NCBI GenBank assembly: GCA_024137785.1
Contig: JAHRHZ010000110.1
Coordinates: 62,001 to 126,000 of the forward strand
Direction of reading: 5' to 3'
Source: Ginglymostoma cirratum
Lineage: Eukaryota
Length of the DNA stretch: 64,000 nucleotides
The notes under the pieces were generated by a model. It worked only from the letters and a program-made list of their open reading frames with translations, was not told where the DNA came from and did not search any database. Both the position numbers and the translations under genes were made by a program. Shown here piece by piece: positions 1 through 64,000 of this stretch. How positions within the stretch are numbered: the first letter of the stretch is position 1; the number at the start of each line of letters is the position of its first letter.

Positions 1-12589: not shown

Positions 12590-13262
12590 TTCCTCTCTCC
12601 CCCGTCCCTCTCTCCCTCTCTCCCTCCCCATCTCTTTCTCCATCGCCGTCTCTTGCTCCCTCTACGTCCCTCGACCCCCTATCCTCATCACTTTCTCCCT
12701 CCCTTACTGTCCCTCGTTCCCTCTCTCCCTCCACGTCCCTCGCTCACTCTCTCCGTCCCTCGCTCCCGCACTCCATCGCTCGCTCCTTGACTTGCGCTAC
12801 CTCTCTTCCTCCCCATCCGTCACTCCCTCCTGTCCCTTGCTCCCTCCCTATCCATCACTCCCTCGGCGTTCCTTGCTCCCGCCCCTTCCTCGCTTCCTCC
12901 CACTCTCTCTCTCCCCTCCCCTCGCTCCTTCGCTGTCTCGCTCTGTTCCTCACTCCCTCTCCGTCCCTCGCTACCTCCATCCCTGTCCCTCGTTCCCTCC
13001 CTCTCTGCCTCCCCGTCACTCGCTCTCTCACTCCCTCTCCATCTCTTGCTCACTCCCAGTCTCCCGCTCAATCCCGTCCCTCGCTCCCTGCAACCCCATA
13101 CCTCGCTCTCTCCCTAACTCACTCCCTCCCCGTACCTCGTTCCCTCCCTTGCTCCCTCTCTGTCCCACGGTCCCTCCATCTCCGTCTCTTTATCCATCCC
13201 TCCCTGTCCCTCGTTCCCTCCCGGTCCCTTGTTCCCTCCCTCCCTCCACGTCCCTCACTTCA
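12590..13262. repeat. Polypyrimidine (TCCC/CTC-rich) low-complexity tract, ~670 bp
   Basis: Almost entirely C/T with recurring tccctcg/ctccct units. Confidence 0.9.
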
Positions 13263-13464
13263 GCCCTAATTTCGAACCGATATCATTGCCCTTTTTTTAA
13301 AACGCTCGTCTTGGGTCCAAACTTCACTCCTGCAAAGAAAACAGGAAACTCAATCATAATAAGATCACTGCTCCCGAGTTGCACCGTTGCTTTGAGGAAC
13401 TGTCAGGGTCAAAAAGCGAAACAATGGTTACTTTGGCTCTGAAATTAGCAACCAGTACGCTGTT

Positions 13465-13538
13465 AGGCATAGATGGTGGATTGAATCCGCAACCTTTGGT
13501 TTTACAAGACCAACGCTTTCCCACTTAGCCACCACGCC
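13465..13538 (-). tRNA. tRNA-Thr pseudogene (Thr-CGT-type body, anticodon TGT)
   Basis: Reverse strand ggcgtggtggctaagtgggaaagcgttggtct-TGT-aaaaccaaaggttgcggattcaatccaccatctatgcct. Confidence 0.8.
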
Positions 13539-15327
13539 CTGCTTTATAACAAGTCCAAACTGCTACTTTCTATCGGTTTGTTAACTATGAGTGAGTTTCT
13601 TTGAAATTGTTGGAAAAGCAAGATAAACTGACAGATTGTTTGATGTTAAAATACAGGGCGGGATGAAGAAGAAAGAATGGCGAATGATTGTGTTCAGACA
13701 AATTTGGAAGCCATTGGAAACGATTTGTGTCAACCTTTACAGGAAGCAGATTGCAAAAGCTCAGTGTGAAATTCTTGCTGAAATTGTCTTGGTTTTAATG
13801 AGCACACAAACGCAGCTCAGCATAATAATGATTTCCAAGCACAGAGAAGGATATAGTTGGCTTCGAGATCACGTCAGGAATGTTCACTGGATTCATCCCA
13901 GGGATGTGAGAACTGCCCTCCAGGAGCATACAAATAATATCAGTCAAGGCGCTACAGAGATTAGAATACTGAGAGATGAGGAAAATATGTTAATTCACAA
14001 AGTAATCATTCGGTAGAATTCTGGAAGAGACTACTGCCCCACAAGGAGGTGCTTGAATATCAATTACCTTTCGAAATAGCTGAGAGTCACTCGGTCACCG
14101 GGATTTAGGGATGTTGGCGTTACAAGCCGTACCCATATTCCGTGAAAGTACCAAAGGAAGTGAGTCGGGAGCATTTGTTCCACATCGAGACAATATCCAT
14201 GATGTGGTTAGGCAATAATTTGGGTTAGTTGAGTTTATCAATGAAGAAATCACATTAATTAAGCGAAGAGATCGCTGTACAACTGTAATGTCTGCAGTTC
14301 AGTCTCAGTTTGAGCAATGTATGTAATCCTCGTCCTTACTCTTCACCTAAACAATAGAGCTTAGAAAAGACGCAGTATATTTTGTTGGGATGGTGGACAG
14401 GAGCGGGATTACATTCACGAGATACTTGATAAGTTGGAAAAGCTGCACCTGAACCCAGGAAAATTGGGAAGTAAACTAACGGAGATTTTCCTGACAATGC
14501 GATGTTCACATTGTTTATATTGGAGGAACATTCTCTCTTTCGAGTGAATTAATGTCAGACTGGTGAGAAATTCAAAACAATCAGTGAATGACAAAAAAAG
14601 GCTTTGGAATAGAATTTTTTTCACTCGGGGAGTTGTTTAAGTTGGCAACAGTTTTCCAGAAATAAAGCTGTTTCTAAAGTGTTTTAAAATACATATGAGC
14701 GAACATACACAGAGTGACTCTAACAAGGGGAGAGAGTCAGTGGCCTGGTCTGACGGGTCTGGAGGTGCGGATGGTGGGTGGCAGGGCAGGGTGGAGCAGG
14801 GCCAGGCGGGGAAATCAATTCGAATTTGAATTACTTTAGCGGCAATGAAATGTCGTGAACGGATGATTCAGACTGAGTGTGAAAACGCTCATGGTTTTGA
14901 AAAGTGCGGCATATTATTCAAAGCGAAGCCTGTTGTAAGTTGCGATGCAACTGATCATGATTCTCAAAAATAGGTGAAGGAAATTTAGACGTAAATAAGT
15001 TTTGTGAAGACGTGAAGCTGAATAGCATTGACTGTAAAAATATTTCATGATTTTAAAAAATGTTTGGCATATGTTTCCCCATGAAGCATTATCAGTGCAA
15101 CTGAGCTTTTTTTTTCACAATTGGTAAGGAAAGTCATCCCCTAGTAATTAGGAAGGGAAGCGGCTCTTGGAGACGCAATTCTTGCTTTTATCTAATAGGT
15201 TCAAATTCCAGTTGTGTTTTCGTTGTTTTTCCATGGAGATAATATTCTAATGTCAAACGGAGACATGTCAAAAAGCGGGAGTTTGACGAAACTCAATCAG
15301 AAAGACTATTCATGCAAATATAATTGA

Positions 15328-15397
15328 TTCCTTCCCGCTAGTGGCTAGGATTCGGCGCGTTCACTGCCACGGCCTATCTCCGTTCCTGTTCAGAGAA
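15328..15397 (+). tRNA. tRNA-Glu(TTC) pseudogene
   Basis: ctagtggctaggattcggcgcgTTCactgccacggcc; T arm destroyed. Confidence 0.75.
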
Positions 15398-15889
15398 TCA
15401 GGATTTATTGTTCTTGGTAGTGACAACAGCAGAAGCAGAGCAGCTGTAACAGTACTCCTTTCAATGTCTCAGATCAGTTAATGATCCCGAGAACATGAGT
15501 CAATGCCCCAGATTCTTAAAGACGAACGTATCTGCTCAGTCGGACAGTTAATATTTAATTTTCCTCTGATTCCACTTCCCAAAGTGTTTCTAAAGATTCA
15601 CAATGCTGAGAATGGGTTTTCCATTTTGTTTCCTCGCCATTGCCACAATCTGCCATGTTTGGGTCGGTAGGTTTGGGAAATGGAAAGGTGCCCATTAGCA
15701 GCTTATGGGACGATTTCAGCTTCCACGACTTTGATGATGCTGGGACATTCACTCTGATGTTCTTGGTAACATTTATTGATTTTAGACTGTGAAAGGATTC
15801 TCGTTCGTGCGCAACAGAAATTCAAACATCATCGCGGCTTCGGGTCAATGAGAAATAGTAATTTGGAAGCATAAAGAAGTCATGAACTG

Positions 15890-15964
15890 CACTCAACCAG
15901 AGAGAAAACTACAATCTTCTGATCTCTAAACAGACGCCTTTATGTTATCCATTGTGCTACCCCG
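15890..15964 (-). pseudogene. Decayed tRNA-Arg(ACG)-type with insertion
   Basis: Reverse strand gcacaatggataac[ataaag]gcgtctgtttagagatcagaagattgtag. Confidence 0.65.
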
Positions 15965-16495
15965 GACAGAGCTGAAGAAAGCGAGTCAGATTTGTTTGAA
16001 ACCAAGGAAATTAGGCTTCTAATGATGCAGGTGTAGTAATCAAGTCAGTTACTTGTCTTTTAGTTTCCTCATAAGGACATTTGTGGAAAATGTCTGAGGG
16101 TGTCTGTATTGGAATCTAGCCCCACTCCCATCCCATAACCAAATTGTTTATTTCTCGTTGCGCCTGATGGAGGTTCGAGAGTAATTCCTGGATCCACCTT
16201 GTGACACACAGACTGGAAACAGTCTCCCCAGTTCAGAGCAGAATGCATCAACGAGCAACTTGAATAGCAAGAAGAGAGAGGCTGAAAGAATGAAGTGGGG
16301 AAGGGCAGGATGAGGGAGAAAGGGCGACAGACAAACGGGTAGAGAGTGAAAAAATACGATTGAAGACACGCAGAGAGAGTGAGGAGAAAAGATGCAGAAA
16401 GTGCACAACCTTTCTACCTCCTTTTTTGTAACAATTTATCATTTGGGTATGAACACTTCACTTAATACTGCACAGCAGAAGCCCCTGTCAACTGT

Positions 16496-16567
16496 GGGCT
16501 TATGGCGCAACGGTAGCACGTCTGACTCCAGATCAGAAGGTTGCGTGCTGAAATCACATCAGGTTCC
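16496..16567 (+). tRNA. tRNA-Trp(CCA), probable pseudogene
   Basis: tggcgcaacggtagcacgtctgact-CCA-gatcagaaggttgcgtg intact; T-loop (gctgaaat) and acceptor stem mutated. Confidence 0.9.
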
Positions 16568-18019
16568 TGCCCTCTCATCTCAGTAAAGTGTTTCTCCTTT
16601 GTATCAAAGCAGACCTTGTTGTTTGTGGGTGCTGCTTGATAGTGTTTCTCCTATTCAGTAGCTGTTCAACGACGTGTGATACTTTCCTGACAGTTTTATA
16701 GTGGGAACACTGCTGCAGGGATGTTAGTTGCTCAAACACAGTGTTCATCGTGGGGTTTAAACACAAAACATCCATCTTCTGGGCTGCCACTTCATTCAGT
16801 CAGTAACAATGCCATGCTGCTAACATTATACAGGTATTTTCTCACTTAATTTTTTAAACGCAATTTTATGTTTCAATCTATAAGGAGATTTCAGCTCCTC
16901 TTGTTAAAGCAGTTGGCAGTGAGTTCATAAAGGAATGTTTCCTATCAACAAAAATTCCTTTTACAGTTGGAATGATCTTTATTGAACAGCAGGGGAGGAA
17001 ACTGCCATCCCACAGCCCCTCTTCACATTAACGATGAGACTGAATTTTATAGACTGTATTGGTAAAACCCAATGGCAGGCAATGAGTTCAGTTCCAATGC
17101 TGGTTTGGTGCTGTCACCTTCCTGATTGTTGAGTGAGTTACAGGCAAAGTCTACAGGAAATATATATCATGTGGATGTATTGCCAGGACAACAGAACAAT
17201 GAGTCTAAAGTCAGGAACCTGAAAATCGCCTAATTTTGAAATTCAAGAAGTAGGACGCACTGAAGATGCATCGGATCGTCACGATCTCCCTGAACTCTCT
17301 GCGACGAATAGAATCCAACCGAGAATGATCTTTTTGCTAAGATTATAGCAGAGAACTGAGAGCACTCCTCCTTAAAGTTTTCCAAAACACTGAAGATTTC
17401 TTCTTCCTGTGTGACATATTTTATTTTGATCAAGGAAATCTTATTCGCAGGTGGGGAGGGACAGGATTGTGAATATTCCCAGAATTTTCTAAGTGTAAAG
17501 GAACAAGTCTGTAAAAACAACAAATATGAAAATCTGTGACAGACTGAGAGGCACATTTAATTCACTGACACAAGGAATAAGGAACAAGGCAGAAGAAATG
17601 CTGATGGACCAACGTTCACAGTTAAGTTGCAGCTTCTTTAATGTTCTCATCGTTAGGAAGGAGCTTTCTCCACTGTAACCTTGTTTTAAAATTCATACAG
17701 AGTTTGACTCCATGTTGCTTTTGCGTAAGTTGTCACAGTGGACAGGGATTGTTAACAAAAATAAACCAGGTCGTTGAGTGTTTGTGCGAAGGCGCTGGGC
17801 CGTCAGTCTTACTTAGAATGGCTTTCAATTCAGTTGGACTAATCCAAAATTTCATCCGTGGAAAACAAATGCTGAGGGAGCGGAGTGAAAAGGCCATGAT
17901 TCGCTACAAGGCATGGCAGTGTGAAACGAAGACTATAATGTTATCCCAGTCCACCCACAAAACAATTTTAGACCTATCGATTAAATAAGACCATGGACAA
18001 AATGATGGAGGAGCATTCG

Positions 18020-18520
18020 GAATAAATTAAGAGCAGAAATGTTCGACCCAACGAATCTGCTGCTACTTTCAATGATAATCTTCAATTTAATTCTGCTGCT
18101 TGAATTGAATAAATCTTCAACATCTTACTGATTGGACGTCTGTCTAGCTCAGTTTGACAATACCCAACAATCCAGCCTCAACAGTCGTCTGCGGGAAAGA
18201 ATTCCACAACCTCACTGGCCCCTGAGAGAAGAATTTCCTCCTCATTTCCGAATTAAATGGGATAAACTTTATTCGGATATGACATCCTGTAGTCCTTCTC
18301 TCTCGTGCTCGGGGAAACCATTTGTCCATATCTACGCTGTCAAGGCACCTAAGAATATTGAATGTTAACAAATGCTGTTCTATGATTATAAACTCCCGTC
18401 AGCCTCCTGTGTTCGAAGGAGAACAGTCCCAGCCGAACCGAACATTCTGCAAAGTTTCATCTTATCCAGTCCTGGCAACTTTCTGGTAAATCTCCGCTGC
18501 AACCTGCACAGTTCTTGAAT
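18020..18520 (-). mobile_element. CR1 3' fragment
   Basis: ORF 18144-18371 NSEMRRKFFSQGPVRLWNSFPQ, the CR1 C-terminal motif. Confidence 0.75.
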
Positions 18521-19192
18521 ATTTTAAAGGCAGGTCGAGAGATATTGTGCTGAACAAAGGTTATCAAGTTTTTCAGGGATTGACCGGAATAGGGATTTAG
18601 GGTTAGAATCCGATTGACCCTGCATATATAGAAGGTTAGGGCACTGAATTACTCTGATTCCAGGGCTGGGAACTGGGGTTAAATTGTCTTCTGCAGCAGT
18701 GGTTACTTCCTTGTGTGAGGAAACCGCTGATGCAGCCAATGTAAAACTCGATTTCCAATTGAGAAATACATACAAGACCGCAGCCCAGAAGAATTATTTC
18801 ATTTCCACCCGGTTACTAATTACATTTGCCTCGTGAATATAACAAAGTAATGTTTTTATTTTGAAGCATAACAAATATGATGTAGCTACTCAGTCCATTG
18901 AATCTGCCTTTCTGAGCAATGAAATTATGTATGTACTCCTGAGGCACTGCCATTTTTCTGCAGTATGCCATGACTTCTAAATATGTTTAATCCATCGAAA
19001 TCTATCAATCTCTGTTTTGTTTACTCTGAATGCTAGATATTGACAACCTCCATGGCCCTGAATTCGATAGATTTTGTCTACTCATTTCAGTATGCTATTT
19101 GATAAGTATTTCTGTTGTGTTTCTGGTGCTGCTCCTGGCATGCCTTCCAGCAGTGTGCTTATTGTACGTTTCCCAGTGCCTCGTTGTTCAGC

Positions 19193-19263
19193 GCCATGGT
19201 CGTATAATGGCGTATACTCTGCATGTAGACACAGCAGATTCGACTCGAATCCGAATCACGGCA
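19193..19263 (+). tRNA. tRNA-His-derived pseudogene
   Basis: gccatggtcgtataatgg..tactctgc..cagcagattcgactcgaatccgaatcacggca; anticodon loop damaged. Confidence 0.8.
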
Positions 19264-19289
19264 GTGTTTGTTTTCCCTTTTATTTTATC

Positions 19290-19590
19290 TTAATATATGC
19301 AATAGTAACACAGTAGAGGATCAATTAATATTGCAAGAAGGCATGCAGAGGTGTGTGAAATGCTGAGGTTGTGGTGACATTTGGACAATGGGTAGAGATT
19401 ACCTTGATTCAGGAGATAATCATGAAGAATCTGTTTATGTGGAGATGAGGAATAGTGGGGGGAAAAGTCACCAGTTGGATAAGTATACAAGCCTACTGAC
19501 AGTAACCACAACATGAAAACAAACGTATAAAAAACAGATATTGTGTGTGACAGATAAAGGGATGACAATAATCATGGGTGACCTTAATTT
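19290..19590 (+). mobile_element. CR1 ORF2 endonuclease-region fragment
   Basis: tgtggagatgaggaatagtggggg..gtatacaagcctact..ataatcatgggtgaccttaat, similar to 'VELRN..VYRPP..IIMGDFN'. Confidence 0.65.
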
Positions 19591-19859
19591 CCCCGTCTCC
19601 CACTCCCAGCTACATTGCAAAGAAAGTTTAGAGAACTATAAAAAATATATCAAATATGTCCCATAAAACAGCAATGGATTTATCCTGGCCTTCAATGAAT
19701 TTACGTGTACTTAGTTTCCGTCTTTTCCTGGGAAACCATCTTTTTCATTGTGACCTTCAGGAAAGGAGGCCCTTTTTTTGCCAGAAAAAAAAAATGTCAT
19801 TCATCTTTGTTTGCTTCATGCAAAAGAACACTAAGATTCCTTGGTTCTCTATTTTTTGG

Positions 19860-20790
19860 AAATTTCTCTCGATTTTCATAGGGGCCTCCCTTTTGATTCT
19901 TCCACCAAAGTGCAAGGAATCACAGTGCCGACATGAAACTGCATAAGCCAAGTTTTTGTCCATTCACTCAACTTTTCTATACCCCTATGCAGATTCGCAT
20001 GTCCTTACCACAACATGCCCTCCGTCTAATTCGTATCTTCAGCAAAACTGAACATATTACACTCTGGTACTTCCTCTAAGTCTTTAAAACAGGGAAAAAT
20101 AATTGCAGCCCTATGACTGACCATTGTGACACTACACAAAACATATCTTCCCAACTTGAAAAATACCCATTAATCTCGATTCTGCATTTTATGTTAATTA
20201 ACAATGGGCAGCCCTTGCTCATTTATACCAAACAATGTAAACTCCTTCCTTGAACAATGACTTGAGAAATGGCTCCTTATTGAGTGCCTGCTAAAAATTC
20301 AAATTCACTTCTTCTGCCGTTTCGCTTTCTCAGCTGTCCTTGTAATATTACGAAAGTTGTCTTGCAAAATTACCAGAGATAGTAGGAATTGCAAATGTTG
20401 GAGAGTCTGAAATAACAAGGCATAGAGCTGGGTGAACACAGCAGGCCAAGGAGCATCAGAGGAGCAGGAAAGTTGACGTTTTGGGCCTGGACCTTTCTTC
20501 AGAGTGTGATTTGCCTTTCAACAAACGATGTTGACTGTCTTTGACTGCAAATTAGGTCAATTACATCTTTAAATGAGATCATGGCTAATACTCAACTCCA
20601 CTTTTCTGCCTTATCACAGTGGCCCTTGAATCCCTAAATGACTGAATCTCTTTCTATCTCAACCTTGAATACACCCAGCCTTATCAGAACTCTGTTGTAT
20701 GAATTCCACAGATTTGTAACCCTCTGAATGGGAGAACACCCCCTTCATTTCTGTATTAAATGAGCAATGCCTTCCCTGAGATTACGCTCC
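19860..20790 (-). mobile_element. CR1 RT and 3' fragments
   Basis: HFGGRIKREA (HFG motif), KFAEDT-like motif, 3' tail at 20560-20790. Confidence 0.7.
20375..20504 (-). mobile_element. Penelope-like terminal fragment, hammerhead core mutated
   Basis: Reverse strand ctctgaagaaaggtccaggcccaaaacgtcaac (GAAA changed to AAAA); duplicate at 50675-50805. Confidence 0.8.
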
Positions 20791-21239
20791 CGGCTGGAAA
20801 CCAGAGCGCAGCAAACCCCCAAAAGTCAGTTATGAACTCACTGGCGTATCTAGCAGCAATTGTGAGCATTTAAAACAGTTTCATTTTTGACCTATGGTTA
20901 AACAAACTGCCCTGATTTGCACATTAGATTGGCCAATGAAGAATCTGGTTCAAAAGTACTTAATTGGTTGTGATTTGGATGATGGTGAAAGGAGCTTTTA
21001 AAATACAAATACATCCTTCTTTCTCAATCCATTGATCTGGCTATTAATTTCTCTGCTCATAAAAGTGGATTCTTCCCATTCACTCTACTTCTCACTCATT
21101 TAGTTCAATTCAATCTCCGTTTTGATCCTATACAGGTTGACAAGAAATATAATGATTGTGGCATGGACAAGACAAGCCGAATGCTCCTCTGCCCTGTTGA
21201 AACCGTTCCATGAGAAAAGTTAAAATGTAGCATGGGGCT

Positions 21240-21321
21240 GTAGTTGTGGTTGAGTGGTTCAGGCAATGAATAAGAAATCCATTGGGATTTCCCCGTGCAT
21301 GTTTGAATCTCGCCGAATACG
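21240..21321 (+). tRNA. tRNA-Ser(AGA) pseudogene
   Basis: gtagttgtggttgagtggttcaggcaatgaataAGAaatccattgggatttccccgtgcatgtttgaatctcgccgaatacg. Confidence 0.85.
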
Positions 21322-22121
21322 TTTTCTGAACACTTTTCTTATTTCAAATAACCTTCTGATCAATGGGTTATCGCTCAAACTCGAGGAAATATGTCTCACC
21401 AACCCACCGGAGAGTCTGGTCATTTATTGACATTCGGGAAATATGAGTTCTGAACAAGAAACTTACCATACTCAAAACTTTAGCTCTGTTTCTCTTTCCA
21501 CAGTTACCACGAAAGATGTTGAGTTTTGACAGTATTCTCTGTGTTTAATCTACATAAACGATTTTGCACTAAATATCTTGAATTGCAGTCCTCTGGTAAC
21601 TGACCCTGGTCAGTGGCTGCAGTTTCTCCCCACCATCACCCTGCCTATTCACACCACTCCCATCCCCACTGTTGTGAACAGTCCAAGGAAATCTCTGGTT
21701 AAACTTTTTTGTTCCAAAGAGAACATTTCCGGTCTCGGGAATAATTCCACTAAACGGGATATCCTCATCACTGGACATGTTGCAAGGCGGAGGATTGTGA
21801 GGAGATTTTGGAAAAATATTGACAGTTGGAGGGATTGGAGGGGGTGGAGGTGGTGGGGGTGGTGCGATGTTAAGGAAGCAAAACAGAAAACCCGGTCTCC
21901 AGCTTTTTGACTCTTTAGAAACTCTTGGAAACGGGAATCACAGTAGAATGAAGAGTAACGTTTCCGATTTAGCACAAAAAGTCAAGACACCTGCCATTTC
22001 TTTTTAAGGCTGGGACATTGACTCTGATGTTCTCGGGACATGAACTAAATTGAGACATGGAAAAGATTCTCGTCTCTACACATCAGGAATTCAAATCTCA
22101 TTTCGGCTATGAGACAATGAG

Positions 22122-22252
22122 ACAAACAAATACTGCTGGAGAAACTCAGCAGGGTTGGCAGTACCGTTGGGATAAAATAGAGTTCTGAAACCTTGACTCT
22201 GATTCTCTGCAAGATCTGCTGACCTTTTCCTGAAATTTATGTTTTTGTTTTT
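22122..22252. mobile_element. Collapsed inverted pair of Penelope-like termini (subfamily 2)
   Basis: aaatactgctggagaaactcagcagg ... atctgctgaccttttcctgaaatttatgtttttg; duplicate at ~48838-48968. Confidence 0.5.
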
Positions 22253-22432
22253 AAATGAATGTTTATCCCATCTGTTGGGATGAAACAGCCGGATTTACCA
22301 TGTACTGAATTTAACCCTTTAGAAATCTGAGAAGTGATTGGATTCAAACAAACCGAGTCATGATTCACTCTTCCTCAGTTCCACAGAGAGAGAGAGAGAG
22401 ACCTGGAAAGCAGAGCCAGTACTGCGACGTGT

Positions 22433-22512
22433 GCAGTCGTGGCCGAGTGGTTAAGGCGATGGACAGGAAATCAATTGGCTATTCCTGTCCTGTTTAAATC
22501 CTGTGGACTACG
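22433..22512 (+). tRNA. tRNA-Ser pseudogene, anticodon GGA
   Basis: gcagtcgtggccgagtggttaaggcgatggaca-GGA-aatcaattgg..gactacg. Confidence 0.85.
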
Positions 22513-22876
22513 CTTGTTAGCTGAAAGAGATTTGCTCCTTGTATTCTTGTTTGCTGGAGGTATGACAGGAGAGGCAGCTGATGAATACTTCACCCAAATC
22601 GCTTATGAGGGGCATAGGCCAATCACTGCCTGTTAGAGAGCAAGAATCAGAAAACCTCACACGATTTAAGGTACATTTAAATGTACACTGACGTTGCTAA
22701 CTTTCGTGAGTCAATAAGGCGAGTGCCGGAAAAGGAGACAATAACAGTCAGGGGCTTGATTTCAACTGCAGCAGACTTGATGGGCTGAGGGTTTTTTTTC
22801 TGTGCTGGGGATCTCTTCTACCAGCTGCTGGGAGCTTAGGTTGTGAAGTGATAGGACAACGTTTGCAAAATGCAGC

Positions 22877-22950
22877 AGAGCCAGAAAGGGATCGAACCAA
22901 CTCTCCCCTGATGTATCTGTCAGACACGTTATCCATTGAGCCATTGGGAT
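22877..22950 (-). tRNA. tRNA-Arg(ACG)-type pseudogene
   Basis: Reverse strand ccaatggctcaatggataacgtgtctgac..atcag..ggttcgatccctttctggctc; anticodon loop scrambled. Confidence 0.75.
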
Positions 22951-23869
22951 TGGGGTAACTGGCACTGTGCATATTCCTTGAATCACTATCTGGGAGAATC
23001 AGGAAGATGCGATCCTGGTGTCTCTTTATCTAGCCTCTTGCAAACCTATCGCTTCTCAATCCCTCGTGCCTTACTTTTCCTGGCCCAGCTTTCCAGGTAA
23101 TGATTGGCTTCACAATCTGCCTGTGTTTCTATCAAGCAGCTCATTGACCTCGGAGCTGGGTAGTCAGAGAGAGCTGGAGGTGAGACGGGGACACAGGCAG
23201 AAAGAGATGCGACATGTCGTGTGTCAATTGCTTTTAGTTAGGGATGTCTATCGGAGACTGTCCTGTCAGATTCCCAGGATCTGCACTGATTGGGTCAGAG
23301 AGTATTCGAAATTGAAAGTTGCATGTGAGCAGCCTGTGAGAATATTTCAGCTCACTGTCCATTTTACGCCCCAGCTCGCAGAAACAGTTCTCATTGTCTG
23401 GAAAAGTTGCTTGCGTTCCACCTAAAGCTGACTTTTTACGCAGAATATTGTGCCTGGGAACAGAGAGCGGACGTCAAGGACATGGAGCAAGTATAATCCT
23501 GAGGTCTCTGTCACTCTCGGGGATGTGCCTTTGTGGGTGAAAATGAGGATGAGTTCCTCAAGGAGGTATTAACACAGTTTCATCATCTCAATCTTCGGGA
23601 AATTTGTTGTCTTACTTGACATCACAGGGATAAATGCATTGACATTTCCCTTCATAATGTCAAAGCACACAAGGCTGTGGACCAAACGCTGGAAACTGGG
23701 ACTAGAATGGATGGAGGTGTGAAGACTTGCACTGAAACGATGGGTCAAATGGTCTTCTTCCATGCTGTAAAACCACAGAGACGGAGAAACTGATCTGCAG
23801 CGAATATGATCAGAAATGAAAACGCAAACATAGGGTTATTAAGGAAAGACACGAGCCGATCTGTTGTAT

Positions 23870-23941
23870 TTCTTGCTGGTCTAGTGTTTAGGATTTAACG
23901 CTTTCACCGCCACTGCCCGGGTTTGATTCCCAGTTAGAGAA
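23870..23941 (+). tRNA. tRNA-Glu(TTC) pseudogene
   Basis: tggtctagtgtttaggatttaacgct-TTC-accgccactgcccgggtttgattcccagttagagaa. Confidence 0.85.
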
Positions 23942-24041
23942 TAGAAGTTCTGTTTTTGCTAACTTATCGTGGAGACAGCACTTCCGAATCATCAGGAGCT
24001 AGCAACTAATCTGATTTGTTCCAAACGTTCTGTAGATTAAC

Positions 24042-24162
24042 AAAAAACAAAGAACTGAGACAATCTGACACAAAACAGAAATTTGTAGAGAAACTCAGCA
24101 GGCCTGGCAGCATCTGTAGAGAGAAACAGAGCTGACATTTCGGATGCACTGACCGTTCGTCC
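24042..24162 (-). mobile_element. Penelope-like terminal fragment (subfamily 2)
   Basis: aaaacagaaatttgtagagaaactcagcaggcctggcagcatctgtagagagaaacagagctgacatttcgg; duplicate at ~46935-47050. Confidence 0.65.
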
Positions 24163-24359
24163 CTACCAGGTCAATTGTGCAGTTCTATGTTATTGTGTCG
24201 GGAGAGATTATTTGCTTTATCAGTCGAATCAACGTATTTATCAAATTCGCTGTCTCATTAGCTGACTCACGTCAACTTTACAACTCGAAAGGGACTTCAT
24301 AAACTGTAATTCTGCTTCCGTTGCCATGAGGTGGTGAAAGGCTCTGCTTAAATGATTGC

Positions 24360-24956
24360 GTTTTAATTTTACTTCCTGTCAGTTAGCAGCCATGTCGAAT
24401 GGAGAATTGGTCCTTTCAGCGCCTACCACAATATGTGTCTCCATTTGTCTCTCTTTGACTCTGCATAACCACCTCACCACCATTCACATTCTCTGACACT
24501 TCGTTGTCCACATTCACTATTTCGCATTTCTGCTCTTTGAAAAGTCTGAAATTCGGAGACACTTTGAGAGTTGAGTGTCTGGTGCTGGGCTCACATTCCT
24601 TGGATAATGTGTCCGATATGACTGAGGTAAGGAGTCATTTCTTGTCTCAAAAGATTGTGAATCCTCAGAATTCAAAACAGAATTCCTAATACACCAGAAA
24701 AATAAAATGCCACCATAATTACAATATTATAGCAACGTCTTTACTGTTGGTGTTAAAATGAATGAGAGTGATCTTTTCAAAGAGCAGAAGTGGGAAATGA
24801 GGGATGTGGACAATGGAGTGTCGTAGAATGTGAAAGGGGATGAGGTTGATACACAGAGTCAAAGAGAGACAAATAGAGACACATGCTGTCGTCGACACTG
24901 AAAGGATCAATTCTCCATTCGAAATGGCCGCTAACTGACAGAAAGGAAAAGAAAAA
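24360..24956. repeat. Local inverted repeat, ~185-bp arms (24360-24544 and 24772-24956)
   Basis: ctgtcagttagcagccat..tgctctttgaaaag vs cttttcaaagagcag..atggccgctaactgacag. Confidence 0.85.
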
Positions 24957-25426
24957 TGCCTGTGCAATTATTACAAAATTCCCCGGTAAGGCTACAGTTT
25001 ATCCAGCCTCACCTCGTTATTCCGACCAAACTGTGAATGAAGGGATGAGAATACAAGAAAAGGAGAAGCAGAACTGCTTGTGGAACGGCAGAAAGGAACT
25101 TCATGGTGAATCGAGGAGAAAAAGAGGAGACACTGAAACAGCCTCCTGACGACAAATGTATTTTCTTTGCCAGTAAAACTCATGGCTTCACAAATCAGGG
25201 ACCTTGAATTGAAGCAGTGACGGTGATTATCTTTGTTGGTTGTTCACACTGTGAATGTTACCATTGTTGCTCATGCCAGTGCTAACAGCACAACTCTACT
25301 GTATGTAAGCATCGAACATAAACCGGTGGAGATATAAAAGGTACTGCAGATGCTGGAGAATCCGAGATAACAAGCATGGGGCTGGATGAACACAGCAGGT
25401 CAAGCAGCATCACAGGAGCAGGAAAA

Positions 25427-25460
25427 CTTGACGTTTCGGGCCTAAACCCTTCATCAGAAA
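25427..25460 (-). ncRNA. Minimal hammerhead ribozyme motif
   Basis: Reverse strand ttt-CTGATGA-a-GGGT ttag GCCC-GAAAC-GTC-aag. Confidence 0.75.
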
Positions 25461-25468
25461 GGGTTGAT

Positions 25469-25868
25469 NNNNNNNNNNNNNNNNNNNNNNNNNNNNNNNN
25501 NNNNNNNNNNNNNNNNNNNNNNNNNNNNNNNNNNNNNNNNNNNNNNNNNNNNNNNNNNNNNNNNNNNNNNNNNNNNNNNNNNNNNNNNNNNNNNNNNNNN
25601 NNNNNNNNNNNNNNNNNNNNNNNNNNNNNNNNNNNNNNNNNNNNNNNNNNNNNNNNNNNNNNNNNNNNNNNNNNNNNNNNNNNNNNNNNNNNNNNNNNNN
25701 NNNNNNNNNNNNNNNNNNNNNNNNNNNNNNNNNNNNNNNNNNNNNNNNNNNNNNNNNNNNNNNNNNNNNNNNNNNNNNNNNNNNNNNNNNNNNNNNNNNN
25801 NNNNNNNNNNNNNNNNNNNNNNNNNNNNNNNNNNNNNNNNNNNNNNNNNNNNNNNNNNNNNNNNNNNN
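25469..25868. other. Assembly gap (400 N)
   Basis: Run of N. Confidence 1.
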
Positions 25869-25876
25869 ATCAACCC

Positions 25877-25910
25877 TTTCTGATGAAGGGTTTAGGCCCG
25901 AAACGTCAAG
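25877..25910 (+). ncRNA. Minimal hammerhead ribozyme motif
   Basis: ttt-CTGATGA-a-GGGT ttag GCCC-GAAAC-GTC-aag: canonical core, stem II, GUC cleavage triplet. Confidence 0.75.
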
Positions 25911-27242
25911 TTTTCCTGCTCCTGTGATGCTGCTTGACCTGCTGTGTTCATCCAGCCCCATGCTTGTTATCACACATAAACCGGTAACAGGTTCTGTAAA
26001 CTGAAAGGCCCCCAGCTGCGCAAAGAGACGGACTATTTGCACGAGGAACTTTTGCTGAGCCGAATGTTAACAGGTTCTGTTTTGCACTTGGTCAGTGCAT
26101 TCGGATATTGAGAGAAAGGCTGGTGTTTTGAGACGATCCAGGAATGCAGCCTTTTGTGTTTTCCTTCTCATCGATGTTTCAGGTGACATAGAAGATTGTC
26201 CTTCTGCGATTGTACTTCTGCGATTCTACCTTCAGGTCATCGTATCGAAACTTCGTCAGCTCCAGAGTTATCCGGTCAGACCCCAGACATACAGGTTTTA
26301 ATACAATTATTCTCAACATGTACCTTCATTTAATGCATAGAAATCTATGAAGAGATTGGAATCAAATAAACCCATGAATGATTTTCTCTTCCCCTGCTCC
26401 ACACAAAGTGAGACAGGGACAAGCAGTAGGATTTGACCCCGCACTCTTCAATCCTCAGCTGCCAGCAGAAGGCGGCGCTGCAAATTCAATCAGCCGCTTT
26501 GTGCCCATCCTCGGGAGGCAAGTTCCTCCAACCAGGGCCAAACCTATCAATACACCGAGCACAGGCTGAGGAAAACACAAGGAGATTCCATCCCGCTCAG
26601 TAAACTTCAGAGCAACGTTGACACAATGTCCAAGTGAGTAGAACCTACTCTGAGCCTCACTTCGGAAGCCTCAACTGATACAACGAGTGGAAACCTGATC
26701 CTTCTGAACAGCTGTTCCCGTGTGGAAAAGGGCAAAAATCCTTTTACGTTTCACAATGACTGCAGCAAATTCTTCTTGACCTTCAAATATATTTAACCGA
26801 ACTGTGAAAATCCAGTCCCCAGATGAGAAGCTGCAGAATTTGCTGATGCACTGAACAGACAAAGTGCTGAAAGTATTGAGTGAAACTGGGCAGACAGACA
26901 CGCATTTCACACAGTCTGTAGCAGAAATGACTGGGTTTATTGAAGCAGATTCACCGTCTCTCAGAGTGACTGGCAGTCGCATGAGCAGCTCAAGGTTGAA
27001 GGCACCGACATTAAAATATGAATTGTGAATGTCAAATCCCGGAACAAGCGCTGAAAATGGATTATAATGGTCTGAAGGAGGAACAGCTGAAAAGTTGGAA
27101 GATGGAACGGATGTTATTTGTGATTTAGAGAAATGAACTGAAAATTTGTGATTTTCCAGGTGGATCATCTTTCGCACATTGAAATTCGGTTGCAGGGGAT
27201 TTGGCTCAGTGTGAAAGGGGAAAATAACTAGCCTTTCATTGA

Positions 27243-27321
27243 GACTGGCGTGGTCAGTTGGTAGAGTATGATCTTCTTAATTTCAGGGTTGCGTGTTGTG
27301 GGTTCAAACCCCAGCTGGGCG
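27243..27321 (+). tRNA. tRNA-Lys(CTT) pseudogene with short insertion in the variable region
   Basis: tcagttggtagagtatgatctt-CTT-aatttcagg[gttgcgt]gttgtgggttcaaaccccagctgggcg. Confidence 0.8.
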
Positions 27322-28120
27322 TATTTGCTTTTTGCAAATTTACTTTCTGAGGCGAAGCCTAGTTATTGTGTCCTCCCGCAGCTTTAGGTACGCCTAAAAT
27401 AAGGTTTCTTTTCTGCTGCTTTGATTAAGATACTGGTTTCCTGTTTGAGAATGCAAATTGTTTCCACTTCACTGGACGTCCCAGAGATCAGTTTGTAGGT
27501 GCAGCCACTTGTATAATAAATGACAAGACTTTGAAAGGGGCAAACCCAACTCCAATCCTGCACCAACAAGACTGTTCAGAGTCACAGAATGAGAATGGTC
27601 ACTTCCTGGGATTCTCCATGTCAAATGGAGCTGAACCAGAATTACTTAATTCTGAGGGTTCCACGGAAAACATCAGTGAAGTCTCCTTGAATGTTACCCA
27701 ATTCACAAGGAAAATTATCTCCTTTTCTGACCTTGTGGGTTTAGTCAATAAAATCTTCATTCTCGGTCACAGTGGGGAAAAATTGTGAGTTTTCAGTGTG
27801 TGACAGAAGTGATGTGGGTGAAACCGGAAATACGGTGCAGTGTTCTTTATCGAAGCATAATATACTTTCGCACAGGCACATTATATTTGTTGTTCAACCG
27901 AATCTCACAGGATGCGCTGAGCTTTGTGTTGATAGTCGGTTTCGTTGAAGGCTCTCGGCATCTGGCGCGAAAGTGATATTGTAGCCAGGCACAGTTAAGC
28001 AGCAAACAAAACACAGTAGAAGAATGGGATTCCTCACAAGAGTTTCCTGGTGCCTTTGGGTCAGTTGTGTGCAGTAGCATCATTGGAAAATATCATATCC
28101 GAGCTACAATCCCACTGTGT

Positions 28121-28202
28121 GGTGACATGATCGTGCAGTCTGAGCTGCTTTATTCAGTTTTCAGTCTCTGAGAAAATGTGCGCTCAAATCCCACTGTGGA
28201 CA
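28121..28202 (+). pseudogene. Decayed tRNA-Leu (CAG-like)
   Basis: gcagtctgagctgc..ttCAG..cagtctc..gtgcgctcaaatcccactgtggaca. Confidence 0.55.
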
Positions 28203-28303
28203 GCTGTTATACAGAAGTTGCGTTTAACATGTCTTTGTTTTGCCCAAATTAATCTTTGACGTGGGACAGCAGAAAGCCTCCATCGGGTCAGCGTCCATGG
28301 CAA

Positions 28304-28365
28304 GTTTCTATGATGCAGTGTTTATCACATGCGGAATGTCTCCAGCATAATAGCGGGAACAAGCA
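28304..28365 (+). pseudogene. tRNA-Val remnant lacking the anticodon arm
   Basis: gtttctatgatgcagtgtttatcacatgcggaatgtctcc, consistent with deletion between the two TCAC words of Val-CAC. Confidence 0.55.
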
Positions 28366-29628
28366 GGCTGCGCTGTAACGCCATGTCCCAGGCAAGTTGC
28401 GTTGCTCACCCTATTCGCTGAAAGTGAATGCAGATCGTTATTTTGCTGCTGGTGTGAAACAAAATCCTGCATTCAGTCTACTTGCGGTTATTTGCCTTTT
28501 CTGGCGAAAAGGAGGGTACTGCGATGTGAAATTTCTCCCATTTCCTCCATTTCTGTTCTGGAGATGGTAGCTAAAGAGCCACCTTCTTGATCTGCTGCAA
28601 CCGTTGCGGTGCAGGCGCACCCGCACTGTTGATCAGAAGGGAAACCTAATCTAACCGAGACTGTGATTGTTCACGTTCTCTTTTCGTGAGGTATTCTTAC
28701 TCTATTTTTTTTTTCCTGACTTGAGCAGTTTCTGGTAAATGGCGTTGGAGTAAACCCTCAGTGTATTTGGAAGAGCAGTTTGAAAATGCCCCTGGGTATT
28801 GGGGTATTGGCATCTGGTGGGAAATTGATATTGTAGTTGGGTATAGCCAAGCAGCTAAGAAAATGGACGAGGAGAATAGGCTTCTTCGAAGCCCTTGCTG
28901 GAGACTTGGCTTTTGTTGTGTTCCGGCAGCAACATTGCAAAAATCATTTTTGAGACAATCGCTCATACAACATGGTGTTGTGTGAACTCACGTATTTGCT
29001 CTTGCCCAGAGGTGGAAATCTTCGCCGGAATACTGACCAACGAAGCAGAAAGACAGGGAAAGTGAAAGGAATTACCATAATGTTGCTCGTGCCTGGAATG
29101 CCTGTGGAACAATTTCTCAATGGGATCTGGCGTTCTTGGATTCTAAACCTGCTTACCATTCGAGATGAAGATTTTTTTTCTCTTTTGGAGTCACTTATTT
29201 TGCATCACAGGCTTAATAACTGTAAATATGTTGGACGGTATCATCTTGTCAGCGGCTCACTCGGCTTTTGTGCATTTTCCCTGCAGTCCAGTGCTGATCA
29301 TGTTACACTTCCACCGGAAAGTTATTCTGGTTTGAACAAGGACCGAATCGTATTCCAAAGTGAAAATATAAATTCCAGAAATGTTGTAGATGACGTATTT
29401 TATTTTTCGGAGTATACATTCTCACAAACACAAAACATTTGTTGATCACCGAGTCTAAAAGATATGTTCAGCTTGCCATTCTTTTTTGTTTTGATTGAAG
29501 GGCTGCAGGTATTCGTTGCAGCACATATCACACGCGTAAAGGTATGGGAGGAGTAGAATCAGGATCGATATAAACCAATGACTAATCTCCCAGAGCCAAT
29601 CCCAGAGATTGTAATCTTCACTACAATA

Positions 29629-29866
29629 GTGAACATTTGGACCCAGTGCCTGATGTTAGACTGTGACCACTCTCCCACACAGCCCAGTACAAACCAGTGA
29701 ACTTTCTCCCACAGTGTCCGATATAAAACAGTGAACATTCTCTCGCAAAGCCCAACATAAAAGAGTGAACATTATACTCCAGATCCCGATATACAACGGT
29801 GACCAGTCTTGCCCAGAGCCAAGAATAAAATAATGACACCGCTAATCCTAATAAGACCGCATTTAG
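29629..29866 (+). repeat. Degenerate 34-bp minisatellite, ~7 units
   Basis: gtga/atga anchors at 29629, 29663, 29697, 29731, 29765, 29799, 29833; consensus close to gtgaacattctcccacagagcccgatataaaaca. Confidence 0.9.
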
Positions 29867-29959
29867 TATGGCTAACCAACCTGGCCTGCACATCCCCGCA
29901 CACAACGGGGAAATTTCCCATTTTAATTATATGGAATATATGAAGCCAAAAACAGGAAA

Positions 29960-30049
29960 GACTTGTTGGATTAGTGGTATGACCCTTGGTGAGGGTACTA
30001 TGCAGTGTTAACATGCGAGAGGTCCTGGGTACAACTCCTCGGTGAGCCC
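29960..30049 (+). tRNA. tRNA-Pro(AGG) pseudogene with 18-nt insert at position 37/38
   Basis: gacttgttggattagtggtatgacccttggtg-AGG-g[tactatgcagtgttaaca]tgcgagaggtcctgggtacaactcc..gagccc. Confidence 0.8.
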
Positions 30050-30099
30050 AGGTATGTTATTTCACTTTTGGGGGAGCGGGGATTACAGTGCTGTCAGGC

Positions 30100-32225
30100 A
30101 AGAACTTCGGAGAGGAAGTTGGGAATAGATGTTCTCAGAGAAATGCATAACAGAAATGCGGAGGTTGTTTAGGGAGCACTTGCTGCAGCTACTGGATAGG
30201 TTTGTCCCACTGAGGCAATGAAAGGATGGTAAGGTTAAGGAGCGTTGGATGACGAGACACGTGGAACATTTAGTAAAGATGAAGAAGGAAGCTTACTTAA
30301 GGTGAGGGAAACATGGAACGTATAGGGCTCCAGAGGTCGAAAAGGTAGCCAGGAAGGAATTGAAGAATGGAATTAGGAGAGCAAGAAGTGGGGTATGGCA
30401 GGTAGGATTTAGGAAAATCCCAAGGCATTCTGTACTTACGTGAGGAACACGAGGATGATCTGAGTAACGGTAGTGCCGATCAGAGATAGTGGAGGCAACT
30501 TGTGCACAGTGTGGGATGAGGTAGGGGAGGTCCTAAGTGAATATTTTGCTTCAGTATTCACCAGTGAGAGGGACCTTAACATTTGTGAGGATAGCATGAA
30601 AAAGGCAGATATACTCGAATAGGTTAATGTTAGGATGGAGGATGTGCTACAAATTTTGAAAGACATGAGGATAGATAAGTCCATGGGCCAGACAGGATAT
30701 GCCCAAGGTTGCGACAGGAAACGAGGGAAGAGAATGCTTCGCCTTTGGTGATGATTTTTGTGTCCTCACTATCTACTGGAGTACTACCAGATGATTTTAG
30801 GGTGGCAAGTGTTATTCCCTTGTTCAAGAAAGGGAATAGGGATAATCCTGGCAATTACAGAACAGTCAGTCATTCTGTGGTGGGCAAATTATTGGATAGG
30901 ATTCTGAGAGACAGTATTTATGATTATTTAGACAAGCACAATTTGATTAGAAATAGTCAATGTGGCTTTGTAAGGGGCAGGTCATACCTCACAAGACTTA
31001 TTGAATTATCTGAGGATGTGGAAAATTACATTGATGAAGATCGAGCAATGGAAGTGGTGTATATGGATTTTCGATAAGCATCTGAATAGTTTTCCCAAGG
31101 AGGGCTCACTTAGAAAGTTAGAAGACATTGGATTCATGGAAACTTAGTTGTCTGGCTACAGAATTTGCTGTCAAATCTGAGCCAGAAGTTTGCAATAGAT
31201 GGAAATTATTCAGCCTGGAGCTCGGAGATCAGTGATGGTCTGAAAGAATCTGTTCTGGAACCCCACTCGTTGTGATCTTTATAAATGAATTGGATGAGGA
31301 AGTGGAAGGGTGGGTTAGTAAGTTTGATGATGACATGAAGTTTGGTGTCATGATGGATAGTGTGAAGAGCTGTTGGAGGTTGCAACGGGACATTGACAAG
31401 ATGCAAAGCTGGGCAAAGAAATGGCAGATGGAATTCATACTGGAAAATTGTGAAGTGTTTCATTTTGGAAGGTCGAATTTAAATGCAGAATTTTGGGTTA
31501 ATTGCAGGATTCTTGGCAATGTGGAGGAACAGAGGGATCTTGGGGTCATCGGAAGACCCCTCAAAGTTGCTACCCAAGTTAATAAGGTTGTTAAGAAGGT
31601 GTATGGTGCGTTGGATTTCATTGGCAAGGGGATTGATTTTAAGAGGCGCAATGTTATGCTTCATTTACTTAAAACATTGGTTAGTCCACACTTGGATTAT
31701 TGTGTTCAGTTCTGATGGCCTCATTATAGGAATAGAGTGAAAGCTTTAGTGATGGAGCAGAAGAGATTTACCCGGATGCTGCCTGGACTGGAGGCCAGGT
31801 CTGATGAGGAAAGGTCGATGGAGCTAGAGTTTTTCTCTTTAGAGCGGAGAAGGATGAGCTGTGACTTGATACAGGTATATACGATTATGAGAGACACAGA
31901 TAGTGTGGATACCCAGAGACCTTTTTCCCAGAGCGGAAGGAACTATTATGAGGGGGCAAAATTTTAAGATGATGGGAGGAAAGTATAGTGGAGATTTCAG
32001 AAGTAGGTTTTTTACACAGAGAGTGGTGGGAGTGTGGAAGGCGCTGTCGGCGGTGGTAGTCGAGTCAGACATATTAGGGACTATTAAGCGAGCCTTGGAC
32101 AGGCGCATGGATGATCGTAAAACATAGAGTATGCAGGGTAGTTTGATCTTTGGGTAGGGTAATAGTTCGGCGCAACATCTTGGGCCGAAAGGCCTGTGCT
32201 GTACTCTTCTATGTTCTCTATGTTC
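30100..32225 (+). mobile_element. 5'-truncated CR1 LINE (~2.1 kb), RT region with stops and frameshifts
   Basis: LPDDFRVASVIPLFKKGNRDNPGNYR, VVYMDF, IFINELD..SKFDDD, HFGRSN, FFTQRVVGVW; (ttcta)n-like tail. Confidence 0.95.
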
Positions 32226-32229
32226 ATTT

Positions 32230-32365
32230 CACCTCGCCTGCATAAGTTTACATCGTGGAAAGAAATTGAAGCACTCAGAAGCAGACATGGTGAGAATGCG
32301 CATACTCCACGCAGACATCAGCTGAAGCTGAAATCGAAGTTGGGTCCTTTTGGCTGAAAGGCTCC
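32230..32365 (-). mobile_element. HE1/V-SINE fragment
   Basis: gagaatgcgcatactccacgcagaca, similar to 4158-4184. Confidence 0.6.
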
Positions 32366-32380
32366 CAAAATTCTTCGATC

Positions 32381-32452
32381 CAGCCCGCTAGGGGATTGAG
32401 ATCCAGTTTCCTGCATGACAGGCAGGGATACTGACCACTATCGCGCTGAGGA
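32381..32452 (-). tRNA. tRNA-Asp(GTC) pseudogene
   Basis: Reverse strand tcctcagcgcgatagtggtcagtatccctgcct-GTC-atgcaggaaactggatctcaatcccc. Confidence 0.85.
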
Positions 32453-32574
32453 CCTCGAGTGCAAATGCCCCTTCAGCCCTTTACGTGTGCACCAATCAAA
32501 TATAATCACTTTAAGTACCCAAATTATTTTCTTATTGCTTAGCCCATCGTCATCAAAGCCATAGCATTACAAAT

Positions 32575-32990
32575 TCACATCTGAATGCTTCTTACAGTCA
32601 TCAGGATATCTGCCTCTCGGACACAGACAGGCATTGGCTTCCAGATTCCAAACACCCGCTGGCAGAAAGTGTTTTCCCGCAAATTTGCTCAAAGCTTCCT
32701 TCCCCTTACATCAAATCTATGGGCCCTGGCGATTGATCCCTCCATCAAGGGGAAGCGTTTACATGAGTCTACCCTATCATAATCACTCATTATTTTGTAC
32801 ATCTCCTCTGCTGTAAGGAAAACGACCACAGCCTGTTCGATCTCTCTTCATAACGGAAACTCTTCAGCCTAGACAATATCCTGGTAAATCTCTTCTGCAA
32901 AGTTTCTGGTGCTATCACATACCACAATAACATGAATTAGAGACCTGCACACAATACTCTAGCTATAGCCGAATGAACAAATGCAATAAA
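32575..32990 (-). mobile_element. CR1 ORF2 3' fragment (part of the triplicated module)
   Basis: Reverse-complement paralog of 56630-57010 and 60790-61205. Confidence 0.75.
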
Positions 32991-33500
32991 TGATGCAGAA
33001 AGCCACAGAAACTGGTCTTTTCCGATGAAGTCTATTTTGCTCCTTATTGCCTTGTGTCGTTTTCTTAAGTCTGATGTTCCAATAATCATTGGTCCATGTC
33101 AGTAAAAGCTGCGACATGAGGCTTGATCTCACCATCCCAGTATCTAAATATTTCATCTGATTTGAAGTTCCCGGTGGTGAGACAGGCCACATTCACACAG
33201 CAACACTGACCGAAACAAGACAGAATGAACGATGTCAATGTGAAAATGGATGTTAGATTGTGCAGTGCCTCAGTGAACTCGAAGAGGGACGTAAAGGAGA
33301 GATAGTGATTGTGGTTGGAGAGAAATGTCAAGTGGTGGGTTTGAATTCTGACACATCAAATGCAGATATGTGAGAGAGCGGGGGTTGAGAGATGATTGTC
33401 ACCACTTCAAAGAATATTTTCACGTAAAAATGTTTGATACTTGCCGCATTTCTATAGACCGTGTCAGAAGGAATAAAAAGAAAGTGCAGCAAGCACCCAT

Positions 33501-33572
33501 TGCCGTGACTCGGCTTCGAACCGAGCTTGCTGCAGCCACAACGCAGTGTACGAACGAATATACGATCACGGC
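33501..33572 (-). tRNA. tRNA-His(GTG), best-preserved copy but D-loop/A-box mutated
   Basis: Reverse strand gccgtgatcgtatattcgttcgtacactgcgtt-GTG-gctgcagcaagctcggttcgaagccgagtcacggca; acceptor stem perfect; T-rich run downstream. Confidence 0.92.
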
Positions 33573-34151
33573 ACCACATGAAATGGCTTATTTGCAAAGA
33601 ACAATAATTACAGTGGCAGAGGATACATTGAGAACAGCACCGAATTCCACAATAGGAATTCTTTCCAAGCAGTGCACTGTAATGTGGGGAATCACAGAGG
33701 GCTGGCATCTGTAATTACGATGCTACCAGAGGCTTTGAATGTCCCTTCATTGAGAATGTTGAAGACTGAGATTGATAGATTTCTACAAAATATCAAAGAC
33801 TGGGGGGATAGTGCAGGTTCTTGTCGAAATGCATCTTTCAACAGCAATCTAGTTTAACATTGGATACTTTACCAGTTTCTTCATACAAAGAAGTAACCAT
33901 TACTGCATACGACCATATAATCCCAGTTCCCAGGCCCAAAACCAGAGAAACTCAATGGCCCAGCCACAAAGATATAACCTGAAATGGGAATGGCAATGAA
34001 CGCGCGGAGCTACTCTGTGATAACAGATGACAAGATAGTCAGTGCATTATGAGCCAACACAAGGTGACAAAATCGAGATAGAGCCGAGGGGATGATGTGC
34101 AGAAGGATGAGAGATGAAATGCTGAAGAAGACAGTGACCAGGGTGATACAG

Positions 34152-34247
34152 ATAGAAGTGACGCAATTGGTGAGTGCGCGGTCCTTCTACGATGGAATAG
34201 AGGCTGGTGAAATGCCGAGGCTGTGAGTTCTAACCTCACCCGGAGCA
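34152..34247 (+). tRNA. tRNA-Ile(TAT)-derived intron-containing pseudogene, anticodon TCT
   Basis: agtgacgcaattggtgagtgcgcggtcct-TCT-a[intron]atgccgaggctgtgagttctaacctcacccggagca followed by gctttt. Confidence 0.85.
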
Positions 34248-35014
34248 GCTTTTAGTGACATGGAGCAAGGATTATTGGGGCATCAAGCAGTACGAAAACA
34301 TAGTCAGCAATTTTAATTTGAGTCAACATCGTTTTTGGCAGCACATTTATTTGTGGATTGAGGGAGGATCTGTCCGTGAAAATACCACAATTATAATGAA
34401 AAGTGCTGCAAATATTCAACTCGTCAAGCGAGAAATCTGTGCTGGGGGAAATGGAGGTCACGTTTTCGCTTTCTTACTTTTGTCATATTGTTGACCCTGC
34501 ACTGGGTTGATTTATGGGAAGGGCGTTTTTGATTAGCTCATTTCATATTACTCAATTTCAAGCAAACACGCACAGGTCGTTGAAGTAATCTAAACTTCAG
34601 AAAAAAATATCGTTAATATATGCTGTTGTGATTAGGCTCGAGTTTACCTCAGGTTACGGAGGGAAAGCAGGAAAGCGGAATTGACATTTATCTGATCAGA
34701 AAATCAGATCATTGAATGGCTGAGCAGACTCGATAGGATGAATTGCAGCTTCCTGACGTCAAATGCCGGTGAAATTCACTGCGTCACGAAAGGGAGACTA
34801 TTGAATTGAAGTAGTGAAGGTGATTATCTTTGCTGGTTGTCATCTTATGAATGTTACTCTGATTGCTGATGTCCCTGCTAACAACAGAACACAAAGGTGA
34901 ATAGCCTGACTAAGCAGTATCGGCTGAGGCAGCTTTCCACACTTTAAGTGGCTGGAATATGAACTCCGATGTTCTCGGATACATTAACTGACATTGAAAG
35001 GATTGCAAACAGAG

Positions 35015-35740
35015 CTGCACTTCCTGCTACACTTCAAAACCAGAACCTGATTACAGCCAAGGGAAAAAGCATTCGGCCAGTCCCATCTCCGTGTTACTCC
35101 CCCATTGTTTCCTTGTCAATCTGCAGTTTATAATACCTCACCTCACCTATCTTCTGGCCTGTGGAGGAACTGACATTGTCATAATTTCAGACGATATTGA
35201 AAGTGTTCCTTTGGAGTTTGGATGCAGCAGTAGTACAAACATTCTCATATGCTCCAGTTAGAAGTAAACTCATGACCGCTGCTTGACAAGAGCATTAGTT
35301 TCAATACTGCTCTACAGAGCGAAGACTGTGCCCTGTAAGGTAAGGTTTCATGATTTTGAAACTGCAATGTAATAGATGACGGGATGGTCTGTGCATTGTA
35401 AACCAAGACAGTGTGACAACACCGAGATGGACCCGAGGGGAATCATAGGCAGAAGGATGAGAGATGCAATGCTGAATCAGACAGTGACCAGGGTGATGAA
35501 GATCGGAGTCTTCCCTGGTAGTCTACTGATTAGGATTCAGTGCCTTCACTGCCATGGTGTTTTCATGGTTAAAATTTACAATAATAAATATAAAATATTT
35601 ACTGATCTTTAGAAGCAGAATTATGTTGTGGACCAGTCAGTATCGCTTCATTCCATATTACAGTTCTACATCAGCAATGTCAGCTGCAATTGCCTGACGT
35701 GCGATTTGTCTAAGACAAGGACAGTGAAGGTCAGGAAAAC
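35015..35740 (+). repeat. ~0.73 kb segment duplicated in inverted orientation at 45427-46135
   Basis: Colinear reverse-complement similarity including the truncated Glu tRNA. Confidence 0.9.
35512..35558 (+). pseudogene. 3'-truncated tRNA-Glu(TTC)
   Basis: tccctggtagtctactgattaggattcagtgccTTCactgccatgg. Confidence 0.75.
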
Positions 35741-36039
35741 TGAAGGGCAATGGTGGCTTGTGAGAGTTGACTGTGGGCCGAATGGAGCCAGGCTCATTGT
35801 GGGCATTGAAGACTGTTTTTCCCCTGTTTGCCCTGGTATACAGATCACTCTTGATCAATCAACCACAATACCTGTCCCTTTGTTTGCTGCCCTTTGCACA
35901 TCTCACCTCGATGCAGTGCCTCAATGGGATCCACACATATTGAAGTTGGCAAATTTTACTCCAGTTAGTTGTGCAGACTTATATTAATGTCATGCATTTT
36001 AGAAGTAGAAAGAGACAATTCAACCCATCATGTCTGCTC

Positions 36040-36310
36040 CACTTAAATGAGCGCATAATCCTGATCTGATAATCCTGAACTGCACTTTCTTGGATTTCAC
36101 TTTAACCGTTGATACCCTAGATGCTAAAAATTTTTCGATCTCAGCCTTAAAAATACTTAATGTCCCAGGCTCGACAGCCCTCTGTTGTAAAGGAATCCAC
36201 CGATTCGCAAACATCTGAGAGAATAAATTTTACCTCGTTTCTGCCTTAAATGTGTGACCTCCAATGTGATATCAGACACTCCATTCCTTGACGGCCACAC
36301 ATGGGAACTA
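36040..36310 (-). mobile_element. CR1 3' fragment
   Basis: AVEPGTLSIFKAEIEKFL motif. Confidence 0.7.
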
Positions 36311-36545
36311 ATCTGTCTGCATCCAATCCGTTACATCACCAAATCAACTGTATCTTTCAATAAGAAGCATTTTTGTAGGTCTGTCTCTGAGCAGATGAAA
36401 GCAATGGATTTCAGTGCTTCTTCCCATTTAATTCCTCTCTGTTGTGAAAGTCTCACTGATTCTGATAGCGATGCTCTCTTTGCTAGTCTTAATGCCAGAA
36501 ATTCATGTACACGTTAAGAGTTTGTACAGGAACAATAAATCCTCA

Positions 36546-36616
36546 TTCCCTGACTGGAAATCAATCCAGGAAACAGCAGTCAGAGTGCTGAATCACAACT
36601 ACTAGCGCACCAACGA
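36546..36616 (-). pseudogene. Decayed tRNA-Glu(CTC-type)
   Basis: Reverse strand ctagtagttgtgattcagcactctgactgc..ctggattgatttccagtcagggaa. Confidence 0.7.
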
Positions 36617-37269
36617 AGGTGCATACAAAGCCTGCAACTTCTTTTGCTGGCAATTCTATTGAATTTTATCATTTGCAAAATGACAGAGATTATTCTATGA
36701 TATTATATCAAAGCCAGTCATTAAACATCTCACTTGTAAATCCAGTTTCTGGAATTTGGTTTTACGTTTTCTGACGTTTTAAGTGCTCATCTAAATAGGT
36801 ATTCAATGTCTTGCGGTCTTCAATGCAACAGAAATAGCACTTCTGCCAATGACAGGAAACATTACTGTTTGCTGGAACACAAAATCTACAATTTCCTCCT
36901 TGAAGACAGTTCCGGAAGCCGGACAATTCCTCAGAGCCATTTGCCAGTTTTCCACATGATGCCAGTAGTTTGAGATTATATCGGTCTGGTTACTGCTAAT
37001 GACTTTCGTTTTCAAACTTTCTGCTCACCCGAGGAGTTGTTGTCTCTCAGGTTAAAACGCCATCAGTTTTCTCTCTCTAATAATGGCCCAGAACAAGTAC
37101 GGCAACGTTAGCTTTTAATGCGTGGCTCAGTGTCAGATTTTGTGATATTATAATTACGGGACTCACAGGGATAGTTTATTCTTTATTGTATGCGTTATTT
37201 CAGTCAGTTGTGCTTGTAAGAGATAAACAGAAAGATTGCTTGTTCACGTAGTAATTAAAAAATTGAAAC

Positions 37270-37660
37270 TCTACAATGGCGGCTGCGCTATCCCAGAATA
37301 CCGAGGGCTGGTTAAGATCCCCGATGAACAGGTTCCTTGTCGCTGCGCATGCACAGACACAAGGCTGCTCAGCCATGGCATGGCGCATGCGCTGTCGGCG
37401 CGATCCTGACGAGAAGGTGCCCTTTTCCTCAGCTTCACAAAAGATAACAATGAGGCGGAACGGAGCAGGCGATGGGCCGGCGGTCAACGAGCAGGTTTTC
37501 CTAACCATTTTGTAGATGCGCTAGGCTCCGTATAAAGATAATATTGTCCTCGTTTCATGAAACTGGACAAATCTCTGCGCCCTCTCAGGGACAGGCCCCA
37601 GTTATAGTCCGCCATCTTTGTGTGTGGCAAAGTGCAGCTGGGCGCACGTGCGATCACCAG
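37270..37660. promoter_or_regulatory. CpG-rich housekeeping-type promoter with YY1 and NRF1 motifs
   Basis: AATGGCGGC at 37275 and CCGCCATCTT at 37609 (YY1); TGCGCATGCAC at 37344 and GGCGCATGCGC at 37382 (NRF1); the only clearly CpG-dense patch in the window. Confidence 0.7.
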
Positions 37661-37685
37661 GGCCAGGGGAGAGAATGTTGTGCTT

Positions 37686-37805
37686 CGGGTCGGGACCCGA
37701 AACGTCAAAATTCCTGCTCCCCTGATGCTGCCTGGCCTGCTTTGTTACTCCAGCTCCACACTGTGTCATCTCTGACTCCAGGATTGGAATTTCCTATTGT
37801 CTCTG
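37686..37805 (+). mobile_element. Penelope-like terminal fragment, hammerhead 5' half missing
   Basis: gggtcgggacccGAAACGTCaaaattcctgctcccctgatgctgcctggcctgc. Confidence 0.75.
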
Positions 37806-38099
37806 ACAGAACATTGTGAACGTGTCTCCTGGGCTAATAGGGATGGAGTTTATAAACTACTTTTACAGGGAGTGGGGAAGGGAATATTTACACACAGGAA
37901 ACTCAAAATCACAGAAATGTTTGTTTCATCTGAAATTCTGTCCCAGACTAAATGAGATGGCTTTTTCAAACTTATTTTACAGCATGCTGGAAGAGGATTT
38001 GCTGACTAGGAACTCAAATCAAATGACATGCCAAGATCTAACCAGGCTATTTTATCCTCTATTGATTCAGCGCTAGATATGATTGCCCTTTGATTGTAA

Positions 38100-38490
38100 G
38101 TAGTGAGTGAAATAAAAGTTACATAAATTTCCTTCTTTACATCTCCCAGAAACTCTTAATATCTTAAATCTGTGTCTCTAATACTACCAGCGAATGGAAA
38201 CAGCTGCTGTTTATCTGTCTTATTTAAACTTATCATAAACCGAGACACCTTTATCAAAATTCACGTCAGGCTCCTTCGCTCCATGAAGAGCAACTTCAGT
38301 TTCTCCAACCTGACCTTACAACTAATATTCTTCATTCCTTGAACCATTCTGATCAACCCCAGTCCTGACAAAGAGTCGTTTCAGTCTGTAACGTTGACTT
38401 TCCTGCTCATTGACTATGCTTTTCCAGTTCCAAATTTATTAATTCTGATCAATCTCCTTTTAAATCTCCCTAAAGACGCTCACATCATTT
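38100..38490 (-). mobile_element. CR1 fragment with nested short Penelope-like terminus (~38362-38440)
   Basis: CR1 3' ORF2 similarity; ctgacaaagagtcgtttcagtctgtaacgttgactttcctgctc. Confidence 0.5.
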
Positions 38491-39119
38491 GTTGTGATCA
38501 CTTGTTTGCTGAGACCCAAAGGCACTGTGTTCATGTGTGTGATCTTATCACACAATCAATTGCTCAGTAACATCACCGTGATTACTGGGTGAGAGTTTCC
38601 GCTGACCCCAGTCCTTCTGATTTTTTTTTTGACCTGCATAGTTTGGCATTTGATTTTAAATTTGAAAACACTAAAATTGTTTCAGTATTTTTAACCAGTA
38701 ACCTGCATGATTCAGCTTCTGGTGCTGTTCGTAGTCGTCTGTGAAAGCTTAACATGGCCCTGGTGCTGGTGTAACCTCTCTACTGCGGATCTAAATCAAT
38801 ATCCATCCACGACTCTGGCTCATTTCTGTTCTCCCTGATCAACTCTTTGTCGTTGTCCAACCTCCTCTAACTCCAATAAAAGGTGCAACTGTCTTAGGTG
38901 TTTTATTGTTACTTCCATTGATTCTCTAAGTGAGGATTTTACAGCCGAATATTTCCTTACCATTTGCTGCTGACAACTAACATCCGTTCGTGGCTCCCAT
39001 GATGCTGTTCAGTAAGGAGTTATTCACGAAGTGATGCTGTAGGGACTGTGATATGTGTCTAAATCGATGAAAGTTAATTTATGTCAATATAGTGCCTTTG
39101 ACATAGTGTAAACTTCCAA

Positions 39120-40215
39120 GCTGTTCCTCAGGTGTGGTTCTCAAGCAATTTTTGATTACAATTACATAACAAGATATCAGCGGTGACAAAAATTTTTATG
39201 GTCGAAAATGTAGTTTTCAAGCAGCACTTTAAAGTGGAAAAGTGAGGTTGAGAGAGTGAGACGTTTAGTGGGGAAATGTCACACTTTATGGCCTTAGCAG
39301 GTGAAGGTTGAGGGCAACAAATGTGGAACAGTTAAAATTGAGAATGCTCAGGAGGTTGGAATTAGATGTAATGCAGCTATCTTCTTGGGCATTTGTTAAA
39401 AATATTTCTTGGGATGTGGGCTTCGCCGGCTCGGTTTGCATTAACTCGCCATCTGTAATTGCCTTTGAGAGGGCTGGAGGTCATTGTAGAGAAAGAGAAA
39501 AAGGACACTATCGAGAGATTGAATAGAAGAATGAAAAGCTTAAAGTTTAGCTGCGGAAGCACAAAGTGGTGTATGAAGCAGACTTTGTGCAAATTCTCAC
39601 AGAGGCAGCAGAGTTTTGGATGACCTCAGGATTACATCACTGGGTGAATAACCTGTAACTCCTTCCCAGACAGAGTTGTGGGAGCTTGTGTCGGAAGGTA
39701 AAACTGCTAAGGCAGCAGCACATGCTTGGGAGAATGGGAAGTGGTAAAACTCTTATTCGGATACAGTGAATGGAAGGAAGAATAAAACACCAAATAGAGC
39801 TCAAGTACATCCATTAATAGAGGCAGAGGAAGTTATACAAGCGCAGGGAGGGGAATGTGAGAGGACGGTGGGGAATATGTTCAGATAATTATGTCCAGAG
39901 GGAACAAAGTGTTGGATGAGACATTCAGCAGCAGATGAGCAGAGTCTAAGAAGAGCTGGGTGTTGTTGCTGGCGTGGACGTCAGCAGTCTTTGTGACAGT
40001 GGGTGTATGTGGTTGAAAAATCATCTTGCTGTGTGAAGTATTTCACCATGGTTATGACGTGTTCGATTCAGACTCAGACAGTTACCAGGGAGAGGGATGG
40101 AGTCAGTCGTGAGGCTGTGGAGTTTGTGTTTGGGACTGAAGACAAAGGTTTCAGTTATGCCATTATTTAATTGGAGGAAATTTCTGCTCCCGCAGGGCCG
40201 GATGTCAGACAAGTC
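39120..40215 (-). mobile_element. L2-clade LINE, decayed
   Basis: SRNFLQLNNGITETFVF, similar to the L2 'NFLQLNxxKTE' motif. Confidence 0.65.
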
Positions 40216-40438
40216 AGGATGGTGCGTGAGCCGCAGGGAATTTGGCGATGATGGTGTTCACATTCCCTGCTAATTCTCAGTCGTGGAAGCTGAGTATTTG
40301 GAAGAGTCTGATAAGGTTATAGTCAAGCTGTGTGTGTTGAAAATCCCCCTCTTTCAGTCCCTTCCTTCACATAGAAGCCAGAGTCTTGTGAGAGATTTTC
40401 TATCACTCTATTGTTTTTTGTTTAACATCAATATTACA

Positions 40439-41100
40439 GGATTTTAGAAGGGGAAGATTTACAAACCAACCATTAAAACATGATCTGATGGAGTTGCCAT
40501 CTGATCACAAATGGAACATCAACCGATTTTGAACCTGGGAGGTAACAGCCCTGGAGAGAAACTGTGCACGTGTTGTGTGTGTACACAAGGCTTCGGCCAA
40601 TTACAAGACTTCACAAACCACAAATGTAGTCACACTGGGGAGAAACAGTGAAAATGTGATCATTGTGGGGAGGAATTCATTTCCCCACCTGAGCTGGAAA
40701 CTCATCGAAGCTGTCACACCCGTAACAGGCCATTCACCTGCTCAGTGTGTGGGAAGAGACTCACCCAGTCATTTCACCTACTGTTACGCAAGCTCGTTCA
40801 CATTGAGGAGAGATCATTTCAATGCCTGGACTGCGGAAGGTGCTGTAAAATTTCAGTGACTGTTGTTCCACCAATGTGTTCATACTGCAGACAGACCTTT
40901 TAAATGCCCAGACTGTTACTGTGGAAAATGTTTTAAAACTTCCAGGGAGATGTCATCCCATCAATTATCTCACATTAATGAGAGACCTTTTATATGCCCA
41001 GACTGTTAAAAATACAGTGAAAAGAACACAGAGTTCACACGTCTCAACAGCGATTGGATTTTGCAGTTCATCACATTCGGGATTGAAGGCAAAGTTTTAA
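40439..41100 (+). pseudogene. C2H2 zinc-finger pseudogene exon (~5-6 fingers)
   Basis: tacag acceptor; [80 protein letters not shown]; stops and frameshifts. Confidence 0.88.
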
Positions 41101-41149
41101 TATTTTGGTTAAAACTCACGTCAATCAGCTTTATGTCAAAAACAGTGTG

Positions 41150-42420
41150 GAGGATCATTGTAAGGATGTGATCACGGAGTACGTGGTAGAGTCGGTACAG
41201 CTAACAAATCATAGAATTCTTTGAGGAGGGACTGAGTCGGTTAGGTTAAGGAGAGCTAGTGGAAGTGATCTGTTTGGACTTCCACAAGACATTTGACAAG
41301 GTGCCACATGTGAAGCTGTTAAATAAGATAAGAGACTGTGATTTTGGGGCCAAGGCACTGACAAATCTTAAGGATTGAATGAGTGGCAGGGCTTTTTTGC
41401 AGGATGGCAGCCAGAGACGAGTGACAGGGGTCAACGTTAACACCACAATTATTCACAGTATTCATTAATAATCTGGACAAAGGAATTGAGGGCGTTGTTG
41501 CAAGGTTTGCAGATGACAAAACGAAAGGTGGAGGGACGGGTCATGTTCAGGATGACTGCAGGATGACTGCAGAATGACGAGGTAGAGGCTAGGAGATTGA
41601 ACAAAGAAGTGGCAGGTGGAAGACAATAAGGGAAAATGTGAGGTTATACAATTTGGTCAGACGACCAGAGGCATAGACTATTTTTGAAACGGTAAGGCTT
41701 TATAAATATGAAGCAAAAAAGGACTTGAGAATTCTAGTTGAGTGTTCTCTTACAGTTAGAGTGTAGGTTCAGGTGGTGGTTAGGAAGGCAAATGCAATGT
41801 AGGCATTTATTTCAAAAGAGCTGTAAAACAGGAGCAGAGATGTACTGTTGAGGCTAAACAAGGCTCTGGTCAGACTGCATTTGGAATTCTGTGAGCAGTT
41901 TGGCCCAGTATCTAAAAAAAAAAGATGTGTTGGTGTTGGAGGGTATCCAGAGGTGGTTTACAAGAATAATCACAGGGATGAAGGACTTGCCAGATAAGGA
42001 TTGGTTGAAGACTCTCTGTTCTTGATAGAGTTTAGAAGGATGGGTTGGGGGTTTGAAAGTTACAGGATACTAAGGGATCTGGATTGAGTGGACATGGAGA
42101 AAATGCTTCCACTACAGGAGAGTCCAGGACACTGGGGCACGACTTCAGAGTGAAGGGATGACATTTTAGAACTGAGAGAAGGAGGATTTTCTTCAGACAG
42201 TGGTGAATCTGTAAAATTAATTGACACAGAGAGCTGTGGAGGCCGAGTCGTTGAGCGTATTTCAGACAGCAGTGGATATTTTTCTAGATTAGTGAGGGGA
42301 TGAAGGCTTATGGGGAAACGGCAGGAGAATAGTTTTGAGAAACATATCAGCCATGATTGAATGGCAGATCGAATGTAATGGACCGAATGGTCCATTTCAG
42401 TTCCTATATCTTATGATCTT
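41150..42420 (+). mobile_element. CR1 LINE fragment (RT to 3' end)
   Basis: VICLDFHKTFDKVPH, FINNLD..ARFADD motifs, CR1 3' tail. Confidence 0.9.
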
Positions 42421-42829
42421 TTGGTAATAGTTCAAATAAAATTCTGTCCCTTTTGCAGTGCATTGCATTTCTCCGGCAATAATAGTTTTCATAGTCCCAG
42501 ACAACCATAGGACTGTACTGTGCTCTCACAAGTTAGGAAGAGATATGACTGGTGATGAGTTTAACATGAGAGGACTCCTGTTAATGGGACCCAACTCCGA
42601 GTACCTCTACAATGGTTCCACCAAACAGCTGACCAAACACCTCTCCCTGTGTGATGGATATTGTGAACAATTCTCTCTATTTCCTTTGGTTCTGTCCGTC
42701 TCACTGATAATTCCACCATCATCGGCCTTCTTGAGAAAGACTGAAACTTCACCCTGCCATCTTTGAAAACTGTCCATCTCCAACCTCCCTTTTGTAGATG
42801 ATTAGGATTTGGGGACGAAGAGCAGTGTG

Positions 42830-43712
42830 TCAAAGTTCGTAGATGACGCCAAGATGGGTGGTCGAGCAAAGAGTGCAGAGGACACTGAATGTTTACAGAT
42901 GGATATAGATTAAGAGAGTGGATAAGGGTCTGGCAGACGGAGTATAATGTTGAGGTTATACATTTTGGTAGGATGAACAGTCAAATTGACTGCAATTTAA
43001 ATAATGAAACATTGCTGCATTCTGCTGTGCAGAGGGACCTGTGTGTATTTGTGCACGAACCAAAAAAATTAGTATGCAGATGCAGCAGGTAATTAAGAAG
43101 GTAAATTAAATACTGACCTTCATTGGTAAAGCAATGGAATTTAAAAATAGGAAGGTTATGCGGCAGCTGCATGCATTGCTGGTGAGTCCACACCTACAGT
43201 ACTGTATACAATACTGGTCTCCTGACTTGAGAAAGGATGTACTGGCACTGGAGGGCGTACAGAGGAGATTAATTCCAGAACTGAGATGGCTGATGAGGAG
43301 AGATTGAGTAGACTGGGGCTATTCTCATTGAAATTTAGAAAAATGACAGTGGAGTGAATAAAATTATGAATGGATTTGATATGGTAGAAGCAGGGATGTT
43401 GGGTGGGTGGAACGATAACTCGGGGGCATTGCCTCAAATAATGGGGAGCAGATTTAGGACTGAGTTGAGAAGGAGCATCTTCTCCCATAGGAATGTGAAT
43501 CTGTGGAATTCCGTGCCCAGTGAAGTATTTGAGGCTACCGCAATGAACGATTTTAAGGCAAAGATTGTTGAACATTAAAGGAAATGAAGGTTGATGTAAA
43601 TGGGCAGTTAAGTGGAGCTGAATCCACGAAAAGATCAGTCATGATCCTATCGAATGGCAGAGCATACTCGACGGAGCAGATGGCCTACTCTTGCTCCTAT
43701 TTCTTATGTTCC
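42830..43712 (+). mobile_element. CR1 LINE 3' fragment
   Basis: EVIHFGRMN, RTELRRSIFSHRNVNLWNS, tail tcctatttcttatgttc. Confidence 0.9.
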
Positions 43713-43719
43713 TCTCGAA

Positions 43720-44225
43720 ATTCCCTGAATTTGGTTGTCCCTCAATGTTGTCCCTTGGTTCTGCTATTACACCTTTTATTATAATAGACTCTAAGATTTA
43801 TCAAACAATAGATGCTATGCTAACTGGTCGACAGTTAGTATTTTTTTTTCGCATAAAGGTACTAAATTGGCAATTTTCTAATTCTCTGGGACTCTTCCAA
43901 ACTCTAAAGATTCTTGTAAGATGGCTACTAGTGAAACTAAAATTCTTGCAGCCAGTTCCTTTCATATCCTAGGATGCAGCCCACCAGATCCAGGGGTCTA
44001 ATTGGTCTTTAGCTCCATTAGTTTTCCGACCATTTCATCTCCAATGATATTCATTGCATTTATTTCCTGTCCTTTTTTTTTGGCCTTTTGGCTGTTAAGC
44101 AAGTTTGAAATGCTCTGAGTCGCTTCTACTGTGAAGACTGGTGTAAGGTATTTATTCAAGTCTTCTGCCATTTCCTGGTTCGCCACTATTATTTTCCCAG
44201 TTCATTCTCTGAAGGGCCTGTGCCC
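43720..44225 (-). mobile_element. CR1 ORF2 central fragment
   Basis: NQEMAEDLNKYLTPVFTVE motif. Confidence 0.8.
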
Positions 44226-45381
44226 ACTAGATTTAGACAGGCATATTTTTCTTTTTAATCTGCAGAGAAATTAAGGGGTATGATAAATGGAATCACAGTG
44301 GACTCGAGGATTATCAGATCTGCCATGATCTAATTAATGGTGGAGTAGATTCAATGGGCCGAATCGCCTACTCCTGCTCCAACACCTTGCGGTTGGCAGT
44401 GCTTTTAATACATGGTGGAAGCCCCGACAGTTGGCAGAAAGCTTCTGCATCTACTACGGAATAGATGTTCTCTTTATGGATATTATCAGGCATGAGCAAT
44501 CATTCCATTGCAGTCGATTCCCTTTATTGTGGAACGTTTTGTCGTTATTTGTACATCAAACACGAAGCAACGTGCCAATTTTCCACACAAGTGCGTGTTG
44601 CTCCTTCAAACAGTGAATTTGACCACAAGTGCGGCTTTTCATGAATGTTGCGGGAACTGAAATTTCTCTGGGGATTAAAACATTGCCTTCTGGGATAGGT
44701 GACGTGGATTTGGGAGGAAAATGTTCAGTCCAGGAATTTGGACGAGAAAGATAGGTTCAAAATCAGAAAGTAACTTGCAGGAATTATGAGGCTGGAACTT
44801 TAATATGGCAGGTTTATAGCAAAAGGGACAGTACCAGCAAGAGAACTATTAACAAATGCAGAAAATAAAGGTGATCAGTGGTCAGACATTTCATGGGAAT
44901 AGGGCCATTAGGGCAAGAAATGAGAGTTTTCGACAAGGTGAGCTGTAACATGGTAAGACAGGAAATGGAGGAAGAGTGAAGACAAGTACATGTTCAGGGC
45001 TCGGACATGGGAAAAAAAAAACTTTTGAGCCAGTTTGTCCGACAGAGCGAATGGGAGAGAGGGAAACGGGACAGGGAGCTGATCAGGTTGCCTCAATATT
45101 GGTGACAAAGAAGCTCCATGTATTCCTTGTACATATTGTTTTAGGTGAGGATGGAGGAGGCAGGAGACAGGGAGTGCTCTTCAAAAATAACAAACTTGTG
45201 TTCTTTATTTAAAACAAAAAGCTCACCACACTGAGTAATTGATACAGACCTGATCAATTTGACACCCAGAATACTAGCAACTTTAACTTGGTTGGATTTT
45301 AATAACATCAACAGTGTTTGAAAACGAAAGTCATGAGGGGTAACCAGACGGATATAATCTCAAACTACTGGCATCATGAAG

Positions 45382-45455
45382 TGCAATTTGCTTAAGACAA
45401 AAACAGAGGGGAGGTCAGGAAAAGTTCCCTCTGTTCTTGTCTTAAACAAATTGCA
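45382..45455. repeat. 29-bp inverted repeat hairpin at duplication breakpoint
   Basis: tgcaatttgcttaagacaaaaacagaggg / 16-nt loop / ccctctgttcttgtcttaaacaaattgca (2 differences). Confidence 0.9.
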
Positions 45456-45596
45456 TGTCAGGCAATTGCAGCTGGCATTGCTGATGCAGAACTGTAATAC
45501 GGAGTGAAGTGATGCTGACTGGTCCACGACATAATTCTGCTTCTAAAGGTCAGTAAATATTTCATATTTATTGTTGTAAATTTTAACCATGAACAC

Positions 45597-45643
45597 ACCA
45601 TGGCAGTGAAGACACTGAATTCTAATCAGTAGACTACGAGGGC
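45597..45643 (-). pseudogene. 3'-truncated tRNA-Glu (copy of 35512)
   Basis: Reverse-complement paralog of 35512-35558. Confidence 0.7.
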
Positions 45644-47150
45644 AGACTTCCATCTAAACCACCCTGGTCACTGTCAGATTCAGCATTGCATCTCTCATGC
45701 TTGTGCACATGATCCCCTCGGCTCTATCTCGGTTTTGTCACATTGTCTTAGTTTATAATGCACAGACTATCCCGTCATCTATTACATTGCTGTTTCTAAT
45801 ACATGAAGCCCTACCTTACAGGGCACAGTCTTCTCTCTGTAGCTCTGTATTGAAAGCAATGGTCTTGTCAAGCAGCGGTCATGAGTTTACTTCTAACTGG
45901 AGCATATAATTATGTTTGTGCAGCTGCTGCATCCAACATCAAAGGAGCACGTTCAATATCGTCTGAAATTATGACAATATCATTTCCTCCACAGGCCAGC
46001 AGTTACTTGAGTTGAGGTATGAAAACTGCAGGCTCACAAGGAAACAATGGGGGACCAATACGGAGGGTGGAGCGGCCGAATGCTTTTTTCTATTTGCTGT
46101 AAACAGATTCTGGTTTTGACGTGTGAAATGCAACAATATAACCTAAATGGGTGAAATCCCACTTTCTGGGTGTTGGTATCTGCTGAGGCTTCTGTCACCT
46201 TCTGAGAAATATGTCTGTGTGTTACCTTATGAGGGTAAAAATGTGATCCAGTTACCCAAGGGAATGTGAGCATCTCAAACGGCCGATGAGGAGAGGTTGG
46301 ATAAACTGATCTTTCGAAAGATCACCACCATTCATTTTTACATCAACAGTAAAGATATCGCTTTAATATTATAATTGTGGTGTCATTGTGTTTTTTTTTT
46401 CTGGTGGATTATGAATTCTATTTTGAGTTCTGAGGATTCACAATCCTTTGAGACAAGAAATGACTCCTTACCTCAGTCATAACAGACAGACATATTTTCC
46501 AAGGAATGTGAGCCCAGTACTAGACATTCTACTCTCAAAGAGTCTCCGAATTTCAGACTTTTCATAAAGCAGAAATGGCTAATCGGTCATGTGGACAATG
46601 GAGTGTCGGAGAATGTGACAGGGGGTGAGGTGGATCCGCAGAATCAAAGAGAGACAAATATTGTGGTAGTCACTGAAAAGACCAATTCTCCATTCGACAT
46701 GGCTGCTAACTGACAGAAAGGAAAAGAAAAAGGCAACCATTTAACGAGAGCCTTTCACCACCTCGTGGCAACGGAAGCAGAATTACAGCTGATGAAGTCC
46801 CTTTCAAGTTGTAAAGTTGACGTGAGTAAGTTAATGAGTGAGGAATTTTGATAAATACGTTGATTCGACAGATAAAGCGTATAATTTTTCCATACATTAT
46901 TATATAGAAATGCATAATTAACCTAGTAGGGAACAACGGTCAGTGGATCTGAAACTTCAGCTCTGTTTCTCTCTACAGATGCTGCCAGGCCTGCTGAGTT
47001 TATCTACCAATTTCTGTTTTGTGTCAGATTGCCTCAGTTCTTTGTTTTATGTTAACCTGCACAGTGTTTGGGACAAATCAGATGAGCTGCTAGCTTCTGA
47101 TCAGTCAGAAGTACTGTCACCACGATAAGTTAGCACAAACAGAACTTCTT

Positions 47151-47222
47151 TTCTCTGACTGAGAATCAAAACCGGGCAGTGGCGGTGACAGCGCTAAATC
47201 CTAACCACTAGACCACTAGAAA
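47151..47222 (-). tRNA. tRNA-Glu body pseudogene, anticodon reads GTC
   Basis: Reverse strand tttctagtggtctagtggttaggatttagcgct-GTC-accgccactgcccggttttgattctcagtcagagaa. Confidence 0.85.
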
Positions 47223-48151
47223 TACAACAGATTGGATCCTGTCTTTTCATAATGACACTGCTTTTACATTTTCATTTCTGAAAATATTCACACAGATCGG
47301 TTTAGCCGTCTCTGAGGTTTTACAGCATGGAAAAAGACCATTTGGCCCATCGTTTCAGTGCAGCTCATCAAACCTCCACCCATTCTAGACCTAGTTTCCA
47401 GCATTTGGCCCATTGCCTTGTGTGCTTTGACTTTCCGATGGCAAATGTCAATGCATTTATCCTTCTGATGTCAAATAACACAACAAATGGGCCCCAAGTT
47501 TCAGATGGTAAAACTGTGTCAATACCTACTTGAGGAATTCATACTCATTTTCACCCACAGAGGGAGATATGGGCACATCCCCGAGAGTAACAGAGACCTC
47601 AGAATTATACCTGCTTCATGTGCTTCATGTCTGCTCTGCACCAAGGGAATAAGCTTGTGCGATAAAAAGGCAGCTTTAGATGGAACACAAGCAACTTCTC
47701 CTGACAATGAGAACTGTTTCCGTGAGCAGGGAGATAAAATGGACAGTTGAGCTGAAATAGTCTCACAGGCTGCTCACGTGCAGCTTTCAATTTCGAAAAC
47801 TCACAGACCCAATCATTGCAGTCCCTGAGAATCTGACAGGACAGCTTCCGGCAGACATCCCTCACTAGAAGCAACTGACACACGACATGTCGCACGTCTT
47901 TCTGCCTGTGTCCCGGTCACACCTCCAGCTCTCTCTGACCGCCCAACTCCGAGGTCAATGAGCTGCTTGATACGAACACAGGCAGATTGTGAAAGCAATT
48001 ATTATCTGGAAAGCAGAGCCAGAAAATGTAAGACACTAGGGATTGAGAAGTGATGGGTTTGCATGTGGGTGGGTAAAGGGACATCAGGATCTCATCTTCC
48101 TGATTCTCCCAGAGAAAGGTTCCAGGAATATGCACAGGGCCAGTTACAGCA

Positions 48152-48225
48152 ATCCCAATGTCTCAATGGATAACGTGTCTGATAGATAGATCAGGGGAGA
48201 GTCGGCTCGATCCCTTCCTTGCTCT
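48152..48225 (+). tRNA. tRNA-Arg(ACG)-type pseudogene (copy of 22877)
   Basis: ccaatgtctcaatggataacgtgtctga..gatcag..ggctcgatccc. Confidence 0.7.
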
Positions 48226-48575
48226 GGTGCATTTTGCAAACGTTGTCCTGTCACTTCACAATCTAAGCTCACCGCAGCTGGTCTAAGAAGTCCCCAGCAC
48301 AGAAAAAGATCCCTCATCCCATCAGGTCTGCAGCAGATCAACTCCAGCCCCGGACTGTTCTCGTCTCCCTTTGCAGCACTTGCCTTATTGACTCACGAAG
48401 GTTAGCAACGTCAGTGTACATTTAAATGTACCTTCAATCGTGTGGGGTTTTCTGCTTCTTGCTCTCTAACAGAGAGTGATTGTCATATACCCCTCATAAC
48501 CGATTTGGGTGAAGTATTCATCGGCCTCCTCCAGCAAACAAGAATACGACGACCAAATCCCTTTCAGCTCTCAAC

Positions 48576-48655
48576 CGGAGTGGACAAGATTCAAACAGGG
48601 CAGGCAAAGCCAATTGATTTCCAGTCCATGGCCTTGACCACGCGGCCATGGCTAC
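48576..48655 (-). tRNA. tRNA-Ser pseudogene, anticodon GGA
   Basis: Reverse strand gtagccatggccgcgtggtcaaggccatggact-GGA-aatcaattgg. Confidence 0.82.
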
Positions 48656-49761
48656 ACACGTCGCAGCACTGGCTCTGCTTTCCAGGTCTCTGTCTCTCTG
48701 TCTGTGGAGCTGAGGAAGAGTGGATCATTACTTGGCTTGTTTGAATCCGATCACTTCGCAAATTTCTGAAACGTTAAATTCAGTACATGGTAGATCCGGC
48801 TGTTTCATCCCAACAGATGGGATAAACAATCATTTAAAAACAAAAACATAAATTTCAGGAAAAGCTCAGCAGATCTAGCAGAGATTCAGAGTCAACTTTT
48901 CAGAAATCTGTTTTATCCAACAAATGCTGGCAAACCTGCTGAGTTTCTCCAGCAGTATTTGTTTGTCTCATTGTCCCATAGCCGAAATGAGATTTGAATT
49001 CTGATGTTCAGGAATGAGAATCCTTTCAACGTCTCAAGTCAATTCATGCCCCGGGAACATCGGAGTCAATGTTCCAGCCTTTAAAAGAAAGGACAGGTGT
49101 CTTGACAGTTTGTGCTCAGTCGGAAAATTTAACCTTCATTCTCCTGTGATTCCGGTTTCCAAGATTTTCTAAAGATTCAAAAAGCTGGAGACTAGGTTTT
49201 CTGTTTTGCTTCCTTCACCTCGCTCCACCCCCACTACCCCCCACTCCCAATCCAACTGTCAATATTTTCCCAAACTCTCTTAACAATCTTCCGCCTTGCA
49301 ACATTTCCAGGAATGAGGAAATCCCGTTTAATGGAGTCATTCCTGAGATCGGATATGTTCTCTTTGGAGCACAAAGTTTAATTAAAGATTTCCTGGTGCT
49401 GTTCACAGCAGTGGGGGAGAGAATGGCGGGAATAGGCGTTGTAATGGTCGGGACAAACTGTAGCCATTGACCAGGGTCAATTACCAAAGGAATGCAATTC
49501 AAGAACCAAGAACTGCCAAACCATTTATATAGATTAAACACAGAGAATACTATAGAATATCAACACGTTTAGTGGTACCTGTGGAAAGAGAAACTGCTAA
49601 AATTTTGAGTATGGTAAGTTTCTTCTTCAGAAATCGTGTTTCCTGAATGTCAATAAATGACTGGACTCTCCGGTGGGTTGTTGAGATGGATTTCCTCGAG
49701 TTTGAGCGATAACTCATTGATCAGAAGGTTATTTGAAAAAAAACAAATCGCCTTCAAGCAA

Positions 49762-49844
49762 CGTAGTCGGCCGGATTTGCACTTCGGTGGGGGAAAGCAC
49801 AATTGGTTTCAAATTCATCGCTTTCACCACTCGGCCACAACTAC
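49762..49844 (-). tRNA. tRNA-Ser pseudogene (anticodon TGA)
   Basis: Reverse strand gtagttgtggccgagtggtgaaagcgatgaatt-TGA-aaccaattg..ccggccgactacg. Confidence 0.82.
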
Positions 49845-51919
49845 ACGAAAGCTGTGGTGTGTGAACACTTCTCATCGAGTTGTTTCAACAGGAAAGAGGA
49901 GCATTCAGCTTGTCTTCTCCCTGCCACAATCCATATATTTCTTGTCATACTCTATTTGGTCAGAACGGAGATTAAATTGAACGACATTTTTGAGGAAAAG
50001 AGTGAATGGGAAAAATCCATTTTTTTGAGCAGAGAGATTAAGAGTCAGATCAATTGATTTAGAAAGAAAGATGCATTTGTATTTTGAAAGCTCCTTTCAC
50101 CACCATCTCAATCACAACCAATGAGGTACTTTTGAAGCAGATTCTTCATTGGCCAATCTAATGTGAAAATCAGGGCAGTTTGTTTAACCATCAGTCAAAA
50201 ACGATACTGTTTCAACTACTTACAATTGGCACTAGATTCGCCAGTGAGTTCATTACTGACTTCGGTGGTTTGCCGTGCTCTGATTTACTCTGATTCAATC
50301 TCAGGGGAAGGAGTCGCCCATTTAACACAGAGATGAGGGGGATGTTCTCCCATTCAGAGGGTTACAAATCTGTAGACTTCTTCCAACAGAGTTCTGATAA
50401 TGCTGATTGTATTCAAGGCTGAAATAGACAGAGATTTAGTCATTTAGGGATTCAAGGGACACTGTGATAAGGCAGAAAAGTGCAATTGAGCTTTAGCCAT
50501 GATATCATTTAAAGATGTAATTGACCTAATAGACCAAAAGACTTCCATCTGGCCCAATGTCTTATCTGTCATTTGAAAAATGTGAGACAATTGTAAAGGA
50601 AGTAATAGAGAACGTTTATAAAAGGTTATTGAAGTCAAACACAGTCAACATCGTTTGTTGAAAAGCAAATCACACTCTGAAGAAAGGCCTAGGCCCAAAG
50701 TGCCAGTGTTTCTGTTCCTCTGATGCTGCTTGGCCTGATGTGTTCATCTCGCTCTACACCTTGTTATCTCAGATTCGCCAGCATCTGCAGTTCCTACATT
50801 CTCTGATAATTTTGCAAGACTTCTTTGGTAATATTACAAGCACAGTTGATAAAGGGAAACGGAAGAAGAAGTGCATTTGAATTTTTAGCAGGCACTCAAT
50901 AAGGAGCCATTTCTCAGGTCATTGCTCAAGATAGGAGTTTACGTTGTTCGGTATAAATGAGCATGGGCTGCCCATTGTTAATTAACATAAAATGCAGAAT
51001 CGAGATTAATGGGTATTTTTCAAGTTGGGAAGATATGTTTTGTGGAGTGTCAGAATGGTCAGTCATAGGGCTACAATTATTTATCTCTGTATTAAAGACT
51101 TGGAGGAAGTGCCAGCGTGTAATGTGTTCAGTTTGGCTGAAGATACGAAATAGACGGAGGGCATGTTGTGATAAGGACATGTGAATCTCCAAAGGGATAT
51201 TGATAGGTTGAGTAGGTGGACACAATCTTGGCTTATGCAGTTTCATGTCGGCAGTGTGAGTTCTTGCACTTTGGTAGGAAGAATCAAAAGGTAGACTACT
51301 GTTAAAATCTGGAGAAATTTCCAAAGAATAATGTACAAAGGAAACTAAGTGTTCTTGTGCATGAAGCAAACAAAGGTGAATGGCATATTTATTTTCCTGG
51401 CAAAAAATGGCCTCCTTTCCTCAAGCTCACAATGAAAGAGATGATTTCCCAGGAAAAGACAGAAACTAAGTACGTGTAAATTAATCGAAGGCCAGGATAT
51501 GCACAGTGTTGCTCTCTGGGACATATGTGATATATTCTTTATGATTCTGTAAACTTTATTTGCAATGGAGCTTGGAGTGGGAGAGGAGAAATTAATGTCA
51601 CCCGTGATTATTGTCATCACTTTATCTGTCACACACAATATCTGTTTGTTTATACGCTTGTTTTCATGTTGTGGTTATTGTTAGTATGCTTGTAGACTAC
51701 ACCCACTGGTGACTTTTTTCCCCTCACTATTCCTCATCGCGACGTAAACAGATTCTACATGCTTATCTCCTGAATTAAGGTAATCTCTAACCATTGCCCA
51801 AATGTCACCAAAAACTTCGGCATTTCACACGCCACTGTCTGCCTTCTTGCAATAGTAATTGATAATCTTCTGTGTTACAATTGAAAATATTAAAAGAAAA
51901 TAAAAGGGAAAACAAACAC

Positions 51920-51990
51920 TGCCGTGATTCGGATTCGAGTCGAAGCTGCTGCGGCTGTGTGCAGAGTATTAGCCATTATACGACCATGGC
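51920..51990 (-). tRNA. tRNA-His-derived pseudogene (copy of 19193)
   Basis: Reverse strand gccatggtcgtataatggctaatactctgcacacagccgcagcagcttcgactcgaatccgaatcacggca. Confidence 0.8.
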
Positions 51991-54485
51991 GCTTAACAAC
52001 GAGGCACCAGGAAACGTACAATAAGCACACTGTTGGGGGGATGACAGGAGCAGCACCAGAAACACAACAGAAATACTTATCAAATAGCAAACTGAAACGA
52101 GTGGCCAAAATCTATTGAATTAGGGGCCATCGAGAATTTCAATGTCCAGTATTCAGAGTATACAAAACTGATAGTGATAGATTTCGATACATTAAACATA
52201 TTAAGAAATCATGGGATAGTGCAGAAAAATGGCAGTGAAGCAAAAGTTCGTCCATAATTTCATTGATCAGTGAGGCAGGTTCAATGGGCTGAGTGGCTAC
52301 ATCATATTTGTTATGTTTCAAAATAAAAACATTACATTCTTAGATTCACTTGGCAAATGTAATTAATATTCGGGTGGAAATTATGTAATTCTTCTGGGCT
52401 GCGGTCTTTTCCGTATTTCTCAATTGGAAGTCGCGTTTTACATCGGCTACATCAGCAGTTTCCTCACACAAGGAAGTAACCACTTCTGCAGAAGAGCATT
52501 TAACCCCAATTCACAGCCCTGGAATCAGAGAAATTCAGTGCCCTAACACTCTAACATGCCCTAATATTCAAGGACTCTGCAGGTTGCAGCGGAAATTTAC
52601 AAGAATGTTGCCAGGACAGGATATGGTGAAACTTTGCAGAACGTTTGGTTAGGCTGGGGCTGTTCTCCATGGAACACAGGAGGCTGACTGGAGTTTATAA
52701 TCACATAACAGCATTTATTAACATTCAAAATTCTTCCGGGCCTTGATCGCGCAGATATGGACAAATGGTTTCTCGGAACATGAGAGAGAAGGACTATAGG
52801 ACATAATACACGAATGTGGTTTAGCCTATTTCATTCGAAAACGAGGAGGAATTTATTCGCTCAGAGGCCAGTGAAGTTGTGGAATTCTTTCCTGCAGACG
52901 GCTGTTGAGGCTGGATTGTTGGGTATTGTGAAACTGAGCTAGACAGACGTCTAATCAGTAAGATGTTCAAGAGTTATCCAATTCAGGCAGCAGGATGGAG
53001 TTGAAGATTGCCATTGAAAGGTGCATCAGACTCGTTGGGTCTACTATTTCTGTTCCTAATTCAGTCCTATTTAATCGACAGGTCCAAGATTGTTTTTGGT
53101 GGGGAGGTGGGTGGACATGGATAAAATTATAGTCTTAGTTTCACGCATTCACGCCTTGTAGCTAATCACGGCCTTTTCACGCCGCTCCCTCTGCATTTGT
53201 TTCCCACCGATGATATTTTGGATTCTTCCAACTGAATTGTAAGTCACTCGAAGGAAGATTGACTGCCAGAACCACTCCACAAACACTCAACAACCTTGCT
53301 TATCTTTGATAAGAAGCCCTGTCCACTGTGACTACTCACACAAAAGCAACATGGAGTCATTCTCTGTCTGAATTTTAAACCAAGGCGACAGTGGAGAAAG
53401 CTCCTTCCTAATGAGGAGATCATTAAAGAAGCGACAACTTAACAGTGAAAGTTCGTTCAGCAGCATTTCTTCTGCCTTGTTTCTTATTCCTTGTTTCAGT
53501 GAATTAAATGTGCCTATCAGTCTGTCACAGACTTTCACTTTTGTTGTTTTTACAGAGTCGTGCTTTTACACTTAGAAAATGCAGGGAATTCTCACAATCC
53601 TGTCCCTCCATACACGCGAATAAGCATTTCTATGATCGAAATAAAACATGTCTCACAGTATGAAGACATCTTCATTGTCTTGGAAAACCTTCAGAAGGAG
53701 TCCTCTCAGTTATCTGTTGTAATCTTAGCAAAAAGATCATTCTCGCTTGGATTCTGATCGTCACAGAGAGTTCAGGGAGATCGTGAAGATCCGATGCATC
53801 TTCAGTGTGTCCTTTTTCTCGAATTCCAAAATTAGGCGATTTTCACGTTCGTGACTTTAGACTCATTGTTTTTGGTCCTTGCAGTACATCCACATGGTAT
53901 ATATTTCCTGGAGACTTTGCCTGTAACTCACACAACAATCAGGAAGTGGACAGCACCAACCAGCATTGGAACGAAACTCATTGACTGACATTGGATTTTA
54001 CTGACACAGTCTATAAAATTCAGTCTCATCGTCAATGTGAAGAGGGGCTGTGGGATTGCAGTTTCCTCCCCTTCTGTTCAATAAGGATCATTCCAACTGT
54101 AAAAGGAATCGTTGTTGATCAGAAACATTTTTTCCTGAACTCACTGCCATCTGCTTTAACATGATGAGCTGAAATCTCATTATAGTTTGAAACGTAAAGT
54201 TGAGTGTTTACAAATTAGGTGAGAAAATGATGGTATAATGTTAGCAGCATCGCACTGTTCCTTGCTGAATGAAGTGGCTGCCCAAAGGGAGGCGGTTGTG
54301 TGTTTAAATCCCACGATGAGCATTTTATGTTTGGGCAACCAACTTCCCTGCAGCAGTGTTTCCAAAATGAAACAGACAGGAAAGTACCACGTGTCATTGA
54401 ACAGCCACTGAATAGGAGAAACACTATCAAGCAGCACCCCCTAACAACAAGCTCTGCTTTGCTATAAAGGAGAAGTGCTTCAACT

Positions 54486-54555
54486 GAGCTGAGTGGCGAT
54501 GAGCACGCAACGTTCTAATCTAGAGTCGTACATGCTACCGTGGCGCTACCAACTC
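54486..54555 (-). tRNA. tRNA-Trp-derived pseudogene, anticodon CTA
   Basis: Reverse strand gtagcgccacggtagcatgtacgact-CTA-gattagaacgttgcgtgctc. Confidence 0.75.
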
Positions 54556-55071
54556 ACAATTGATGGCCGTACTGCTGTGCAGAATTAAGTGAAGTGATCA
54601 TACCCCAATGAGAAACTGTTATGAGAAACGGAAGTAGGGAGCTCGCGCACTTTCTGCATCTTTTCTCCCCGCTCTCTACACGTGTCTCCAGTCGTCTTTA
54701 TTCACTCTCCACCCGTTTGCCTGTGCCTTTTTCTCCCTCAGCCTGCCCTTCTCCACCCCATTCTTTCAGCCTCCCTCTTCTTGCCATTTAATTTCCTCGT
54801 TGAAAATTCTGTTCTGAAGTGGGGAGATTGATTCCAGTCTGTGTGTTACAGGGTGGATCCAGGAATTACTCTCGAACCTCCATCAGGCACAACGAGAAAT
54901 AAACAATTTGGTTGTGGGATGGGAGTTGGGGTAGATTCCAATACAGAGACGTGCAGACATTTTCCCCAAATGTTCATATGAATAAACGACAAAACAAGTA
55001 ACTGACTGTATTCCTGCAATTGCATCATTAGAAGCCTAATGTTCTTGGTTACAAACAAACCTTTCGTCAGC

Positions 55072-55146
55072 GACCCTGGCACAATGGATATAGTAATGAC
55101 GTCTGTTTAGAGATCAGAAGATTGTAGTTTTCTCTCTGGTCAAGTG
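55072..55146 (+). pseudogene. Decayed tRNA-Arg(ACG)-type (copy of 15890)
   Basis: tggcacaatggata..gacgtctgtttagagatcagaagattgtag. Confidence 0.6.
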
Positions 55147-55383
55147 CAGCTCATGACTTCTTTATACTTCCGAATTACTATTTCTCATTGGCCTGAAGCC
55201 GCGATGAGGTTTGGATTTCTGTTGCGCATGAACGAGAATCCTCTCACAGTCTACAATCAGGAAATGTTACCAAGGACATCAGAGTGAATGTCCAAGCGTT
55301 ATCAAAGGAGTGGAAGCTGAAATAGTCCCACAAGCTGTTCATGGGCACCTTTCCATTTCCCAAACCCACTGACACAATCATGC

Positions 55384-55608
55384 AGAGATAGTAGGAGCTG
55401 TAGATGCTGGAGAATCTGAGATAACAAGGTGTAGAGCTGAATGAACACAGCACGCCATGCAGCATCAGAGGAGCAGGAAAACTGAAATTTCGGGCCCAGA
55501 CCCTTCTTCAGAAAATGTCTCGGGTCTAGGCACGAAACGTCAGCTTTCCTGCTCCTCTGATGCTGCTTGGCCTGCTGTGTTCATTCAGCTCTACACCTTG
55601 TTATCTCA
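55384..55608. mobile_element. Penelope-like inverted terminal pair (~90-bp hairpin arms)
   Basis: 55417-55505 is reverse-complementary to 55522-55608; minus-strand core CTGAAGA-a-GGGTC tg GGCCC-GAAA. Confidence 0.85.
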
Positions 55609-56035
55609 TGAGTTCCTATTGTGCAGCTTGTTTGTTGCCCAGGGTTCGTCTTCTTACATCAAACGTGCAGAAAGAGTCTTGAAACGTGAGTGTCGGTGTG
55701 TTTGTTGTGGCTGGGGAAGAGTTAATATCTGACACCAACAGTACCAGATTCAGAGACTCCGAGTGAAACTCTCACACATGGTGTCATTCTGGTTCAAAAA
55801 TAAGCCGTTTCATTCATCGAACAAGCAGCGACTCTTTGTCACGATTCTCTCTCCTCAGATGATCCATCGCCTGCTGAAAAATTATGATTTTCGGTTGATA
55901 ATTGAGGTATTTCCCGCGGGTACTGGTCATTATCCAAACATAGAGACTAGTCTGGTCCAAGAAATTCTGTTTTGCTCAACAACATTTTCGCACAGCTTGA
56001 TGCCCGAAAAATCTCTGTTCCATGTTAATAAAAGC

Positions 56036-56123
56036 TGCTCCGGGTGAGGTTAGAGCTCAAAGGCTCAGCATTTCATGTTCCTCTATACAGCCATAGAACG
56101 ACCGCGTTCTCACCAATTATGTC
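56036..56123 (-). pseudogene. 5'-truncated tRNA-Ile-derived relic, anticodon TCT
   Basis: Reverse strand gacataattggtgagaacgcggtcgt-TCT-atggctgtatagagg..atgctgagcctttgagctctaacctcacccggagca. Confidence 0.8.
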
Positions 56124-56629
56124 TTTTATTCCTTGGGACACGTGTTACAGAAATGTGGCAAAATGTAAAACATTTTTTATGAAAATATTCTCCGAGGTGA
56201 TGAATTATTTCCCTTAAAACCCTCGATGTTTCAAGAATCTGCGTTTGATGTATCAGAATTCAAACACAGTTCTTGGAGATTTCTCTCCGCTCCACAATTA
56301 CCAAACGTCGTAGACTTTCCTCGCTTCACTTCACCGAGGCACTGAGCAATCTAACACTCATTTTCGTATTGACACCGTTCAGGCTGTCCTGCTACGGTCA
56401 CTTTCGCTTCGTGAACGTTCTCCAGACTTATCAACGAAACATTGAAACCAGTCAATCCACTTTGATACTGCGGTTGTGAGACCAAACTTCATGTAAGAGC
56501 TTTTTTCCTGACATGCACCAGTGATTAGTGGAGCATCAGACTCAGGAAAAGACCAAAGGACAACATTAATCAAAAGAGACTTCGATGGAAAGACCATTTT
56601 CTGTGGTTTTCTCCGTCATTTAATTCATT

Positions 56630-57070
56630 TGTTCATTCGGCTATACGTAGGGTATTGTGTGCAGTTGTGTAATTCACATTACAGCAGGGATGTGATAGCA
56701 CTCGAAACGATGCAGAAGAGATTTACCATGATATTGCCTGGGCTGAAGACTTTCGGTTATGAAGAGAGATTGGACAGACTGGATTTGTTTTCCTTCGAGC
56801 GGAGGAGATTTACAGGAGGCAAGATTGAGACGTACAAAACAATGCGGGATATTGATAAGGTAGACTGAAAGAAACGTTTCCTCTTGTTGGCGAGATCGAT
56901 CAAAAGAGCGGAATAGATTTTTCAACCAGTGGTTGTTTGGAATCTGGAAGCCAGTGCCTGTAAGTGCTCTAGAGGCAGTCATCTGATTAACTGTAAGAAG
57001 CATTCAGACGTAAATTTGTGGTGCTAAGGCATACAAGGCTATGTGCCAAGCCAATGGAAAATAGAAATCG
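56630..57070 (+). mobile_element. CR1 ORF2 3' fragment
   Basis: YCVQLCNSHYSRDVIALETMQKRFTMILPGL..YEERLDRLDLFSFERRR. Confidence 0.85.
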
Positions 57071-57139
57071 GACAGCAAAGCAGTTTTATTTGCCTAGTAC
57101 ACGAGTCGGGCTCTCAAGGGCAGCGGTGGCCACGCGCCG

Positions 57140-57211
57140 TCCTCAGTAGCGTAGTGGTTAGTATCCCCAACTTCCCTGAGGGGGAGTGGGCTTCAATTCC
57201 CCGCCAGGGAG
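57140..57211 (+). tRNA. tRNA-Asp-derived pseudogene followed by SINE body
   Basis: tcctcagtagcgtagtggttagtatcccc..cttcaattccccgccagggag; anticodon arm scrambled. Confidence 0.75.
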
Positions 57212-57418
57212 ACTTTCAGTCGTTTTGATTCAACCTTGGGTGATGTCTGTGTGGAGTTTGTGCCTTGTCCCCTGGTCTCCGTTGAGCTTCCTTCTCACAG
57301 GCAAAACATCTGCTGGTTTGGTGAATTGGCCGTGGGAATTTGCCCGTCTTGTGCAGTGATGTACAGACCAGATAGTACAGCTGTGGGAAATTCAGGTTTA
57401 CGGAAAGCTCTTTTCGGA

Positions 57419-57517
57419 TCTGAGAATGGGTCACTGGACCTGCAACGTTAACTCTGATGTTTTCTTCACAGCTGGTGCGGGACCAGCTGAGCTTTTCCAG
57501 CAACTTTGTCTTTTTTC
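57419..57517 (+). mobile_element. Penelope-like terminal fragment (subfamily 2), hammerhead decayed
   Basis: tctgagaatgggtcactggacctgcaacgttaactctg..gctgagcttttccagcaactttg. Confidence 0.65.
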
Positions 57518-58245
57518 GAAAGTCGATGCAGTCTCACCTGTCCAAATGTCCTCATCTCTACATATGGGTTGCTGTGATCTCTGACTGTATGCTTTGTAGT
57601 CTTAATTTGGATTTTGAAATTGTCTGCACCAAAATGTGCGGCTCATTAACATCGGTTCAGAAGAGAGGTGGTCTCAATACGACTTCTTTTAAAAACCCTG
57701 TGTTCTGTTCTCGAGTCTGGAAAACAATTCCTCACAGATAATTTTACATTCACGCTGTCACGGGGATTCTCATTCCGTGACATGACCCACGCTACAACAA
57801 CTGTCATCATCATTTCTATGTTAAAGAACACTACTATTTTCTTACATCTCTCAAAGAAGAGTGAAATTAGCGTCAGTGCATCTCACTAATTGGATACAAA
57901 ATCGTAGCAAGAAGCAAAGCGTTTTTGCTGATGGGTGCTTTGTCACTGATAAACTGTTTCTCGTGTTGTTTCACAAGGCTCGGTACGAGGTTGCTTCGTA
58001 TAGACGTTGGAGCAGGAAGAGGCCAGGCGGTCCTTCCAGCCTGCTTCATTATTCAATATGATCATAGGGTTCACCCAACTCAGTAGCCTGTTTCACTTTT
58101 CACAGCAGATCCTTTTTTCTCTTGAACCCGAAGAACCATGACTAACTCCTTCTTATAAAAGTAATCAATGTTTTAGCTTCGAGATAACATGGTGTAGAGC
58201 TGGATGAACACTGCAGGCCAAGCAGCATCATAGGAACAGGAAAGG

Positions 58246-58277
58246 TTGACGTTTCGGGCCGAGACCCTTCTTCAGAA
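58246..58277 (-). ncRNA. Minimal hammerhead ribozyme motif
   Basis: Reverse strand tt-CTGAAGA-a-GGGT ctcg GCCC-GAAAC-GTC-aa. Confidence 0.72.
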
Positions 58278-58595
58278 ATGGGGGAGGAGAAGAGGGTTCT
58301 GAAATAAATAGGTAGACGGGGGAGGCGGATATAAGATGAATAGAGGAGAATATAGGTGAACAGGAGACAGACCGGACAAAAGGGCGGGGATGGAGTCAGT
58401 ACTGGTGAGTGTAGGTGGGGTGGTAGGGGCGAGATTGGTCAGTTCATGAGGACGACAGGTCAAGGGTGTAGGATGAGGTTAGTTGGTAGAAGATGGGTGT
58501 GGGGATTGAGGTGGGAGGAGATGATAGGTGGGAGGAAGGACAGGTTAGGGAGGCGGGGACGAGCTGGGCTGGTTTTTGGATGCGGTAGGGGGAGG

Positions 58596-58912
58596 TTAGA
58601 TTTTGAAGCTTGTGAAGCCCAAGTAATACCATTGGGTTACAGGGTTCCCACATAGAATATGAGTTGCTGTTCCTGCAACCTTCGGATAGCATCGTTGTGG
58701 CACTGCAGGAGGCCCAGGCTGGTCATGTAGTCCACGGAATGGGAGGGGTAGTTGAAATGGTTCGCGACTGGGAGGTGCAGTTGTTTTGTACGAACCGAGA
58801 GTAGGTGTTCTGCAAAGTGGTCCCCAAGCCTATGCTTGGTTTCCCCGATGTAGAGGAGGCCACAACGGGAGCAGCAGATGCACTATACCACATTGGCGGA
58901 TGTGCAGGTGAA
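58596..58912 (-). pseudogene. GIY-YIG endonuclease domain of the Penelope-like element, with stops and frameshifts
   Basis: FTCTSANVV*CICCSRCGLLYIGETKHRLGDHFAEHL..LPVANHFN..EQQLIFYVGTL*PNGI. Confidence 0.9.
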
Positions 58913-59255
58913 CATCACAAGCTTCAAAATCTCCCTTCCCACTACTGCTTCACAAAACCAGCCCAACTCGTCCCCGCCTCCCTAACCTGTCCTACCTCCC
59001 AATTATCCCCTCCTCCCACCTCAAGCTCCAACCCCATGTCCAACCTACTAACCTCATCCAGACCCCTTGACCTGCCGGTCCTCCCTGGCCTGACCTATCT
59101 CCTCCCTACCTCTCCACCTACACTCACCTTTACTGGCTCCATCCTCACCCCTTTGACCGGTCTGTCTCCTCTCCACCTATCTTCTCGTCTATCCATTTTC
59201 TATCCGCCTCCCACTCTTTCCCTATTTATTTCAGAACACCCTTCCTCTCCCACAT

Positions 59256-59287
59256 TTCTGAAGAAGGGTCTATGCCCGAAAAGTCAA
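59256..59287 (+). ncRNA. Hammerhead motif, right arm (ACGT palindrome mutated)
   Basis: tt-CTGAAGA-a-GGGT ctat GCCC-GAAAA-GTC-aa. Confidence 0.5.
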
Positions 59288-60193
59288 GCTTTCCTGTTCC
59301 TACGATGCTACTTGGCCTGCTGTTTTCATCCAGCTCGACACCATGTTATCTCAGATTCTTCGTCATCTGCAGTTCCTACTATCTCTAAAATGTTTTAGCT
59401 TCAACCGTTTTGTGTACCACAAAATTCTTCAGTCTCATTGCTTTCTGGTGATGATATTCCCCTCACCTCAGATCTAAATGGATTGCAGCTTATCCTCCAA
59501 CTGTGATCTCTTGTTGTGGACTCTCCAGTGATTGGGAGCACATATCGAAATTCTCTGCGCTATACAATCTCATTAGCACTGCAAGAAAGGGAATTGCTGT
59601 TTCGGCTCTCACAACTGAATCGATTTACCCAATATCTTGCTCAACTCCCTGCTTCCAGTAACCAATTCAATCAGGAACAAATCTATCAAAGGCTTTGATT
59701 TGCGATAAGGACTGAGGCTGCAAACTTGCAGAAGTCATTTCTTTCCACTATCACAATCTCCCCAGGAGCTCGTACAAATGGATTGGCGGATTTGTTTTCT
59801 CCTACACGCTCACTTTTTTGGCGACAACGTTCTAACTGCTCAATGATATAAAACTAATTCTTTTCGATCATTGGACCGACTTGTACGAATTTGCATGCAG
59901 CAAATCGAATACTATGAAACAGATAAACAGCCTCTTCCCTGGAATTCTTACATCGCTATTTCAGCGATATGGAGAAGATCGTCAAGCTAACACATCGTCT
60001 GCTTTCTCTCTCCTCAGATGATCGTTCTCCTGCTGAAAAATTATGCTTTTCGATTGATAATTGAGATATTTCCCACGGGTAACGATCATTATCCAAACAC
60101 AGAGACTGGTCTGGTCCAATAAACTCTGTTTTACTCAACAACATTTTCCCGCAGCCTGATGCCCAACAATCCCTGCCCCATATCAATAAAAGC

Positions 60194-60281
60194 TGTTTCG
60201 GGTGAGGTTCGAGATCACAGGCTCAGCATTTCACCCGCCTCTATACCGTCATCGAAGGACTGCGCGCTCACCAATTGTGTC
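60194..60281 (-). pseudogene. 5'-truncated tRNA-Ile-derived relic, anticodon TCG
   Basis: Reverse strand gacacaattggtgagcgcgcagtcct-TCG-atgacggtatagagg..atgctgagcctgtgatctcgaacctcacccgaaaca. Confidence 0.8.
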
Positions 60282-61295
60282 TTTTATTCCTTGCAAGACG
60301 TGTTAATGAAATGCGACCAAATATCAAACATTTTTATGAAAATATTCTCCGAGGTGATGACTTATTTTCACTTCAAGCCTTCGCTGATTCACGTATCTGC
60401 GTTTGATGCATCAGAATTCAAACCCAGCTCTTGGAGATATCTCTTCGTTCCACAATTACCAACTCTCCTGTACGTTCCTCGTTTGATTTCACTGATGCAC
60501 TGCGCAATCGAGCAGTCATTTCTAAATTGACGCCGTTCAGTCTGCCCTTTTTAAGTCAAGGCTGCTGGGTGCACGTGCCCCAGTTTCACCATTGGGACCT
60601 TCAAACCAGTCGTTCCATTTAGATACTGCCGTCGTGAGATCAAACCAGGTTTAGCAGCCTTTACTGACACAGACCAGTGACTATTGGAGTATCAGACTCA
60701 GGAAAGGATAAAGGGTAATATTGCTCAAAAGAAACCTAGTTTGAAAAGCCCAGTTTACGTGGTTTTCTGCGCCATTAATTTAATTTGCTCATTTGGCCAC
60801 AGCCAGAGTATTGTGCGCAGTTCCGTAATTCACATTATAGCATGGATGTGATAGCTGTGGAAACGGTGCAGATGCTATTTGCTAGGATATTGCCTGGACT
60901 GAATTGGTTCAGTCATGAAGAGAGATTGAAGAGACTGAGGTTGTTTTCCTTAGAGCAGAAGTGATTCAGAGGGAACATGACTGAGACATACAAAATAATG
61001 AGGGAGATTGATAGGATAGACTGAAAGAAATGTTTCCTCTTAATGAAGGATCGATCACCAGGGGGCCGCAGATTTAAGATATTTGGTGGAAGGGTTTGAG
61101 TAGATGAGCATAAAAACGTTCTGAGCCAGCATCTTTTTGGACTCTGGACCAAACTGCCTGTAAGTGTCCTGGAGGCAGATTCCCTGATCACCTTATGAAG
61201 CATTCAGATGACATAATTTATAGTAAATGGGATTAGGATTGTTAAGGGGCTGTTTTTGACTTGTGCACGAGTAAGAGGCTTTTGCACTCGTGATG

Positions 61296-61368
61296 TCCTC
61301 AGTAGTATAGTGATTTGGGGCCCTGCCTGTGAAGCAGGTTGACCACGGTTTATTTGCCCATTGGGTGG
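61296..61368 (+). pseudogene. Decayed tRNA-Asp
   Basis: tcctcagtagtatagtga..ccctgcctgtgaagcagg..gaccacggtt. Confidence 0.65.
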
Positions 61369-61384
61369 GATCGAAGCATTTTGG

Positions 61385-61675
61385 GGCCTTTTAGTGACAG
61401 TGACCCTGGTTTGATCGCCACTTTGGATGACAGTCTGTGTTGAGTTTGCACATTTTCCGCGTGTCTGTGTAGGTTTGTTTCGGTTACTTCCCATAGTCTA
61501 AACTCTTGTATTGTAGGTGAATTGGCCATAAGAACTTACCTCGTCGTGTGCAGGCCAGATGTTTCAGCTATATAATAGGCGGTTTTACTCGGATAGGCTG
61601 AAAGCTCTTCGGAACATTGATGCAGACTCAACAGGCCGAATGTTCCCTGTCTCTGTTATAGGTTTTCTATGATAG
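61385..61675 (+). mobile_element. HE1/V-SINE, 5' decayed
   Basis: gacagtctgtgttgagtttgcacatt..gtgtctgtgtaggttt core plus CR1-type tail. Confidence 0.7.
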
Positions 61676-63126
61676 CTGACTCTAAATGTTTTTGTATCAT
61701 TTAGGGTTTTAAAATTGTCTGTTCCAAAGTCTGAGGCTTATTATTATCTGTTCAGAAGAAAGGTTTCCCAAATACCCGAAACCCAGGTATAAGCGAAAAT
61801 AACTTCAAATTGCATTCATTGAAATCGCAATTGACCTCTACTAGTTTTATTCTTCCAAAATAAAGGCTGGAACTTTCATTGTGGAGACAAGGCGATAGCC
61901 TGAACCCAACCACTGCAAAGGCATTATTACCACCAATTAGCCCGGGTTGCGGATGCATACAAAGTGGTTCTGCAGCCTGTCTGCTATGTGTTTTGTTTAA
62001 TTTGCAGTGTCACTTGTGTTCCCCCTTAGAAACATGGGCAGGTCGAGCCTCATGTAATCTTTCCCTGTTGTAAACAGGCTATGGTTTTATAGCACCATCT
62101 ACGCATTAAATCTTGGTCGGGGATTCCAAACACTAGGTTTAAAAACCAATGAGTTCATATCTTGCCATCATTTATTCTCGCTGTGTTCAAACTTTAACCA
62201 AGTTTCCACAGTAATAATTCGTTAACCTCTGGAAGAAATGCTACCAAACACATCTGAAGAATTTCGGATTGATGGGTCTTGAAATTTTAAGGAGAAGGAA
62301 GGGAAGTTTGCTCGAATCTATTTAGTTTGGAGATCTGCACACACATAAAATGATTGCGGTTGTCCATTGAAATGCTTCCCGACTCAGAGCTGTCTGAACC
62401 TCAGTGAAGTTTCTTTAATAAACTCTCCCCGGGGCTTCCAGCTGCACCATGAGATCATGTGGTATGAACGGTGATGGCCTTCAACTATTGTGACGCAATA
62501 ATAATGCTGGTTCCTGAATTAGTTGTGCGTCACGTGGTACTGAATCCTTCAATGAAAAGTAATTACATCCCCAGGTATTTACATGTGTACATTACAGTCA
62601 TAGGCACTTCCATGTCTGACCTTAAGTTAAACAACTCTGGGGGTATTATTTTTCGATCAATGACATTCATGGCGCTTTTTCTCGATCAAGTTCGAGAAAT
62701 ATTGTGTCTTGTTGACTGACTTTGTGGACAAAAACCGGAAAATGGAAGTGGAACCCAGTCCGTGTTTTTTTTAAACCCCTCAAAGATCATTTATGTCTCA
62801 CTTTGTCTCTCCCGGATCCACCCCGTGACATACAGACTGGAATCAGTCCCCCCAGAAACAAGTTTAGAGTTGAATGTATGGAGAAGAAGGAGTAAATTCG
62901 AGGAGAGGGAAGTTGAGACATTGATGTTGAGAAGGCAGAATGAGGGAGTCACAGGGAACGACAGACAGAGATAGGACAAAGTTGTTTAGAGGGACAGAGG
63001 AAGAGACAGCGAGAGAGAGATAAACAGTCATAAAGTTTTGACATTTGTTATCATTTAAAATTTACAAAAAAATCGTTGCGGTCTGACCACTTCCTTAATC
63101 CCGCACACCAGCCAACTCAAAAATGG

Positions 63127-63198
63127 GGGCCTGTGGCACAACCGTAGCGCGTCTCACTCTAGATCAGAAGGTTGCCTATTCAAGTCAAGTCAGGCTGC
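63127..63198 (+). tRNA. tRNA-Trp-derived pseudogene, anticodon CTA
   Basis: gggcctgtggcacaaccgtagcgcgtctcact-CTA-gatcagaaggttgcctattcaagtc; downstream flank paralogous to 16570-17070. Confidence 0.85.
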
Positions 63199-63375
63199 TT
63201 GTGCTTTATTAAAAGATGAATTCCCCATCTTTTAAAATCGCAGCAGAGTTTGTTCTCTGCGGATGTATATTGTTCAATTTCTTCGTTCGATTACAGGCTA
63301 AATTTTGCTTCCAGATTCAGTTGTGTATAATGTTTCAGGCATGTGGTTTATCCATTGGTTGGGCAAGCATTGTAA

Positions 63376-63620
63376 GGGCTGCACGGTGCTTTAGTGATGG
63401 GCACTGCTGGCTTAAAGCCCCAGTGACATGAGTTTGATTCCAGCGCTGGGCGATTGTCTGTGTGGGTTTCCTCTGGTTTCCTCCCACAGTCCAAAGATGT
63501 GCAGACTCGTTGGATAAGCTATGCTAAATTAACCGTCGTGTTCAGGGAGGTTGAGATTTGCTTGGTTGTAAGGGGTTGGGTCGAATGGCCTGTTTTCAAA
63601 CTGTCCGGCTTCTATGATGA
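63376..63620 (+). mobile_element. HE1/V-SINE with internal deletion
   Basis: gggctgcacggtgctttagtg..gtttgattcc head; ttcctcccacagtccaaagatgtgcag core. Confidence 0.8.
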
Positions 63621-64000
63621 TTGTCTGAAATGCCCATTTCTCTCATTGTGAGAAATAAACCACAAACTGTTTACCATGAGGTTCAAATATATAGGCGTCT
63701 TCCTCTGAGCAATTGTTTCGTTCAATTGGTGACAGCGCGGTGTGAATAAACATTACCCTGATATTTTAGGGCTTAATGTACAGACACCCAATTTTTATGT
63801 TGCAGTCGATCAGGAGATTCCAGCTCCTTCTCTAATAGCAAATTGACAGTGAGTTCAGAAAGAATTGTTTCGAAGCAACTACCTGCCACTGAACACAGTT
63901 AAAGAAATCTTTATTCAACAGCAGGGACAAGAACCACAGTCTGACAGCCCCTGTCCCCATTAAGGGTGAGCCTTAATTTTATGAACTGTGTCAGTAAATC

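Follow-up and report, generated by a model that had tools for sequence, protein, structure and literature searches.

Architecture of the insertion

The window analysed here is a stretch of 64,000 nucleotides from the shark Ginglymostoma cirratum. At 58167–59402 it carries an insertion that is almost certainly derived from a Penelope-like element (PLE). In it, the 3' end of the element is present twice, as two 5'-truncated copies placed head to head and enclosed by one 14-bp target-site duplication. The main copy (735 nt) includes part of the endonuclease and has no tail, while the second copy (474 nt) ends in a tail. The features of the locus are the following:

58167–58180: left copy of the target-site duplication, an exact direct repeat of 59389–59402, adjoining the left arm
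58181–58615, minus strand: left arm, formed by the main copy's 3' end without a tail and colinear with proteins P0001 and P0002 at their C-termini
58248–58275, minus strand: left minimal type I hammerhead motif, which matches the descriptor only with a stem I minimum of 2 bp
58616–58914, minus strand: unpaired centre, a GIY-YIG remnant with CCHH residues (coding match 58915–58625)
58915: head-to-head junction, where the main copy starts on the minus strand and the right arm on the plus strand
58915–59352, plus strand: right arm, an inverted second copy of the 3' end, more deeply truncated and 84% identical to the left arm
59258–59285, plus strand: right minimal type I hammerhead motif, which passes the published descriptor
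59353–59388, plus strand: one-sided 36-nt tail, common to other tailed copies
59389–59402: right copy of the target-site duplication, an exact repeat of 58167–58180

An initial annotation of this DNA had described inverted arms of about 435 bp and an exact 14-bp flanking duplication, and both are present. The arms are identical at 368 of 438 aligned columns and are spaced 299 nt apart. The flanking 14-mers agree at 14/14 positions and occur nowhere else in the window, with a composition probability of 7.9e-9 per position pair. The arms had been interpreted as inverted termini. They are indeed inverted, but they represent two copies of the element's 3' end, and the left arm contains the last codons of the open reading frame (ORF), a C-rich 3' untranslated region, the hammerhead, and approximately 65 nt beyond it. 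The tail had also been overlooked. It is found at the right end only and has no left counterpart, which makes the element asymmetric: the left 14-mer adjoins its arm directly, while 36 nt separate the right arm from the right 14-mer. The tail sequence is shared with other tailed copies of the repeat, except for its last two bases, which may be untemplated.

At the junction, the two copies have one base in common, with neither a spacer nor a palindrome. Both arms carry three substitutions that none of six other repeat copies in the window shows, and a 1-nt insertion present in both arms occurs in only one of those six. One duplication around both copies, together with the substitutions shared by the arms, points to one source and most likely to one event. 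Under equal decay, an exact 14-bp duplication is unlikely to persist beside arms that differ at 15–16% of sites (probability approximately 0.09–0.10). No empty site or interrupted host repeat was found at the flanks.

Differences between the arms are rich in G/T (A/C) transversions, with 25 transitions and 42 transversions, compared with 743 and 786 in five other repeat pairs. The departure is borderline (p = 0.08 raw; p = 0.003 with a composition model judged to over-correct), and an editing signature is not claimed.

The endonuclease remnant and its relatives

The centre of the insertion encodes the decayed GIY-YIG domain that had been proposed from the sequence. On the minus strand, positions 58915–58625 read as the C-terminal endonuclease of a PLE, interrupted by two stops (58885–58883 and 58639–58637) and followed by a one-base frameshift near 58625–58622. 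This remnant is 81% identical over 97 residues (E 4e-46) to amino acids 347–443 of P0001, a whale-shark protein with reverse transcriptase (RT) and GIY-YIG domains. Amino acids 355–432 of P0001 match the Pfam GIY-YIG family at 23.2 bits, against a cut-off of 22.6. The match to P0001 extends into the left arm after a one-base shift in the window. P0002, a zebra-shark PLE protein, spans the whole arm, up to codons that spell the hammerhead. An independent shark locus thus shows the same connection of ORF, arm, and motif.

Homology searches place the remnant among a larger set of PLE proteins. The first search retained 26 proteins among 39 candidates, the three named ones being from whale, zebra, and bamboo shark. 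Searching with P0001 gave 96 longer proteins, and the best 78 of these 96, which are 42–56% identical, were analysed. All 78 of these distant full-length relatives match the window only at 58600–59000. A profile was built from the 72 relatives whose endonuclease could be cut out, and it scores the remnant at 102 bits (E 5e-31), the next best score being 8.7. This score and the close homologues bear out the assignment to Penelope-like elements. The annotation had also expected the central frame to match GIY-YIG profile models. A direct Pfam scan returned no family for either of two readings of the remnant, an outcome overturned by the close homologues. A PDB search with the homologue alignment gave only two unrelated matches (E 0.68–0.79), and the ESM Atlas returned GIY-YIG clusters at 0.94 (24% of members), which is taken as a lead only.

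The remnant keeps 20 of the 24 positions that are at least 80% conserved among relatives, including both Cys and both His of the CCHH motif. However, the first Tyr has become a stop, and an Arg that is invariant in 72/72 relatives is a His. Consequently, the endonuclease is dead.

The parent element is likely to belong to the Neptune clade, judging from its protein relatives. A zinc finger of the form CX2-5CxxC, located in the linker that joins RT to the endonuclease, is present in P0001 and seven other homologues from the first search (8/26), and in 74/78 of the distant relatives; the copy at 58167–59402 is truncated just downstream of it. This finger marks the Neptune and Nematis clades alike, while the PLE clades reported in vertebrates are Neptune and Poseidon. 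Neptune is therefore reached by elimination. RT is found in most full-length relatives, with RVT_1 below cut-off in P0001, where it lies upstream of the endonuclease, and in P0020. Since RT is missing from the truncated copy itself, the clade assignment rests on the homologues and on a linker motif that Nematis shares.

Hammerhead motifs in the arms

Each arm carries the hammerhead motif as the initial annotation had written it, with all eleven core positions intact. The left motif combines a full core with a 4-bp stem II and an intact ACGU palindrome, and its stem I has only 2 bp; the putative cut lies between 58248 and 58247. The right motif also has a full core and a 4-bp stem II, with a 3-bp stem I that includes one G-U pair, and its putative cut follows 59285. 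The ACGT palindrome named in the annotation is intact on the left only; the right arm reads AAGT, broken at position 15.2, which is C in 6/9 copies. The equivalent motif of a second head-to-head pair, near 25 kb (25880–25907), shows neither the short stem I nor the broken palindrome.

The published minimal-hammerhead descriptor was re-implemented with a stem I of at least 3 bp and a stem II of 3–7 bp. Both arms contain the minimal type I core (CUGANGA...GAAA...UH) and a stem II of the required length, and the right arm and the 25-kb pair have a stem I of sufficient length. The full descriptor finds three matches in the window (59258–59285 and both 25-kb arms), against 0.015 expected from 200 shuffles. 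Accepting a stem I of at least 2 bp adds 58248–58275 and 55484–55511, giving five matches against 0.045 in shuffles. With no stem I requirement, the window has five sites, compared with 0.15 on average and at most 2 in 200 dinucleotide shuffles. A search for the Rfam hammerhead families, which the annotation had named as a check, found no match over the 64-kb window at E up to 1, and membership of these families was rejected.

Conservation of the motif was assessed in nine of the ten copies, one of the identical 25-kb arms being dropped; the nine include 20375 and 50676, which do not count as independent copies. The core had been expected to be more conserved than its flanks, and it is not: departures from the majority occur in 5/85 core cells, against 43/566 downstream (p = 0.82). 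This comparison is weak either way because dead copies decay evenly. Loop II is the variable part, with 8/36 departures (p = 0.007 against downstream). Covariation of the stem pairs does not exceed shuffles, 248 of 500 of which reach the observed score. By simple pair counting, 87.5% of cells are paired, against at most 54% in slid controls, with some of the stem I cells being non-homologous flank. Six short segments spanning hammerheads fold no more stably than shuffles (z-scores between -1.1 and +0.5), and the hammerhead fold was not of lowest energy in any of the three short monomers tried. A 7-bp stem in the consensus fold of the 3' 100 nt of seven copies, with its 3' strand in the tail, is not claimed, as 0/14 pairs show a compensatory change.

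Other copies in the window

A profile search yields ten strong matches in the window, namely the two arms, the two arms of the 25-kb pair, whose 5' ends are lost in a gap, and six short copies, five of which are independent. Across the 64 kb, the matches form three head-to-head pairs, and four copies stand singly. Over the stretch from the hammerhead to the end, the short copies are 76–91% identical to the arms, and the window holds no other copy of the arms' inner 340 nt. Together with the zebra-shark protein that reads into the hammerhead codons, this identity upholds the proposed link between the abundant repeat of approximately 130 bp and a parent PLE.

All six short copies start 20–32 nt upstream of the predicted cut, and none starts at or past it, so cleavage did not set these ends. 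The starts fall between approximately four bases ahead of the core and the beginning of stem II. The sample is small (six copies, five of them independent), and the boundaries differ in quality. One is confirmed by a duplication located by script (13 bp, one mismatch) and a second by a duplication of approximately 14 bp seen by eye (three mismatches). The other three events have no detected duplication, and their starts therefore rest on loss of similarity.

Several of these copies have features of their own. The pair at 25316–25985 has a tail on the left only, a 12-bp duplication, and an undamaged hammerhead motif. Its arms are 100% identical over 103 nt flanking a gap of 400 N, which may reflect either a young insertion or an assembly effect. 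A third head-to-head pair, at 55384–55608, consists of two short copies approximately 7 nt apart that interrupt another repeat; no duplication was found around it, and the continuation of the interrupted repeat is missing. Single short copies at 1900–2063 and 37669–37818, with duplications of 13 bp and approximately 14 bp, both have an extra CTTC that separates the truncated start from the upstream duplication. This tetranucleotide complements part of the hammerhead core and could be a tiny inversion or chance. Weaker profile matches at 24087–24161, 46931–47006, 5143–5214, and 57420–57502 (E 9e-8 to 0.08) resemble sister families of greater age, in which the hammerhead-like core has decayed and stem II differs. 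Among 59266–59386 and the other tailed copies, most have two frames that are open all the way from the hammerhead to the end of the tail; in other PLEs, the corresponding part codes for the beginning of the following ORF. A check of whether distant full-length ORFs start with the frame that runs from hammerhead to tail gave no match outside the endonuclease.

Comparison with known elements

The insertion shows several features of endonuclease-bearing PLEs. There are terminal repeats of the 3' end with an optional tail, here as inverted arms and a 36-nt extension, and the target-site duplication varies in length, with 14 bp at this insertion and two further copies having 12 and 13 bp. The C-terminal GIY-YIG retains both Cys and both His. 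Neptune elements, as described by Craig et al. (bioRxiv 2021.04.23.441226), share a C-terminal GIY-YIG that has a CCHH motif and a pair of Cys between GIY and YIG, as well as the CX2-5CxxC linker, which is seen here in the close homologues. They also share 5' truncation, an inverted truncated copy, a one-sided tail of 30–40 bp, a variable duplication, and a hammerhead in the terminal region. In contrast to the elements described there, the shark copy has no RT, linker, or direct tandem repeat, its target is not a microsatellite, and its endonuclease is dead.

The motifs resemble the minimal hammerheads that Cervera and De la Pena (2014, PMC4209133) report from metazoan PLEs, where opposite-strand pairs lie 100–700 bp apart. 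Shared features are the CUGANGA core plus an extra base, the G10.1-C11.1 pair, the absence of stem III, and, in the left arm, the palindromic positions 15.2-16.2. The 5'-truncated PLE at a Cotesia bracovirus locus (Fig. S4A of that paper) has its second motif on the opposite strand, which is the arrangement found here. However, the shark motifs are spaced approximately 980 bp apart, and their 4-bp stem II and 2–3-bp stem I fall at the short end of the published range. None of the 56 motifs in Fig. S3 of the same paper is from a cartilaginous fish.

The Anolis Poseidon element PAc (Frangieh et al. 2024, PMC11167929) is also similar, in that its hammerhead is followed within approximately 90–130 nt by two end points that bound the tail, and in its AT-rich target. 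It belongs to another clade and, unlike the shark copy, is intact and biochemically tested. Non-LTR retrozymes (Li et al., bioRxiv 2026.07.22.740005), reported from one chondrichthyan genome, are likewise short, non-coding derivatives of PLE ends with type I hammerheads. They form head-to-tail tandem arrays, whereas the copies in the window are all single or head to head; with no tandem array, retrozyme identity is ruled out. An expansion of PLEs has been reported in the whale shark (bioRxiv 443036).

Origin of the insertion

The locus is best explained as a single, old, and inactive insertion of an endonuclease-bearing PLE, most likely of the Neptune clade, a reading to which we assign a probability of approximately 0.85. 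The layout of its two copies suggests that a two-primer mechanism probably produced it. The GIY-YIG domain of the parent would nick both target strands 14 bp apart, and each 3'-OH would prime reverse transcription on element RNA. Priming at an inner start site would give the tail-less end, and priming at an outer site 36 nt further 3' would give the tailed end. Both cDNAs would stop early and be joined at 58915, and fill-in would generate the 14-bp duplication. The hammerheads would be passengers from the terminal region of the parent. There, acting as dimers or aided by the element's protein, they probably process tandem transcripts. L1 twin-priming also yields an inversion inside one duplication via priming from both target strands. 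L1, however, inverts a non-overlapping upstream piece, while the shark insertion holds the same 435 nt twice.

The pair at 25330–25977 repeats the pattern, with a one-sided tail, a similar tail-less end point, and one 12-bp duplication. An inverted truncated copy with a one-sided tail of 30–40 bp has been described as the typical PLE layout (bioRxiv 2021.04.23.441226; PMC3846280). The purified Anolis PLE protein is reported to cut and extend both target strands, to start at two sites inside the RNA, one at either limit of the genomic tail, and to be a predicted dimer. Its hammerhead is reported to cleave only with the protein, cleavage being unnecessary for insertion. These in vitro observations concern a Poseidon-clade protein, from another family than the shark PLE (PMC11167929).

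The inverted arm could also have arisen when a single cDNA or RNA primed itself or folded back, or by later repair. Self-priming has been proposed for rotifer Penelopes on the basis of palindromes at their inverted junctions (PMC3846280), and the diagnostic substitutions common to both arms would be expected from one template molecule. The junction at 58915, however, has neither a palindrome nor a spacer, and self-priming therefore fits less well than priming on two strands. Further, the centre is present only in the longer copy and the tail only in the shorter, so that neither can have been the other's sole template, from which we infer that a simple cDNA fold-back is excluded. Overall, an origin of this kind is unlikely, though it deserves some weight. 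Far less credible is a MITE-like or fold-back DNA element that moved as one 1.2-kb unit via its inverted ends. Long inverted termini and a flanking duplication would suit such an element, but the tail makes the ends asymmetric, one arm is colinear with the PLE endonuclease that makes up the interior, and the window holds no further copy of the centre or of the arms' inner part.

Possible ribozyme activity and present-day function

An RNA read through the locus is predicted to pair along the whole length of the arms (-781 kcal/mol). With one sense motif per strand and arms that pair throughout, a cis dimer cannot form; opposite-strand motifs, a long hairpin, and the lack of a cis dimer had all been anticipated in the initial annotation. 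Ribozyme activity at 58167–59402 is very probably absent: each strand has one sense motif, each motif is damaged, and each can pair with its antisense, so that the hammerheads most likely stand idle at the locus. A survey of all 34 long open frames in the window recognised no host gene and gave only two sub-threshold matches; short exons would escape such a survey.

Two contrary readings of the motifs pull in opposite directions. At one extreme, the hammerhead-like string would be a chance or vestigial likeness that was never a ribozyme in this PLE family. A core no better conserved than the downstream sequence, covariation no higher than in shuffles, the missing Rfam match, and a short stem I would all agree with this. 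It is nonetheless hard to reconcile with three full-descriptor sites where 0.015 were expected, with a position that is usual for PLE hammerheads, and with variation that falls in loop II. In addition, the build agrees with the published consensus and with that of a coral Neptune motif, which has a 3-bp stem I and a 4-bp stem II (PMC4209133), and the idea is accordingly given little credence. At the other extreme, the locus would be functional today, either because the duplex of approximately 435 bp feeds small-RNA or A-to-I pathways, or because a hammerhead cleaves a host transcript. The stability of the predicted hairpin and the complete core in both arms speak for a function, as do reports that approximately 30% of whale-shark PLEs are intronic (bioRxiv 443036) and that small RNAs arise from rotifer Penelopes (PMC3846280). 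Set against this, no host gene was recognised among the long open frames, the arms are 16% diverged, the left stem I has 2 bp, the right palindrome is broken, and the hammerhead was not the preferred fold of the short monomers. Monomeric minimal hammerheads described in PMC4209133 showed no cleavage, and cleavage failed in 8/9 Xenopus retrozyme dimers. A present-day function is thus improbable, and the reading as an old, inactive insertion is preferred.

Significance

The layout of the insertion is already published for PLEs, including 5'-truncated and inverted copies, a one-sided tail, a duplication, and opposite-strand minimal hammerheads. PLE fragments of such build are to be expected in cartilaginous fish, and a single locus is of little weight. 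No published description of this shark PLE family was found; a Repbase or Dfam entry may well exist, and Lunse, Weinberg and Breaker (2016) may include shark motifs. The locus does tie an abundant, unexplained shark repeat to a Neptune-type parent, and it extends the explicit record of minimal PLE hammerheads to cartilaginous fish.

Most worth pursuing, rather than 58167–59402 itself, are the inverted pairs with a single tail and the way in which copy ends cluster at the hammerhead. If the clustering holds genome-wide, it bears on the origin of inverted PLE ends and on the purpose of the hammerhead. As a tentative and rather doubtful proposal, a discrete unit of approximately 120–130 nt from hammerhead to tail, densely represented in shark genomes, might have its 5' end set where RT stops just past a folded hammerhead instead of by ribozyme cleavage, and the one-tailed inverted pairs might record two-strand priming by a PLE dimer with two internal start sites. 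Were this true, a shark genome would offer natural data on a very large scale for the mechanism of PLE insertion, which is unsolved, and the hammerhead could be argued to serve no less as a structural stop or a protein-binding element than as a catalyst.

Other features of the window

An inverted segmental duplication of approximately 9 kb links 15649–24787 and 46306–55386, which are 83–87% identical, and through it the repeat copy at 20375 was duplicated as 50676. A tandem-repeat open frame of 311 codons at 12507–13439 has no Pfam match, and a 201-codon frame at 26674–27276 has a weak match to Fer4_18. A sub-threshold RVT_1 fragment at 30679–31074 is probably LINE debris. Degenerate tRNA-like matches at 13465–13538 and 16496–16567 are possibly pseudogenes or the heads of SINEs.
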